NCBI GenBank assembly: GCA_963779755.1
Contig: CAVZZO010000003.1
Location: 800,001 to 864,000 of the forward strand
DNA from: an uncultured Gemmatimonadales bacterium
GTDB taxonomy: Bacteria; Gemmatimonadota; Gemmatimonadetes; Gemmatimonadales; GWC2-71-9
Direction of reading: 5' to 3'
DNA length: 64,000 bases
Shown: positions 1 to 64,000 of the stretch, in pieces
How positions within the stretch are numbered: position 1 is the first letter of the stretch
Layout of the letters: each line of letters starts with the position of its first letter
The notes under the pieces: model-generated
The model's input: the letters and a program-made list of their open reading frames with translations, nothing else
The model's database searches: none
Told to the model about the DNA's origin: nothing
Translations under genes and position numbers: made by a program

Positions 1-499
1 CCTGGGCCTGCTGGATCGAGCGCATCTCGATCCAGTGGCCGAGCAGCATGATCGTGACCAGGGTCGCCAGCTCCCACCACAGCGCGTTCGCCTCAATGAG
101 CCCGAGCTGCACCACCCAGGAGAAGGCAAAGGCGACACAGATGGCCAGGGAGATCAGCGTCATCATCCCGGGCAGCCGCGCCCTCAGCTCCCGCCAGGCC
201 CCCTGCAGGAAGACCAGGCCACCGTAGAGGAAGATGGCCGTCGCGAGCACCGGAGGGATCCACGACGAACCGGAGAACCCGGGTGCCCGGTAGCCCAGCA
301 GATCCTCGATGTGGGCAGACCAGAATACCACCGGGAGAGTGAGGACGAGCGAGAGCCAGAACTTGTCCCGGAACATCCCGGGACTGTGGCCCGCGTGCCG
401 GTCGTGGCCCTGGTGGGCCCCGGAACTCTTGCCGGCCCCCTGATGGCCGGGGGGCGGCTCGACTCCGTGGCCGTGATGGTGAGAGGCGGCCATATCCAT
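1..499 (-). CDS. Heavy-metal (Cu2+-type, CopB-like) P1B ATPase, 5' part only (runs off window)
   Basis: Manual translation (not in ORF track): MDMAASHHHGHG...HQGHDRHAGHSPGMFRDKFWLSL...PGMMTLISLAI...WWELATLVTIMLLGHWIEMRS; His-rich N-terminus and LLGHWIEM motif typical of CopB-type ATPases. Confidence 0.85.
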   Translation of the reverse strand, partial: MDMAASHHHGHGVEPPPGHQGAGKSSGAHQGHDRHAGHSPGMFRDKFWLSLVLTLPVVFWSAHIEDLLGYRAPGFSGSSWIPPVLATAIFLYGGLVFLQGAWRELRARLPGMMTLISLAICVAFAFSWVVQLGLIEANALWWELATLVTIMLLGHWIEMRSIQQAQ

Positions 500-510
500 C
501 GAGGCGCGCC

Positions 511-1663
511 TCAGTCCCGGCCGGCCTGGGAGCGCCCCCTCCGGCGCACCACCTGCGGAACCCCCGCCGCCCGGGCCAGCTCCCGGTGGATCTTCGCCAC
601 CCGCTCCACCTGCCCCTTGGCGGGAAAGCGCTCATAGAAGCCCTCGGCCCGGAACGTTCTGGCCAGTTCGCTCCAGGGCGCCAGCCGCTCGGCCCAGCGG
701 CGCACCCGGCCCTCCTCGGGATCGGCGTCCGACCGCGGCCAGATCGGCACAGACCCGGATCATCGCCTTCAGCGTGACCGAATTGGTGACGAAATAGTCC
801 TGGTGGCCCCAGACACTGCCCCAGGCCTGCTGTGCCGCCTTCAGGAAGTCGCGGACCACCCCGTAGAACCGCTCGGCATGGCGCCGGTCGGTCCCCTGCC
901 GCTCGATCGCCTTCCAGTCGGCGTGGATCCAGCGATGCAGCTCGTTGTACAACTCCGCCTGGAGAATCCATTTCACCTGCCTGCTGCGGCCGCCCAGCCG
1001 GTTGATCCGGTAGCGCAGCGGGCTGTCGCCCGGACCGCTGTAGAGATAGTCCACGATCCGCGCGGCGAATTTCTTGTCGGGCGAGGTCCAGGAGACCTTC
1101 TCGTAGAGGTCCACCAGGTGGCTCTTGTTGATGCGCGTCGGGGTGGAATTGATGATGACGAACATCTCGGTGGCGAAGTTTTCGCTCTTCCCGTCGAAGA
1201 TGATGCAAGGCACATGCATGCTGCGGACGGCATCGGGACGGTCGGCCTGGTAGAACTGCAGCGCCGCCAGCCGGTGCTGGCCGTCGATGATGATGAACTG
1301 GCCCCCGGGCTGGGTGAGCGAGCCGGTGGTGCCGTCGGCCGACATGGGCGTGAACCGCAGCGGTTCGCTGGTGAAGAGCAGGACCGTCCCCGGAATGGGC
1401 GGCTGGCTCTCGGCCGTCTCGTAGAAGTTCTTGATGGCCCGCACCTTGGCCTTGGAAAGCTGGCGCTGGAAGGCCTGGTCCGTCCGTTCGATGCGCGAGA
1501 TGAACGCCGCGATCTCATCGCCCTCGGGCACCGGCTCCGGCGCGATCTGTTCGCCCTCGCCGTAAAACCGGCTGATGAAACGGACCTTCTCCAGCAGATC
1601 GGCAGCGGGATAGGCCACAAAGTAGAAGACGCTGTCCTTCTGCCGGACCTGGGTGGCCATCAT
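511..1663 (-). CDS. DGQHR-domain (DndB-like) protein, apparently split by a +1 frameshift near 730
   Basis: IIDGQHR motif, FQRQL and FVIINST motifs in ORF 632..1663; protein-like C-terminus (DADPEEGRVRRW...FYERFPAKGQVERV) continues in the frame ending at 511. Confidence 0.75.
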
Positions 1664-1797
1664 GGGAACGACCTCCTCGGGATGGGGACCCCGCTAGTCT
1701 GGCGGCCTCCAGCGGGGATCGCAAGAGGAGCGGGCAGAGGCAGGCCAGACTGGCGCCGGCGACCGGGGCGGTTCAGTTTCCCCGGAGAAAGGACCGC

Positions 1798-2012
1798 ATG
1801 ACCGAGCCGCCAGTCTCCGGGTTTCTCCGCCGCACGCTCTCTTCCCTCCGGTCCCGCAACTTCCGGCTGTTCTTCCTCGGCCAGACCGTCTCCAACACCG
1901 GCAACTGGCTTACCATGGTGGCGCTGACGCTGCTGGTGCTGCACCGCACCGGGAGCGGCACCGCGATCGGCGTGCTGTCCGCGTGCCAGTTCGGCCCGAT
2001 CCTGCTGCTCTC
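1798..2012 (+). pseudogene. Truncated MFS transporter (N-terminal ~70 aa only)
   Basis: SLRSRNFRLFFLGQTVSNTGNWLTMVALTLLVLHRTGSGTAIGVLSACQFGPILLL is a typical MFS_3-type N-terminus; homology stops at an 8-bp tandem repeat. Confidence 0.75.
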
Positions 2013-2061
2013 CCTGCCGTCCTGCCGCCTTGCCGCCTTGCCGTCCTGCCGCCTTGCCGCC
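2013..2061. repeat. 8-bp tandem repeat (CYTGCCGY)n
   Basis: cctgccgt cctgccgc cttgccgc cttgccgt cctgccgc cttgccgc; same unit at 8032-8070 and 54726-54813. Confidence 0.85.
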
Positions 2062-2093
2062 CACCTTCCGTGCACCAAAGGGAGGCGGACACC

Positions 2094-3497
2094 ATGGCGA
2101 TTGCGACCATCAACCCCGCGACCGGGGAAACGCTGAACACCTTCGATCCGCTGGATGACGCCGGCCTGGAGCGCAAAATCGCGCTCGCCGCGTCCGCCTT
2201 TGCCGACTACCGCCGTACCAGCTTCGCCCGGCGCGCCGGCTGGATGCGCCGGGCCGGCGATATCCTGGAGAACGAAAAGGACCGCTGGGCCCGGATCATG
2301 GTGACCGAGATGGGCAAGCCCATCAGGTCGGCCGTCGCCGAGGCGGAAAAGTGCGCCTGGGTCTGCCGGTACTATGCCGAGCATGCCGAACAGTTCCTGG
2401 CGCCGGAGCCGGTCGAGACCGATGCCGCCGCGAGCGGCATCCGCTACCTGCCTCTGGGGCCGGTCCTGGCGGTAATGCCGTGGAATTTTCCCTTCTGGCA
2501 GGTCTTCCGTTTCGCTGCCCCCGGCCTCATGGCGGGAAACGTGGGGCTGCTGAAGCACGCGTCCAACGTGCCGCAGTGCGCCCTGGGCATCGAAGAGATC
2601 TTCGAGCGCGCGGGATTCCCCGAGGGGGTCTTTCAGGCACTCCTGGTCGGATCGGACCGGGTCGCGGGGATCCTACAGGACCGGAGAATTCGCGCCGCCA
2701 CCCTGACCGGCAGCGTGCCGGCCGGCCGGAGCGTTGCGGGCGAGGCCGGGCGGCAGATCAAGAAGACCGTGCTGGAGCTGGGCGGAAGTGATCCGTTCAT
2801 CGTGATGCCCAGTGCCGACCTCGGCGCCGCCGTCGAGACGGCTGTCCGGGCCCGCATCATCAACAACGGCCAGAGCTGCATCGCCGCCAAGCGGTTCATC
2901 GTGCACGAGCGGGTGGCCGAGGAGTTTACCCGCCGCTTCGTGGCGGGCATGGAGGCCCTGCGGATCGGCGACCCCATGGACCCCGACACGCAGCTCGGCC
3001 CCATGGCCATGGAGCAGACCCGGGCGGACGTGGCCGATCAGGTGGAGCGCTCGGTGCAGGCGGGCGCCCGGCTCCGCTGCGGCGGGACGCCGCTGGACCG
3101 CAAGGGGTTCTTCTACGCCCCGACGGTGCTGTCGGATATCCCTCCGGATGCCCCGGCCGCCCGCGAAGAGATCTTCGGCCCGGTGGCGTCGCTCTTCCGG
3201 GTGAAGAATATCGATGAGGCCATCCGCCTCGCGAACGATTCCGACTTCGGGCTGGGCAGCAGCGCCTGGACCGGCGACCCGGTGGAACGGGACCGGTTCA
3301 TCCACGAGCTGGAGGCGGGGATGACCTTCATCAACAGCATGGTGGCGTCGGACCCGCGGCTCCCCTTCGGCGGGGTGAAGGACTCGGGCTACGGCCGCGA
3401 GCTGGGCGCGCTGGGGATCCGGGAGTTCGTGAATATCAAGAGCGTGTGGGTGGCGGGGGACGGGCAACCGGCGGGAGGGCGAGTCAGGACGGAGTAA
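2094..3497 (+). CDS. NAD(P)-dependent succinate-semialdehyde dehydrogenase (Sad/GabD1-like aldehyde dehydrogenase)
   Basis: MAIATINPATGE start after GGAGG RBS; PWNFP, TLTGS, LELGGSDP, NNGQSCIAAKR, EEIFGP, PFGGVKDSGYGRE motifs. Confidence 0.93.
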   Translation: MAIATINPATGETLNTFDPLDDAGLERKIALAASAFADYRRTSFARRAGWMRRAGDILENEKDRWARIMVTEMGKPIRSAVAEAEKCAWVCRYYAEHAEQFLAPEPVETDAAASGIRYLPLGPVLAVMPWNFPFWQVFRFAAPGLMAGNVGLLKHASNVPQCALGIEEIFERAGFPEGVFQALLVGSDRVAGILQDRRIRAATLTGSVPAGRSVAGEAGRQIKKTVLELGGSDPFIVMPSADLGAAVETAVRARIINNGQSCIAAKRFIVHERVAEEFTRRFVAGMEALRIGDPMDPDTQLGPMAMEQTRADVADQVERSVQAGARLRCGGTPLDRKGFFYAPTVLSDIPPDAPAAREEIFGPVASLFRVKNIDEAIRLANDSDFGLGSSAWTGDPVERDRFIHELEAGMTFINSMVASDPRLPFGGVKDSGYGRELGALGIREFVNIKSVWVAGDGQPAGGRVRTE

Positions 3498-3668
3498 GCG
3501 GGTGCGGGACGCCCGCGCCGCCCGGCGGTCTTGTTGGCCGCAGGCGGGGCGGGCGGACAGGCATGCGAGACGCTGGAGCACGGCGCCGGAGGCGGTTTGT
3601 TCCCTGCGCGAGGGCCCGGGGCGTTGCTGCCCCCGAACGGTCGCGGGAGTGACTCAGGCGCCGGCCGT

Positions 3669-4106
3669 CTATTGCTCGTGGAAGGGGTTCCGGATTCGCA
3701 GGCCGGCAAAGCGGGCGAAATCCCGGTCGCCGGAGAGCAGCTCCGCCACCCCGTGCTCCAGGCAGAGCGCCGCGATATGGGCGTCGTGGATCAGGTTGCC
3801 GGTGACTCCCGACTGCTGCAGCACCGCATCCATGACCTCTGCATGCCGATCCGTTTCCGCCAGCAGCGTCAGCGAGGGGGAGCTCAGAATGTGCTGCAGA
3901 TCTTCCCGGGCGAGTTGAAGCGGGACCGGCGGATGGAACACCCGGGGATGGGTCACCACCCGAAGGAATTCATACACGCAGGGCCAGGGAATGGCCCAGG
4001 CCACCGCCCCCTGGGCCAGGGACCGCAGCAGGTCCCGCGCGCGGCCGTGGTGAGGGCTGGTGAGAATCTCGGCGTACACCAGGACGTTGGTGTCCACCGC
4101 TACCAT
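3669..4106 (-). CDS. vapC: VapC-family PIN-domain toxin
   Basis: AVDTNVLVYA, YEFLRVVTHP, GNLIHDAHIAA, SGDRDFARF motifs. Confidence 0.92.
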   Translation of the reverse strand: MVAVDTNVLVYAEILTSPHHGRARDLLRSLAQGAVAWAIPWPCVYEFLRVVTHPRVFHPPVPLQLAREDLQHILSSPSLTLLAETDRHAEVMDAVLQQSGVTGNLIHDAHIAALCLEHGVAELLSGDRDFARFAGLRIRNPFHEQ

Positions 4107-4109
4107 GGC

Positions 4110-4343
4110 TCAGCGCCCATCCATCAGGTCGAAGAGCTTGTCCCGGTCGCAGAGGTCTACCCCGGGCTGCTCTTCAGCCGACCAACCCGACAGCGAAAGG
4201 GTGTAGGGGGGGGCCTCCCGCGCGCTCAGGCCCTGCCGGAGCAGCTCGTTGGCCACCGCCTGGATGGAGGTGCCCTCGCGCGCCGCGCGGAGCTTGAGGG
4301 CGCGGAGGACCGCCGGGTCGAGGCGCAGGGTGGTGCGTTTCAT
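4110..4343 (-). CDS. vapB: Ribbon-helix-helix antitoxin (VapB-like)
   Basis: MKRTTLRLDPAVLRALKLRAAREG RHH pattern; C-terminal PGVDL-DRDKL; directly upstream of PIN toxin. Confidence 0.85.
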   Translation of the reverse strand: MKRTTLRLDPAVLRALKLRAAREGTSIQAVANELLRQGLSAREAPPYTLSLSGWSAEEQPGVDLCDRDKLFDLMDGR

Positions 4344-4360
4344 ACCTGAAAAACTGCCTG

Positions 4361-4399
4361 GTTGTCATCAAAATGTCAACTATACAGCATCAATATGCT
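4361..4399. promoter_or_regulatory. Two tandem palindromes upstream of vapB (candidate autorepression operators)
   Basis: GTTGTCAT-CAAA-ATGTCAAC (4361-4380) and AGCAT-CAAT-ATGCT (4386-4399) in an AT-rich patch. Confidence 0.55.
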
Positions 4400-4463
4400 A
4401 CGATCCTCAGTCGCCGCGGCTCCATTGAAGCATCATCGCCGGTAGGGCTTGCCGGGGGGCCGG

Positions 4464-6446
4464 CTATCGCGTACCGCCCCCCTTCGAGGGCACCACGGTC
4501 AGCGTCAGGGCCGACGGGTAGCGTCGCGAATGGTGCACCCGGTTGTGCGCCGCCAGCCCGCCGGCCTCGTCGTAGTTGTTCCCCCCGGTATTCAGATTGC
4601 GGTCGAACCGGGGGAAATTGCTGCCGGACACCTCGATCCGGATCCGGTGCCCCGGCCCGAAGTAGTTGCTGGTGTTCATCGGCTGGACCGCCACCCGGTA
4701 AGTCTTGCCGGGCTCCATCCAGGCGAGCGGCCGATCGTAGCCGTCGCGGTAGCGCAGCCGCTGGATGGTCTCATCCAGGTTGAAGGCGCGGCCGTCGGGG
4801 TAGACGTCGATCAGCTTGACGGTGATATCGGTGTCCTTGCGGTCGGAGGAGACGTACACGGTGAAGTCCACCGGCCCGCTCACCTCCACCCCCTCGGTGA
4901 GCGGCGGCGTGGTGTACACCAGGATGTCGGGGCGTTGTTCGACCGTGCGCTGGTCCATCGCCCCGCCGGCCAGCCCGGGCTGGCAGCACACGTTCCCGCC
5001 GTGCGAGGGCACCGGGTCCATGGGGTCATAGGTGAGACTGTCGGGGTGGTCGGCGGCAGGCGCCTTCAGGTCCAGCACGCCGTCGCCGTCCAGAGTATTC
5101 GCGTGCCCGCCGCTCGCCAGAAAGTAGGTCGTCCGCTTCGCGCCGGCGGGGGGCCAGGTGTCCGAGGATTGCCACCGGTCGAGCCCCATGGTGTAATAGC
5201 GCACCCTCGGCAGGGTATCGAGCAGGTGGTTGTCAACGCCCTTGAGGAAGTGGTCGAACCACGCATCGGTGAGCGCCTCGTAGTCGTACCGGGCATCGCC
5301 CACCGGGCGTTCTCCCACCACCGTGTTCTCCGTGGCGCGCGTGTAGGAGCAATGCAGGGTGGGGGCGATGATCACGTACTGCTGCGCGCCCATTGCGGGA
5401 TCGGCCGTCCGCCGGACCTGGTTGTATTCCGCGAGGTTCGGGCCGATGGACACGTCATACCACGACATGAAGTAGAGCGCGGGAATATTGATCTTCATGT
5501 CGTCATGCCACAGGCCGCCGCGATACCAGGCGGAATCATTGGGTGTCCGCCGGATCATGGCCCCACCGGTGGCGATGCCGGGCATGGAATCCGCGAAGAT
5601 GCCTCGTGGTCCTCCCACCGACGCGAGCAGGTCCATCTCGGGCAGGTGCCGGAACGCCTTCGCCCAGTCCACCGGCGGCATCTGCGGCGCGAGGTCGTAG
5701 AGCTTCGAGGCGTTGATCAGGTCTTCCTGGGAAGTCCCGGGCGGAAAGGCGGGGCGCACCTGATTCTGCTCCCCGTACAGCCAGTCGATGAAGAGCATCT
5801 GCACCGCGCCGCCGCGATACCAGTTGCCTTGCTCGTAATACGGCCCCACCCGGCCCACCCCGGCACCGAAACCCTGGGGAATCATGGTGGCGAGGCCGGG
5901 CGGGCTCAGGGCCGCAACCCCCGACTGCCATTCCGCGGTGGAGGAGCAGCCGATCAGGCCCACCTTGCCGTTGGACCATGGCCGGGAGGAGATCCAGGCG
6001 ATCTCGTCGTATCCGTCCGTGCGGGGCGGGCCCAGGATGTCGTAGTTGCCCTCGGAGAAGAAGTGCCCGCGCTCGTTCGCCAGGACCAGCGCGTACCCGC
6101 GCCGCACGGTTCTGATGGCACGCGTCATATCCGCGGGCGCCCCGACCCGGACGTCCCACCAGTTCATGTTGTAGGGCGTCCGGATGAAGATCGCAGGCAC
6201 CTTCGCCTCCCCCTTCGGCCGGTAGATGTCGAACTGCATCCGGGCGCCGTCCCGCATCGGGACCATGACCCGGCGGTCCACCACGGCGATCGAGTCCAGC
6301 ACCCGATACAGCGAGTCCCGATAGGTGCGGAGCGAATCGAGGTTCTGCGGCAGGCGCCGCTGGGCACGGGCGGTCGAGGGCGCGGCGGCCGCGAGCAGTC
6401 CCAGCGCCAGAAGCCCGGCCAGCACGGACATGATGCGACGGTGCAT
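4464..6446 (-). CDS. CocE/NonD-family serine hydrolase, exported
   Basis: Signal peptide; [32 protein letters not shown] nucleophile region, [15 protein letters not shown]-domain; start chosen after GGAGG. Confidence 0.9.
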
Positions 6447-6564
6447 GATGATTCGCCTCCGAAACCAGGACATGGACCGATCTTCCCGCCGGAGCATTCC
6501 GGCCCCCCTCGCTAGCATACCCGCCCGGCCCGAAAACGCCAGGCTGGACGTGTCCCGACCCTAG

Positions 6565-8028
6565 CTAGCGGATCGTCACCGCGATGTTCCGCCACTTCCC
6601 CTGCCGGAACCGGCCGATGCTCAGCACGCACCGGGTGAAGTGCCCCGCCAGAATGGCCAGCCAGATCCCCATCGGCTCCAGCCGCCCGGTTTCCCGCAGC
6701 ACGAAGCAGATGCCCAGCGGGATGATGATCTGCGAGACGATCGAGATATAGAGCGGGCTCTTGGTATCGCCGGTGCCCTGGAGGCCGCCGGTATAGGTCA
6801 GCGCCAGGGCGATGAACAGGCCGGAGAGGCTCAGCACGTGCAGCAGCTGCACCCCGAGCTGGATCACGTCCGGCTGGGTCATGCCGAAGATGCCCAGCAG
6901 CTGCCGGGGAATGAGCAGAAAGAGCGCGCCGATCACCAGGGCGGTCCCGAACCCGATCCGGGCGGCGACGTGAACCGCCGCCGCCGAGCGGTCGGGCCTC
7001 CCCGCCCCCAGGTTCTGCCCCGCCACCGCCGCCGCGGCGCCCATGAGGCCGACCGACGTCCAGGTGATGAGCGAGAACAGTTCGGTGTAGGAGATGGCAT
7101 ACGCCGCCTGGGCCGCAGCGCTCTGCGCCAGCGAGCCCACGAACGACAGCAGCAGCACGCCGCCGATGTTCATGGCGATGCCCTGGATGCCGGTGGGCAG
7201 CCCGAAGCGGAACAGGGCGCGGATGATGCCGCGATCCGGACCGCGCGGCCCTTGTCGCGGGAAGCTCACTACCCAGCCGCCGTGAATCAGCCGCCAGAGC
7301 GCGTAGAGGCCGACGCTGCCGGTGGCGATCACCGTCCCCATAGCCGCGCCCCTGGTGCCGAAGGCGGGGATGGGGCCCAGACCCCGGATCAGGATCACGT
7401 TGAGCACGATGTTGAGCCCGGTGACCAGCAGCCCCAGCCGCAGCGGTGTGCGCGCGTCGCCGGCCGAGCGCAGTGCGCCACCCAGCATGAAGAACATCAT
7501 CATGCCGCCGCTGAAGACGAACATGATCCGCAGGTACGGCAGCGCCTGCTGCTGCACCGCCGGGGCGGCGTTCACCAGGTTGAGCAGCGCCGGGGCAAAG
7601 AAGTAGCCTGCCGGGGCGAGAATCCCGAAGGAAAGAAACGCCGCCGTCAGAAAGGCCTGATAGATGGTCCGGTCCACCTTCTCGGCTTCGCCGGCGCCGG
7701 CGAAGCGCGCCACCAGCACACTCATCCCGGTGAAGAGCGAGGAGATGAAGACCACCACCACCAGGAAGATCTGCCAGCTCACCCCGATCGCGGCGTTGCC
7801 GGTGAAGCCCACATAGTGGCCCACCATCACGTGGTCCACCATTCCCTGGAGGCCGCCGATCATGTTCTGCAGCATGGTGGGCCAGGCCAGTTTCCAGACG
7901 GCGGGCAGCAGCGGCCCCTCGATGAGGGAGCGATCGTAGCGCCGTCTGGGCGCCGGCGGCGGCTCCAGCGGCTCCGCCCCCGCGGCCACCGGCGCGGCCG
8001 CACCACGCTGCTGGCCTGGTTCTCTCAC
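6565..8028 (-). CDS. MATE-family efflux transporter
   Basis: 12-TM pattern, [37 protein letters not shown] start overlapping glpK stop (GTGA). Confidence 0.9.
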
Positions 8029-9539
8029 GGTTCCTGCCGTCCTGCCGTCTTGCCCTCCTGCCGTCCTGCCCAGAACAGCGCCGTCTCCACCGCCCGGGCC
8101 CACTCCGCCCGGCGCCGCGCCCGCTCCTCCGGCGGCATGGCCGGCTCGAAGCGGTCGAATCGCCGCCCGGCCAGGACCGCTTCGATGCTGTCCCAGACAC
8201 CCAGCGCCAGTCCCGCCAGGGCAGCCGCCCCCAGCGCGGTCGTTTCCACCATGTCGGGCCGCTCTACCGGCAGTCCGGCGATATCGGACTGGAACTGCAG
8301 CAGCCAGCCGTTGGCCGCGGCGCCCCCGTCCACCCGCAGCACCGAGATGTCGGCGCCGGCCTCGTGCTCCATGGCCGCGATCAGGTCGGTGCTGCTGAAG
8401 GCCATGGCCTCGAGCGCGGCCCGCACCAGGTGGGCCCGGCCGGCGCCGCGGGTGATCCCGGTGATGGTCCCCCGTGCCTCCGGCTCCCAGTACGGGCTCC
8501 CCAGCCCGACGAACGCCGGCACGAAACTGACTCCCGCGCTATCGGGCACGCTGCGGGCCAGCGCCTCCGTCTCCTCCGCGCGGGCGATGAGGCCCAGCCC
8601 GTCGCGCAGCCATTGCACCGCCGCTCCCGCGATGAAGATGCTCCCTTCCAGCGCGTAAGCCGGCTCGCCCTGCGGGCCGCAGGCCATGGTGGTGATGAGT
8701 CCCCGTTCCGAGGGCGCCCGGCGGCCGCCGGTGTGGGCGAGCAGAAAGGCCCCGGTCCCGTAGGTATTCTTGGCCTGCCCCGGACGCACGCATCCCTGCC
8801 CGAAGAGCGCTGCCTGCTGGTCGCCCGCCAGCCCCGCGATGGGCAGCGGCCGCCCGAACCAGTGCGCCTCGGTTTCGCCCACCACGCCGCTCGAGGCGAC
8901 CACCTGAGGCAACACGCCCTCGGGAATGCCGAAGAGCCGCAGCAGGTCGTCGTCCCAGGCCTGCCGGTCAAGATTGTAGAGGAGTGTACGGGAGGCGTTG
9001 GTGTGGTCGGTGGCGTGCACCTTGCCGCCCGTGAGCCGCGCCACCAGCCAGCTCTCGACCGTGCCGAAGGCCAGCGCCCCCCGCTCCGCCCGGCGGCGGC
9101 GATCCGGATCCTGCAACAGCAGCTCGAGCTTGGTGGCGGAGAAATACGGGTCCAGCACCAGGCCGGTGCGCTCCCGGATGAGAGGCTCGATGCCCTCCTC
9201 CCGCAACTGCTGGCAGCGGCCGGCAGTGCGCCGGTCCTGCCACACGATGGCGGGGGCCACCGGCTCCAGCGTCTGCCGGTCCCACAGCACCACCGTCTCC
9301 CGCTGGTTGGTGATGCCGATGCCGGCCGGCGCCTCGGCCCGCGCCAGCGCCTCCCGCGCGGCCTCGACGGTGACCGCGACGATTTCCTGCGCGTCGTGCT
9401 CCACCCAGCCGGGCCGGGGAAAATGCTGGGTGAATTCCCGGTACCCCCGGGCCCGCACGGTTCCGTCGCGGCCGATCAGCAGCGCCGTACTGCCGGTGGT
9501 TCCCTGGTCGAGGGCGAGGATGGATGACATGGATGACAT
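8025..9539 (-). CDS. glpK: Glycerol kinase
   Basis: [58 protein letters not shown]. Confidence 0.96.
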
Positions 9540-9588
9540 GGAGGAAACAGGAATCAGGAATCGGGTATCAGGGCCGGAAAGGCCTCGC

Positions 9589-10482
9589 TCACGCCCCCTC
9601 GGGAGCGACCTCGTCCGCGTCGCCGCGGCGGCTCAGCAGCACGCCGGTGACGATCAGGCCCGCGCCGGCCAGCTGGGTCGCCACCGGATGCTCGCCCAGC
9701 AACATCCAGGCGGCCAGCACCGCGACCAGGGGTACGATACTATTGAAGATGGCCGTACGCCCGCTGCCCAGCATCTGCACGGCGCGGTTGAGCGCGATGT
9801 AGCTCACCACCAGCCCCAGCACCGTCGCATACGCCACGGCGGCCCAGGCCGTCGCCGACACTCCGCCCCAGTCGACCCGGTGGGCCTGAGGCAGCCCCAG
9901 GAGCAGCAGCCCCGGCGTCCCCGCCGCCATGGTATAGGCCGTGAGCCGGAGGGCCGAAACGGGCAGGGCGAACGCCCGCACCCCCACGGTGTAGGCCGCC
10001 CAGCAGCACGCCGCGCCCAGCACCGCCACATCGCCCATCAGCGCCCGGGCGTCGAAGCCCGGCCCCCGCACGGTGAGCACCAGCGTCACGCCCCCCACGG
10101 CAAGGAGCACTGCCACGATCATCCGCCCGGCCAGATGCTCGGTGCCGGTGACGGCACCCAGGATCAGCACCAGCACCGGCGTGCTGGAGATGATCAGCGC
10201 TCCGTTCACGGCGGTAGTGCGGCTCATGCCGGTCATGAACAGCGCCTGATAGGCGGTGTGGCCCAGCAGGCCGAGCAGCAGAATGCGCCACTCTTTCCCG
10301 GCGGGGCGGCGCAGCGGCCCCTCGCGCACGCGCAGGAGCAGCAGCAGCAGGGTGCTGGCGGTGGTGAACCGGAGGGCGGCATAGGCAAAGGGGGGTATCT
10401 CCCGCAGTGCCAGTTTGATGAAGCTGTAGTTGCCGCCCCAGATGAGCACCACGCCCAGCATGGCCAGCTCGGCGCGCAGCAC
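9589..10482 (-). CDS. DMT/EamA-family transporter
   Basis: Ten hydrophobic segments in two repeats, IWGGNY, ALRF, LLGEH motifs. Confidence 0.88.
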
Positions 10483-10520
10483 CGCGCGCCGGGACGCGCT
10501 ACCCGGCGTCTCGCCCGGAC

Positions 10521-11567
10521 TCAGCGGGCGGCCACGCGCGTGGCAGCCAGCTGGGGGCCCAGGTCGCCCGCCCGCAACAGACCCGCGTCGGTGATATAGC
10601 CGTGGATCAGCCGGGCCGGCGTCACGTCAAAGGCCGGATTCCAGACCGCTACATCGTCCGGCGCCAGCTGGCGCCCGCCCAGCTCGGCGATTTCCTCGCG
10701 CGCCCGTTCCTCGATGGTGATCTCCGCTCCCGAAGGGGTTGCCCGGTCGTAGGTGGAGCGCGGCGCGGCCACGTAGAACGGAACGCCGTGGGCGGCCGCC
10801 AGCAGCGCCACGCCGTACGTCCCGATCTTGTTGGCCGTATCGCCGTTGGCGGCGATGCGGTCGGCCCCGGTGATCACCAGACTGACATCCCCCCGCGCCA
10901 GCCGCGAGGCCACCATCCCGTCGGTCAGCACCGTACAGCGGATGCCCGAGCGGCTCAGCTCCCAGGCGGTCAGCCGGCTGCCCTGCAGGAGCGGCCGGGT
11001 TTCGGGCGCCAGCACCTGCACCCGGCGCCCTGCCTGGTGGGCCCGATAGATGGGGGCCAGCGCGGTACCGATTCCGCCGGTGGCCAGAACCCCGGCATTG
11101 CAGATGGTCATCACCGTGGCCCCGTCGGCGATCAGTCCCTCGCCCGCCGCGCCGATGGCCGCGCACATGGCCCGGTCTTCGTCCCGGATGGCATTGGCTT
11201 CGTCGACCAGGGCGATCCGCAGGGTGGCGGCATTCACCGCGGTGGTGCTGCGGGCGCGGTGCCGCATCCGCCGCACCGCCCAGCTCAGATTCACCGCAGT
11301 CGGCCGGGCGGCGGCGAGCAGGGCACAGGCCCGTTCCACCGCGTGCATGAGGTCGATGGTCGTGTTGGCGTCGGGGGCGGCCAGCGTCACCCCCATGGCA
11401 GCGGCGATGCCGATGAGCGGCGCTCCCCGCACCCGCAACATGCGGATCGCCTCGGCCATCGCCTCCGGCGTCCGCAGCTCGAGGTAGACTTCCTCCGCCG
11501 GCAGCCGGGTCTGGTCGAGCAATCGCACGGCCCCGTCGGGAGCCCAGGAGATCGGGTCAGGGAGCAT
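10521..11567 (-). CDS. mtnA: S-methyl-5-thioribose-1-phosphate isomerase
   Basis: LLDQTRLP, VRGAPLIG, ARPTAVNL, CNAGVLATGG, ETRPLLQGSRLTAWE, GADRIAANGDTANKIGT, NPAFDVTP. Confidence 0.95.
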   Translation of the reverse strand: MLPDPISWAPDGAVRLLDQTRLPAEEVYLELRTPEAMAEAIRMLRVRGAPLIGIAAAMGVTLAAPDANTTIDLMHAVERACALLAAARPTAVNLSWAVRRMRHRARSTTAVNAATLRIALVDEANAIRDEDRAMCAAIGAAGEGLIADGATVMTICNAGVLATGGIGTALAPIYRAHQAGRRVQVLAPETRPLLQGSRLTAWELSRSGIRCTVLTDGMVASRLARGDVSLVITGADRIAANGDTANKIGTYGVALLAAAHGVPFYVAAPRSTYDRATPSGAEITIEERAREEIAELGGRQLAPDDVAVWNPAFDVTPARLIHGYITDAGLLRAGDLGPQLAATRVAAR

Positions 11568-11580
11568 GGGGAGTAAACTA

Positions 11581-11716
11581 GGCGGTACGGCGGTATGGCG
11601 ATACGGCGGTACGGCGGTACGGCGGTTACGGCGGTACGGCACGGCGGTACGGCGGTACGGCGGTACGGCGGTACGGCGGTACGGCGGTACGGCGGTACGG
11701 CGGTACGGCGGTACGG
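11581..11716. repeat. 8-bp tandem array (GGCGGTAC)n, about 16 units
   Basis: Directly visible; a few degenerate units. Confidence 0.95.
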
Positions 11717-11748
11717 TATTCGGTTACCTTCCCTGCACAAGGAACCGA

Positions 11749-11829
11749 TCCCTGGTCCCTGTCCCTGGTCCCTGACTCCTGATTCCTGATTCCTGATTCC
11801 TGATTCCTGCTTCCTGCTTCCTGCTTCCT
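11749..11829. repeat. 7-bp tandem array (TCCCTGG/TCCTGAT/TCCTGCT)n
   Basis: Directly visible; abuts ATG at 11831; complementary units at 9541-9570 and 61855-61940. Confidence 0.9.
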
Positions 11830-11830
11830 C

Positions 11831-12613
11831 ATGCCCTACACTACTCTGCTCTTCGAGATCCAGGACGGCATCGCCACCGTCACTATCAACCGCCCGGACA
11901 AGCTCAACGCACTGAACGACCAGGTCATCGCCGAGCTGGGACGGGCGGCAGACCAGATCGCCGGCGATGCCGGGATAAAGGGTGCCATCCTCACCGGCGC
12001 CGGCGCCAAGGCGTTTGTGGCCGGCGCCGACATCGCCGAGCTGTCCCGGCAGGATGCCGAATCGGGCCGGCGGCGGGCGCTGGCCGGCCAGGCGGCCTTC
12101 CGGCGGCTGGAACGCTGCGGCAAGCCGGTCATCGCGGCGGTCAACGGCTTCGCGCTGGGCGGAGGCTGCGAGCTGGCCATGGCCTGCCACCTCCGCATCG
12201 CGTCCGAGAACGCCCGCTTCGGCCAGCCGGAAGTGAAGCTGGGCCTCTGCCCCGGTTACGGCGGGACGGTCCGCCTGCCCCGGCTGGTGGGCCGTGGCCG
12301 CGCCCTGGAACTGTTGCTGGGCGGCCAGATGATCGACGCGACGGAAGCCTGGCGCATCGGCCTGGTGAACCGGGTGGTCCCGGCCAGCCGGCTGCTGGAG
12401 GAATGCCGCACCCAGCTTCAGACCATGCTGGAGAATGCCCCGCTTGCCCTGCGGGCCTGCCTGGAATCGGTGGATTCCTCGCTGCAGGTGACGCTGGACG
12501 AGGGGCTCCAGATCGAGGCGGCGCATTTTGGCCTGCTCTCGGCGACGGGCGACATGCGCGAGGGCACCGCGGCCTTTCTGGAGAAGCGCAAACCTGCCTT
12601 CCGCGGCCACTAG
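11831..12613 (+). CDS. Enoyl-CoA hydratase / crotonase
   Basis: INRPDKLNAL, AFVAGADI, KPVIAAVNGFALGGGCELAMAC, FGQPEVKLG, FLEKRKP. Confidence 0.94.
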   Translation: MPYTTLLFEIQDGIATVTINRPDKLNALNDQVIAELGRAADQIAGDAGIKGAILTGAGAKAFVAGADIAELSRQDAESGRRRALAGQAAFRRLERCGKPVIAAVNGFALGGGCELAMACHLRIASENARFGQPEVKLGLCPGYGGTVRLPRLVGRGRALELLLGGQMIDATEAWRIGLVNRVVPASRLLEECRTQLQTMLENAPLALRACLESVDSSLQVTLDEGLQIEAAHFGLLSATGDMREGTAAFLEKRKPAFRGH

Positions 12614-12690
12614 CTATCTGGTTCAGCCATGGGGGCTTAGGTCGCCTCCGTTCCCCTGTGATTCCGGGGGCCGGGAGGCTAGATTAGAGG

Positions 12691-13125
12691 ATGGAATTTG
12701 AGCACTTCCGGCGGACGGTTCCAGCCTTGAAAACCACGCTCGCGCTCCCCTTGCTGGCGGCCCTGCTGGCCGGAGGCTGCGCCCAGCGCGACCGGCTCAC
12801 CTTTCCGGTCGCGCCCACCGGCCCGGGGCCGCAGGTGACGATCGAAGTCCCCACGGCCGACACCGTCGTGGCGCCGGGGCCCGCGCTGCTGGTAAGCGGC
12901 CACGCCACCGGAGCCAACCCGCTCGACACGGTGTATTTCGATGTGGTGGGCGGCGTCAGTTCCTTTTCGCCCTATATCGCCGATCCCGGGCAGGACACGG
13001 TCAGCTTCCAGCTTCCGATCACCACGCAGGGACTGTCGGGAGACACCATGTTCGTCCAGGTCCGGGCGGTCGATGTGCTGGGGCTGCGGGGCAGCTCGGT
13101 CCAGCGTCGGGTGGTCGTGCAATAG
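12691..13125 (+). CDS. Hypothetical lipoprotein with beta-rich (Ig-like) domain
   Basis: Hydrophobic leader ending LLAGGC; stop overlaps recF start; true start may be downstream. Confidence 0.6.
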   Translation: MEFEHFRRTVPALKTTLALPLLAALLAGGCAQRDRLTFPVAPTGPGPQVTIEVPTADTVVAPGPALLVSGHATGANPLDTVYFDVVGGVSSFSPYIADPGQDTVSFQLPITTQGLSGDTMFVQVRAVDVLGLRGSSVQRRVVVQ

Positions 13126-14203
13126 TGCGCCTCGAGCGGCTGGCGGTCCGCGGCTTTCGCAACCTGGAGGATCTGGAGCTGGATATCCCCGCGGCCGGGC
13201 TGGCCCTGCTGGGCGAGAACGGGCAGGGCAAGACCAACCTGCTGGAAGCCATCTACTATCCGGTCCTGTTCCGCTCCTTCCACGGCGCGGCCGATCAGGA
13301 AGTGGTGCGCTTCGGCGGCATGGGGTTCCGGATCGAGACCGGCTTTCGCACCGGCGGCGCGCCGCAGCAGGTCGAGACCACCTATCTCGCCACCGGGCGC
13401 AGGAAGCGCGTCAGCTTCGGCGGAGAAGAATGCCCCCGCCTGGCCGACGGCGTGGGCCGCTGGCTCGCGGTGGCGTTTCTGCCGGAAGATCTCCGGCTGG
13501 CCTCCGGGCCCGCCTCCGAGCGGCGGCGTTACCTCGACCGCATGCTCTCGCTGGCCCATCGCGGCTACCTCACGGCTCTGGGGCGGTATCGCTCCGCGCT
13601 GGCCCAGCGCAACGCGGCCCTGCGGCAGGCGCGTCCCGACATCGTCCGGGCCTTCGACCGCCCGCTGGCGGCGGCGGGCGCCCAGGTGGTGAGCGCGCGC
13701 CTGCGGTGGGTGGAAGCCGGAGCGCCGGCCTTTGAACGGGAGATGCGCCAGTTGGGCAATGTGACGGCCGGCCTGCACTACGCCGGCAACCCCGCCCTGG
13801 CCGATGAACAGGCCTGGCCCGCCGCGCTGGCCCGCTCATCCGAGTCGGACCAGAGCCGGGGAGCCACCGGGGTCGGGCCGCACCGCGACGACCTCCGGCT
13901 CCAGCAGGACGGCCACGAGCTGCGCGCCTACGGCTCCACCGGCCAGCAGCGCACCGCGGCCATCGCGCTCAAGCTGCTGGAGCTGGAGACGCTGGAGCTG
14001 GCGCGCCGGGTTCCGCCCGCCCTGCTGCTCGACGATGTCTTCGCCGAGCTGGACCGGGGCCGCCAGGAACGGCTGGCCGACCGGCTCCGGCAGGCGGGAG
14101 ACCGGCAGGTCTTCCTGAGCTCGCCCCGGGCGGAGGAGCTGCCCGGCAACCTGGAGCTGCCGGTGCGGCACATCCGGAGCGGCGCGCTGGAACCGGCGGT
14201 CGT

Positions 14204-14207
<4 letters not shown>
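13125..14207 (+). CDS. recF: DNA replication/repair protein RecF
   Basis: GFRNL, GENGQGKTNLLEAI, GPASERRRYLD, GPHRDDL, STGQQR, LLLDDVFAELD. Confidence 0.96.
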
Positions 14208-16481
<2,274 letters not shown>

Positions 16482-16482
16482 G

Positions 16483-16562
16483 GGGGGACAGGGGAGAAGG
16501 GACAGGGGACAGGGAGAACGAGACCCCCTGTCCCCTGTCCCTTGTTCCTTGTCCCTTCCCCT
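16483..16562. repeat. Inverted pair of 7-bp tandem repeats (GGGGACA)n/(TGTCCCC)n between convergent genes; possible bidirectional terminator
   Basis: ggggggaca ggggagaagg gacaggggac agggaga ... ccctgtcccctgtcccttgttccttgtccc. Confidence 0.75.
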
Positions 16563-17047
16563 TAGTTCTTCATCAACCGTTTCAACAGCCCGATCTGTCC
16601 CGTGTGATACGCGTCGTGCGACGCCAGGCCGTGCAGCGAGGCGGCCACGGTCCAGCGGCGCCCCAGCGGGCGGTCGAGTGTGGTGTCGGAGAGCCCGGTG
16701 ACGACCTGGCAGAGCCGGTCGTGCTGCTCGTCCAGCAACGCGAGGTCTTCGCGCCACGCCTGCTGCGTGATCCGCTCCGGGAGCGGTGGCCAGTTGCTGC
16801 GCCCCCGCGCGAAGCCGCCCCGTTTCCCGCCCTCCAGCCGCCGCCGCATGGCGTACTTCCAGTAGGCGGCATGGAGTAGCAAAGCCCAGCAGCTGTTCCG
16901 CCCCGGTCCGGGGGTCCACGCCGCCTGACGGGCGGTGAGGCCCCGGAGCGAACCGCGCAGCGATGTCCCCTGCCAGGCGTTGCCCCGGTAGTTCCGCTCC
17001 AGGAGATCGAGCAGGAGTGCCACTCTGCCCCTTCCCGCGGCGCTCAC
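16562..17047 (-). CDS. DinB-family protein
   Basis: AWQG.SL..L.GLT..QA, LLHAAYWK, HGLASHDAYHTGQI metal-binding His motif. Confidence 0.88.
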   Translation of the reverse strand: MSAAGRGRVALLLDLLERNYRGNAWQGTSLRGSLRGLTARQAAWTPGPGRNSCWALLLHAAYWKYAMRRRLEGGKRGGFARGRSNWPPLPERITQQAWREDLALLDEQHDRLCQVVTGLSDTTLDRPLGRRWTVAASLHGLASHDAYHTGQIGLLKRLMKN

Positions 17048-17412
17048 GCGGCCCTCCCGGCCGTCCCGCCCTCCGCCAAGGCCCGTTTCACCAGCCGGAG
17101 CAGGTCCTCCAGCGGCAGCTCCGGGTCGGATGCCACCGAGAGATGCCCGCCCGGCAGCGCCAGCACCAGATGACGGCAGCCGCGATACCCCACCACGACA
17201 TATTGCAGCTCCCCCGCCCCCAGCAGGGCTCGCTGGCCCAGCAGGGTCAGCAAGGTGGGATGCACGATCAGTTCTTCATAACTGTCCGACTCCTCCGAGG
17301 TCATCGCCCGGATCCCCGTGGCGCTGTGCATGTCCAGCCGGCCGTTCTGATAGAGCGCGGCGTAGCGGATCCGGGGTGAAAGAGCCAGCAACCTGCCGGG
17401 CAAATCGGCCAT
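17044..17412 (-). CDS. Hypothetical protein (possible roadblock/profilin-like fold)
   Basis: ATG after GGAGG, stop overlaps next gene; IRYAALY...ESDSYEELIVHPTLL; fold is a guess. Confidence 0.6.
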   Translation of the reverse strand: MADLPGRLLALSPRIRYAALYQNGRLDMHSATGIRAMTSEESDSYEELIVHPTLLTLLGQRALLGAGELQYVVVGYRGCRHLVLALPGGHLSVASDPELPLEDLLRLVKRALAEGGTAGRAA

Positions 17413-17428
17413 GGTATCCTCCGGGGCC

Positions 17429-17926
17429 TCAGGCCATCCAGGCCCGATAATGGGTTACGGTCGGCTCGAGCTCGAGCAGGTAGTCGCGATCCTCCGGGTA
17501 GTAGCGCGCGCGGGTGATATCCCCGCCAGCAAACGCCGCGATGGCCTGCTCCGATTCCCACAAGGAGAGAAAATGGAAATGCGCCACGTCCCCCTCGACC
17601 CGGCGCAGGACCACCACGCCGCGGTTCCCCGGCGTGGACCGGGCCTCCGCCACTCCGGTCCGCTGCAGGTAGGCGAGGTAGTCCCCGGCACGCGCGGCCG
17701 GAACCATGCCGTGCCACAGCCGGCCAACCCGCGGTGGGTGGGGCTCCTCCGTGCCGACTCCAGAGCGGCGCAAAGGCGCATCCAGCCCTCCCGCCTGCTG
17801 TCGGGAATAGGCCACCCAGCCCCAGGCCCATGCCCGGAGCAGCCGGGAGGCAAGCCCCGGGATTCCTGCCAGCAACCCGGAGGGACGGAGCCCTTGCTGG
17901 GGCAAGGCGATACGGGGGGAAGTCAT
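17429..17926 (-). CDS. Antibiotic-biosynthesis-monooxygenase (ABM) domain protein
   Basis: RLWHG...DYLAYL..TG.....TPGNRG...LSLWES..AI.AFAG.DI..ARYYPED; start uncertain. Confidence 0.8.
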   Translation of the reverse strand: MTSPRIALPQQGLRPSGLLAGIPGLASRLLRAWAWGWVAYSRQQAGGLDAPLRRSGVGTEEPHPPRVGRLWHGMVPAARAGDYLAYLQRTGVAEARSTPGNRGVVVLRRVEGDVAHFHFLSLWESEQAIAAFAGGDITRARYYPEDRDYLLELEPTVTHYRAWMA

Positions 17927-17947
17927 ATGCTCACCATGACGGTCAAG

Positions 17948-18022
17948 TAACCTGTATATCCGCCTAAGCTGGTTATAAGCTACGATTGCCTTGATAACCT
18001 GTCAAGGCTATTTTGAAGGTTA
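17948..18022. promoter_or_regulatory. Two TAACC-N18-GGTTA inverted repeats in the divergent ABM / CGNR intergenic region
   Basis: TAACC 17948-52 with GGTTA 17971-75; TAACC 17995-99 with GGTTA 18018-22. Confidence 0.65.
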
Positions 18023-18660
18023 TGACGCTGCATGAGGATATCCGCTCCATCCCGATCGTGGGGGGGTGGCTCGCCCTGGATTTCGCCAACACCACCAGCG
18101 AGCGGCATGGCGGAGCGCCGCACGAGCGTCTGGTGGACTACCCGGCCCTGCTGGTTTGGGCCGGCCGGGTCAGTCTGCTGAGCGAGAAGGACATGGCGCG
18201 GTTGGGGAGGATGGCTGCAAGCCATCACGAAGCGGCCCAGCAGGCCCTGGCAGCGCTCCTGGCCTTCCGGGAGACCATCTATCGGGCCTTCTCCGCCCTC
18301 GCGGCGGGAAGCGCGCCTGCACCCGCGGATCTGGAACGGCTGACGCAGGCAAGGCGGGAGGCCGCCGTTCATCATCGTCTGGCGCCGGGGGGAGAAGGCT
18401 ACGCCTGGACCTGGGAAGGAAATGACGGCGACCTGGCCGGGCTGTTGCACCCGGTGGCGGAAAGCGCCGTCCAACTGCTGCTCTCCGGCGACCTGGAGCG
18501 GGTGAAGGAGTGCACCGGGGAGGACTGCAACTGGCTCTTCATAGACGCCAGCCGGAACCGGAGCCGGCGCTGGTGCGACATGCGCGACTGCGGCAACCGG
18601 GCCAAGGCGCGCCGGCACTACGCCAGGGTCCAGGGGAAAGGACGGAGGAATGAAGACTGA
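18022..18660 (+). CDS. ABATE / CGNR zinc-finger putative regulator
   Basis: GGWLALDFANT N-terminus; RVKEC..C.WLFID.SRN.SRRWCDMRDCGNRAKARRHY. Confidence 0.92.
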   Translation: MTLHEDIRSIPIVGGWLALDFANTTSERHGGAPHERLVDYPALLVWAGRVSLLSEKDMARLGRMAASHHEAAQQALAALLAFRETIYRAFSALAAGSAPAPADLERLTQARREAAVHHRLAPGGEGYAWTWEGNDGDLAGLLHPVAESAVQLLLSGDLERVKECTGEDCNWLFIDASRNRSRRWCDMRDCGNRAKARRHYARVQGKGRRNED

Positions 18661-18684
18661 GTGGTCCTCAGTCCTCCGTCCTTT

Positions 18685-19782
18685 TCATCTGATCGCGGTA
18701 TATCCTCCCGGCGCCAGGCTGGTGGCCAGCATGACGCTATTGATGTCCTCGTGCTCTCGCCACGATTCGGCGGCCTGATGCGCCGGATCGAGCCAGAAGG
18801 ACTCGATGCGCCGGGCCAGCTCCAGCCAGGGCCCCATCACGTCGAACCCCGCGGCGGCACGAAGCCCGATCGCCAGCCCCAGCTCGCGGAAAGCCAGCCG
18901 CGTGTCAGCCGGCCGGTCGAGCGGTCGTTGGGCGAGCCAGGCCTTCAACCCTGCCAGCGCCGCCTCCAGCAGCTCGCCCGCCAGGGCTTCGGCGTCCAAC
19001 CCGGGCGCATCCAGCCGGACCAGCTTCTGTGCGTCCTCCAGCAGCCCGCCCAGGCCCAGAGGATCGTCGGTCCACCACCGTGTCCCGCCGGAGATCTCCC
19101 GCAACTCGGCGATCTCGCGGCCGAGTGACGGCCCGGCCGGCTCGTTCCCGCGGTGGGCCTCGAGCTGCAGGCAGGTAATCCAGCCGTCGAGCGGATCGTG
19201 CTGCCCCATGCTGGCGACCAGGGGCCGGCTCAGATCAACACTCATCTTCCAGTACATGCGGCGCAAACCGCCGCCGGGCGGCTGATAGACAAACGCGCGG
19301 TGCGCCCTTGCTGCCAGTTCCCTGGCCCACCGGTTCGGCTCGGGATCTTCATGAACACGCGAGACCTGGTCCAGCGCGTGCATCCACCGGGTGAGATAGT
19401 GGTAATACTGGCCGTCGCGCTCCCATTCGAGATCGGGATCGAAGGGTTCGCCCGCGGGCCGCTCGGGGAGCGGCTTGCCGATGCGGAGCCCTCCGCCCGT
19501 GGGGTGGAGCCGGGCGGCCTGGTCATCCAGGCCGCTCAACCAGCCGGTGCGCGTATCGTCGGGGCGGTAACGACCCAGGGTGTGATGGACCTGCTCCACC
19601 AGCCGGAACGCCATGCCGGCGCTGGCGCGATCGCCGGCGGCCTCCAGCCCCAGGAAGTTGCAGACCGCGAACGCATCGGTCCACAGGTAGCGGCGGGGTG
19701 CGCGCCCGGCATCGCTCAGCCCGGTGCGCCGGGCAAACCAGGCCATGAGCTCCGAGGCAGCCCGTTGGCGATCGGCCGGCAC
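18685..19782 (-). CDS. Conserved hypothetical protein (RYLWTDAF...DGQYYHYLT.W type)
   Basis: 365-aa ORF with ordered motifs RRYLWTDAFAV, GGLRIGK, DGQYYHYLTRWMHAL, MGQHDPLDG, LAFRELGLAIG, HEDINSVM. Confidence 0.75.
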   Translation of the reverse strand: MPADRQRAASELMAWFARRTGLSDAGRAPRRYLWTDAFAVCNFLGLEAAGDRASAGMAFRLVEQVHHTLGRYRPDDTRTGWLSGLDDQAARLHPTGGGLRIGKPLPERPAGEPFDPDLEWERDGQYYHYLTRWMHALDQVSRVHEDPEPNRWARELAARAHRAFVYQPPGGGLRRMYWKMSVDLSRPLVASMGQHDPLDGWITCLQLEAHRGNEPAGPSLGREIAELREISGGTRWWTDDPLGLGGLLEDAQKLVRLDAPGLDAEALAGELLEAALAGLKAWLAQRPLDRPADTRLAFRELGLAIGLRAAAGFDVMGPWLELARRIESFWLDPAHQAAESWREHEDINSVMLATSLAPGGYTAIR

Positions 19783-19786
19783 GGCC

Positions 19787-20011
19787 CTATCCCTGCCGGG
19801 GCACGCCGGGCCCCCAGTCGGAGCCGGGATAGTCTTCGTCCGGATTCTGGTAGGTACCCAGCTCCTTCACCTCCTGCTCGGCGGCATCAGTCTCGCCGGG
19901 ATCGTCGTCCGGGTCCCAGGTGCGGGCCCTGGCCGGGGGCGGCCGCCGGCTCAGCAGGAGCCAAGCGAGCAGCACCAGCAGGGCGGCGACGAAGACGAAC
20001 GCGCCAATCAC
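19787..20011 (-). CDS. Small single-TM membrane protein
   Basis: GTG overlapping upstream stop; hydrophobic N-terminus then acidic tail ending DWGPG. Confidence 0.6.
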   Translation of the reverse strand: MIGAFVFVAALLVLLAWLLLSRRPPPARARTWDPDDDPGETDAAEQEVKELGTYQNPDEDYPGSDWGPGVPRQG

Positions 20012-21339
20012 CCGGCGAGCTCCTCTACCCCGGCCCCGGTGACCCGGTGAGAGACCAGCGGCAGGCAACTGGCCGGCCCCTCACCGATGACGATCGCCTG
20101 CTCCAGGGCGCGCCGGGCGATCTCCACTCCAGCGGCGTCCCGGGCGAAGAGGGACGCTACCGGCTCGCCCGCCTCGACCCGATCGCCCGGCTTGACCCGG
20201 ATGTCGAAGCCGACGGCGGGGTCGATCGCCTGATCGACCCGGGTGCGTCCCCCTCCCAGCTCGACGACCGCGCGGCCGATGGTCCGGGGTTCGACCCGTA
20301 GCACCGTGCCCCCCGCCGGTACCTGATAGAGCTCGACCATCTCCGCCCGGGGCAGAAGCCCGGCATCATCCAGCACCCGCGGATCGCCGCCCTGCGCCTC
20401 GATCAGGCGGCCGAAGCGCTCGCGCGCCGTACCGGCGCCGATGGTCTCCTCCAGCCGCCGCCGAGCGTCCACCCGATCGCGGGTGACGCCGCCCAGCAGC
20501 AGCATCTCGGCGCCCAGGGCGAGGGTGACCTCCATGAGATCCCGGGGGCCCTGCCCTTCCAGCGAGCGGATCACCTCCTCCACCTCCAGCGCGTTCCCCA
20601 CCGCGCGTCCCAGCGGCCGGTCCATGGCGGTGAGCAGGGCGACGGTGGGACAGCCCCGCGCCTCGCCCAGCCCGATCATGGTCTGCGCCAGCTCCAGGGC
20701 GCGGGGCAGCTCGGGAAGAAACGCGCCCGATCCGGTCTTCACGTCCAGCACCAGGCCGGTCAGCCCCTCGGCCAGCTTCTTGGACATGATGCTGGCGGAG
20801 ATGAGCGGAATGGATTCGACCGTGGCGGTGACATCGCGCAGGGCGTAGAGTTTCCCGTCGGCGGGCGCGATCTCGGGCGTCTGCCGCAGCATGACGCAGC
20901 CCAGCCGCCGCACCAGCGTCTCCGCTTCGCGCAGGGAAAGGGAAGTGTGAAATCCGGGAATGGATTCGAGCTTGTCCACGGTCCCGCCGGTGTGCCCCAG
21001 TCCCCGGCCGGACATCATGGGGACGGCCACGCCGCAGGCGGCGACCATGGGAACCAGCAGCAGCGAGACCTTGTCCCCTACCCCCCCGGTTGAATGCTTG
21101 TCCACCCGCGGCGTGTCCCATCCGGTGAAGTCCAGTCTGTCCCCTGAGCCGGACATGGCCTCGGTGAGCGCGTCCAGTTCGGCCGGCTCAAGGCCGCGCC
21201 AGTAGACGGCCATGAGGAGTGCCGCCATCTGGTAGTCCGGCACGTCCCCTGCTGTGTACCGCTCGATGAGTGCGGCCCATTCGGCGGGCGCCAGGGCGCC
21301 GCCGTCGCGCTTGCGTTCGATCAGGGCAGGAATCACCAT
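20008..21339 (-). CDS. pdp: Pyrimidine-nucleoside / thymidine phosphorylase
   Basis: LIERKRDG, DKHSTGGVGDK, MMSGRGLGHTGGTVDKLESIPG, LYALRDVTAT, SIMSKKLAEG. Confidence 0.94.
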   Translation of the reverse strand: MVIPALIERKRDGGALAPAEWAALIERYTAGDVPDYQMAALLMAVYWRGLEPAELDALTEAMSGSGDRLDFTGWDTPRVDKHSTGGVGDKVSLLLVPMVAACGVAVPMMSGRGLGHTGGTVDKLESIPGFHTSLSLREAETLVRRLGCVMLRQTPEIAPADGKLYALRDVTATVESIPLISASIMSKKLAEGLTGLVLDVKTGSGAFLPELPRALELAQTMIGLGEARGCPTVALLTAMDRPLGRAVGNALEVEEVIRSLEGQGPRDLMEVTLALGAEMLLLGGVTRDRVDARRRLEETIGAGTARERFGRLIEAQGGDPRVLDDAGLLPRAEMVELYQVPAGGTVLRVEPRTIGRAVVELGGGRTRVDQAIDPAVGFDIRVKPGDRVEAGEPVASLFARDAAGVEIARRALEQAIVIGEGPASCLPLVSHRVTGAGVEELAG

Positions 21340-21384
21340 TAGGGTACCTTCCAGGGACACCCGAAGACCTATCAAGGAGCTCGC

Positions 21385-22176
21385 ATGCGAAGCGCGAGTC
21401 TGCTGTTCACCGCGGTGCTGGCGCTCGGCGCCGCCCCGGTGGCGGCGCAGACGGTCGACCAGCATATCGCCGCCGGGCGGGAAGCCGCGGATAACCGCGA
21501 CCCCCGCGCGGCCCTGCAGCACTTCCAGGAGGCGCTGCAGCTCGACTCCACCAACTACCAGGCCAACTGGCTGGCCGCCAAGGCGCTGATCGACATCGGC
21601 AAGCAGACGCCCGATTCGGTCAAGAGCCCCGAGCGGGACTCACTCTACAACCTGGCCGAAACATACGCCCGCCGGGCGGTGACGGCAGACCCGGACAGCG
21701 CCGATGGCCACTACATCCTGGCGGCCGCGATCGGCCGCGCCTCGCTCACCAAGAGCAAGAAGGAGCGGGTGCGGCGGGCGGCGGAGATCCGCAGCGAAGC
21801 GCTCCGGGCGCTGGAGATCGACCGGGACCACGGCGGCGCCTACCACGTGCTGGGACGCTGGAACGCCGAGATCATGCGGCTGAGCGGCCTGACCCGCTTC
21901 TTCGCCAAGAACTTCCTGGGCGGAGCCATCTTCAGCCAGGCCTCGTGGGACAACGCCATTGAGAACATGAACTACGCCATCCAGGTGGATCCGACCAACA
22001 TCTATCATCGCCTGGACATGGCCGAGATACTGGTGGACGTGGGGCGCTACAGCGAAGCCCGGGAACAGCTGCAGAAGATCGCGGGGCTCCCGGTCAAGGA
22101 TGTGATGGACCCGCAGTACAAGAAGGACGCGGCGGCGCTGCTGCAGCGGATCGAGGGGAAGGAGGATAAGAAGTAG
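21385..22176 (+). CDS. Exported TPR-like protein
   Basis: Signal peptide AxA-Q; helical repeats (ALQHFQEALQLDSTNY, ALRALEIDRDHGGAYHVLG). Confidence 0.8.
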   Translation: MRSASLLFTAVLALGAAPVAAQTVDQHIAAGREAADNRDPRAALQHFQEALQLDSTNYQANWLAAKALIDIGKQTPDSVKSPERDSLYNLAETYARRAVTADPDSADGHYILAAAIGRASLTKSKKERVRRAAEIRSEALRALEIDRDHGGAYHVLGRWNAEIMRLSGLTRFFAKNFLGGAIFSQASWDNAIENMNYAIQVDPTNIYHRLDMAEILVDVGRYSEAREQLQKIAGLPVKDVMDPQYKKDAAALLQRIEGKEDKK

Positions 22177-22250
22177 GGAAGTCTTTCTCTCGCGTCCTGA
22201 CTTTCTACGACCCCCTCGATCGCTCTGAGTGGTCGAGGGGGTCGAGGGGG

Positions 22251-23010
22251 TCAAGACGGAGCTCGCGACGCGACTCGCGGCCCACGGCTCAGATCTGGGG
22301 CGTTGGCCGGCTCAAAAGGGCACAGGGGCCGGAGAGGACCGAGCGGACATTCGGGAAGGTCTCCAACCAAGCCGGTGCGGATCTCCCCTGATTCCCCACC
22401 CGACCGGTTGGCCCAGTCGGGACAGACGTATCCCCAGCGGCGGAGGGTAGCCTCCAGCATCCATTCCCAGCCGGGGATCTCAACCGTGTTTCGGAAGGAC
22501 TCCAGCCCACACAGGTCCACCCACCGGCGTACCGTCCTCGCATCGTGTCCGGAGCAACTGGCGAGAAAATCCACGGAAGCTCCCGGCATGAGCTCGGCTC
22601 GAAACTTCAGCCGGATCAGCGCGCCAACTCTGCTCCATTGCGTGCGTGTCAGGCAACCGAGCTCGCGTACTCGACGCACCCGGGTTCGGGAAGAAGACGA
22701 ATACCCACTCAGCTGTATCGGCTCCTCTGGCGCGAGGAAGCACTCCGCCGGGCAGCGCAATCGCGGTGAACGCCCCGGGAAGCGGAGCGATGGTCCGGAG
22801 GAAGAGATCGGTGGATTCGTCCGGCTTGCTCTTTACCACCAGACACACCGGACACCAGGGCGCGGAGAGGGCGGCGGGCAGTACCCCGGCGGCCGCGGCG
22901 AGAACGTCACCGCCCTCTACCAGAAGAATGCTGCCGTTTGGCGGGGCGGCGGTCCCGAGAGGGCCTGCCTCCCAGGACGGCGGCGTTATGCACGTCACCT
23001 GCAGGGACAT
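22251..23010 (-). pseudogene. Degenerate putative HTH regulator split over two frames, divergent from the module array
   Basis: MSLQVTCITPPSW... frame switches near 22750 to ...SVDFLASCSGHDARTVRRWV (HTH-like)...PGWEWMLEATLRRWGYV. Confidence 0.4.
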
Positions 23011-23157
23011 GCCAGACTCGAGATCAAGATACGTGAGCATGCAGCCCGGCTCCTGCCCTGTCAAGGCGTGCAGGAATCGGCCACGAATGGCCTGCGGTGG
23101 TATGGCAGCCGACTCTGAAGATCGCCAGCTTGAACCACCTCCACCAGGATCTCCTGC

Positions 23158-24014
23158 ATGGGTCGGTGTCTGCGAGGGACTGCACTGTTGCTTGCCCTGG
23201 CTCCACCGCCTGCGGGACCGCCGGGCAGCAAGCCCGGCTCGATCGCTTATCCCTCCGGGTGGACAGCCTGGCCCGCACGCTCACGGCCGTGGTCGCCGCG
23301 CAACGCGGCCAGGGGGCGGCCGTACCCGGCACGGCCGATGTCACCATCGGCGCCCTCCCGATTGCCGGCTCGCCGGCCGCGCCGATCACGATCGTGGAGT
23401 TCACCGACTACCAGTGTCCCTTTTGTGGTCGGCACGCGCGGGAGACACTGCCGGTCATCCGGCGGGACTACATCGCGCGCGGGCTGGTCCGGTATGTCGT
23501 ACGCGATCTGCCCCTTCCCATCCATGCGAATGCTCAGCCGGCAGCCAGGCTAATGCGATGCGTGGCCCGGCTTGATCCCAAGGCCTTCTGGCCCCTTCAT
23601 GATTCGCTGTTCCATCCCCGACATGAGCTTTCGGACTTGCTCCTGACCTCGTTTGGGAGGCAGACCCGTATCGCTCCGGGGCTGCTACACGAGTGTCTTG
23701 TGGATTCCACGGTGGAACAAGGCATCGCGCAGGATGTGAACGATGCGACGGTGGCCGGGCTCCGGGGTACGCCGTCCTTTGTGATCGGGTGGACCCGGGA
23801 AGACGGGCAAGTACGAGGGCGTACGATCTCGGGGGCGTATCCCATTGAGGTCTTCCGGCAGTTGCTGGATTCACTGGTCGCCGCCCAGCGGACGGGGGCC
23901 CAGACTGGCAGTCGTTCATCCACGCCCAACAACAGGGGCCTCTATGTATCGAGCAATCCGGAGTGCCGCAACGGTCTTTGCCCTGGGACTCCTCCCGATC
24001 CTGGCGGGTTGTGA
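23158..24014 (+). pseudogene. DsbA-like thioredoxin lipoprotein, module 1 (1-bp deletion in signal peptide near 23203)
   Basis: IVEFTDYQCPFC and GLRGTPSF motifs; adding one base restores MGRCLRGTALLLALAxTAC with Cys19, exactly as in paralog 31085..31942. Confidence 0.8.
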
Positions 24015-24109
24015 AGGCAGCGCCGGCGCGCCCACAGCGGAGTCCCCTCCCATTCCCACCCTTGACGGACCCGGCACCGGACGTCAGAGTCTGGTGATAG
24101 GTGGGCCGG

Positions 24110-25483
24110 GGTGCCGTCCCGATTCGTGTAGAAAATTGAAATGGCGTATGCTTCCGGGATGATCGAACCCCGATCCGCCGAAGTGCGGATCTAACCCGGA
24201 GGCATACGCCATGAGAGAAGTTACGGCCACGGAGCAGGGGTGGGAAGCACTGGTCGGGGCGGACCCGCTGACGGCGGCCCTGCGCCGCGAAGCGCGGCGC
24301 TGGATTGAGCGCATGTTGCACGAGGAATTGGCGGCCGTCTTGGGCAGCGGCCGGCATGAGCGGACCGCCGCCCGGCAGGGATATCGGCACGGCACCCGGC
24401 GGCGGCGGGTGACGACCAGCCTGGGCCCCGTGGATCTCGCCATCCCGCGAGGGCGGGTGCAGGCGGGCGCCGAGCTGCGGGAATGGCAGAGCGGGCTGCT
24501 GCCGCGGTACGCGCGCCGAGCCCGGGCGGTGGATGCGGCGCTGGTCGGCTTCTACTGCGGGGGCGGCAATCAGCGGCGGCTCGCCCGGGCGCTCCGCTCG
24601 CTGCTGGCCGACGGTCCCGCCTCGCGGAGCACGGTCTCGCGCGTCGTGCGGGGGCTGCGGCAGGGCTACGAGGCGTGGCGCGAGCGCCCCCTGGGGGAGT
24701 TGGGGGTGCAGTATCTCTATCTGGATGCGATCCACCTGCATGTGCGGGTGCTCAAGCGGGTCGAGCCGCTCCCGGTCCAGGTGGCGGTCGGGGTGCGGCC
24801 CGACGGGCAGAAGGTGCTGCTGGATCTCCGGCTCTACGTCGCGGAGAGCGCCGCGGCCTGGGGCGACTTCGTGCGCGGGCTGGTGGAGCGCGGCCTGGTC
24901 GCGCCGGCGCTGGTGATCACCGACGGCAGCAAGGGTCTGCGCCGGGCGCTGAGCGAGATCTGGCCGCAGGCTGCGGTGCAGCGCTGCACGGTGCATAAGC
25001 TGCGCAACCTGGCGGCCCACTGCCCGCAGCGGCTCTATCCGGCCGTCAAGCGCGACTACCACGCCATCGTGTATGCCGCCGATGCGGAGGCGGCGCGGCG
25101 GGCCTGGGGGCGGTTTACCCGCCGCTGGGGCCGGGAGCTGCCGGGGGTGGTGGCGAGCCTGGAGGAGGCGGGCGAGGAGCTGCTCACGTTCTATCGCCTG
25201 CCGAAGGCGCAGTGGAAGAGCCTCCGCACGACGAATATCGTCGAGCGCGTGCTGGAGGAGGTGCGACGGCGAGTCAAAACGCAGGGATCGTTGCCCAGCA
25301 CCGACGCCGTCCTGGTGCTCGGCTACGGTCTGATCGCGACGGGGCAACTGCCCTTGCGGCGGATTGCCGGCTGGCGAACCTTGCCCCGTGTCAGTAACCG
25401 TCAAGCGGCTGCATGAGCGCCTGACACGCTTGGAGGCCCGGAGACAGCGCCCATTGATTTTCTACACAACTCGGGACACGACC
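24110..25483 (+). mobile_element. IS256-family insertion sequence, 1374 bp
   Basis: 27-bp imperfect IRs GGTGCCGTCCCGATTCGTGTAGAAAAT / ATTTTCTACACAACTCGGGACACGACC; 8-bp TSD TGGGCCGG at 24102-09 and 25484-91. Confidence 0.95.
24211..25416 (+). CDS. IS256-family (mutator-type) transposase
   Basis: GYRHG.R.R...TSLGPV.L.IPR.R, YLYLDA, ITDG.KGL, QRCTVHKLRN, LRTTNIVER..EE.RRR.K. Confidence 0.95.
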   Translation: MREVTATEQGWEALVGADPLTAALRREARRWIERMLHEELAAVLGSGRHERTAARQGYRHGTRRRRVTTSLGPVDLAIPRGRVQAGAELREWQSGLLPRYARRARAVDAALVGFYCGGGNQRRLARALRSLLADGPASRSTVSRVVRGLRQGYEAWRERPLGELGVQYLYLDAIHLHVRVLKRVEPLPVQVAVGVRPDGQKVLLDLRLYVAESAAAWGDFVRGLVERGLVAPALVITDGSKGLRRALSEIWPQAAVQRCTVHKLRNLAAHCPQRLYPAVKRDYHAIVYAADAEAARRAWGRFTRRWGRELPGVVASLEEAGEELLTFYRLPKAQWKSLRTTNIVERVLEEVRRRVKTQGSLPSTDAVLVLGYGLIATGQLPLRRIAGWRTLPRVSNRQAAA

Positions 25484-25897
25484 TGGGCCGGATCTCCCGG
25501 CCCAGTGCGCCGAGTGGCACTGCGAGAGCGGCATCTGTGGGAACGATACGGCCATCTATGGTGCGTGCTGCACCCAGGCGGTGGACGAAGAACATCCCTA
25601 TCCGGAGCCTCGCCCCTCCTGCCAGAGCACGCAGTCGTACTGCTATCAGTATCCGCAACGGTGTGTGGAATCCCCGGAGTGCAATTCCATGCTTGCCCCT
25701 CAGTATTGTTATCATGCAAACGCCCCAGACGCCTGCATGGACGGAGCGTTCCCGGACAGCCTCCGTACAATGCCGTGCCGGTACTTCACCTGGTACGATA
25801 TCTCCCAATGCACGTGCGGCATTTACTAACAAGCAACAAGGGCGCTGAAAGACACTGCGACGGGCCTGAGGCCATTCTCTCGAAGTTCCGCACCAGA

Positions 25898-27979
25898 ATG
25901 GGTATCCTGACGCTGGCATTCTTGGCGGCTCCTGCGACCGGCCTGTGGTGCCAGACAGCCCCCACCCATTCAGGCGAAGCTCGGTGCGCCAGAGCGACAG
26001 GGATCCGGACGAATGCAGCGAAGGAAGCCGACTCCCTTCGAAGTGAGCTTGCCTGCTGGGAGCGCGTCGTCTTGGAGCGGAATCGGGACAGTGCCCAGGC
26101 TTGGCTCGGGATCGGTCTTGCACGGCTTGGCCTTGCTCGGCTGAAAGAGATCGCCAAGGAGGGGCCGCTCCAGCCGCTGGGGTCCAGCTACGCGCGGGGA
26201 GCCGCGGAGGCTTTCATGCGCACATTGGAACTGGATTCCACCCGGTCCGAGGCGGCCATCAACCTTCCCAAGGCTCTCGACCTGCTGCCGGCCTGGGTCC
26301 CCTACACGCAGGCTCGCGACGCCCTCCGGCGGACGACCGGGACAGAAGCAGGCCAGGTTCCTACGGTCCTGCTTGCGCGAGCTCAATACGAGCGCGAAAC
26401 CAGGGAACGCGATTCCACCCGGATACTTCTCAAGCGGTTTCTTGCCTCGGGCAGCGACTCGTCCATAGCCGAACTGGAGTTGGCGAGGGAATACTATGCT
26501 GTCGGAGATACCGCCGCTGGTGCGGGTGCCTATGCGCGCGGCGCAATCGCGGCCGGCCGCACGGCACCCGGTCACCAGGCTTACCGCGAACAGCTTGCAC
26601 TGGTGGCCTCCCCGGAAGAACTCGTTCAATTCGATTCAGTGCCGGCCGATTCCCTTGGCCCTTGGATAGCTCGGTTCTGGTCACGCAGGGATGACGAAGC
26701 GGGCCGGCCTGCAGGCGATCGCCTTGCCGAGCACTTCCGCCGGTACGAATACTCGATGAAGAATTTCCGGGCCATCGTGCGCCGCCCACCGGGGGCACCG
26801 CTGGTCAGCGTGATGACGGCAGACGTACAGACCGGGGCTATTGATACTCTGACAATGGATCAGGCACTGGACCAACTGTACGGCGATTCCGCGGGAGGAA
26901 GCACGCTTCTCCGACAGCACCAGCTTGCCGGAGCCGGAGAAATGGACCCGCGGGGGCCGGTATACATCAGGCTCGGGCCGCCAGACGATCGTGCTGGTTC
27001 ATTCTGGGCCTACTACCGGAGCACAGGCAACCTGTATCTGGCTGTGGACCCTCAGGGGCGCCCCGGGTCACTCTGTGATCTTGACGTATGGTTCTGCTTC
27101 CCCGGGACCGACCGGCTTCGCCAGTTGTGGCATAAGACATTGGCGCATATGGCAACGAAAGCAGCGCAGGTTGACGAGTACCTGCCGCGCTACCGGCACT
27201 CCATCCACCCGACGGTCCAGGTGTATGCGGTCCAGAGCCCGGCGGGAGACAGTGCAGGCTGCCTGCTCGCCGTCTTTGCGGTCCCGCAGGATGACCTCGT
27301 CAAACCGGATAGCAGTGACGGTTTTGCCTATCCCATTCACCTGTATCTGGTGGCGAGCGCCCCTGACGGCAGCCGGCGCGCCGACCTGGACACGCTGCGC
27401 ACATTCGTCACCCCAGAGCCCCTCCAGGGCGACGAGTACCTCACCGGCCTGCTGGAGCTGCCGGTGCCGCCCGGACTGGTCAATGTCCGGCTGACCATCA
27501 CCCAGCCCGATTCCGTTCACGCCCGGCCCGCGGATGCCCGGCCGGAAGTCACCGGCGACCGGGGCGCTGTGGTCGGGCTCGACAGCGTAAGAGTCCCTGA
27601 TGCGGAGCGTTTCTCCCTGAGCGACCCGATTCTGGGCCGGAGCGGCGCCGGCCTGGTCTGGCAGTCGCCCGAGGGGCCCGTCCCCCTCAACCCGCTCGGC
27701 GCCTTCCCTTCAGGCTCCCGGGCCAGCCTCTACTACCAGGCGGCGGGGCTGCACCCGGGAGCCACCTACCGGCAGCAGGTCGCCATCACACCGGCCAAGG
27801 GGAAGGGACCCGGCATGACGCTGAGCTTCTCCGAACCCGCCACGGGAAGCCGACAGGCGTTCCTCCGGGCGCTCATTCTGAAGGACCTGCGGCCAGGTAA
27901 GTACACGCTTGCAGTGACGCTGGAGGCGCCGGACGGGACGCGTGTCGAACGAACCACGCCGCTCAATGTGACGCGGTAG
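25898..27979 (+). CDS. Exported GWxTD-like domain protein 1
   Basis: Hydrophobic leader; helical N-region; LVASPEEL..F...WIARFWSRRD...LAEHFRRYEY...F...DPRGPVYIRLGPPDD; beta-sandwich C-terminus (LSDPILG, PLNP, PGKYTLAVTL); start uncertain. Confidence 0.8.
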   Translation: MGILTLAFLAAPATGLWCQTAPTHSGEARCARATGIRTNAAKEADSLRSELACWERVVLERNRDSAQAWLGIGLARLGLARLKEIAKEGPLQPLGSSYARGAAEAFMRTLELDSTRSEAAINLPKALDLLPAWVPYTQARDALRRTTGTEAGQVPTVLLARAQYERETRERDSTRILLKRFLASGSDSSIAELELAREYYAVGDTAAGAGAYARGAIAAGRTAPGHQAYREQLALVASPEELVQFDSVPADSLGPWIARFWSRRDDEAGRPAGDRLAEHFRRYEYSMKNFRAIVRRPPGAPLVSVMTADVQTGAIDTLTMDQALDQLYGDSAGGSTLLRQHQLAGAGEMDPRGPVYIRLGPPDDRAGSFWAYYRSTGNLYLAVDPQGRPGSLCDLDVWFCFPGTDRLRQLWHKTLAHMATKAAQVDEYLPRYRHSIHPTVQVYAVQSPAGDSAGCLLAVFAVPQDDLVKPDSSDGFAYPIHLYLVASAPDGSRRADLDTLRTFVTPEPLQGDEYLTGLLELPVPPGLVNVRLTITQPDSVHARPADARPEVTGDRGAVVGLDSVRVPDAERFSLSDPILGRSGAGLVWQSPEGPVPLNPLGAFPSGSRASLYYQAAGLHPGATYRQQVAITPAKGKGPGMTLSFSEPATGSRQAFLRALILKDLRPGKYTLAVTLEAPDGTRVERTTPLNVTR

Positions 27980-28121
27980 GGCGGGACTCGGGGCACATTC
28001 GCCCTTCCAGAAACAGCCGAAGCCCCGCTCGCTGGACTGTGAGCGGGGCTTCAACATCAAGGCGCGCACGAACCGGCCAGGATTGGCTCCGAATGGCATG
28101 GCAGGGCTCTGTGAAGTTCCG
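27977..28121. repeat. Conserved inter-module spacer, copy A (copy B 30911-31053; partial homolog 23061-23157)
   Basis: Near-identical ~145 bp directly after GWxTD-like genes 1 and 2. Confidence 0.9.
28019..28052. terminator. 12-bp stem-loop after GWxTD-like gene 1 (no U-tract)
   Basis: GAAGCCCCGCTC-gctggactgt-GAGCGGGGCTTC; equivalent at 30952-30984. Confidence 0.55.
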
Positions 28122-28135
28122 GAGATTGTGCCGTC

Positions 28136-28322
28136 CGGCCTCCGGGACACCCCGGCCTTTGTGATCGGGCCCACTCGGGAGGACGGCCGGTACTGGGGCG
28201 TACGATCTCCGGCGCCTATCCCATGGAGGTCTTCCGCCAGTTGCTGGATTCACTGGTCGCCGCCCGGCGGACGGGGGACCAGGCTGGCAGCCGTTCATCC
28301 ACGCCCAACGACAGAGGCATCT
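28136..28322 (+). pseudogene. 3' remnant of DsbA-like gene, module 2 (large 5' deletion)
   Basis: GLRDTPAFVIGPTREDG matches GLRGTPSFVIGWTREDG; DNA colinear with ~23757-23943. Confidence 0.85.
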
Positions 28323-28769
28323 ATGCATCGAATAATCCGGAGTGCCGCGACAACGTTTGCCCTGGGGCTCATCCCCCTGCTGGCGGGTTGTGAGGGAGGC
28401 GGAGGCACGCCGACTGCGGAGTCGCCTCCCATTCCCACTCTTGACGGACGTGGCACCGGGCTTCAGAGTTTTGTGATAGGTGGGCCGGACCTGCCGGCCG
28501 ATTGTGCCGAGTGGCATTGCGAGAGCGGCATCTGTGGCAACGATACGGCGATCTATGGTGCGTGCTGCACCCAGGCGGTGGACGAAGAGCATCCCTATCC
28601 GGAGCCTCGCCCCTCCTGCCAGAGCACGCAGTCGTACTGTTACCAGTATCCCCAGCGCTGTGTGGAATCCCCGGAGTGCAACGCTATGCTGGCGCCTCCG
28701 CATTGTTATCACGCACAGCCCCCAGAGGGCTACACATGGTACGATTTTCCGGAGTGCCTGTGCGGATAG
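28323..28769 (+). CDS. Cys-rich lipoprotein 2 (148 aa, 12 Cys after lipobox)
   Basis: MHRIIRSAATTFALGLIPLLAGC lipobox; GAGG RBS; paralogous to three other copies. Confidence 0.88.
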   Translation: MHRIIRSAATTFALGLIPLLAGCEGGGGTPTAESPPIPTLDGRGTGLQSFVIGGPDLPADCAEWHCESGICGNDTAIYGACCTQAVDEEHPYPEPRPSCQSTQSYCYQYPQRCVESPECNAMLAPPHCYHAQPPEGYTWYDFPECLCG

Positions 28770-28795
28770 GCGGCGAGAAGGGTAGCGCATAGAGC

Positions 28796-30913
28796 ATGTG
28801 GAATAGTCTGCCCTCCACGCGAGCACTGCTCTTGGCTAGCATTGGCGCTGCTGTCATTGCGACCTTTGCGGCAGCGCCAGCCCACAGTCAAGCTCGGCCT
28901 GTTCAGGCAGCATCTCCTGCGGAGGACGCTCTTGGATCCACAGACCGTCGCACAGCGGATTCGCTTCGAGCCATGCTTGACGGCTGGAGCAGAGTGGTCA
29001 GAGAGAAGAATCCTGAGAGCGCCGAGGCGTGGCTGGCGATCGGGCTCGCACGACTAGGCTTGGCAAGACTCGGCGCTTATGCCAAGGAAGGTCCCCTCCA
29101 GCCGATTGGCTCCACTTACGCCCTTGGGGCGGCGGAGGCGTTTATGCGGGTGTTAGCCCTGGACTCGACCGAGTCCAGGGCCGCCGTCAAACTGCCCGCC
29201 GCACTCAGTCTGGTCCGCTCCTGGGTTCCTTACACCCAGGCCCGTGATGCGCTCCGTCGGACGGCGGGAACGGAATCGGATCACATCCCTTCGGTGCTGC
29301 TTGCCCGGGCGGGATACGAGCGGGAGACTGGGGAGCGTGATTCGACCATCGCTCTCCTCCTGCGGTACCTGAAGAACGGCGGAGACTCGGCCGTGGGAGA
29401 GCTTGAGCTCGCCCGGGAGTACTACGCCAAGGGTGATACCGCCGATGGGGCCGTCGCCTATGCCGGTGGAGCCCGCGTCGCGGGGCGCACCCCGGAAGGC
29501 CGGGAAGCTTACCGGTCGCAGATGCGCCTGGTGGCCTCGCCAGGGGAACTGACTCGCTTTGACTCTCTGCCGGGCGACTCCCTGGGACCCTGGATCGAGC
29601 AGTTCTGGTCCCGCCGGGATGCCGAAACGGGACGAGCGGACGGCGAACGCCTGGCGGAACATTTCCGCCGGTACGAGTACGCGATGACCAACTTCCGGGC
29701 CATCGTGCGGCGGCCACCCGGTGCACCGCTAGTGGATGTCATGACTGCGGATGTGAACACCGGGGCGTTGGATTCCATCACGGAAGCGGATGCGCTCAGC
29801 TTGATGTTCGGGGATTCGGCCGGCGGGAACACGTTACTCCCTCAGCATCAGATTCGCGGGGCCGGCGAACTGGACCCACGAGGCTCCATCTACATTCGCC
29901 ATGGTCCGCCAGACGACCGCGCAGGAAGGTGGTGGGCCTATCACCGAGCCGGCGGCAACCTGTATCTCCTGGTAGTACCCCTGAATGCCATGCTGCCCGG
30001 CACCCCCTGCGACCTCGACATCTGGTTCTGCATCCCGCCAACACCTCGCCTGGTTCAGTTGCAGAAGCAAGCGCTGGATCGAATGGCCGAGACGGCCCTG
30101 CGAAGCGACGAATACTGGCCGTCCTACCGTCACACCATCCACCCGACGGTCCAGGTGTATGCGATGCAGGGGACCGGTAAAGACCGTGGGGGTCGCCTCC
30201 TCGTGGTCTTTGCCGTCCCCCAGGATGATCTGGCGAACCCGGATACCAGTAACGGGTTTGCCTATTCCATCCACCTGTATCTGGTCGCCAGCACTCCTGA
30301 CGGCAGCCGGCGCGCCGACCTGGACACGCTGCGGACCTTCGTCACCCCACGGCCCCTCCAGGGCGACGAATATCTCACCGGGCTGCTCGAACTACCGGTG
30401 CCCCCCGGTTTGATCAACGTCCGCCTGACGATCGCCCAGCCGGATTCCGTCCATGCGCGCCCCGCCGACGCCCGGCCCGAGGTGACTGGAGACCGCGGCG
30501 CCCTGGTCGGTCGGGACAGCGTACGGGTCCCGGCGCCGGAACAGTTCTCCCTGAGCGACCCGATTCTGGGTCGGAGCGGGTCCGGGCTGGTCTGGCATTC
30601 CCCCGAGGGGCCCGTCCCCCTCAACCCGCTCGGCGCCTTTCCCACCGGCGCCCGGGCCAGCCTCTACTACGAGGCGGCCGGGCTCCTTCCGGGAGCCACC
30701 TACCGGCAGCAGGTGGCCATTACCCCGGCACACGGCAAGGGACGCGGTATGACCCTGAGCTTCACCGAACCGGCCACCGCTCCGCGCCAGACGTTTCTCC
30801 GGGCGCTCATCCTCAAGGACCTGCGGCCGGGCAGGTACACGCTGACGGTGACGCTGGAAGCGCCGGACGGGGCCCGCATCGAACGGACAACGCCGCTCAA
30901 CGTGTCGCGATAG
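28796..30913 (+). CDS. Exported GWxTD-like domain protein 2
   Basis: Signal peptide AHS-Q; WIEQFWSRRD, LAEHFRRYEYA, ELDPRGSIYIRHGPPDD. Confidence 0.85.
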   Translation: MWNSLPSTRALLLASIGAAVIATFAAAPAHSQARPVQAASPAEDALGSTDRRTADSLRAMLDGWSRVVREKNPESAEAWLAIGLARLGLARLGAYAKEGPLQPIGSTYALGAAEAFMRVLALDSTESRAAVKLPAALSLVRSWVPYTQARDALRRTAGTESDHIPSVLLARAGYERETGERDSTIALLLRYLKNGGDSAVGELELAREYYAKGDTADGAVAYAGGARVAGRTPEGREAYRSQMRLVASPGELTRFDSLPGDSLGPWIEQFWSRRDAETGRADGERLAEHFRRYEYAMTNFRAIVRRPPGAPLVDVMTADVNTGALDSITEADALSLMFGDSAGGNTLLPQHQIRGAGELDPRGSIYIRHGPPDDRAGRWWAYHRAGGNLYLLVVPLNAMLPGTPCDLDIWFCIPPTPRLVQLQKQALDRMAETALRSDEYWPSYRHTIHPTVQVYAMQGTGKDRGGRLLVVFAVPQDDLANPDTSNGFAYSIHLYLVASTPDGSRRADLDTLRTFVTPRPLQGDEYLTGLLELPVPPGLINVRLTIAQPDSVHARPADARPEVTGDRGALVGRDSVRVPAPEQFSLSDPILGRSGSGLVWHSPEGPVPLNPLGAFPTGARASLYYEAAGLLPGATYRQQVAITPAHGKGRGMTLSFTEPATAPRQTFLRALILKDLRPGRYTLTVTLEAPDGARIERTTPLNVSR

Positions 30914-31053
30914 GGCGGGGCTCGGGCACATTCGCCCTTCCAGAAACAGCCGAAGCCCGCTCGCTGGACCGTGAGCGGGGCTTCACCATCAAGGCGCGCA
31001 CGAACCGGCCACGATTGGCTCCGAATGGCATGGCGGCCCTCTGTGAAGTTCCG
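30911..31053. repeat. Conserved inter-module spacer, copy B
   Basis: Matches 27977-28121. Confidence 0.9.
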
Positions 31054-31084
31054 CAGGTTGAGCTGTCACCCATCGGATGCGTGT

Positions 31085-31942
31085 ATGGCCCGTGGTCTCC
31101 AAAGCACCTCGCTGCTGCTGGCCCTGGCACTTGCCGCCTGCGGAACCGGGAGGCAGGAGGCCCGCCTCGATCGCCTGGCGCTCCGGGTGGACAGCCTGGC
31201 CCGCACCCTCACGGCCGTGGTCGCCGCGCAGCGCGGCCCCGGGCCTGCCGTACCGGAAACGGCCGACGTTACCATCGGCACCCTCCCGGTTGCCGGCTCG
31301 CCGGCCGCGCCGATCACGATCGTGGAGTTCACCGACTACCAGTGTCCCTTTTGTGGGCGGCACGCACGGGAGATACTGCCGGTGATCCGGCGGGACTATA
31401 TCGCGCGCGGGCTGGTCCGCTATGTGGTGCGCGATCTTCCGCTGCCCATCCATGCCAATGCCCGGCCGGCAGCGAGGCTGATGCGATGCGTGGGCCGCCT
31501 CGACTCCGCCTCCTTCTGGCCGCTCCATGACTCCCTATTCCATGCCCGACGTGAGCTTTCGGAATTGACCCTGACCTCATTGGGGAGGCAGACCCATGTC
31601 GCTCCGGTGCTGCTGCACGGGTGTCTGGCAGACCCAGCGACGGAACAGGGCATCGCGCAGGATGTGAAGGATGCGACCGCGGCGGGGCTCCGGGGCACGC
31701 CGGCGTTTGTGATCGGCCTGAGCCGGGACGACGGAATGGTGCGTGGCCGCACAATCGCAGGCGCATATCCAATGGAGGTCTTCCGGCAGGTGCTGGATTC
31801 ACTGGTAGCTGCAGAGGGTCAGCCGAACCGCAGTGGCAAGCGTTCATCAACGCTCAACGAGCGAGGCGAAAATGCATCGAATAATCTGGAATGCCGCAAC
31901 GGTCTTTGCCTTGGGCCTTCTTCCCCTGGTGGCGGGTTGTGA
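31085..31942 (+). CDS. DsbA-like thioredoxin lipoprotein, module 3 (intact)
   Basis: LALAAC lipobox, short coiled segment, IVEFTDYQCPFC active site, DLPLPIH, GLRGTPAF cis-Pro loop. Confidence 0.9.
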   Translation: MARGLQSTSLLLALALAACGTGRQEARLDRLALRVDSLARTLTAVVAAQRGPGPAVPETADVTIGTLPVAGSPAAPITIVEFTDYQCPFCGRHAREILPVIRRDYIARGLVRYVVRDLPLPIHANARPAARLMRCVGRLDSASFWPLHDSLFHARRELSELTLTSLGRQTHVAPVLLHGCLADPATEQGIAQDVKDATAAGLRGTPAFVIGLSRDDGMVRGRTIAGAYPMEVFRQVLDSLVAAEGQPNRSGKRSSTLNERGENASNNLECRNGLCLGPSSPGGGL

Positions 31943-32306
31943 GGGAGGTGCGGGCGCAATGGCGACGGAATCGGAGGAACCTGCAGTACCCCAGTTCGCG
32001 AAGGCAGAAGGAACCTGCGCAGTCTGGAGCTGTTCCTCCGGGGACTGCGCGAAGGACCCGGCCTTGTATGGAGCATGCTGCATTGAAGTGGCAGAACCGG
32101 GCCAGACAGGAGCACCCAAGCCGTCCTGTGGAGGGGGAGGCGGAGGGGGGGGTGGAGGGGAGCCTAACCCGACACTGGCATATTGCTGTAACCCAGCAAA
32201 CTACTGGGATCCCTACTGTTATATCCCCTTCGGCTGCGGCTTCGAGCCCAACGGCCCACCACCAGAGCAAACAGGCTGCATCACGCCCATCTGTATCGAG
32301 TACTGA
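31872..32306 (+). CDS. Cys-rich lipoprotein 3 (144 aa, 6 Cys + Gly10 linker + 6 Cys)
   Basis: MHRIIWNAATVFALGLLPLVAGC lipobox; CAVWSCSSGDCAKDPALYGACC...PKPSC shares spacing with the other copies. Confidence 0.88.
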   Translation: MHRIIWNAATVFALGLLPLVAGCEGGAGAMATESEEPAVPQFAKAEGTCAVWSCSSGDCAKDPALYGACCIEVAEPGQTGAPKPSCGGGGGGGGGGEPNPTLAYCCNPANYWDPYCYIPFGCGFEPNGPPPEQTGCITPICIEY

Positions 32307-32432
32307 TGGCAGGGCGCCAAGAACCGGCATCACTCAACAAGAACGCCGGTTCACCTTTCCGGGTGGTGGCGGCTCCCCCGCCACGGTAGGACAGCTCTAG
32401 CTCGGAACTCCAGCGAGGCCTAGGTTAGAGAT

Positions 32433-34832
32433 ATGCTGTTTCGCTCTGTGGTCCTTTGCATAGTACTGCCGCTGGCCTGGAGATCTGTCGCCACGGCTCA
32501 AGGCCAGGCTCATCTGACCGGAGACGTGCTCGAGATGCTCCGCGCCTATGGCAAGCAGACGCCTGAGCAGGTGACCACTCTCGCAGATTCTCTCGCCTTG
32601 AAGGAGCGCAATACTCTCACGAGGGGCGTGCTTCTTTTTCGCTGTGCGCAGTTGACCGGGCGGATAGCTGAGTATGAGCGTGCCCTTACGGTCCTACACC
32701 ACGCCGTTTCCGGGGACTCAGGCAACGCCCAGACGTGGTTTGCCGTGGCGCTCGTACGGCAGGCAATGGGTGACTCGGGCTTTCTGGCACGCCCAGGGCC
32801 ATTGCAGCCCGTTGGGGCCAGCTGGCACGATGGAGCGGCGTACGCCTACCTGAAGGCACTGGAAGAGCAGCCTGACTTGGAGGCCGCGGCCGATTCGTTA
32901 GCCGCTTTGCGGGATCGGGTGAGGTTACACCTTGACAGCAAAGATATCGTGCGCGGGCTGATATCGGCGGCGGCTCTTGAGGCCGCGAACCCGTCGCCGG
33001 GCCTGCTCCTGTCGATAGCCAGGGTCGAGGCCAGACTTGGCCAACTCGCGGAGGCGCAGGAAACCTACCGGCGTTTCCTCCGGGCTGGAGGTGACACAAT
33101 CCCCTTCACCCCGAACATCAGAGATGCCGACGACAGTAAGCGCCTCGCGATCTTCAGGGCCGATACAACGACTCATCCTCTTCCCGAGGTCCTCTACAGG
33201 CGTCTTCGCCTGGAAACCGATCTCAGGAACGAGGATTCAGCGCAGGCTGTCCTGAAGCGATACCTGGCGATGACCGCCGATACTGGCGTGGGGCTGTTCT
33301 TCCGCAGCCGCCTGGCCTGCCTTCTAGGAGACAGTTCCAGCATCGTTCCTTACTACTTCGCTGGTGCCGCACATATACGCAGCGAATGGGCACGCAGTCT
33401 CTATCGCGAGGACATCAGCTGGATCGCCGACCCCGCAGAGCTTTCGGCCTTTGACGGGACTCCCGCGGACGGCCTCTCGTCCTGGCTCCAGAGGTTCTGG
33501 AATCGGCGAGACGTTGCTGATGCCCAATCCCCAGGCAGCCGCTTGCGAGAGCATTGCCGAAGATACTTTTACTCGATGGAGCACTACCGGCGCTCCCCCA
33601 GGTCACGCACCCCAGCATGGTGGACTGTTCAGGGTAGAGCACTAGGCGAGGATACTAGCTCGGACGCTCCCATCGATGATCCGGCTCTCGCTGACCACTT
33701 GCCGAAGACGCTTCAATCAGCCGGCCCCCTGGTTGATGACCGTGGACTCGTGTATATGCGCCACGGTCAGCCGGATCAGATCCAGATTGAAGTTGTGGAC
33801 CACCTGACCGCAACCGGCATCGGGGGGGCCGTCGTCTGGCGCTATTTCCGCCCGACTGGGGATCTTATTCTGCAATTTGCGGATGTGCCATTCGATGGCA
33901 GCGCTGAGGCGACAGCTCTTTCACCCCTGATCGTCGCGCCCCATTCCCTTTGCGCCATGACCGGGGGCCTCGCCTGCAAGCTCACCTTGCCACGAGGCTC
34001 TCGCATTACAGCAAGCGACCTGAGCAGGGTTCGTCGGAAACTGTTGCAGAGTATCACCACTGCTCTCACGTCAGACGACCTCCGGCCGCACTTCGAGAAG
34101 AATGCTGCACCAGTCTTGGAGATCTATGGCGTTGGAGGAGACAGTTCAGGCGGCAGACTTCTTGCCGTCTTTGCAATGCCCGCGAAGGCGATTGTCCCCT
34201 CCAAGGTACCAGATGGCTATCTCTATCCGCTGAGGATCCGCCTTACCGGAGCCTCGCCCGACGGAAGCAACCTGACCAGCATCGATACGACAAGGTTCTA
34301 CTTCGTCTCGGCACCGTTGAAAGAGGACCAATACCTCTCCGGCTATCTCGAACTATCGGTATCGGCGGGGAGGTACAACACCTCATTGACCTTGTCTGAT
34401 TCGCTGGGGAGAGTCGGGAGGGCGGTCACCTATGACGGCGTATCCGTTCCTAATCTGACAACCAAAGAGATCGTCATGAGTGATCTGATCCTGGGCCTGG
34501 CCCCGCCACCGCTCTTCTGGTCTTACGAAAAGCAGCGCATCCCCCTGAACCCGCTGAATGCCTGGCCTGTTCACGGGGTGTTGGAACTCTTCTACGAGGT
34601 GGGAGGGCTAGTAGTCGGGCAGGGTTACACTACGGCAATCGAGATCCGGAAGGAAGGGCGCCCTCGTATCAGGGTCGAGTTCACCGAAGAGGCGGCAGCA
34701 GACCGGCAAGTCTTCCGCAGGACCATCAAGCTGGGGGACCTCTCGAAAGGCGATTACATGCTCGTAGTGACACTGAAGGATGAGAGACACCGTGAGGTGT
34801 CTAGCCGGGAACAACAGGTACACGTTCGGTAG
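32433..34832 (+). CDS. Exported TPR + GWxTD-like domain protein 3 (divergent paralog)
   Basis: Signal peptide ATA-Q; PGPLQPVGASW, WIADPAEL, WLQRFWNRRD, LREHCRRY, DDRGLVYMRHGQPD, MSDLILG, PLNPLNA. Confidence 0.85.
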   Translation: MLFRSVVLCIVLPLAWRSVATAQGQAHLTGDVLEMLRAYGKQTPEQVTTLADSLALKERNTLTRGVLLFRCAQLTGRIAEYERALTVLHHAVSGDSGNAQTWFAVALVRQAMGDSGFLARPGPLQPVGASWHDGAAYAYLKALEEQPDLEAAADSLAALRDRVRLHLDSKDIVRGLISAAALEAANPSPGLLLSIARVEARLGQLAEAQETYRRFLRAGGDTIPFTPNIRDADDSKRLAIFRADTTTHPLPEVLYRRLRLETDLRNEDSAQAVLKRYLAMTADTGVGLFFRSRLACLLGDSSSIVPYYFAGAAHIRSEWARSLYREDISWIADPAELSAFDGTPADGLSSWLQRFWNRRDVADAQSPGSRLREHCRRYFYSMEHYRRSPRSRTPAWWTVQGRALGEDTSSDAPIDDPALADHLPKTLQSAGPLVDDRGLVYMRHGQPDQIQIEVVDHLTATGIGGAVVWRYFRPTGDLILQFADVPFDGSAEATALSPLIVAPHSLCAMTGGLACKLTLPRGSRITASDLSRVRRKLLQSITTALTSDDLRPHFEKNAAPVLEIYGVGGDSSGGRLLAVFAMPAKAIVPSKVPDGYLYPLRIRLTGASPDGSNLTSIDTTRFYFVSAPLKEDQYLSGYLELSVSAGRYNTSLTLSDSLGRVGRAVTYDGVSVPNLTTKEIVMSDLILGLAPPPLFWSYEKQRIPLNPLNAWPVHGVLELFYEVGGLVVGQGYTTAIEIRKEGRPRIRVEFTEEAAADRQVFRRTIKLGDLSKGDYMLVVTLKDERHREVSSREQQVHVR

Positions 34833-35002
34833 GACCGACGTACTTCAGCGATCCCGGCTGTTCTCGACAAGCGGCGCGTGTCGGAGAATCGGGGCCATGT
34901 GCGGTCGCAGTCGCGGCAGAGTGGCACGCCGCGCTTGATATGATTACGCAGGATGCCTCTTGTTCTACTACAGATAAGCGCCAGCAGGGAAGGAGGCGCA
35001 AG

Positions 35003-35070
35003 ATGAGCGGGAGTTGTCCGCTCAAGCAAATGCTGGCCTGCTTTTCGCTCAGGTTCCTTCTCTTGCCTGC
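35003..35070 (+). pseudogene. 5' stub of an additional GWxTD-like gene
   Basis: AGGAGG RBS then MSGSCPLKQMLACFSLRFLLLPA, colinear at DNA level with 35411-35478 (LSRGYTLKRLLVRLSLGFLLLVG). Confidence 0.65.
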
Positions 35071-35367
35071 TGGCATTGCGAGAGCGGCATCTGTGGCAAC
35101 GATACGGCGATCTATGGTGCGTGCTGCACCCAGGCGGTGGACGAGGAGCATCCGTACCCCCAGCCGCGCCCATCCTGCGGCAGCACGCAACCCTACTGCG
35201 ATCAGTATCCTCCCCGCTGTACCGCCGGGCCAGAGTGCCGGAATTTATTGGTCCCCTCCTACTGTTACCATGCGAACCCTCTTGAAGCTTGCCTCGAGAA
35301 GGGGGAAGGGAACTACAACTACTGCCGCTTCAGAGTCTGGTATGATTACCCGGAATGCTTCTGCTAA
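35071..35367 (+). pseudogene. Cys-rich lipoprotein 4, 5'-truncated (no signal peptide)
   Basis: WHCESGICGNDTAIYGACCTQAVDEEHPYPQPRPSC...VWYDYPECFC; homology to copy 2 begins abruptly at 35071. Confidence 0.85.
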
Positions 35368-35386
35368 ACCAGGCCTAAGCACCAGC

Positions 35387-37532
35387 ATGAGCAGGGCAGG
35401 ACAACAGCAGCTGAGCCGGGGCTATACGCTCAAGCGACTGCTGGTCCGCCTTTCCCTCGGGTTCCTGCTCTTGGTTGGTAGCTGGGGAGGGCAGCTATCG
35501 GGGCAGGCCATCCCATCCCCGGACGGCTTGGGACAAACCCAATCAACACAGGAGAAAGCCAGGCTCCGCAGAGCAGCTGATTCGCTTCGCCAGGCCTTGG
35601 CTAGTTCCGCGCGGGTGTTGGAGCACGACCCGGACAATGCTGAGGCCTGGCTTCTTTTAGGTGTTCGCCGCCTGGCACTTGCGCGCCTCAGGGGCCCACG
35701 CGATACCCGGCCCTCTCCAGCCGGTCGGATCAAGCTATGCCAGAGGGGCTGCCGAAGCGTTCTTGCACACGCTGGAACTGGATTCGACCCAAAGTGAAGC
35801 GGCGCTCAACCTCCCGCTAGCGCTCGACTTGCTTCCTGCCTGGGTACCGTATGCCCGGGCACGGGATGCGCTTCGTCGGACCGCGGGAACGGAATCGGAT
35901 CACATCCCTTCGGTGCTGCTTGCCCGGGCGGGATACGAGCGGGAGACTGGGGCGCGTGATTCGACCATCGCTCTCCTCCTGCGGTACCTGAAGAACGGCG
36001 GAGACTCGGCAGTGGGAGAGCTGGAGCTCGCCCGGGAGTACTACGCCAGGGCCGATAGCGCGGAAGGCGCTGCGGCATATACACGTGGGGCTCATTTAGC
36101 GGGACGAACCCCGGAAGGCCGGGAGGCGTACCGAGCGCAACTGAGTCTGGTCGCCTCACCGCCTGAACTGGCTCGATTCGACTCTCTTCCGAGCGACTCC
36201 CTTGGCCCCTGGATCGAGCGGTTCTGGTCCCGCCGGGATGCTGAAGCGGGGCGTCCGGAGGGCAGTCGCCTGGCGGAGCACTACCGCCGTTACGAATACG
36301 CGATGAAGAACTTCCGGGCTGTTGTGCGCCGGCCACCCGGCGCACCGACGGTCGATGTCATGACCGCCGATGTAAACACCGGGGCATTGGATTCCATTAC
36401 CGAATCGGATGCACTGAGCCAGATGTTTGGGGACTCCGCTGGCGGGAATACGCTACTGTCGCAGCACCAGCTTCGCGGGGCAAGTGAACTTGACCCCCGA
36501 GGGCCGATCTATATCCGGCATGGCCCCCCGGATGATCGCGCCGGCGCTTGGTGGGCGTACTACCGCGGAGGGGGCAACTTCTATGTTCACGTGGTCCCCC
36601 CGAATGCCATGCTACCAGGCACCCGCTGCGATCTGGACCCCTGGTTCTGCTTTCCACCGACACCGCGACTGATCCAGTTGCAGAATGAGGCGCTGGATCG
36701 AATGGCCGTAAAGGCCCTGCGGACCGACGAATACCGGCCCTCCTACCGCCGCGCCATCCACCCAACGGTCCAGGTGTATGCGGTCCAGGGCCCCCCAGGA
36801 GACGGTGGAGGCCGCCTTCTTGCCGTCTTTGCCGTTCCGCAGGATGGCCTCGCCAAGCCTGATACCGTTAACGGCTTTGCCTATCCCATTCACCTGTATC
36901 TGGTGGCGAGCGCACCCGACGGGAGCCGGCGGGCCGACCTGGACACCCTGCGGACCTTCGTGACACGACAGCCCCTCCAGGGCGACGAGTACCTCACCGG
37001 GGTGCTGGAGTTGCCTGTGCGGCCCGGGCTGGTCAACGTCCGCCTGACCATCGCCCAGCCGGATTCCATCCATGCCCGGCCCGCCGACGCCCGGCCCGAG
37101 GTGACTGGAGACCGCGGCGCGCTAGTGGGGCGGGACAGCGTGCGCATCCCCGATCCCGGACGTTTTTCCCTGAGCGACCCGATCCTGGGCCGGAGCGGCG
37201 CCGGGCTGGTCTGGCATTCCCCCGAGGGGCCCGTCCCCCTCAACCCGCTGGGCGCCTTTCCCACCGGCGCCCGGGCCAGCCTCTACTACGAGGCGGCCGG
37301 GCTCCTTCCGGGAGCCACCTACCGCCAGCAGGTGGCCATTACCCCGGCCAGGGGCAAGGGACCCGGCATGACGCTGAGCTTCTCCGAACCCGCCACGGGA
37401 AGCCGACAGGCGTTCCTCCGGGCGCTCATTCTGAAGGACCTGCGGCCGGGCAGCTACACGCTGACGGTGACGCTGGAGGCGCCGGACGGGGCCCGCATCG
37501 CACGGACTACGCCGCTCAACGTGACGCACTGA
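35387..37532 (+). pseudogene. Exported GWxTD-like domain protein 4, +1 frameshift near 35690
   Basis: Signal-bearing frame (...NAEAWLLLGVRRLALARL) switches to GAHAIPGPLQPVGSSYARG; rest colinear with paralog 2; could be a sequence error. Confidence 0.8.
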
Positions 37533-37642
37533 GCCGGCACCAGGGCCGGATTGCTCGTGAAGACAAAGCCGAAGGCCCCGCCCCCCGGTCAAGAGAGGCG
37601 AGGCCTCGGTTCTCCAGGCGTCGGCAAACGCCCGGTGCCGGC

Positions 37643-37981
37643 TCAGCTGGTGATGCTCTCCAGGGCCCGCCGCGCCTCGCGGGTAGCCCGGTTGAATTTC
37701 TTCTTGGCCTGACGCTGCCGCCGGCGGAACTGGTGACGGGCCGAATCGGTCCACTCAGTCACCTGCTCGCCGGCTTCATCGCGCAGATGGCGCGCCCCTT
37801 CGGCCAGCCTGCGGCGGGTCCGGTCGCCGCTGTCCGGGGCGAACAGCAGGGCCACCACCGCCCCCACCGCCGCGCCCGCCAGCAGCCCGAAGATCAGGTT
37901 CCGGGTGCCGTGGCTTTCTTCTTCCTCAATGTCCAGCTCGTCCTGCTCGTCGTCAGTGCGGTCTTCATGGTCGCGACCCAT
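37643..37981 (-). CDS. YtxH-domain protein
   Basis: FGLLAGAAVGAVVALLFAPDSGDRTRRRL; AAAGGAGG RBS. Confidence 0.88.
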   Translation of the reverse strand: MGRDHEDRTDDEQDELDIEEEESHGTRNLIFGLLAGAAVGAVVALLFAPDSGDRTRRRLAEGARHLRDEAGEQVTEWTDSARHQFRRRQRQAKKKFNRATREARRALESITS

Positions 37982-38117
37982 AGGCCCTCCTTTGGTCTCG
38001 TATGTGGAAGCTAGGCGATCGCCCCCGGGGTGAAAAGCGCCCCGCCGGGCCGCCTCGTAGCGTTCCTGGCGATCCTGGATAACTTTATCTTCATATCTCT
38101 CAATCCTGACCGGGCCT

Positions 38118-38896
38118 ATGACCACCGTCACAACGGGCGCTTCCGAAGAGAGCGAACGGCTCAACGCGAGAATCCACGCGCTGGAACACGAGCGGAAGCA
38201 TCTCCTGGCCATCATCGAGATCCTGCAGGAGATCTCCGGATCCCTCCATTTCACGGACATCGCGCAAACGGTTGCGCGAAGACTCGGTGAGGCCTTCGGG
38301 CTCGACCGCAGCTCGATCTTCCTGGCGGAGCGGGGCGGCCGCACCGTCCGACTGGTGGCGAGCTACGAAGATCCCAGCATCCGCAACTACATAGTGGACC
38401 TGGAGCGATACCCCGAGCTGCGCCGGGCGCTGCACACCGGCCAGACCGTCTTCATCCCCGATGCCGCCACCGATCCCGCGCTACAGCATATCCGCGGGGC
38501 GCTGGCCAACCGGAAGGTGAAATCCATCACGGTAGTGCCCATCACCTGGCGGGGTGTTGCCATCGGGGCTATCTACCTGCGCACCTTCCGCGATGGCCCC
38601 ACGTTCAGCGATTCCGATGTGCGCTTCTGCCAGGTGGTGGCCAGCCTGACGGCCAAAGCGCTGCGCAACGCCCATCGCTTCGAGCGGCTGCAGGAGCGCC
38701 GGGGCGACGCCACGGGCGACCGCATTCGCGAGCGCGAGCGGGTGGCCCTGCTGGGCTTCGTCCGCCGGCTGCTCAACTCCTTCGCCACCAAGGAAGGCCC
38801 CTGGGACGAAGGCCTGCTGGCGCGGGCCAGCGCCGAGGAGATCGACCGCCTGGTCGGGGTGGCGATGGCGGTGATCAGCCAGGAAGCGTCCGGACG

Positions 38897-38900
<4 letters not shown>
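38118..38900 (+). CDS. Stand-alone GAF-domain protein
   Basis: Coiled N-terminus, DRSSIFL, TGQTVFIPDAATDP, SITVVPI...AIGAIYL, FSDSDVRF. Confidence 0.82.
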
Positions 38901-40985
<2,085 letters not shown>

Positions 40986-41013
40986 TTTGAGCCGACCTTC
41001 TCCCCGGCATCTC

Positions 41014-41574
41014 ATGAACGCGAGCAGCCTGCTGGTCACCCATCATTGTGTCGGCCTGAGCCGCCAGGCGCTGCAGCAGCTGCGCGCCAGTCTCGAGCGC
41101 GGGACGGGGGTCCAGAGCGCCGCCTTCCTGCAGGAAGCCGGCTTCGCAGGAGGCGCCTCGGTCTATGCTGCGTTCGAGGAATGGGTCCGGGCGCGTTACG
41201 ATGTCGAACCCGCCGGGCTCGATATCCAGTTCCTGGGCGACGCGCTGGGCGGGTTTTTCCGCGAATTCGGCTGGGGGTCGCTCACGCCCGACCAGCTGGT
41301 CCAGGGCGTCATGTCGCTGGAGTCGTCCGACTGGGCCGAGGCGTCCGAGGACGGCGGCGCCCAGTATCCCTCCTGCCACTTCTCCTGCGGCATGCTGGCC
41401 GATTTCCTGGGCCGGCTCTCCTCCGGCCTGGTGGGCGTCATGGAAGTCGAATGCCGCTCCCGGGGCGACGCGCGCTGCCGCTTCCTCGCCGGCTCACCCG
41501 AAACCATGCACGAGATCTACAGCCGCATGGAGCAGGGCCAGTCCTATCAGCGCGCCCTGGGCCTGGACGCCTGA
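41014..41574 (+). CDS. V4R-domain protein
   Basis: LQEAGFAGG, FGWG, SCHFSCGMLADF, EVECRSRGDARCRF. Confidence 0.85.
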   Translation: MNASSLLVTHHCVGLSRQALQQLRASLERGTGVQSAAFLQEAGFAGGASVYAAFEEWVRARYDVEPAGLDIQFLGDALGGFFREFGWGSLTPDQLVQGVMSLESSDWAEASEDGGAQYPSCHFSCGMLADFLGRLSSGLVGVMEVECRSRGDARCRFLAGSPETMHEIYSRMEQGQSYQRALGLDA

Positions 41575-41595
41575 CCGGCAGCACCCACTTCGGAC

Positions 41596-42009
41596 ATGCG
41601 GCTGCGCTTCCTCCGCGAGCTGGCCGAGCTGGCACTCGGCACCGCGCTCGGGGTCGGTCTGGTCTGGCTGGTCCACCGGCTGTGGCCCGGTCTCTTCGGC
41701 ATCACCCATCTGGCCTATCATCAGTGGCAGGTGCTGGGCGGCGCGGCCGGGTTCCTTGCCGCGGTGGCCTGGAGCACCGGCCGAGTAGAGCGAAGCATCG
41801 ACCATCGTCTCCCCCTGCACCAGCGCCCCCGCCCCTCCTTCCGCAACGGGCGCCCCTTGGGAGTGCTGGGCTGGCGCGCGCGCGATGCCTGGGGTGAATA
41901 CCTGCTGCTGGTGCTGGCGGTGCTGGTGATGGCGGTGATCCTGTGGCTGGTGCGGACGTATTTGCCGGCCGTTCGCCTCACCCCCCGCTCACCGCTACGC
42001 CCTCGATGA
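41596..42009 (+). CDS. Hypothetical membrane protein (3 TM)
   Basis: Three hydrophobic stretches; fills gap after V4R gene. Confidence 0.6.
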   Translation: MRLRFLRELAELALGTALGVGLVWLVHRLWPGLFGITHLAYHQWQVLGGAAGFLAAVAWSTGRVERSIDHRLPLHQRPRPSFRNGRPLGVLGWRARDAWGEYLLLVLAVLVMAVILWLVRTYLPAVRLTPRSPLRPR

Positions 42010-43273
42010 CCATCGCCGGTGCCGCGACACTCCCCATCCACTGCAGATCCTTCCCGACCCCGGTGACGCGGCGCAGCAGCTCGTAGACCGATCCCGCCAC
42101 GGTGGCGCGATGGACTCGCCCCACCACCTCCCCGTTCCGCACCCGGTAGGCCAGGGCGACCGGATGGGAAAAAGCTCCGCCGATCACGTTGCCCTGCCCC
42201 ACACCCAGCAGCGCGTCCACCAGCAATCCATCCGGCATCAGCGCCAGCAGCTCATCCAGGGAGGCGCTGCCCGGTGAGACGACCAGGTTGGACCATGACG
42301 CCTGCGGCTTGCCGAAGGTGGTGCGCCGGCCGTGCCCCGTTGGCGGCACGCCGCCCTGGGCCGCCGTCTCCAGGTCGTAGATGAACTCGCCCACCACCCC
42401 GTGCTCCACCACCGCCAGCGGCCGGCAGGGCGTACCTTCATCATCCACCGGTCGGGACCCGCTGTGCCCGTCCAGCAGGGGCTCATCCCGCAGGGTGAAG
42501 GCGGCATCGAACCGCCGGGCTCCCTGCTGGTCCGCCAGCGGCGAGATCCCCTGCAGCACCGACTTGCCGCGGCAGGCAAGCCGGAAGGGAGCCAGCAGGA
42601 CCGCCGTGCCGGGAGGGGTGAAACAGACCGGGCAGGGCCCGGCCGGCGCCGCCGCCGCCTGCCGGGCCCATTCGAGCCGCCGGGTGGTGCGGGTGACCAG
42701 CGACTCCAGTTCGGGCATCCCGGGCAGATCGGCGCCGGCGATATGGTCGTCCACGATGGTGACATCGTCGCCCACGACGCGGGTCACCTCTACGCCGATG
42801 CTCACGGTGGAGACATCGTATTCGGCGTCGGCCCCGAGGGTATTCGCCGCGCGCACCGAGCCCACCGATCGCTCGAGGACAATGGACACCTGGCGGTTGT
42901 CGGCGCCGAGGCGCTCCTGCAGCATGCGGCCCAGTTGCGCCAGGTCGGCGGCCGAGGCGGCCGCGGCGCGGGGATAATGGGTGAGCACCCGGGGAAGCTG
43001 GGCCGGGCCGGGCAGCCGGAGGGGAATTGCCTCGCCCACCCGGGCGCTGGCGAAGGCCGCGTCCAGCACCGCATCGAGGTCGTCGGTGGTGGTGCCCGCG
43101 AAACCGACCCGGCCGCCGGCCAGCACCCGAAGGTTGATGCCCCGCTCCTCGGCCACCGCGGCCGATTTGAGCCGGCCGGCCTCGAAGCTGAGGGTCAGGG
43201 TCTCGTCCGTCTTGAGGGCGGCATCGGCGGCCTCCGCCCGCCGGCCGGCCTGTTCCAGGAGTTCGATGATCAC
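41978..43273 (-). CDS. pmbA: TldE/PmbA-family protein
   Basis: VDDEGTP, TGHGRR, GVGQGNVIGGAFS; lacks HExxH; coupled to tldD. Confidence 0.88.
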   Translation of the reverse strand: MIIELLEQAGRRAEAADAALKTDETLTLSFEAGRLKSAAVAEERGINLRVLAGGRVGFAGTTTDDLDAVLDAAFASARVGEAIPLRLPGPAQLPRVLTHYPRAAAASAADLAQLGRMLQERLGADNRQVSIVLERSVGSVRAANTLGADAEYDVSTVSIGVEVTRVVGDDVTIVDDHIAGADLPGMPELESLVTRTTRRLEWARQAAAAPAGPCPVCFTPPGTAVLLAPFRLACRGKSVLQGISPLADQQGARRFDAAFTLRDEPLLDGHSGSRPVDDEGTPCRPLAVVEHGVVGEFIYDLETAAQGGVPPTGHGRRTTFGKPQASWSNLVVSPGSASLDELLALMPDGLLVDALLGVGQGNVIGGAFSHPVALAYRVRNGEVVGRVHRATVAGSVYELLRRVTGVGKDLQWMGSVAAPAMVIEGVAVSGG

Positions 43274-44646
43274 CCGGTGTCTCCGCCGACCAGCGCCTCC
43301 TGCACCCGGACATGAGGCGCCCCTTCGGTCACGGGGAGCGGCACCTGGTAGCCCTTGCCGCACCCGCCGCCGGCCTGATTCCAGGTAAAATCGCCGGCGA
43401 TCCGGTCGAGGGCGCCCAGGGTATGAAACAGGTTGCCGCCGATGGTGACGTCCCGGACCAGCTCGGCCAGCTGCCCGTTGCGGATCATGTAGCCGTAGCC
43501 CGCCGTGAAGGAAAAGTTATCCAGATAGGTCTGTCCCCCCTGGGCATCCACCGCGTAGACGCCCAGATCGATGCCCTCGAAGAGCTCCTCCCGGGTGCCG
43601 GAGCCGTTGGCAATGTAGGTATTGGTCATGCGGACGATGGGAGGATGCCGGAAGCTCAGGGCGCGGGCGTTGCCGGTGGGACGCTCGTTGAGCCGGGCCG
43701 CCGTTTCCCGGGAGTGCAGCCGGCCGACCAGGACACCGTTCTGGATCAGGATCGTGTTCTGGGTGGGGGTGCCTTCATCATCGTAGGGCAGCGTGCCACG
43801 GAGTCCCGCGGCGCTGCCGTCGTCGCCGATGGTCAGGTGGTCGGGTCCGAAACGGCGGCCCAGCTCCATCATGGCCCGGGCCTGCGGGTTCTCGTAGATG
43901 AAATCGGCTTCGCTCAGGTGGCCGAAGGCCTCGTGAACGAACACGCCGGCCAGCTTCGGGTCGAGCACCACCGGATAGCGGCCGCCGCGCACGCCGGGCG
44001 CCTGGAGCAGCTCGATGGCGCGCCGGGCCACTCCGCGGAACATCTCTTCCCGGCCCTGCACCGCCCGCCAGCCCTGCCGCAGGCCCAGGGAATCGATGGC
44101 CCGTTGCAGCTGTCCGTTCTCCCGCCCCAGGGCTACCGCCGAGAGCGTCACTTCAGGCCGCAGCTCGTAGAGCGCGGTCCCGTCGGAGTTCACATACCAG
44201 TAGTCGGTGACTTCGTCGCGGTAGGCGGCCTGGGTGTCGACGATGCGGCGGTCGTGCTCCAGCAGCAGGCGATTGAGTCCTTCCAGCAGCGATTTCTTCT
44301 GGTCCAGCGGGATGCCGCGCGGATCATCCTCCAGCGCAGGCTGGACCAGATCCTGCCGCACCGGCACCCAGGCCAGCGTGATAGGGCTGTCCAGCCGGAT
44401 GCCCAGCGAGAGCTCGTGGGCCCGGGCCAGCATGGCGGGCAGCCGGTCGAGGCTGGTGAAGCTGGCCACGCCCCACCCATGGCCCCGGTTGAGGCAGCGG
44501 ACAAAGCCGCCGGCGTCCAGGCTGGCGTTGGCGCCCTCCTGCCGGGCCCCGCGCCAGGCCACCATGCTGGTCCAGGAGCGCTCCAGGCGGATCTCGGCGT
44601 AATCGGACCGGCAGCGTCGCAATGCATCCTGCAACCGGTCGAGCAC
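43270..44646 (-). CDS. tldD: TldD-family metalloprotease
   Basis: GVFVHEAFGHLSEAD, YDDEGTP, TGNARA, PIVRMTNTY, GGCGKG; start uncertain. Confidence 0.92.
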   Translation of the reverse strand: MLDRLQDALRRCRSDYAEIRLERSWTSMVAWRGARQEGANASLDAGGFVRCLNRGHGWGVASFTSLDRLPAMLARAHELSLGIRLDSPITLAWVPVRQDLVQPALEDDPRGIPLDQKKSLLEGLNRLLLEHDRRIVDTQAAYRDEVTDYWYVNSDGTALYELRPEVTLSAVALGRENGQLQRAIDSLGLRQGWRAVQGREEMFRGVARRAIELLQAPGVRGGRYPVVLDPKLAGVFVHEAFGHLSEADFIYENPQARAMMELGRRFGPDHLTIGDDGSAAGLRGTLPYDDEGTPTQNTILIQNGVLVGRLHSRETAARLNERPTGNARALSFRHPPIVRMTNTYIANGSGTREELFEGIDLGVYAVDAQGGQTYLDNFSFTAGYGYMIRNGQLAELVRDVTIGGNLFHTLGALDRIAGDFTWNQAGGGCGKGYQVPLPVTEGAPHVRVQEALVGGDTG

Positions 44647-44684
44647 GTCGGCGGGATTGCCGCCGGTCGCGCGCAGGGCCACCC

Positions 44685-45197
44685 TCAGCCCTTCAGGCGG
44701 GCGGCGTACTCCGGCCGCAGGATCAGCTCCCCGCCCTGGACGATCTCGCGGTCCCAGGGAAGGATGATGAAGTTGTCGGTTTCGAAGGCATGAAAATCGG
44801 GGGCGTACTCGCCGGTCTTGAAGGCCACGGCAGCCTGCACCTCGGCGGGCCAGCGGGCGCGCACCTCGTTCAGCGCCACGCGCATGGTGGCGCCGGTATC
44901 GCAGGTCTCGTCGACCAGCAGGACCCGGCGGCCCTGGATGGTGGCCGGCGGCCCGGCAATCAGCACCGGGGTCTCGTCGGCACCGGGGCGGGAGACTGTC
45001 ATGGACACGAACTCGCACTGGAGAATGGAGGCCACCACCACGCCGGGGATCACGCCGGCCTTGGCGATCCCCAGCACCACCTCCGGCTGGTAGCCCGACC
45101 GGGCCACCCGCAGCGCGAGCGCCCGGCAGATCTCGCCAAAGAAGGGCCAGTCCACTTCCAGCGTGCCGCGGGGACCGGTAGCCGGCGTGCGTTTCAT
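44685..45197 (-). CDS. Type I phosphoribosyltransferase (purine PRT-like)
   Basis: VLGIAKAGVIP, RVLLVDETCDTGAT PRPP loop, FIILPWD. Confidence 0.88.
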   Translation of the reverse strand: MKRTPATGPRGTLEVDWPFFGEICRALALRVARSGYQPEVVLGIAKAGVIPGVVVASILQCEFVSMTVSRPGADETPVLIAGPPATIQGRRVLLVDETCDTGATMRVALNEVRARWPAEVQAAVAFKTGEYAPDFHAFETDNFIILPWDREIVQGGELILRPEYAARLKG

Positions 45198-45362
45198 AGG
45201 GGCCTGATCTCCAGAACGGTGAGCGGGACGCGCGTACTGCAACCTAATGTGGGGGCGATTCCGGCAACAACCGCGTTGCGGCCCCCCCGCGCCGGAGCTA
45301 TTTTGGTGGCAGCAATCGAGTTAGACCGTGTCCCTCCTCCGCCGTGGTGAATTCCGGATCTG

Positions 45363-45803
45363 ATGACTTTCTGGCGGCGACTGTTCGGCCAGCACGAGAG
45401 CGAGTTCCGCCCCCAGCGGCTCGACTATCTGAACGAAGCCCTGGCACTGGAACGCCAGGGCGACTATGAGGCCGCCCTGACGTCCTATCGCCTGGCGTTG
45501 CGCGACAGTCCGGGCGACCCGAAGATCCTGCAGAACATCGCCATCGCCTACACCAAGACGGGCCAGCCCGAGGAGGCGATCCGCCACTACAAGCGTGCCC
45601 TGGAGCTCGATCCCGCGCTGGTGGGCGCGCATTACGGGGTGGCGTTCCTGCTGCTCAAGCGGGGCGAGGTGGGCGAGGCGGCGCAGCACCTGCGCTCGTT
45701 CCTGAGCCAGCCGCCGCGGGGCCCCGATGCCGAGCGCTGGGTGCGCCACGCCGAACACGCGCTGCAGCAGATCGACGCCTCGGCGGCGCCGGAAGCGATG
45801 TGA
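45363..45803 (+). CDS. TPR protein
   Basis: GDYEAALTSYRLAL, EAIRHYKRALELDP..AHYGVA. Confidence 0.88.
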   Translation: MTFWRRLFGQHESEFRPQRLDYLNEALALERQGDYEAALTSYRLALRDSPGDPKILQNIAIAYTKTGQPEEAIRHYKRALELDPALVGAHYGVAFLLLKRGEVGEAAQHLRSFLSQPPRGPDAERWVRHAEHALQQIDASAAPEAM

Positions 45804-46507
45804 CCATGCGGCCCCGGTTGCGGCCCGCCCTACTCCTGCTCGCGGCCGCGGCCTGCAGCAAGTTGTCGGGCGACAGCGGGGTGCCGGTGGCGCTGGAGGT
45901 CCGCGTCCCCGCCGCCACTCAGGTGGAGGTGGGCGACACCATCCAGCTCACCGCACGAGCGCTCAATCAGCAGGGCGACAGCGTCGATGCGCCCATCACC
46001 TGGCGGACGCCCGACACCCTCACCGTCGCGATCGACAGCCTGACGGGACGGCTCACCGGCGTGACGGCCGGGACGGGACGGATCCAGGCGCGCAGCGGGT
46101 CGCTGGTCTCGAGCTTCGTGAGTTTCACCGTGCTGGCGCGGGTGGATACCCTGCAGATCATCCCGCCCGATTCCAGCCGGGTGGCGGCCGGGGTCATCGC
46201 GTCCGGCCCGCTGGTGGTCGAGCTCGATTCGCTCAACCCTCTCGGGCCGGTGGCCGGCCGCCCGGTGATCTACGATGTGGTGCTCCCGCTGTTCGGCCAG
46301 CCGGGCGACACGGTGGCCCTGAACGGCAAGGGCCTGACGGCAACGGCGATCACCGGAAGCGACGGGCAGCCAACCAGCCCGGTCACGCTGAACCGCGTGG
46401 CCGGGCAGCCGTCGCCCGACAGCGCGCAAGTCGAAGTGCGGGCGCAGCGGCCCAGCGGGGCACCCGTCCCCGGGTCCGGCCAGCGCTTCATCATCCGGTT
46501 CGACTAG
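45800..46507 (+). CDS. Lipoprotein with Ig-like (Big_2-type) domains
   Basis: LAAAAC lipobox; VGDTIQLTARALNQQG, ITW, TGRLTGVTAG. Confidence 0.75.
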   Translation: MTMRPRLRPALLLLAAAACSKLSGDSGVPVALEVRVPAATQVEVGDTIQLTARALNQQGDSVDAPITWRTPDTLTVAIDSLTGRLTGVTAGTGRIQARSGSLVSSFVSFTVLARVDTLQIIPPDSSRVAAGVIASGPLVVELDSLNPLGPVAGRPVIYDVVLPLFGQPGDTVALNGKGLTATAITGSDGQPTSPVTLNRVAGQPSPDSAQVEVRAQRPSGAPVPGSGQRFIIRFD

Positions 46508-46591
46508 CCCCCCCGAACCGGGCCAGGCGGAGCGTGGCGGCGGCTCCGTGCAGGGATATGGCCGCCAGCACTACGAAGCGAGGAGGGCCCG

Positions 46592-48421
46592 GTGCCGGAT
46601 CCACAGACGCTCACCGAACTGTTTTTCAACGCCATCGAACACTTCCACGACCGGCCCGTCGTCATGCGGCGCAAGGCGGTCAGCACGTGGTCACCCCTCA
46701 GCTATCAGGAGCTGCTGGAGCAGGTCCACGCCTTCAGCCTGGGCCTGCGCGAGCTCGGTATCGCTCCCGGCAGCGCGGTGGCGATTCTCTCGGAGAATCG
46801 TCCCGAATGGGCCGTCGCGGACTACGCCTGCCTGGCAGCCCGCTGCCTGGACGTGCCCATCTACCCCACCCTGCCCCCCAACCAGGTGGAGTACATCCTC
46901 CGCGACTCCGGCGCAGTGGCGATCTGCGTCTCCAGCCGGGCACAGCTGGACAAGCTGCAGGAGATCCGCGGCCGCCTGCCGGCCCTGCGCCAGGTCATCG
47001 TCTTCGAGGCGCCGGGAAGCCCGGGCGACACCCGGACCTTCGATTCCATGCTGGAGCTGGGCCGCGGCGCGCGGGAGAAATATCCCGACTGGCGCGAAGA
47101 AGCCTGCCGGGCCGCGCCGGACGACCTGGCAACCATCATCTACACCTCGGGCACGACCGGCGATCCCAAGGGCGTCATGCTGACGCACGGCAACATCACG
47201 TCCAACGTGGTGTCGCTGTTGACGGCCCAGCCGTTGCTGGACAGCGACGAGTGCCTCTCCTTTCTGCCGCTGTCGCACATCTTCGAGCGGATGGTGGGGC
47301 ACTACACCATGCTCCACGCCGGGATCGTGATCAACTACGCCACCAGCATCGATAACGTAGCGGCGGAGATGACCGAGGTCCGGCCCACCATCGTGGTTTC
47401 GGTGCCGCGGCTGTACGAGAAGATCTACGCCCGCGTCCTCGAGGGCGCGCTCTCCGGCTCGGCCATCAAGAAGCAGATCTTCTTCTGGGCCCGGAAGACC
47501 GCGTTCGAATGGGCCGACCGCACCCTCGCGAACGAGACCCTGCCGGCCGGCCTCGCCTTGAAGAAGCGCATTGCCGACAAGCTGGTGTTTTCCAAGCTGC
47601 AGGCCCGGACCGGCGGCCGGCTGCGCCTCTTCGTCTCGGGCGGAGCGCCGCTCTCGCCCGAAATCGCCCGCTTCTTCTATGCGGCGGGCCTGCCGATCCT
47701 CGAGGGCTACGGGCTCACCGAAACCTCGCCGGTGATCGCCTGTAATACCTTCGCCCATTTCCGGCTCGGCACGGTAGGCCAGCCGATTCCCGGGGTGGAG
47801 GTGCAAATCGGCCCCGACGGCGAGATCCTGGCCCGGGGCCCCAATGTCATGCAGGGGTACTACCATAAGCCCGAGGCCACCGCCGAGGCCCTGGATCCCG
47901 ACGGCTGGTTCCACACCGGCGATATCGGCGAGCTCGATCCCGACGGCTACCTCAAGATCACCGACCGCAAGAAGGACCTGATCGTCACCGCGGGCGGCAA
48001 GAACATCGCCCCCCAGCCTATCGAGAACCGGATCAAGAGCAACAAGTACGTGGCCAATGCCGTCATGCTGGGCGACCGCCGCAAGTTCCCCATCATGCTG
48101 GTAGTGCCCAACATGGAGAATCTGCGGGCGTGGGCCCTGCGCCACCACATGCAGTTCGTGGACGATGCGAGCCTGCTGCGCAACGAGAAAGCGGTGCAGA
48201 AGGTGGAGCGGGAAATGATGAAACACCTGCGGGATCTGGCCCAGTTCGAGATCCCCAAGAAGGTGCTGCTCATCGCGAGCGACTTCAGCATCGAGAGCGG
48301 CGAGCTGACCCCCACCCTCAAGGTCAAGCGACGGGTGGTGGAGAAGAACTACCGGGATCAGATCGAAGCCCTGTACGCCGAGCCGGAAGGCGGGAAGCAC
48401 GACCTGGTCGAAACGGCCTAA
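46592..48421 (+). CDS. fadD: Long-chain fatty acid-CoA ligase
   Basis: IIYTSGTTGDPKGVMLTHGN, LPLSHIFER, EGYGLTET, GWFHTGDIG, ITDRKKDL, GELTPTLK. Confidence 0.93.
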   Translation: MPDPQTLTELFFNAIEHFHDRPVVMRRKAVSTWSPLSYQELLEQVHAFSLGLRELGIAPGSAVAILSENRPEWAVADYACLAARCLDVPIYPTLPPNQVEYILRDSGAVAICVSSRAQLDKLQEIRGRLPALRQVIVFEAPGSPGDTRTFDSMLELGRGAREKYPDWREEACRAAPDDLATIIYTSGTTGDPKGVMLTHGNITSNVVSLLTAQPLLDSDECLSFLPLSHIFERMVGHYTMLHAGIVINYATSIDNVAAEMTEVRPTIVVSVPRLYEKIYARVLEGALSGSAIKKQIFFWARKTAFEWADRTLANETLPAGLALKKRIADKLVFSKLQARTGGRLRLFVSGGAPLSPEIARFFYAAGLPILEGYGLTETSPVIACNTFAHFRLGTVGQPIPGVEVQIGPDGEILARGPNVMQGYYHKPEATAEALDPDGWFHTGDIGELDPDGYLKITDRKKDLIVTAGGKNIAPQPIENRIKSNKYVANAVMLGDRRKFPIMLVVPNMENLRAWALRHHMQFVDDASLLRNEKAVQKVEREMMKHLRDLAQFEIPKKVLLIASDFSIESGELTPTLKVKRRVVEKNYRDQIEALYAEPEGGKHDLVETA

Positions 48422-48432
48422 CGGATGGCCGC

Positions 48433-48525
48433 AGGGGGCGACGCGGGGGGGGGCGACGCATGCGTCGCCCCCTGCCGTGCGTCGCCCCCTGCCGTGCGTC
48501 GCCCCCTGCTGTGCGTCGCCCCCTG
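48433..48525. repeat. REP-like repeat cluster (TGCGTCGCCCCCTGC, 4 copies, plus inverted GGGGGCGACGC)
   Basis: Directly visible between convergent genes. Confidence 0.85.
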
Positions 48526-48526
48526 C

Positions 48527-49129
48527 TCAGCCCTTCGCCTTTCTCCCCACCCACCAGCCGCCGGCGCTCGCCAGCACCTCGACGGTCTCCGGCGCGGCGT
48601 CCGGGTTCCCCTGCGCCACGATCTGCAGCCCCGGGAGCACCGCCTGGACGGCCTGGCGCAGCCAGTCGCCGCGGCCGGCATAGTCGCCGCCCACCGCCAC
48701 CGAGCGCATGCTGCGCCGTTTGACCGGCAGCGCGGGGCCGCGCAACAGGCTCAGCATGGGGCCTTCCCGCTGGTCCTCCGGCGCATTCACCCCGACAAGA
48801 TGCACCCCCGGAACGCGCTCCGTCAGCTCCGGACCCAGAACCGCAACGTTCCCCACCAGCGCGGCATACCCGCCCGGCCCGCGCAGGCCGAGCAGGGCGT
48901 GCAGGCCCTCCGCGGTGAGGCCGGCCAGCCCCGGGGCGGGACGCAACGGATCGCCGCCGGAGCCGAACACGGCGACGCCGTCCTGAATGGGATATTCGCG
49001 GTGGCAGACCGGACAGCCGAGGTGGCCGCTCCGCACCGAGCGCTGCTCCACCACACCGGGCACGAGCACCAGGTATTGCTCGTCATGCGGCGCGGGACAG
49101 CGGAGGTGGTCGGTCAGCTCGATGAACAT
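48527..49129 (-). CDS. Trm112-like N-terminal domain + degenerate methyltransferase-like protein
   Basis: LRCP...LGCPVCHREYPIQDGV; later LPVKRRSMRSV, VLPG. Confidence 0.65.
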   Translation of the reverse strand: MFIELTDHLRCPAPHDEQYLVLVPGVVEQRSVRSGHLGCPVCHREYPIQDGVAVFGSGGDPLRPAPGLAGLTAEGLHALLGLRGPGGYAALVGNVAVLGPELTERVPGVHLVGVNAPEDQREGPMLSLLRGPALPVKRRSMRSVAVGGDYAGRGDWLRQAVQAVLPGLQIVAQGNPDAAPETVEVLASAGGWWVGRKAKG

Positions 49130-49140
49130 GCCTGAAACCC

Positions 49141-49209
49141 GGTGAGCGGTAAGCAGTGAGCGGTAAGCGGGCGGGAGCTTCCGGCCCCGCTCACCACTTA
49201 CCGCTCACC
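49141..49209. repeat. Inverted 7-bp repeat hairpin, same family as 38897-38953
   Basis: ggtgagcggtaagcagtgagcggtaagcggg...cccgctcaccacttaccgctcacc. Confidence 0.85.
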
Positions 49210-50773
49210 GAAATACCACCCACGTCACCATCCCCTCCTCCACATGCACCCGCCGGAAGACTTTCCGGCCGTTGATCTCCGTGCCCAGTACGTAGTCGCC
49301 GGCGGGGACGTCGCCGACGGCGAAGTTCTCGTGGTAGAGCGGATGAGCGTGGGCGCGGGCCCCGTAGGTTTCGGCGTAGGAGAAGGGCGTCTCCGCGGGG
49401 GCCGCCTTGCGCAGCCCGTAGATCCGTGCCTGCTCAACCGGCTGGCCGTCGGGACCGATCACCTGCCCGGCGACGATACCGGTGCCGGGCAAGGACTTGA
49501 TCCACAGCTCGGGATTGGTGGTCCAGGGCGGATACCGCTGCAGCGAATCCACGATGGCACCCACGGAATCCACGGGAGCGGCGTGGACCTCGAGATGCAG
49601 GTGATCGTTGGTGGCGCGTCCGGTATTCCCGACGCGGGAGATGACCTGCCCCTCCTGCACCCGCTCCCCCACCTGCACCAGCAACGCCGAGTTATGATAG
49701 TAGACGCTGTAAATGCGCAGCCGCTTTCCGCCGGGAGCGCGCAGCGTGGAATCGTGCCGGATGGCCACCGTCAGCGCGCCCGCTTCGGCCCGTCCGGCGT
49801 AGACCACCACCCCACTGCCGATGGCGTGCACCGGCGTGCCGTCGGCGTTGTTGAACTCCACCCCCTGATGCTGCTGGAAGTTCCCTCCCATGGTGGAGCC
49901 GTAGCGGTACGTCTGGTCGATATACGAATTGTCTACCAGATCGATCGGCCGGCGGAACCAGCTGGTACGCGGCGACCGGGGCCGCCGCGCCCGGGGGGCG
50001 CCCGCCCCGGCATAGCAGGGCTTCGCCGCCCGCGCCGGCGGGAGCAGACCACAGTGGGATGCCACCAGCCGCGCGCCCCCCACCACCAGCGTCTGCTCGG
50101 TCGGAAAATCCGCGGGCCCCTCCAGCGGCACGCGTTGCCAGCCGTCGCTGGTGGACTCCAGCCGCTCCGCTCCGTGGGGCGTGCGCACCGCGAGGCCGCC
50201 GCGATCCCACTGGAGACCGGTCAGGTACTCGTCACCCAGCAGGATGAGGGCGGTGTCGGCCGGCCCCCGGGTGGGCGGCCCGGTGGAATCGCCCACGGCG
50301 AGCCAGTGCGCGCCGTCATCGGTGGTGATCTGCAGTCCGTCGGCGGTGGCGATGACGGTCGTATCGCCGCGGGTGGCAATGCCTCCGGGCGCCACATACT
50401 GCCATTCCGGCCCCAGCTGGCCGAAGGTCCAGTTGTGCCAGGTCCGGCCGCTGTCGGTGGACAGCCCCCAGCCGTTCCCTACCGTCCCGTACCACACCTC
50501 GCCCCGCGGCCCGAATCCGAAAGCATTCACGAAGTCCCAGGAAAGCGAGCCCGCCACCGTGTCGGCATGGATCCAGTCCCAGCGGCCGGCGCCCGGCGCG
50601 AGCCGATAGATGCCGCGGCCGTAGGTGCCCACCCAGATGGCACCGTCGGGGGCGCGGGCGGCGGCGAGGACATGGACCCCCCAGCCGGTCGAATCGGGGA
50701 GAGGCGGAAGCTGGGCCCCCAGCGGGGCCGGAGCGAGGGCGACGACGGTCAGCAGAGCCAGGACTCGGCGCAT
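49205..50773 (-). CDS. Exported M23-family peptidase with N-terminal beta-propeller/BNR repeats
   Basis: HQGVEF, YYHN, VGNTGRATNDHLHLEV; STDSGRTW and TTDDGAHW Asp-boxes; signal peptide. Confidence 0.88.
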   Translation of the reverse strand: MRRVLALLTVVALAPAPLGAQLPPLPDSTGWGVHVLAAARAPDGAIWVGTYGRGIYRLAPGAGRWDWIHADTVAGSLSWDFVNAFGFGPRGEVWYGTVGNGWGLSTDSGRTWHNWTFGQLGPEWQYVAPGGIATRGDTTVIATADGLQITTDDGAHWLAVGDSTGPPTRGPADTALILLGDEYLTGLQWDRGGLAVRTPHGAERLESTSDGWQRVPLEGPADFPTEQTLVVGGARLVASHCGLLPPARAAKPCYAGAGAPRARRPRSPRTSWFRRPIDLVDNSYIDQTYRYGSTMGGNFQQHQGVEFNNADGTPVHAIGSGVVVYAGRAEAGALTVAIRHDSTLRAPGGKRLRIYSVYYHNSALLVQVGERVQEGQVISRVGNTGRATNDHLHLEVHAAPVDSVGAIVDSLQRYPPWTTNPELWIKSLPGTGIVAGQVIGPDGQPVEQARIYGLRKAAPAETPFSYAETYGARAHAHPLYHENFAVGDVPAGDYVLGTEINGRKVFRRVHVEEGMVTWVVFR

Positions 50774-50783
50774 GGAACGATCC

Positions 50784-51479
50784 TCAGGCAGGGCCCAGCC
50801 GCATCCAGTCGAGCACGACATGGGGCGGACGGGTGGCGGCGAACACCACGGCCTCGGCCACATCGGCCGGCCGCAGCATCCGCGCGCGAGGGGTGAAGCC
50901 GGGCCGGCGATCGGGATCCACCGGATCCCACACCGCGGTGTCGGTGGGGCCGGGAGAGATCAGGGCCATCCGGACGCCGGTGCCCCGGTACTCCGCCAGC
51001 AGGGTTTCGTGCAGCCCGCGCAGCCCGAACTTGGCCGCGGCGTAGGCGGCGTTGCCGGGGAAGGCGGCGTGATCCGCGATGCTGCCGATGGTGATCAGCT
51101 GTCCCCGCCCGGCGGAACGCATCGCGGGCAGCAGGGCGCGGGCGACGGCGAACGGCGCGCGGAGGTTCAGCGCCAGCAGCGCCTCGAACGCCTCCGGGCT
51201 GGTTTCTTCGAAGGGTTGCAGCAGGAATCCACCGGCGTTGTTGACCACCAGGTGCGGCGGGCCGAACTCGGCCAGGACTTCATCGGTGGCCCGGCGCAGC
51301 AGCACCGGGTCGGTAAGATCGCAGGTGAGATCGAAGAAGGGGCCGTCTTCGCCGTCGGCCAGGCTGCGGGCGAGCCGGACGACCGTCGCGCCCTGGCCGG
51401 CCAGGGCGGCGGCGGTGGCCGCCCCGATGCCGCGGGAGGCGCCGGTCACCACCGCTACCTGTCCCGCGAGCGGGGTCAT
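50784..51479 (-). CDS. Short-chain dehydrogenase/reductase (candidate sepiapterin reductase)
   Basis: [32 protein letters not shown]-coupled to folE. Confidence 0.85.
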
Positions 51480-52078
51480 TCGCCGGCGCGCACGCCGTGG
51501 ACCAGCCGGAGGAACTCGTCCCGGGTTTTCTGGTCGTCACGGAAGGCGCCGCGGAGCGCGCTGGTGACCGTCCGGGAGTTCTGTTTCTCGACACCCCGCA
51601 TCGCCATGCAGAGGTGGTTGGCTTCGATCACCACGCCGACGCCCTGGGGCCGGAGCACATCCATGAGCGCGTCGGCGACCTGGTCGGTCAGCCGCTCCTG
51701 CACCTGCAGGCGGCGAGCGAAGACCTCGACGATCCGGGGCAGCTTGGACAGCCCGATGATGCGGCCGTCGGGAATGTAGGCCACGTGCGCGCGGCCGAAG
51801 AACGGCAGCAGATGGTGCTCGCAAAGCGAATACAGCTCGATGTCGCGCACCAGAATCATGCTCTCGTGGTTTTCTTCGAACACCGCGTCGCCCACGACGT
51901 CGGCCACCGAGAGGCTGTAGCCCCGGGTGAGCCAGCGCAGGGCCGCCTCCACCCGGGAGGGCGTCTTGACCAGCCCGTCCCGTTCGGGGTCCTCGCCCAG
52001 CGCAGCCAGGATGGCGTGCACGTGCTCGGCGAAGGGCGCGGCGGCCGGCGCGATTCTACGAACCTTGATACTCGACAT
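51476..52078 (-). CDS. folE: GTP cyclohydrolase I
   Basis: [51 protein letters not shown]. Confidence 0.96.
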
Positions 52079-52469
52079 AGCTCCTCGGTGTCTCCCAGAG
52101 ACGCAGGGACAACGTCAGGCCGGCCGGCAGAGCGGGCGCCAGCTCCTGCCAGCAGACCACCGCAATGTTCTCGGCCGACGGGATTCGCTCCCGGAACCAG
52201 GGCACGTCCAGATTCAGGTTGCGGTGATCCAGGTGCCGCAGCAGACGTTCCTCTACCAGCTCCCGCAACAGGCCCGTATCCAGGACATAGCCGGTTTCGG
52301 GACTGATTTCCCCCTCGACGGTCACATCCAGCTCGTAATTGTGGCCGTGGTAGTTGGGGTTGTTACAGGGCCCGAACGTGCGCTGGTTCCATTCGTCGGA
52401 CCGGGCCGGATTGTGCAACCGGTGCGCGGCGTTGAAGTGCACGCGCCGCGTGACTCGGCATCTGGGCAT
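52056..52469 (-). CDS. 6-pyruvoyl-tetrahydropterin synthase (PTPS/QueD family)
   Basis: [39 protein letters not shown]. Confidence 0.92.
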
Positions 52470-52547
52470 GCTCGAATTCCGATCGGCTACGGGTCCGCGC
52501 ATCAATACCCCGGGAGCCTGCCATCGGTTCCCTGCCCGGAGCAATAA

Positions 52548-52578
52548 ACGAGAAAGCGCCGACCCGTAAGATCGGCGC
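52548..52578 (-). terminator. Intrinsic terminator after the putative 6S RNA
   Basis: GCGCCGATC-TTAC-GGGTCGGCGC followed by TTTCTCGTTT on the minus strand. Confidence 0.7.
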
Positions 52579-52588
52579 ATTCATGAAG

Positions 52589-52740
52589 AACGGCAACGGA
52601 GGGGTTTATTGAAGCCCGAATCGAATGCTTGGGGCCCTCACCGTAACGTCTGTCTTCCCCCGAGGGGCGTGGCATAAGCTACAGCATGTGGGTCCCATGA
52701 CCGGACCTGTTGGCTCAATAACGGTTCCCCCGCTGCCGTC
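52589..52740 (-). ncRNA. ssrS: Probable 6S RNA
   Basis: Rod-like fold: GACGGCAGCGGGGG/CCCCUCCGUUGCCGUU closing stem, UUAUUGAGCC/GGCUUCAAUAA, central bubble, UGGGACCC/GGGCCCCA, GCUGUAGC/GUUACGGU; own promoter and terminator. Confidence 0.75.
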
Positions 52741-52748
52741 CGGGCACC

Positions 52749-52777
52749 AAGATAGAGATCGCGCACCGATGCGTCAA
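52749..52777 (-). promoter_or_regulatory. Sigma70-type promoter TTGACG-N17-TATCTT
   Basis: Read on minus strand; -10 ends ~8 nt before the RNA stem. Confidence 0.75.
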
Positions 52778-52827
52778 GCAACAAAAAGCCGCAACACGGG
52801 GTCGGAAATCCGGACGTGACCCGACGG

Positions 52828-52974
52828 CTACTGAGTAAGTGCCCACCAACGGACCAGCAGCGTCACGCCGGCCGCCAGCAGCAGGTGAATGGCGCCGACC
52901 CCCACCGGGGTGATGAAGCCGAAAATGACCCAGGCGACCAGCAGCGTCAGCGCGCCAAGGAGAGTGAGCCGCAC
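52828..52974 (-). CDS. 48-aa two-TM membrane protein (lmo0937/DUF5670-like)
   Basis: Manual translation MRLTLLGALTLLVAWVIFGFITPVGVGAIHLLLAAGVTLLVRWWALTQ; GGAGG RBS before GTG. Confidence 0.7.
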   Translation of the reverse strand: MRLTLLGALTLLVAWVIFGFITPVGVGAIHLLLAAGVTLLVRWWALTQ

Positions 52975-53082
52975 GACGAACCTCCAATCGGTATGCTGGA
53001 ATTGTAGTGGGGTACCGAGCGAATCGCAGTGGCGGGCGGCCGGCTGTTCCTGCCCCGTCCTCGCGGCGTGTTACCATTGAAG

Positions 53083-54336
53083 ATGCCCGAGTCGCGCTCC
53101 CGGGCCCGGACGTTCGCCGTCCCGGCCCTCGCCCTGCTGCTCTTCGCGGTGATGCTCTACAGCACGCGGGAGATCCTCGCGCCGCTGGTGGTCTTCCCCG
53201 TGATCCTGCTGGCCTTGTGGCCCCTGCGGCAGCGGCGCGACGTCGGGCGGGTACTGGTGGCGAGCGCGGCGCTCACCCTGGTGTGGTTCATCCAGCGGTA
53301 CCTCGCCCTGCTGGGGCCGTTCTTCGTCGCCGGGCTCATCGCCTACCTGCTGGCCCCGGTCGTGGGCTGGCTGGAGCGCCACGGGCTGCGGAAACGCCCC
53401 CTGGCCATCCTGACCACGCTGCTGGCCGGCCTCCTGCTCATCGCCCTGGTGCTGTTCATCACGCTGCCCCGGGTGTGGGACCAGCTGGTCGAGCTGATCG
53501 GGCGGCTGCCCCAGGTCGCCGAAAAGATCCTGAACCTCCTGAAAGGCGGGAGGGAACAGCTCGCCAACCTGCCTTTCCTGAACCCGGCGCAGCGCGAAAC
53601 CATCCGCAATCTGGACGAACAGAAGCTGGCCGAGTTGCTGCAGCAGAACGGCGACCGCATTGTGGGCCAGCTGGGGCAATGGGCGCTGGCGATCCTGGGC
53701 AAGCTCTGGAGCCTGTTCGGCCTGCTCGGCTATCTCGTCATCACGCCGGTGGTGGCGTACTACCTGCTGCGCGACTGGGGCGCACTGCTGGGCCGGCTGG
53801 AGAGCGGCATTCCTCCACAGCGGCGGCCCGGCGTGATGGCCTTTCTCCGTGAATACGACCGGCGGCTGGGCGGCTGGGTGCGGGGACAGCTGACCGAGGC
53901 CGCCCTGGTCGGCGTGCTGACCAGCGGGGGACTCGCCCTGCTAGGCGTCCCCAACGCCCTGCTGCTGGGCGTCATCTCCGGGCTCTTCAACGTGATCCCC
54001 TATATCGGCCTGGTGATCTCGGTAGTCCCGGCGGCGCTGGTGGCGCTCACCCTGCCCGACCCGGTCTCCGGCGCGTGGCGGGTCGCCCTGGTCTACGGCA
54101 TCGTGCAGTTCATCGACGGCAGCATCACCGGGCCGCGCATCGTGGGGGATGCCGCCGGCATTCACCCGCTCTGGATCATGCTCGCGCTGGCCATTGGGGG
54201 CGCGCTGCTCGGCTTCTTCGGCCTGGTCCTGGCCGTCCCCCTGGCCGTTCTCGCCACCATGCTGGGACGGATTGCGGTCCGGTCCTACCGGAAGTCGGCC
54301 GTGTACCAGGAGCCGGTGGAGCCGGTGACCCGCTGA
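53083..54336 (+). CDS. AI-2E (PerM/TqsA) family transporter
   Basis: PFFVAGLIAYLLAPVV, YYLLRD, WVRGQ, NVIPYIG, GPRIVG...IHP, GFFGLVLAVP. Confidence 0.9.
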   Translation: MPESRSRARTFAVPALALLLFAVMLYSTREILAPLVVFPVILLALWPLRQRRDVGRVLVASAALTLVWFIQRYLALLGPFFVAGLIAYLLAPVVGWLERHGLRKRPLAILTTLLAGLLLIALVLFITLPRVWDQLVELIGRLPQVAEKILNLLKGGREQLANLPFLNPAQRETIRNLDEQKLAELLQQNGDRIVGQLGQWALAILGKLWSLFGLLGYLVITPVVAYYLLRDWGALLGRLESGIPPQRRPGVMAFLREYDRRLGGWVRGQLTEAALVGVLTSGGLALLGVPNALLLGVISGLFNVIPYIGLVISVVPAALVALTLPDPVSGAWRVALVYGIVQFIDGSITGPRIVGDAAGIHPLWIMLALAIGGALLGFFGLVLAVPLAVLATMLGRIAVRSYRKSAVYQEPVEPVTR

Positions 54337-54340
54337 GCCC

Positions 54341-54670
54341 TCAGGCGGGCTCCACGATCACCGCCGTCCCGTAGCACAGCACTTCGGTCACTCCATTCAT
54401 GACTTCCGTCGCATCGTAGCGGATGCCGATGATGGCGTTCGCGCCTGCCGAATCGGCGTGGGCGAGCATGATTTCGAACGCCTCGACCCGGGTGTGCTCG
54501 CACAGCTCGGTAAAGAGGGTGATGTTGCCGCCCCGGAGCGTCTGCAACGCGCCGCCCAGGGTGCCAAGCACCGAGCGGGAGCGGACGGTAATGCCCCGGA
54601 CCACGCCAAGGTTTTCCCGGACCCGAAAGCCGGGGAGCTCGAACGCGGTGGTGGTGAGAGCGGGATCCAT
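54341..54670 (-). CDS. YbjQ/UPF0145 family protein
   Basis: [32 protein letters not shown]. Confidence 0.92.
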
Positions 54671-54673
54671 AGG

Positions 54674-54720
54674 AGGAATGAGGAATGAGGAATCGGGAAT
54701 GAGGAATGAGGAATGAGAAT
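54674..54720. repeat. 7-bp tandem repeat (GAATGAG)n
   Basis: Directly visible. Confidence 0.85.
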
Positions 54721-54818
54721 CGGGCCTTGCCGTCCTGCGACCGAGCGGCCCTCCAGGTGCGAGGCCGTGAGGAAGTCCTTTAGGGCCGTCTTGCCGCCTT
54801 GCCGTCTTGCCGTCGTCG

Positions 54819-55781
54819 TCAGATCTCCCAGTTCGACCAGATCAGTCCCCGGGGCAGGGTGGGTTCATCGGCCCCTTCCAGGGTCATTCGGAGGTCAGTC
54901 CAGTGGACGCGGCCGCCGGCGGCGACCAGCCGGGCGTAGCCGGACGGATCGGCGGTCTGGGCGCGGTAGGAAACCCGGCGCACTCCCTCGCGTACGGCGG
55001 AGGCGTCGATGGTGCCGAAGAGCGCGGTAAGGGCATCGTCGTCTTCGGCGACCAGCTTGAGCACCCGCAGCTCATCGCGGGGGCGGCCTTCCGCCAGCGC
55101 GGCGGTATGCCACAGCGCAAACCCGGTGAGGCGCCCGTCGCGCCGGATGAGACAGGTGTCGCCCACCGCCAGGTCGCCGGTCAGCTGGATCTCCCGGGTA
55201 AAGTCCACGCCTCCGCCCAGCCGGCCGCTGAGTTCCCGGCACTGGGCCAGCGCGAGGGCGCGCGCTTCGCCGGCCCGGGAGAGCAGCTCGACCAGGGGCA
55301 CCGGCCGCCGCGGCACCTCGCGCACCAGAGTGACGGTGAGATACCGCGGCCGGAACCCCAACCCGCTGTAGAAGCCGATGTTATCCACGGTGCGGGGCAT
55401 GGTCTCGAGCCCGATGGTGGTGGCGCCGCGCGCGCGCAGCCAGTCGATGCCTGCCTGGACAATGGTCTTGCCCAGGCCCTCGTTCTGCCGGTCGGGCCGG
55501 ACGGCAAGGGGCCCCATCCAGCCTTCCCGCCCCGACTGGTGAACCATATTGAACGCCGCGGGACGACCGTCGGCATCGCGCCAGAGGAAGGCGCCTTCTC
55601 CCGCATCCTCGATGGCGTAGCGCCAGATGGCCGGATTGAGATAAGGAACCCGCACGCCGATCATGCCGTCCCGCCGGTAACGGTCGGTAAAGGCCTCGGC
55701 GAAAATGCGGTTCAGCGGCTCGATATCCCGCGGCCCGGCCCGGTCGGGGCCGTGAATACTCCGGTCATGCAGCCAGGCCAT
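54819..55781 (-). CDS. GNAT-family acetyltransferase
   Basis: [18 protein letters not shown] acetyl-CoA motif [11 protein letters not shown]; overlaps rad50 3' end. Confidence 0.85.
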
Positions 55782-58185
55782 CACGCCCTCCAGGCTCATC
55801 ACGCACCAGCGACGACCCGCGGGTCAGGTCGAAATCCACCCGGATGACGCGGTCAAAGCCGTCCCGGATGCTCTCAATATGCGTAATGAGAACCACCTGC
55901 GGAAAGCGGTCGGCGAGCCCACGGAGCAGCTCCAGCACCCCGCTGCGGCGCTCTTCGTCCAGCGAGCCGAAGATCTCGTCCAGCACCAGCAGGGAGAGGG
56001 GCTGCCCCGCCCGCTCGGCGATCATCTGGCTGATGGCGAGGCGCAGCGCCAGGTTGGCGACGTCCTCCTCCCCGCCCGAGATCACCACCTTGCGCTCGCC
56101 CTCATCCACGATGGTGGGCACATAATCCTCGTCCAGTTCCAGCTCGGTATAACGCCCCGCGGTCATGTCGCGCAGGAAGGCAGAGGCGATCTCCGAGAGA
56201 TCGGGCCGGAGCGTGGCGTTCAGGTCGGTCCGCAGATCGCTGAACGCCCGGTCCAACTCGTTGTGCAGCGCCAGGTCGCCCGCCACCTGACGGGTCTCGG
56301 CCTCGCGGCGACGCCGCTCCTCTCGCCGCCGCCGCGTGGCCGCCAGCGCCTCTTCCGCCGCCCCGTGCTCGGCCCGCGCGCGCACCACCGCCAGCTCGGC
56401 CTGCCGGCGTTCCGCTTCGACCTGGTCGCACTCGCGCTGCAAGGCGGCGAATTCCTCCTCCTGGTATCCCATGCCCACCAGGCGCTCACGCAGGCCCCGG
56501 GCGTGCAACTCCCGCTGGCTCAGCGTGCGCTCGGCCACCTCCGCCTCGCGGACCAGCATCTCCGCCCGTTCGGCCAGGGAGCGCAGCCGCTCCGCCTCGA
56601 GCGCGGTCGCCTCCAGTGCGGCAACCTCCCGGCGGCGCGCCGCATGGTGGCTGGGGTCGTACGGCACCGCCGAGGCGGCCAGTGACTGCTCCAGGTCGGC
56701 GATCCGCCGGGCCAGCGTCTGCTGCTCGTCGCGCAGGGCCTTCTCTTCCCGGGCCTGGGTCCGGAGCTGGGCCAGCCGCTCGGTGAGCGATCGGATATTG
56801 CGGTCTGCCTGATCCCGCTCCTGGTCCGCGGAGGCGAGATCGGGGGGCGCCGTCTCCAGCTGCTCGATCCGCTGCTTGTAGAAGCTGCCGTTGAAGGTCA
56901 CCTCCTCCAGCTGCCGCTGCAGGACCTGCAGCACATGCCCATATTCGTCCCCCAGCGGCCGGCGGCAGGTGGGGCAGGCGCCGTCCTCGCCGGCCTCGGT
57001 GATACGGAGACGCTGTTCCCGGATGTCCTGGTACTGGTCCAGCAGGGTCTGCCGCTTGGTTTTGGCTTCCTGCACGTCGCGCACCCAGCCGGTGCGCAGC
57101 TCTTCGGCCCGCGCGGCGAGCGCGGCGCGGCCGGCCTGCAGACGGTCCAGCTCCTGTTCCACCTCGCGGACCGTGTCGGGGGCCGGCAGGAGCGCCAGCC
57201 GCTCCATCACGGCGCGTTGTCGTGCCCGGAGATCCGCCAGCTGCGCCTCGTACCCCTGCCGGGCCGCCACCGCCTTCTCCTGCGCCTCCAGCAGGGTGAT
57301 CTCCTGCTTGAGCCGGGAGAGGGGCTCGAGCTGCGCCGTCAGGCCGTCGAGCCGGTCACGCGCGCTCAGCGCCTCGGCCAGCTGACGATCGAGCTGTTCG
57401 TGCCGGTCGCGCGTCTCGGTAACCTTGTGGTCCGCCAGGCGCAGTTCACCATGCAGCTCCGCCACGGCTTCTTTCAGCCGCTGCATGGCCTCGAGCCGCG
57501 GGCGCAGCTCGGAATGGCGTGCCTCGGCAGCCGCCATAACCGCTTCCGCTCCGGTGCAGGCCAGGGCGGCGCGCTCCAGCCGGCCCAGCACGGCGCTCTC
57601 CTCGACTTCCAGTTCCGCCGTGTCCGCCAGACTGCTCTCCAGGACCTGGTGCCGTGCCCGCAGGGTGGAGCGGCGCTCGCGCAGGCGCTCCTGCGCCGTC
57701 CGCAGCCGCTCGTAGCCCAGCACCCGGGAGAGGAACTGGGCCCGCTCGGGCGCGGACATGGCCGCCATCACCGCCAGCTCTTTCTGGCCGGTGAAGTAGG
57801 TGTTGAAGAACTCGTCGCGGCTCATGCCCAGCAGCCGGGTGAGCCGCTCGGTGACGGCGCCCAGGCTGGTGGCGATCGGAGCGGGATCGCCGTCCTGGCG
57901 CAGCTCGGCGTTGCTGAGCGAGCGGGTCACCAGGTAGCGATGCGCCCCCAGGCTGAACTCCAGCTCCACCCGGACGGGAGTGCGGCCGCCGGCCCGGCGC
58001 CGGCGGATGGTGTCGCGGTTCCCCCGGGCGGCCGGCGTGCCGTAGATGGCGAACGCGACGGCCTCGAGCAGGGTGGATTTCCCCGCCCCGTTCGGCCCCA
58101 CGATCCCGGTGAGGCCCGCGCCCAGAACCAGCTCGGTATCCTCATGCTGCCGGAAGTTCACCAGGCGGAGCCGGTCGATCCGCAT
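55765..58185 (-). CDS. Rad50/SbcC-type SMC ATPase
   Basis: GPNGAGKST, coiled coils, CPTC zinc hook, ISGGE, LVLDEIFGSLD, ITH. Confidence 0.93.
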   Translation of the reverse strand: MRIDRLRLVNFRQHEDTELVLGAGLTGIVGPNGAGKSTLLEAVAFAIYGTPAARGNRDTIRRRRAGGRTPVRVELEFSLGAHRYLVTRSLSNAELRQDGDPAPIATSLGAVTERLTRLLGMSRDEFFNTYFTGQKELAVMAAMSAPERAQFLSRVLGYERLRTAQERLRERRSTLRARHQVLESSLADTAELEVEESAVLGRLERAALACTGAEAVMAAAEARHSELRPRLEAMQRLKEAVAELHGELRLADHKVTETRDRHEQLDRQLAEALSARDRLDGLTAQLEPLSRLKQEITLLEAQEKAVAARQGYEAQLADLRARQRAVMERLALLPAPDTVREVEQELDRLQAGRAALAARAEELRTGWVRDVQEAKTKRQTLLDQYQDIREQRLRITEAGEDGACPTCRRPLGDEYGHVLQVLQRQLEEVTFNGSFYKQRIEQLETAPPDLASADQERDQADRNIRSLTERLAQLRTQAREEKALRDEQQTLARRIADLEQSLAASAVPYDPSHHAARRREVAALEATALEAERLRSLAERAEMLVREAEVAERTLSQRELHARGLRERLVGMGYQEEEFAALQRECDQVEAERRQAELAVVRARAEHGAAEEALAATRRRREERRRREAETRQVAGDLALHNELDRAFSDLRTDLNATLRPDLSEIASAFLRDMTAGRYTELELDEDYVPTIVDEGERKVVISGGEEDVANLALRLAISQMIAERAGQPLSLLVLDEIFGSLDEERRSGVLELLRGLADRFPQVVLITHIESIRDGFDRVIRVDFDLTRGSSLVRDEPGGRDGLAA

Positions 58186-59363
58186 CAGCGCTCGGCCTCC
58201 TCCCGTTCCACTTGGTCGAGCAACCCGACGCCGAGGCGGACGAACCGCTCCCGGTCCATCGTCTCCGGCAGCGGGCGCCGCTGCAGATAATCGGACGTCA
58301 ACTCCGGCAGGGTGCGGCGCCGGCCCGGGGCGCCCACCCCGGTTTCCCGCGCCGCCTCGGGCCGCCGCAGGTCGAGATGAAAATGCAGCGCCTCGGATTT
58401 CCAGGCGCGAATGGCCGTATGATCAAGCTCCCGGCCCACATGGCGGGGCACGTTCCACACCACCAGCCGCACGATCTGATCCGCCAGGCCGCCGTCGATG
58501 GCACCGAGGCGTTCGGCGATGTGCCGGTCGATTTCTTCCGCCGCCAGCCCGGCGGCGTCCACCGGGTCGAGATCGAGCACCCGCCGCGCCAGCGGCACCG
58601 GCATGAACTCCGCCTCGCCGCTCTCCAGGTCGGCGAGCAGCCATCCCTTCCCCTCGATGCCGCGGCTGTGCTCTTCCGCCAGCTCGCCCCAGGGATTGGA
58701 ACTGACATACTCCAGCGCGCCGGAATACCAGACCCGGGGCGCCACCCGGGTCTGCACGTGGTAATGGCCCAACGCCACATAGCTCCAGCGCCCCTGCTCC
58801 AGCTCGCCGGGGCTCAGCAGCACTCCTCCGTATTCGACACTGGTCCGGTCGTAGGGAAACACCCCCTCCACCTCCCCGTGCAGCACCAGGACCTGGTGCG
58901 GCATCTCCCCTTCGGGCCGCATGGCCGGGCGGGGCACCTCCCGCAGCGCCTGGTCAGGCACACCCATGATGCTGAGCCCCAGCTCGGGGAAATCGAGCCG
59001 GCGCGCCTCCTCGGCCACGACATGGACTCCCAGCGATTCGAAGAGCCGCAGAATGCTGCCGGTCTCGGAGGAGCGAGGGGTATCGTGATTGCCGGCAATG
59101 AGCACGACCGGCGCCTGGGGCAGCGCCTCGCGCAGCCGCTGCAACTGGTGGAAGGCAAAGAGAATGGCCGGATTGCTGGGCCGCACCGAATGGAAGAGGT
59201 CGCCGGCAATGAGCACCGCCGCCGGCGCCGCGGCGATGATCCCGTCCAGCGCACGCCGGAAGGCATTGCCGATATCCGCCTCCCGCTGGTTCAGGCCATG
59301 CGGGGTCTGGCGGTGATATTGCCGGAATCCCAGGTGGGCATCTGCTATGTGCGCGATTTTCAC
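58185..59363 (-). CDS. Mre11/SbcD-type nuclease
   Basis: IAHIADAHLG, AGDLFH, AGNHD, LHG, ALGHYH, YSGALE. Confidence 0.93.
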   Translation of the reverse strand: MKIAHIADAHLGFRQYHRQTPHGLNQREADIGNAFRRALDGIIAAAPAAVLIAGDLFHSVRPSNPAILFAFHQLQRLREALPQAPVVLIAGNHDTPRSSETGSILRLFESLGVHVVAEEARRLDFPELGLSIMGVPDQALREVPRPAMRPEGEMPHQVLVLHGEVEGVFPYDRTSVEYGGVLLSPGELEQGRWSYVALGHYHVQTRVAPRVWYSGALEYVSSNPWGELAEEHSRGIEGKGWLLADLESGEAEFMPVPLARRVLDLDPVDAAGLAAEEIDRHIAERLGAIDGGLADQIVRLVVWNVPRHVGRELDHTAIRAWKSEALHFHLDLRRPEAARETGVGAPGRRRTLPELTSDYLQRRPLPETMDRERFVRLGVGLLDQVEREEAER

Positions 59364-59461
59364 CGCTTTAGAATGGCTGGGGGAGTAGCCCAAGGCAAGG
59401 AGGGAATATCACGTGATCCAGTACCCGGCGCCGGGGGTGCGCCCACCCTAACTTCCCGGGC

Positions 59462-59863
59462 ATGCCCACCCTGGAACACGCCCTCGCCCTGGCGGCCCAT
59501 GCCCACGCGGGCCAGCAGAAACGGGGACGCGAGCCGTTCATCCTCCATGTGTTGCGGGTGGTTCTCCGGGTGGACACTCCCGACGCCCGCATCGTGGCCG
59601 CCCTCCACGACGTCGTGGAGAAGACCGACTGGACGCTGGGGGATCTGGCCGAGGAGGGGTTCGCCCAGCCGGTGCTCAACGGCGTTAACGCAATGACGCG
59701 GCGGGAGGGCGAGAGCTGGGAGGCTTACGTCGGGCGGGCCGCGGCCGACCCCATCGGCCGACAGGTGAAGCGGGCGGATGTGGAGGACAACCTCGAACAT
59801 ACGGCTGAGAGCGATACCGACCGGGTGAGACGCTATCGCGAGGCGCTGGAGCTACTCGGGTAG
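59462..59863 (+). CDS. Small HD-domain protein (stand-alone RelA/SpoT hydrolase-like)
   Basis: AHAGQ...EPFILH.LRV, AALHDVVEK, VKRAD..DN. Confidence 0.82.
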   Translation: MPTLEHALALAAHAHAGQQKRGREPFILHVLRVVLRVDTPDARIVAALHDVVEKTDWTLGDLAEEGFAQPVLNGVNAMTRREGESWEAYVGRAAADPIGRQVKRADVEDNLEHTAESDTDRVRRYREALELLG

Positions 59864-59890
59864 TCCCGGGAGGCGCCGCCCGGGTCGGGG

Positions 59891-61840
59891 TCAGGCATAC
59901 GGATCATCGAACCGCTTGAGCGCCGGCACCGCCGCCGGGGGTGGTTCGGCCATCCGTGGCCGCACCCGCCGCCCCAGCTGCGACCGGAAATAGGCCAGGG
60001 GATCGTCGGGCCGCGCCCGCCGGGTCTGGTGCAGCGCCCGCAGGACCTCATCCTCGGGCAGGCCCTCCACAATATCCTGCACCGATTGCAGCGGGATGCC
60101 GTGGTCGAGCCCGCGCAGCTGCCGCGCCACCGCGTCGGCAAAAGGCAGCTCGGCGCTGGGCGGGAACCGCTCCACTCCGGCGCGGCCGGTGAGCACCGCC
60201 GGCCGGGGAAACCGGAGGAACACCGGCTGGGTAAAGTGAGGATGGCGGACCATCAGCTCGCCCTTGGGCAGTGTGGCCAGCTTGATCCGGGTGGCGGGAG
60301 AGAGCGTACCATAGCCCGGCGTGGCCAGTTCATCCATGTCCATGCGGCCGAACACCGCGGTGCCCGCATTGCCGATCACGCGCCGCTGCACCTGGGAACG
60401 AAACTGCTGGGCCGAGAACAGCACCAGGCCGAGGTAGCGCCCCCGCTCCGACAGGTCGAGCAGCATCTTGCGGACGTAGGTTTCCGGCCCGTCGGCCGGC
60501 GCGTACTTGTTGAGTTCGTCCACGAAGACAACTACGTGCTCCACGCCGAGGTCGCGCCGCTCCAGGTGCTCCCGGAGCTTGGAGACCAGCCGGGCGAAGA
60601 CCAGGTCCTGCGCCAGCGGATCCAGCCCTGCGATATCCACCGTGTAGATGGCGCGGTCCTCGAAGCGCCCCCAGGGCAGGTCGTTGACCCGCCCATCGTC
60701 GGTCACCAGCCCCTTGGAGCGCACGCTGATGTTGCCCAGCCGGTTCCGGACCTTGCGGATGGTGGCAACGTGGTGGGTGCGCCAGACCTCCCCTCCCTTT
60801 CCCAGCTGTTCCATGAAATCGAAGATGGCGCGGAAGAATTCGTCCAGCTCGGCGAAGCTCTGCACCCGGAAGGGCTGGTCCCGCAGCGCGGGGTCGTGGA
60901 AGGGCTTGCCCACCACCCGGTCGGCCAGGAAATCGATAAACGCGTCGGCCTTGGCGTCGATGTCGTCGCGGTTCAGCACCACCTCGGCATAATCCAGCAC
61001 CTCGCGCAGGCCCCAGATGAGCGGCTCCGTGTTCGCCGACAGGGCGTCATGGGTGCGCAGGGTATTGAGGTTCACGCCGTCGGGCTTGTGGGGCGCGTAG
61101 TAGCGCACGTTCCCGAAGGGTTCCGGCCTGAGCCCCAGCCGCCGGTACAGGGCGCGGTCTTCCTCCGCCAGTTCCACCGGCTGGTCGAGGAAGAGCAGAT
61201 CGGGCCCCTTCACGTTGAAGCAGAGCGCGGCCACGGACCCCTTGTGGACGGGGAAGGTCTGGAAGATGCTGGTGAGGAGAAACTCTACCGCGCTGGTCTT
61301 GGTGGCCAGGCCGGACACGCCGGTGATGTTGAGGTGCGCCGCCTCGGGCCCCAGGAGAAAATCGGCATCGAGGTACACCGGGGCATCCATGCCCCCGCCC
61401 CGGTAAACACCCACCGGAATGCCGGTGGGCCGCTCTCCTCCGGTATAGGCATCCATCCGGAGCGCCACCGCCACGTCGGCATCGCCGGCGAGCCAGACCG
61501 GCGCCAGCGGCACCGGCTGGAGCGGCTCCTCCGGCTCCTGCCGCAGCACCGCCGCCGCGTAGAGACGGATTTCGGTCCGTTCGGTGGGCGCGGCATCCGC
61601 CAGACCGGGCTCACCGTCGGCCGCGATCACGTCGTGCAGCGGCGTCGGCAAATCGGAATAGGCGAAGCCTTCCGTCACGATGGCGTAGACCGTCCGCGCC
61701 GGCGATTCCGCCCGCACGATCGCCCCGATCCCCACCGGCGACTCCCGCGCGGTCCAGAAATGGAACTGGTGGGGCGTGGAGGGCTTCATCTCGGTGGCCA
61801 CGACGCGGCCGACGGGCGGCGAGGCGGATTCGAACGTCAT
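59891..61840 (-). CDS. herA: HerA-family ATPase
   Basis: N-terminal HAS-barrel-like region, AHLNITGVSGLATKTS Walker A variant, VFVDELNKYAP, ERGRYLGLVLFSAQQ. Confidence 0.85.
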   Translation of the reverse strand: MTFESASPPVGRVVATEMKPSTPHQFHFWTARESPVGIGAIVRAESPARTVYAIVTEGFAYSDLPTPLHDVIAADGEPGLADAAPTERTEIRLYAAAVLRQEPEEPLQPVPLAPVWLAGDADVAVALRMDAYTGGERPTGIPVGVYRGGGMDAPVYLDADFLLGPEAAHLNITGVSGLATKTSAVEFLLTSIFQTFPVHKGSVAALCFNVKGPDLLFLDQPVELAEEDRALYRRLGLRPEPFGNVRYYAPHKPDGVNLNTLRTHDALSANTEPLIWGLREVLDYAEVVLNRDDIDAKADAFIDFLADRVVGKPFHDPALRDQPFRVQSFAELDEFFRAIFDFMEQLGKGGEVWRTHHVATIRKVRNRLGNISVRSKGLVTDDGRVNDLPWGRFEDRAIYTVDIAGLDPLAQDLVFARLVSKLREHLERRDLGVEHVVVFVDELNKYAPADGPETYVRKMLLDLSERGRYLGLVLFSAQQFRSQVQRRVIGNAGTAVFGRMDMDELATPGYGTLSPATRIKLATLPKGELMVRHPHFTQPVFLRFPRPAVLTGRAGVERFPPSAELPFADAVARQLRGLDHGIPLQSVQDIVEGLPEDEVLRALHQTRRARPDDPLAYFRSQLGRRVRPRMAEPPPAAVPALKRFDDPYA

Positions 61841-62865
61841 ACTGCTCCCTTGGAGGAACCGGGAACCAGGAACCGGGAATCAGGATCCTCCCACGCCGCC
61901 GCCGCTCCCGGCGCCTCGTTCCTGGTTCCTGATTCCTGCTGCCCCGTTCCTGCCCGCAGAAAGATCTCCACATCGCGGAAGCCATACAGCAGCCGGTCCC
62001 AGCGCGCATCCGGCGTGCTCAGCGGCGCACGCTCGGCCAGCAGGCGGCGGGCGAGCTCGCCGGCCTCCGCCACCGAGCGCGCGCGGGGAGCGCACTCGAC
62101 CCGGATGAGTCCATGGAAGACGTCGCGGCCGCCGGGATCCCACAGGCGCAGCGCCCAGGAATAGACCGGCGCCACCACGCTGGGCGCGGGTGCGAAGACG
62201 CTGGTCCGGTGGGCCGCCGGCAGGCGGAGATAGCGCACCAGGTCGTCGCCTTCGAAGGGCAGCGCGGCGTGGCTCTTCACGATGCCCAGCATTTTCGGGT
62301 CCGCCGCCCAGGCCGGGGTGACGCCCAGCGAGCCGTCCACCAGCAGCCACTGGTCGGACTTTTCGCGCCAGGCGGTGCCCGCCGCCTGCTCGAGCCGCCC
62401 CCGGGCGGTGTCCACCAGCCGGCGGATGGCCTGCAGTTCGCGATGGGGATGGCGGGGCACGTCGTCGGGAATGCAGGCCTGGCTCAGCCCGTCCGAAGCG
62501 CCCGCCAGCAGGTCGAGCACCTCCCGCCGCCCGGCAATGAACTGCCGCCGCAGATGCACGGCGGTGCTGAAACGCCGCGCCCGGCGCACCCGGACCGCGG
62601 CACCCAGCTCCACCCAGGCCACGGGTGAGCAGCCGCCGTAGGCGAAGATGCGATACCGCTGGGTGCCGTCGAGAAAAGCGACCGGCTCCCGCCAGGGCTC
62701 CGGATCACCCACGGGGTGGATCGCCAGCCCCGGATCCTCGACCACCCGGGCCGGGTGGGCGCTGATCTCCTCCAGCCGGCTGTCATGCGGCGGCGGGGAC
62801 ACATCCACGGGCAGGAGCCCGCGTGCCACCGCGGCGCGCCGCAGGCGATTGAGCAGGGGATGCAT
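61837..62865 (-). CDS. nurA: NurA-like nuclease
   Basis: FLDGT, LLVDGSL, GIVKSH, SWALRL; ATGA-coupled to herA. Confidence 0.75.
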   Translation of the reverse strand: MHPLLNRLRRAAVARGLLPVDVSPPPHDSRLEEISAHPARVVEDPGLAIHPVGDPEPWREPVAFLDGTQRYRIFAYGGCSPVAWVELGAAVRVRRARRFSTAVHLRRQFIAGRREVLDLLAGASDGLSQACIPDDVPRHPHRELQAIRRLVDTARGRLEQAAGTAWREKSDQWLLVDGSLGVTPAWAADPKMLGIVKSHAALPFEGDDLVRYLRLPAAHRTSVFAPAPSVVAPVYSWALRLWDPGGRDVFHGLIRVECAPRARSVAEAGELARRLLAERAPLSTPDARWDRLLYGFRDVEIFLRAGTGQQESGTRNEAPGAAAAWEDPDSRFLVPGSSKGAV

Positions 62866-62996
62866 GCGCTGGAAGCTAACGGTGCGGCGTGACCCTCTCG
62901 ACCCTCTCGACCCCCGAGAAGGATCGAGAAGCTCGAGCCACTGTGACGCACCCCTCCAATCATGTAATTTCCTCGACCCCTTCGCACGGATCGAGG

Positions 62997-63809
62997 ATGA
63001 ACCGCCGTTTCGGACTGCTGGCGCTGCTATGCACCCTGCCGGCCACCCTCCAGGCCCAGGGCCTCTACCGGGATCTCCACGAGTACCTCAAGTCCAGACC
63101 GGCTCCGGTCGTGGCCGATTCGGTCCGCTGGCGGGCGGGTGGCGAGCTCTCCTTTACCGACGTGAGCGGCAACAAGTCGCTCTCGCTGCTCACCACCGGG
63201 CTCAACCTGCGCCGGGACGGCGGGCACACCTGGGCGCTGACGACCGGGATCGGCGTGCGTTACGGCCGCAGCGACGGCCAGCTGGCCGCCGAGAGCTACG
63301 ATGCCCAGGCCGATTTCCGGGTATTACCGCAGGCCGGCATCTCGCCCTTCGTCTACCTCAAGGGCTCGCGCGACGAGGTCCGGAACCTCAACCTCCGCCT
63401 GGCGGCGGCGGTCGGCGCGGAGGCCAACGTCTACCGCCACGGCGGGGGCCGGGTGTCGCTGGGACTGGCGCTGCTGCAGGATTACGAAGCGCGCGACATC
63501 CCGGACACCAGCGCCGCCCCGCGTACCGTCAGTCTCACCCGGTTCAACCTCCGGGCCTCGGCAACCACCACGCTGCGCCGGGACGTCGTGGCCGAGCACC
63601 GCTCCATGCTGGAGCCGGCGGCGAATGATCTGGGCGACTACCTCTTCACCTCCACCACGTCGGTCCGGGTGCTGCTGGGCAGCGGCCTCGCCCTGCAGAC
63701 CTCCTACATCTACAACCGCGACGCGACGCCGGCTCCCGGCGTGCTCTTCAAGGACGACCGGACCCTGACGGTGGGGTTGGTGGTAAACCTGGCGGGAGGG
63801 GGAGTGTAG
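62997..63809 (+). CDS. DUF481-like outer-membrane beta-barrel protein
   Basis: Signal peptide LQA-Q; alternating beta strands, SGNK, C-terminal DRTLTVGLVV. Confidence 0.75.
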   Translation: MNRRFGLLALLCTLPATLQAQGLYRDLHEYLKSRPAPVVADSVRWRAGGELSFTDVSGNKSLSLLTTGLNLRRDGGHTWALTTGIGVRYGRSDGQLAAESYDAQADFRVLPQAGISPFVYLKGSRDEVRNLNLRLAAAVGAEANVYRHGGGRVSLGLALLQDYEARDIPDTSAAPRTVSLTRFNLRASATTTLRRDVVAEHRSMLEPAANDLGDYLFTSTTSVRVLLGSGLALQTSYIYNRDATPAPGVLFKDDRTLTVGLVVNLAGGGV

Positions 63810-63831
63810 ACGGCGGGGAAAGGGAAACGGG

Positions 63832-64000
63832 CTACTCCGTCGCGAACTCCTGCTCCGCCGGAAAGGGCTCGACGTTGAGCAGCCAGAACCCGGCCAGCCG
63901 CCGCGTCCGGTCGACCTCGATCAGCAGGTTATCGGCCACCCGTACCACCTCCACGGGCCGCTTCTCACCCAGCCGCAGATGAAAGACGCTTTCCCGGGCG
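63832..64000 (-). CDS. Hypothetical protein, 3' part only
   Basis: Manual translation ...ESVFHLRLGEKRPVEVVRVADNLLIEVDRTRRLAGFWLLNVEPFPAEQEFATE*. Confidence 0.6.
   Translation of the reverse strand, partial: ARESVFHLRLGEKRPVEVVRVADNLLIEVDRTRRLAGFWLLNVEPFPAEQEFATE

Follow-up and report, generated by a model that had tools for sequence, protein, structure and literature searches.

The main finding of this analysis is a tandem array, in a soil Gemmatimonadales genome, of four partly broken copies of a gene set encoding a DsbA-like protein, a Cys-rich lipoprotein and a TPR/GWxTD protein, in that order. Within the window (the whole stretch of 64,000 nucleotides analysed, to which all positions refer) we have defined the anatomy of this array, the family to which its lipoprotein belongs, the status of the array as an island, its mosaicism and its breaks, together with purifying selection on its genes and a gene order that is conserved outside the genome. 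The explanation that we tentatively favour is that the array represents an accessory envelope island, gained by horizontal transfer and built from repeats of the three-gene module, the lipoprotein acting together with the GWxTD-like (GW) protein. GWxTD proteins, which have no assigned function, would thereby gain their first candidate partner.

Anatomy and genomic setting of the array

The array is a low-GC3 insertion of approximately 15.9 kb that separates genes found side by side in relatives. In four of five relatives the distance from the flanking TPR gene to ligA is 0.1–1.4 kb, three of them have an intervening GAF gene, and no DsbA or GW match occurs between the TPR gene and ligA in these relatives; here the interval is 15.9 kb. 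A preliminary description of this DNA had noted a higher AT content in the block than on either side of it, and this holds both for GC content (0.58–0.67 vs 0.68–0.72) and for GC3 (0.62–0.75 in the island vs 0.85–0.91 in the flanking genes). The left junction (22177..23157, no strand assigned) has no recognisable gene: its three ORFs gave no Pfam matches, and Rfam returned nothing meaningful. It contains a repeat-built hairpin (~22208–22259) just after the conserved TPR gene and a 48-nt stretch with about six to seven other copies in the genome (blastn).

The gene order recurs on the plus strand as first described, with DsbA-like genes at 23158, 28136 and 31085, Cys-rich genes at 23944, 28323, 31872 and 35071, and GW genes at 25898, 28796, 32433 and 35387; 300-nt blocks are 61–89% identical at spacings of 2.9–7.9 kb, far above chance, and the Cys and GW genes of the modules in the window lie 27–127 nt apart on the same strand. 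The claim of a four-fold module therefore stands for the order of the genes but not for their completeness since, because of the breaks found, a complete triplet is present only in modules 1 and 3 and is intact only in module 3 (31085–34832). The latter comprises DsbA3 (31085..31942), a DsbA-like lipoprotein gene with a CPFC motif, which shares its final 71 nt with the beginning of Cys3 (31872..32306; 144 aa, 12 Cys), an intact lipoprotein gene of a second type (CAVWSCSSGDC...), followed by GW3 (32433..34832; 799 aa); its frames of 285, 144 and 799 codons are open and its signal sequences are intact.

In module 1, DsbA1 (23158..24014; thioredoxin-domain frame 23097–24014) has lost one nucleotide, relative to the DNA of DsbA3, within the stretch encoding the signal peptide, and as a result the thioredoxin domain is not in the frame of the ATG at 23158. 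The 5' part of Cys1 (23944..24109), encoding the signal peptide, lipobox and linker, is ended by an IS256-family insertion sequence (24109..25484, plus strand; transposase 24211–25416, NF033543 at 286 bits vs a cutoff of 150), beyond which lie the 3' part of Cys1 (25485..25829), encoding the Cys core and the variable C-terminal half, and an open GW1 frame (25898..27979; 693 aa) for an exported protein with TPR, GWxTD-like and two beta-sandwich domains. The ends of the element were set by comparison with three other copies; a GGGCCGG target duplication is present at both sides, and a metagenome contig departs from the window sequence at 25483. The insertion is recent, because the six copies of the element in the genome are 98.5–100% identical. 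The 5' part of Cys1 is 80% identical to residues 1–55 of Cys2, and translation resumes after the element in register with Cys2 (DLPAQCAEWHCESG...).

Module 2 retains only a 3' remnant of DsbA2, the last ~60 codons (28136..28322), behind a deletion junction at 28135/28136: by blastn, 27980–28135 matches 30914–31067 at 91.7% and 28135–28322 matches 23755–23943 at 85.7%. Its Cys2 (28323..28769; 148 aa, 12 Cys after the lipid-modified Cys) and GW2 (28796..30913; 705 aa) are intact. Module 4 follows a spacer (34833..35070, no strand assigned) that is single-copy in the genome (blastn) and consists of a Cys4 that has lost its 5' half (35071..35367) and a GW4 (35387..37532) with a +1 frameshift near 35680 (frames 35387–35797 and 35661–37532). 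The export signals previously ascribed to all three products are borne out by the lipoboxes of DsbA3 (LAAC) and of Cys1, Cys2 and Cys3 (LAGC/VAGC) and, as judged by eye, by Sec-like N-termini in the GW proteins; Cys4, which opens at the conserved core, lacks both a signal peptide and a lipobox.

The three gene products

The Cys-rich gene defines an undescribed and unnamed family. Among 1.84 billion proteins the family has 66 representatives at E<=1e-3, 42 of which reach E<=1e-10; none of 68 members has a convincing Pfam match. The family layout comprises a lipobox (in 62 of the 68 aligned members), a short linker in which (I/M/V)P-x-F is conserved, the invariant core motif C-x2-W-x-C-x4-C-x2-D-x-A-x-Y-G-A-C-C, then P-x-P-S-C and a variable tail rich in Cys, in a mature lipoprotein of ~120 residues. 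The further cysteines (10–16 overall, mostly 12, 10 or 14) are even in number in 56 of the 62 lipobox-bearing members, as is expected if all are disulfide-bonded. The Cys-rich ORFs reported earlier are genuine genes that evolve under purifying selection (dN/dS 0.14–0.30 between pairs; 0.14 for the 3' part of Cys1 vs Cys2). Structure prediction for Cys2 gave no usable fold (pLDDT 43).

Profile searches supported the preliminary assignments of the other two products. DsbA1 and DsbA3 match Pfam Thioredoxin_4 (E 5.9e-21 and 7.6e-22) and DSBA (1.7e-9 and 6.9e-11), and are 79% identical in amino acid sequence with a dN/dS of 0.30. The idea of a 'private' oxidase was not supported: the module DsbA belongs to a DsbA lipoprotein family with members in 356 of the 401 genomes of this taxonomic family; it is a paralogue of a family-wide DsbA and is not exclusive to the module. 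Indeed, two of the four best outside DsbA matches (G150 and G424) have neither a Cys-family ORF (hmmsearch E<=1) nor a GW gene (tblastn E<=1e-3) within 10–12 kb, and housekeeping DsbA-like genes are present elsewhere in the same genome as the array.

All four GW proteins exceed the TIGR04514 cutoff of 28 bits (GW1 31.4, GW2 33, GW3 30.8 and, for the 3' frame, GW4 34.5). GW1 is 72–77% identical to GW2 and GW4, and GW4 82% to GW2, with dN/dS of 0.18–0.20 among the three, whereas GW3 is just 34–38% identical to them and has its closest relative (50%) in a Gemmatimonadales MAG. A confident AlphaFold model of GW2 (pLDDT 83.5, pTM 0.79) has a TPR region at 36–290 and two beta-sandwiches at ~443–705; fold searches with it gave no catalytic-fold match, and the predicted shape is in keeping with a role in binding or as a scaffold. 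Four other loci of the genome carry about ten further GW paralogues with no adjoining Cys or DsbA gene, and GW proteins are therefore not generally dependent on the lipoprotein.

Mosaicism, gene order and a working hypothesis

Comparison of the copies shows that the array is mosaic, with a recent dsbA head and old cassettes. Module 3 is 75–96% identical to module 1 from ~31100 to ~31950 and 30–50% identical past ~31950, a point within Cys3; dS is 0.44 for DsbA1/3, vs 1.66 for GW1/3 and 1.81 for Cys2/3. Within Cys2, an 85-nt core block (28512..28596, plus strand, encoding WHCESGICGNDTAIYGACCTQAVDEEH) is identical at 83 of 85 positions (98%) to 35071–35155, the first base of Cys4 being the start of the block, vs 60 of the next 94 nt, with pS of 0.12 in the core and 0.88 downstream. 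Across modules 1, 2 and 4, the variable part of the Cys gene pairs module 1 with 2 and the GW proteins pair 2 with 4, so that the 'cognate' pairing proposed earlier is not clean. On the explanation that we favour, the array arose by tandem duplication, after which recombination placed a recent head, consisting of dsbA plus the signal-peptide region, in front of an old and divergent cassette in module 3, and gene conversion acted at the 85-nt core block.

Such a structure invites comparison with a polymorphic competition system, an alternative that we regard as unlikely. The lipoprotein would then be a disulfide-stabilised bacteriocin or a toxin delivered by contact or outer-membrane exchange, the GW protein its cognate immunity factor or receptor, and the truncated Cys4-GW4 an 'orphan' cassette of the kind found behind CDI and Rhs loci. 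The conserved head and variable tail of the lipoprotein, the single dsbA head common to two old cassette types and the opening of the truncated copy at a block near-identical to the intact gene would all be expected of it, yet the variable part of the Cys gene and the GW gene are not co-inherited in modules 1, 2 and 4, and selection is purifying, not diversifying. Island location, patchy distribution and frequent decay are likewise in keeping with this alternative, and the sublancin locus of SPbeta is a precedent for a dedicated thiol-disulfide oxidoreductase in a bacteriocin operon; but neither Pfam searches of the 68 family members nor PADLOC revealed a toxin domain, the lipobox favours membrane retention over release, and known immunity proteins do not resemble the putative one here, which has 700–800 residues and comes from a large family that includes housekeeping-like paralogues of high GC3.

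The synteny that had been proposed as a check of the module extends beyond this genome. A GWxTD-like gene lies directly downstream of the Cys gene at eight of nine outside loci (L009/L034, L010, L020, L021, L022, L023, L032 and L033) and a DsbA-like gene directly upstream at six of the nine (L010, L020, L021, L022, L023 and L033; verified by Pfam in four of the six), and the proteins are only 25–50% identical to those of the window; L035, a distant member of the Cys family, has neither partner. The module is rare, being found in at least 8 of the family's 400 other genomes and in none of 235 genomes of the phylum's other families (10 first-look candidates scored per genome in each case). GW proteins linked to a Cys gene are spread over several GW clades in a quick tree, and the linkage is therefore not one recent block copied around.

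A second explanation, to which we give little credence, is that DsbA and the lipoprotein form a self-contained enzyme-substrate unit and that the lipoprotein acts independently of the GW protein, the unit having repeatedly landed or been retained before GW genes because GW arrays are recombination-prone. GW tandem arrays that lack a Cys gene do exist (C3, 581–588 and 628–634 kb), and such arrays also adjoin the modules of L020 and L021; moreover, the scatter of Cys-linked GW proteins on the tree (five label changes, with 130 of 500 shuffles doing as well) and the recombination break that separates the variable part of Cys from the GW gene agree with this explanation. It does not readily accommodate the same-strand, closely spaced and directly downstream position of the GW gene at eight of nine outside loci across deep divergence, nor L009 and L032, where the Cys-GW pair is kept and DsbA is absent or fragmentary; Cys is therefore more tightly linked to GW than to DsbA.

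The breaks, comparable to those in five of the eight outside modules (L009, L022, L023, L032 and L033), suggest that the array is now decaying and, being so frequent here and elsewhere, imply that any function of the module is dispensable. It is nonetheless improbable that the whole array is a moribund relic that serves no function today, in which module 3 and Cys2-GW2 have simply not been hit yet, since against the five disruptions that the four modules have suffered (frameshifts in DsbA1 and GW4, the Cys1 insertion, the DsbA2 deletion and the Cys4 truncation) and the low, still unameliorated GC3 must be set the open frames and intact signal sequences of module 3, paralogue divergence built up under purifying selection, the recent date of the insertion and the fact that both single-base frameshifts, in DsbA1 and GW4, may be sequencing or assembly errors.

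Our working hypothesis remains the three-gene envelope module. We infer that the DsbA-type lipoprotein, through its CPFC active site, would introduce five to eight disulfides into the Cys lipoprotein, that the folded lipoprotein would bind and work with the exported TPR/GWxTD-like/beta-sandwich protein encoded directly behind it, and that the site of action would be the envelope. The lipoprotein would most likely be a membrane-anchored partner or tether of the GW protein, docked on its TPR part. Module 2, with an intact lipoprotein and GW gene, would depend on DsbA3.

Comparison with known systems

The preliminary description knew of no system with this architecture, and we likewise found no matching described system in Pfam, NCBIfam, PADLOC or the literature searched. 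To our knowledge, the GWxTD domain (NCBIfam TIGR04514) is a domain of unknown function. Relatives of the GW proteins carry the database name 'GWxTD domain-containing protein', and an N-terminal TPR region is common in look-alike clusters; however, the GW proteins here match only positions 3–76 of the 105 in the profile, a poorly modelled insert of ~55 residues (304–356) splits the domain, and (L/F/V)D(P/D)RG stands at the expected place of the name-giving GWxTD(RG) motif. No TonB-dependent barrel gene adjoined the GW copies inspected here.

Operons with their own oxidoreductase for a Cys-rich product include the sublancin (sunA) locus of the Bacillus subtilis prophage SPbeta, with BdbA/BdbB, and further examples are DsbL/DsbI with AssT and SrgA with PefA. 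In these, as here, an extra thiol-disulfide oxidoreductase paralogue adjoins a small exported protein that needs paired cysteines. The present module differs in that the substrate would be a lipoprotein of a new family with 10–16 cysteines, that it encodes neither a membrane partner of the DsbB/BdbC type nor an exporter or a modification enzyme, and that a TPR/GWxTD protein of 700–800 residues is the constant third gene product.

Arrays of orphan cassettes are known from polymorphic toxin loci (CDI cdiA-CT/cdiI, Rhs tips) and from the silent pilS cassettes. The likeness lies in a conserved head followed by a variable tail and a linked downstream gene, in a 5'-truncated copy with a short near-identical homology block, and in a mosaic locus within an island. 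However, our module lacks both a toxin domain and a small immunity gene, the gene downstream encodes a large protein from a general envelope family, and no recombinant forms were observed here. In the chlamydial OmcA/OmcB pair, the gene for a small Cys-rich lipoprotein adjoins that for a large envelope protein. There is no sequence similarity to that pair, which comes from another lineage and another gene family, and the GW proteins, with 2–6 Cys, are not Cys-rich; yet in both cases a small cysteine-rich lipoprotein stands beside a large exported envelope protein, and both need periplasmic disulfide chemistry.

Organisation, insertion and age of the array

The preliminary description had proposed that a three-gene module, consisting of a gene for a DsbA-like oxidoreductase, a gene for a Cys-rich lipoprotein and a gene for a TPR/GWxTD-like protein, recurs four times on one strand, and this arrangement was borne out by an ORF list, a repeat search and tblastn comparison with the whole genome (G000; 4.23 Mb in four contigs, the window being C3:800001-864000). 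All copies lie on the plus strand. Module 1 comprises DsbA1 (23158-24014), Cys1 (23944-24109 and 25485-25829) and GW1 (25898-27979); module 2 a DsbA remnant (28136-28322), Cys2 (28323-28769) and GW2 (28796-30913); module 3 DsbA3 (31085-31942), Cys3 (31872-32306) and GW3 (32433-34832); and module 4, in which there is no DsbA-like gene, Cys4 (35071-35367) and GW4 (35387-37532). Only module 3 is intact. One base is missing from the signal-peptide region of DsbA1 relative to DsbA3, so that its ATG is out of frame with the enzyme domain; Cys1 is split by a 1.38-kb IS256 element with a GGGCCGG target duplication on both sides, without which the reading frame runs on exactly as in Cys2; only the last 60 or so codons of DsbA2 remain, beginning at the junction 28135|28136; Cys4 begins at the conserved core and is without the signal peptide or lipobox part; and GW4 carries one extra base near 35680. 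The IS256 transposase scored 286.4 bits against NF033543 (equivalog cutoff 150) and, because the six copies of the element in the genome are 98.5-100% identical, its insertion into Cys1 is recent. The two single-base changes, in DsbA1 and GW4, could be assembly errors. Short contigs from one public soil-metagenome run were at least 99% identical to parts of the array, and no indels were present in the parts covered, among which the frameshift sites are not necessarily included.

The array has been inserted as an island. Five relatives were compared at this position. Three of them share the order pyrimidine-nucleoside phosphorylase, TPR gene, GAF gene and ligA, the GAF gene following the TPR gene after approximately 0.4-0.5 kb; a fourth has the TPR gene directly against ligA, and in the fifth, from another family, the order is different. 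No DsbA or GW matches were found in the corresponding stretch of any of the five. In G000, the end of the TPR gene (22176) and the start of the GAF gene (38118) are 15.9 kb apart. The array had been described as more AT-rich than its flanks, and indeed its genes have a GC3 of 0.62-0.75 as against 0.85-0.91 for the flanking genes, the IS transposase being at 0.89 and the other GW paralogues of the genome at a host-like 0.79-0.87. Directly after the TPR gene, at 22208-22259, is a hairpin of repeated GACCCCCTCGA / TCGAGGGGGTC units, a 48-nt stretch of which recurs some six to seven times elsewhere in the genome, in either orientation. Between the array end and the GAF gene lies a small YtxH-like gene (37643-38050, minus strand; Pfam E 7e-16), which may be part of the island because the equivalent position in the five relatives gave no match for it.

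Within the array, the Cys and GW genes are separated by short spacings of 27 and 127 nt. In module 3 (31872-31942) and module 1 (23944-24014) the Cys gene opens, in a different frame, 71 nt before dsbA ends; no such overlap exists at two outside loci, L010 and L020. A promoter and terminator scan gave results at chance level, and a search for a conserved upstream regulator or RNA returned only noise in tblastx and nothing in Rfam. That the Cys-rich ORFs are real genes which were under purifying selection is upheld by dN/dS ratios (Nei-Gojobori, window paralogues) of 0.14-0.30 between Cys pairs; the corresponding values were 0.18-0.20 for GW1, GW2 and GW4 and 0.30 for DsbA1 and DsbA3. As dS between copies is 0.4-1.4, the duplications are old.

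The Cys-rich lipoprotein family and the module in other genomes

The Cys-rich proteins of the window had no match in Pfam (E<=0.01), NCBIfam or PADLOC, and word-indexed searches of 5.8 billion clusters returned only two relatives for Cys2 and two for Cys3. A profile built from eight sequences, when run against 1.84 billion representatives, identified 66 proteins at E<=1e-3 (42 at E<=1e-10 and four at E<=1e-30), all but one of which are 86-188 residues long. These lipoproteins constitute a new family of 66 representative clusters, which the sources leave unnamed and for which neither Pfam nor NCBIfam has a model. The family alignment contains 68 sequences and leaves out P0067, a weak match of 808 residues. 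Its signature begins with a lipobox and a linker of approximately 20-25 residues carrying a nearly invariant Pro in (I/M/V)P-x-F, continues with the core C-x2-W-x-C-x4-C-x2-D-x-A-x-Y-G-A-C-C, then P-x-P-S-C, and ends in a variable Cys-rich tail in which FPEC is often last. C61, G79 and C82 are invariant in the 68 rows, and C23, P38, W64, C66, C71, D74, C81, P97, C99 and C145 are at least 90% conserved. By pattern match, 62 of the 68 members have a lipobox; an even number of further Cys residues was counted in 56 of these 62 (12 in 27 members, 10 in 14 and 14 in nine), and 50 have Asp or Glu within four residues of the lipid-modified Cys. The window proteins conform to the signature, Cys4 without its lipobox part, and fall into type A (Cys1, Cys2 and Cys4; CAEWHCESGICGNDTAIYGACC) and type B (Cys3; CAVWSCSSGDCAKDPALYGACC), both of which are also found in proteins of other organisms. 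In its variable part Cys3 has a run of ten glycines (window 32050-32080), and shorter Gly runs occur at the same place in the relatives P0004, P0005 and L009; the tract may be variable in length.

Pfam searches over all 68 members gave only scattered chance-level matches (best E 0.0069, in one member), and for want of such support a hevein-like reading of the core motif was rejected. A model of Cys2 from an eight-row alignment was unusable (pLDDT 43). Weak look-alikes of Cys2 in the ESM Atlas, namely unnamed Myxococcota clusters (0.84) and Antistasin- or Kazal-bearing clusters (0.75), count as leads only.

When the 68-row profile was applied to 401 genomes sampled across the phylum, at least five matched, G000 included, all of them in the taxonomic family of G000; this corresponds to at least four of 165 other genomes of that family as against none of 235 from other families. 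Within the family, at least eight of 400 other genomes matched. Since ten first-look candidates per genome were scored, these counts are lower bounds.

The module is conserved outside G000, a GWxTD-like gene lying directly downstream on the same strand at eight of nine outside Cys loci and a DsbA-like gene directly upstream at six (tblastn), with 25-50% identity to the window proteins. Both neighbours are found on a 2.3-kb metagenome contig (L010) and in genomes G184 (L020), G137 (L021), G249 (L022, with the DsbA-like gene frameshifted), G396 (L023, with Cys frameshifted and GW broken) and G556 (L033, where a truncated Cys gene runs in frame into GW). In G421 (L009, identical with L034) a frameshifted Cys gene is followed by the GWxTD-like gene and no DsbA was seen; in G492 (L032) only a C-terminal DsbA-like fragment was recognized, by eye, with GW in several frames downstream; and a distant family member in G551 (L035) has neither partner. 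Damage is thus common among the outside modules (L009, L022, L023, L032 and L033). The in-frame arrangement at L033 (4397-6823, minus strand) is an 809-codon open frame joining a Cys head (signal, lipobox and core as far as GACC) to a complete GW; a domain fusion was rejected, as the truncated Cys gene enters a GW that keeps its own internal signal peptide, and the frame is probably a deletion product.

The DsbA-like and GWxTD-like proteins

DsbA3 and DsbA1 scored 78.7 and 75.8 bits against Thioredoxin_4 (PF13462; cutoff 23.2) and 42.7 and 38.2 bits against DSBA (PF01323; cutoff 25.6), and four outside module DsbAs were also Pfam-positive. The translations contain the CxxC active site, FTDYQCPFCGRH, and a loop reading LRGTPAFVIG or LRGTPSFVIG, the Pro of which we take to be cis from the family. 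The Rcas_1661 family (seleno)lipoprotein model (NF041057) was rejected, the DsbA-like proteins scoring 89.1 and 83.9 bits against an equivalog cutoff of 190. DsbA3 carries the signal MARGLQSTSLLLALALAAC with a lipobox, as expected for periplasmic export; the signal of DsbA1, by contrast, is out of frame. The oxidase had been called private to the system, a view that is not supported. A search at E<=1e-20 recovered DsbA3 homologues from 356 of 401 genomes of the taxonomic family, a tally that takes in seven genomes flagged as unpublished, on none of which the other results rest, and G000 itself has three other DsbA-like loci at 22-34% identity. Moreover, the best four outside matches to DsbA3 comprise the Cys-linked genes of G137 and G556 together with genes in G150 and G424, and neither a Cys-family ORF (hmmsearch E<=1) nor a GW gene (tblastn E<=1e-3) lay in the 10-12 kb around the latter two. 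Because homologues are found family-wide and two close ones are without module partners, the module enzyme is an extra paralogue of a general DsbA lipoprotein rather than a separate kind.

Gemmatimonadota, Acidobacteriota and relatives of Bacteroidota are rich in GWxTD proteins. The assignment of the third gene to this group was sustained only in part: GW3 (30.8 bits), GW2 (33.0), GW1 (31.4) and the 3' frame of GW4 (34.5) all narrowly exceeded the TIGR04514 cutoff of 28, but the match covers positions 3-76 of 105 and not the full domain, and the name-giving motif is absent, the stretch at its inferred position in the model reading GELDPRG in GW2, GEMDPRG in GW1 and LVDDRG in GW3, with a clade consensus of DFDDRGxIYIRHGEP. 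A confident AlphaFold model of GW2 (32-row alignment; pLDDT 83.5, pTM 0.79) has a signal helix and a TPR superhelix (approximately 36-290) that passes into the GWxTD-like domain, whose first half is helical; the domain is interrupted by a disordered insert (304-356; pLDDT<50), after which come a small alpha/beta part and beta-sandwiches at approximately 443-580 and 581-705. Structure searches with GW2 returned TPR proteins (Z about 10-11), possibly reflecting merely a common repeat-protein arrangement, and generic sugar-binding or Ig-like sandwiches, the best being the Wzt carbohydrate-binding domain (Z 11.7, rmsd 2.2 Å over 108 residues); a sequence search of the PDB gave nothing (best E 0.13). 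A transglutaminase identity was rejected, since the Foldseek E of about 2e-7 was accompanied by a TM of only 0.13-0.15 and the VIA row TG3 by a Z of 9.6 but an rmsd of 13.9 Å; these matches most likely reflect the modelled tandem beta-sandwich part rather than a catalytic core. No catalytic fold was recognized in the whole-model searches, in which the middle GWxTD part (about 290-440) was barely covered.

Thirty columns are invariant across 32 GW proteins, including E288, H289, R291, R292, D360, R362, Y366 and R368, and the invariant polar cluster lies in the GWxTD-like part. This conservation points to a ligand or active site independent of the lipoprotein. A conserved Cys pair of GW2 (C405/C412) does not track the presence of a Cys gene. 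When 35 GW proteins were placed in a quick maximum-likelihood tree, those linked to a Cys gene fell in several clades, mixed with paralogues lacking a Cys neighbour (five label changes needed, a result matched by 130 of 500 shuffles). The only Cys-rich ORFs seen next to other GW paralogues of G000 were out-of-frame artefacts. One such paralogue, on the minus strand at G000:C3:581451-583450 (about 5452-7450 of locus L024), is 62-70% identical to GW1, GW2 and GW4, occupies two frames, apparently through a frameshift, and lies directly upstream of dnaX. The Cys-GW pair of L009, from a related MAG, is also directly upstream of dnaX, and the position next to dnaX may therefore be where the module sat earlier in the chromosome. 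On the same contig, at about 583.6-588 kb and 628-634 kb (L024 and L025), are further tandem arrays of three to four GWxTD-like genes whose GC3 is host-like; their neighbours are genes for an M14 carboxypeptidase and for Ser/Thr kinases and an ORF of 1087 residues without a Pfam match. No TonB-receptor families were detected among 16 neighbouring proteins scanned.

Mosaicism and possible function

The reading best supported by these comparisons is that of a functional three-gene envelope module, on account of the conserved gene order across deep divergence, the short spacings, the conserved dsbA-Cys overlap that modules 1 and 3 share, Cys counts that are mostly even, and purifying selection. 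Our working hypothesis is that the DsbA paralogue would fold the lipoprotein by oxidation, and that the lipoprotein may then bind and work with the TPR/GWxTD protein encoded behind it, most simply as its membrane-anchored partner. A complex prediction for GW2 (41-705) and mature Cys2 (24-148; score 0.00, mark 0.32) speaks neither for nor against such binding. Being rare, island-located, mosaic and often broken, the module is dispensable, and these features would suit a role on which selection shifts, for instance competition, recognition or phage. A linked, small and conserved lipoprotein with its own disulfide enzyme also offers a concrete, expressible pair for a test of GWxTD binding.

The copies are mosaics. 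With the IS removed, modules 3 and 1 are 75-96% identical over dsbA and the first 80 or so nt of Cys, and from about 31950 onward identity is down to 30-50%. Given this drop, and a dS of 0.44 for DsbA1/DsbA3 as against 1.66 for GW1/GW3 and 1.81 for Cys2/Cys3, an old cassette has been joined to a recent head of dsbA plus signal peptide. Similarly, an 85-nt block is identical at 83 of 85 positions between Cys2 (28512-28596) and Cys4 (35071-35155), and the next 94 nt at 60 of 94; of the synonymous sites, a proportion of 0.12 differ in the core as against 0.88 in the tail, a disparity that protein constraint cannot explain and that therefore indicates gene conversion or recombination at the core. 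The proposed cognate pairing of Cys and GW is not clean: the Cys tail joins modules 1 and 2 (pS 0.41 versus 0.88 to module 4) and the GW proteins join modules 2 and 4 (dS 0.63 versus 1.09), and strict integrity of the cassettes is weakened by these differing groupings.

The reading could be carried further, to a system that switches cassettes of a lipoprotein knotted by disulfides and perhaps exposed at the surface. In such a system the dsbA-plus-signal-peptide head would be the expression site and the 85-nt core the recombination handle by which silent 5'-truncated cassettes of variable tail and matching GWxTD gene (for example Cys4-GW4) replace the expressed tail, so diversifying an envelope recognition pair in competition, kin discrimination or evasion of phage or predators. 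We consider this elaboration improbable. Were it correct, the Cys-rich lipoprotein would be the first known ligand of a GWxTD protein, and the locus would add a case of programmed surface variation to those known from the classical models. The locus is also a clear illustration of an envelope gene set assembled from a shared head and swapped cassettes, and if the array is instead a decaying accessory island, duplication, mosaic recombination and erosion are still well documented in it.

That no system of this architecture has been described is consistent with the failure to find a PADLOC match, any paper on GWxTD, TIGR04514 or PF20094 in the library searched, or relevant literature on a Gemmatimonadota Cys-rich lipoprotein with DsbA. 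The locus resembles polymorphic toxin/immunity cassettes in its 5'-truncated orphan copy, Cys4, which retains the homology block (83/85) ahead of a diverged tail (60/94). It differs from them in that no recognizable toxin domain was found by Pfam in the variable tail of the window proteins or the 68 members, and in that the gene directly downstream is no small immunity gene but encodes 693-799 residues of TPR, GWxTD-like and two beta-sandwich parts; a toxin/immunity reading of the pair is weakened by both the missing toxin domain and the size and family of the downstream gene. The nearest known kind to the three-gene module is the operon-encoded, substrate-dedicated DsbA/Bdb paralogue. New relative to that kind are the family of the substrate, a GWxTD protein as constant partner, and the cassette-like mosaic.
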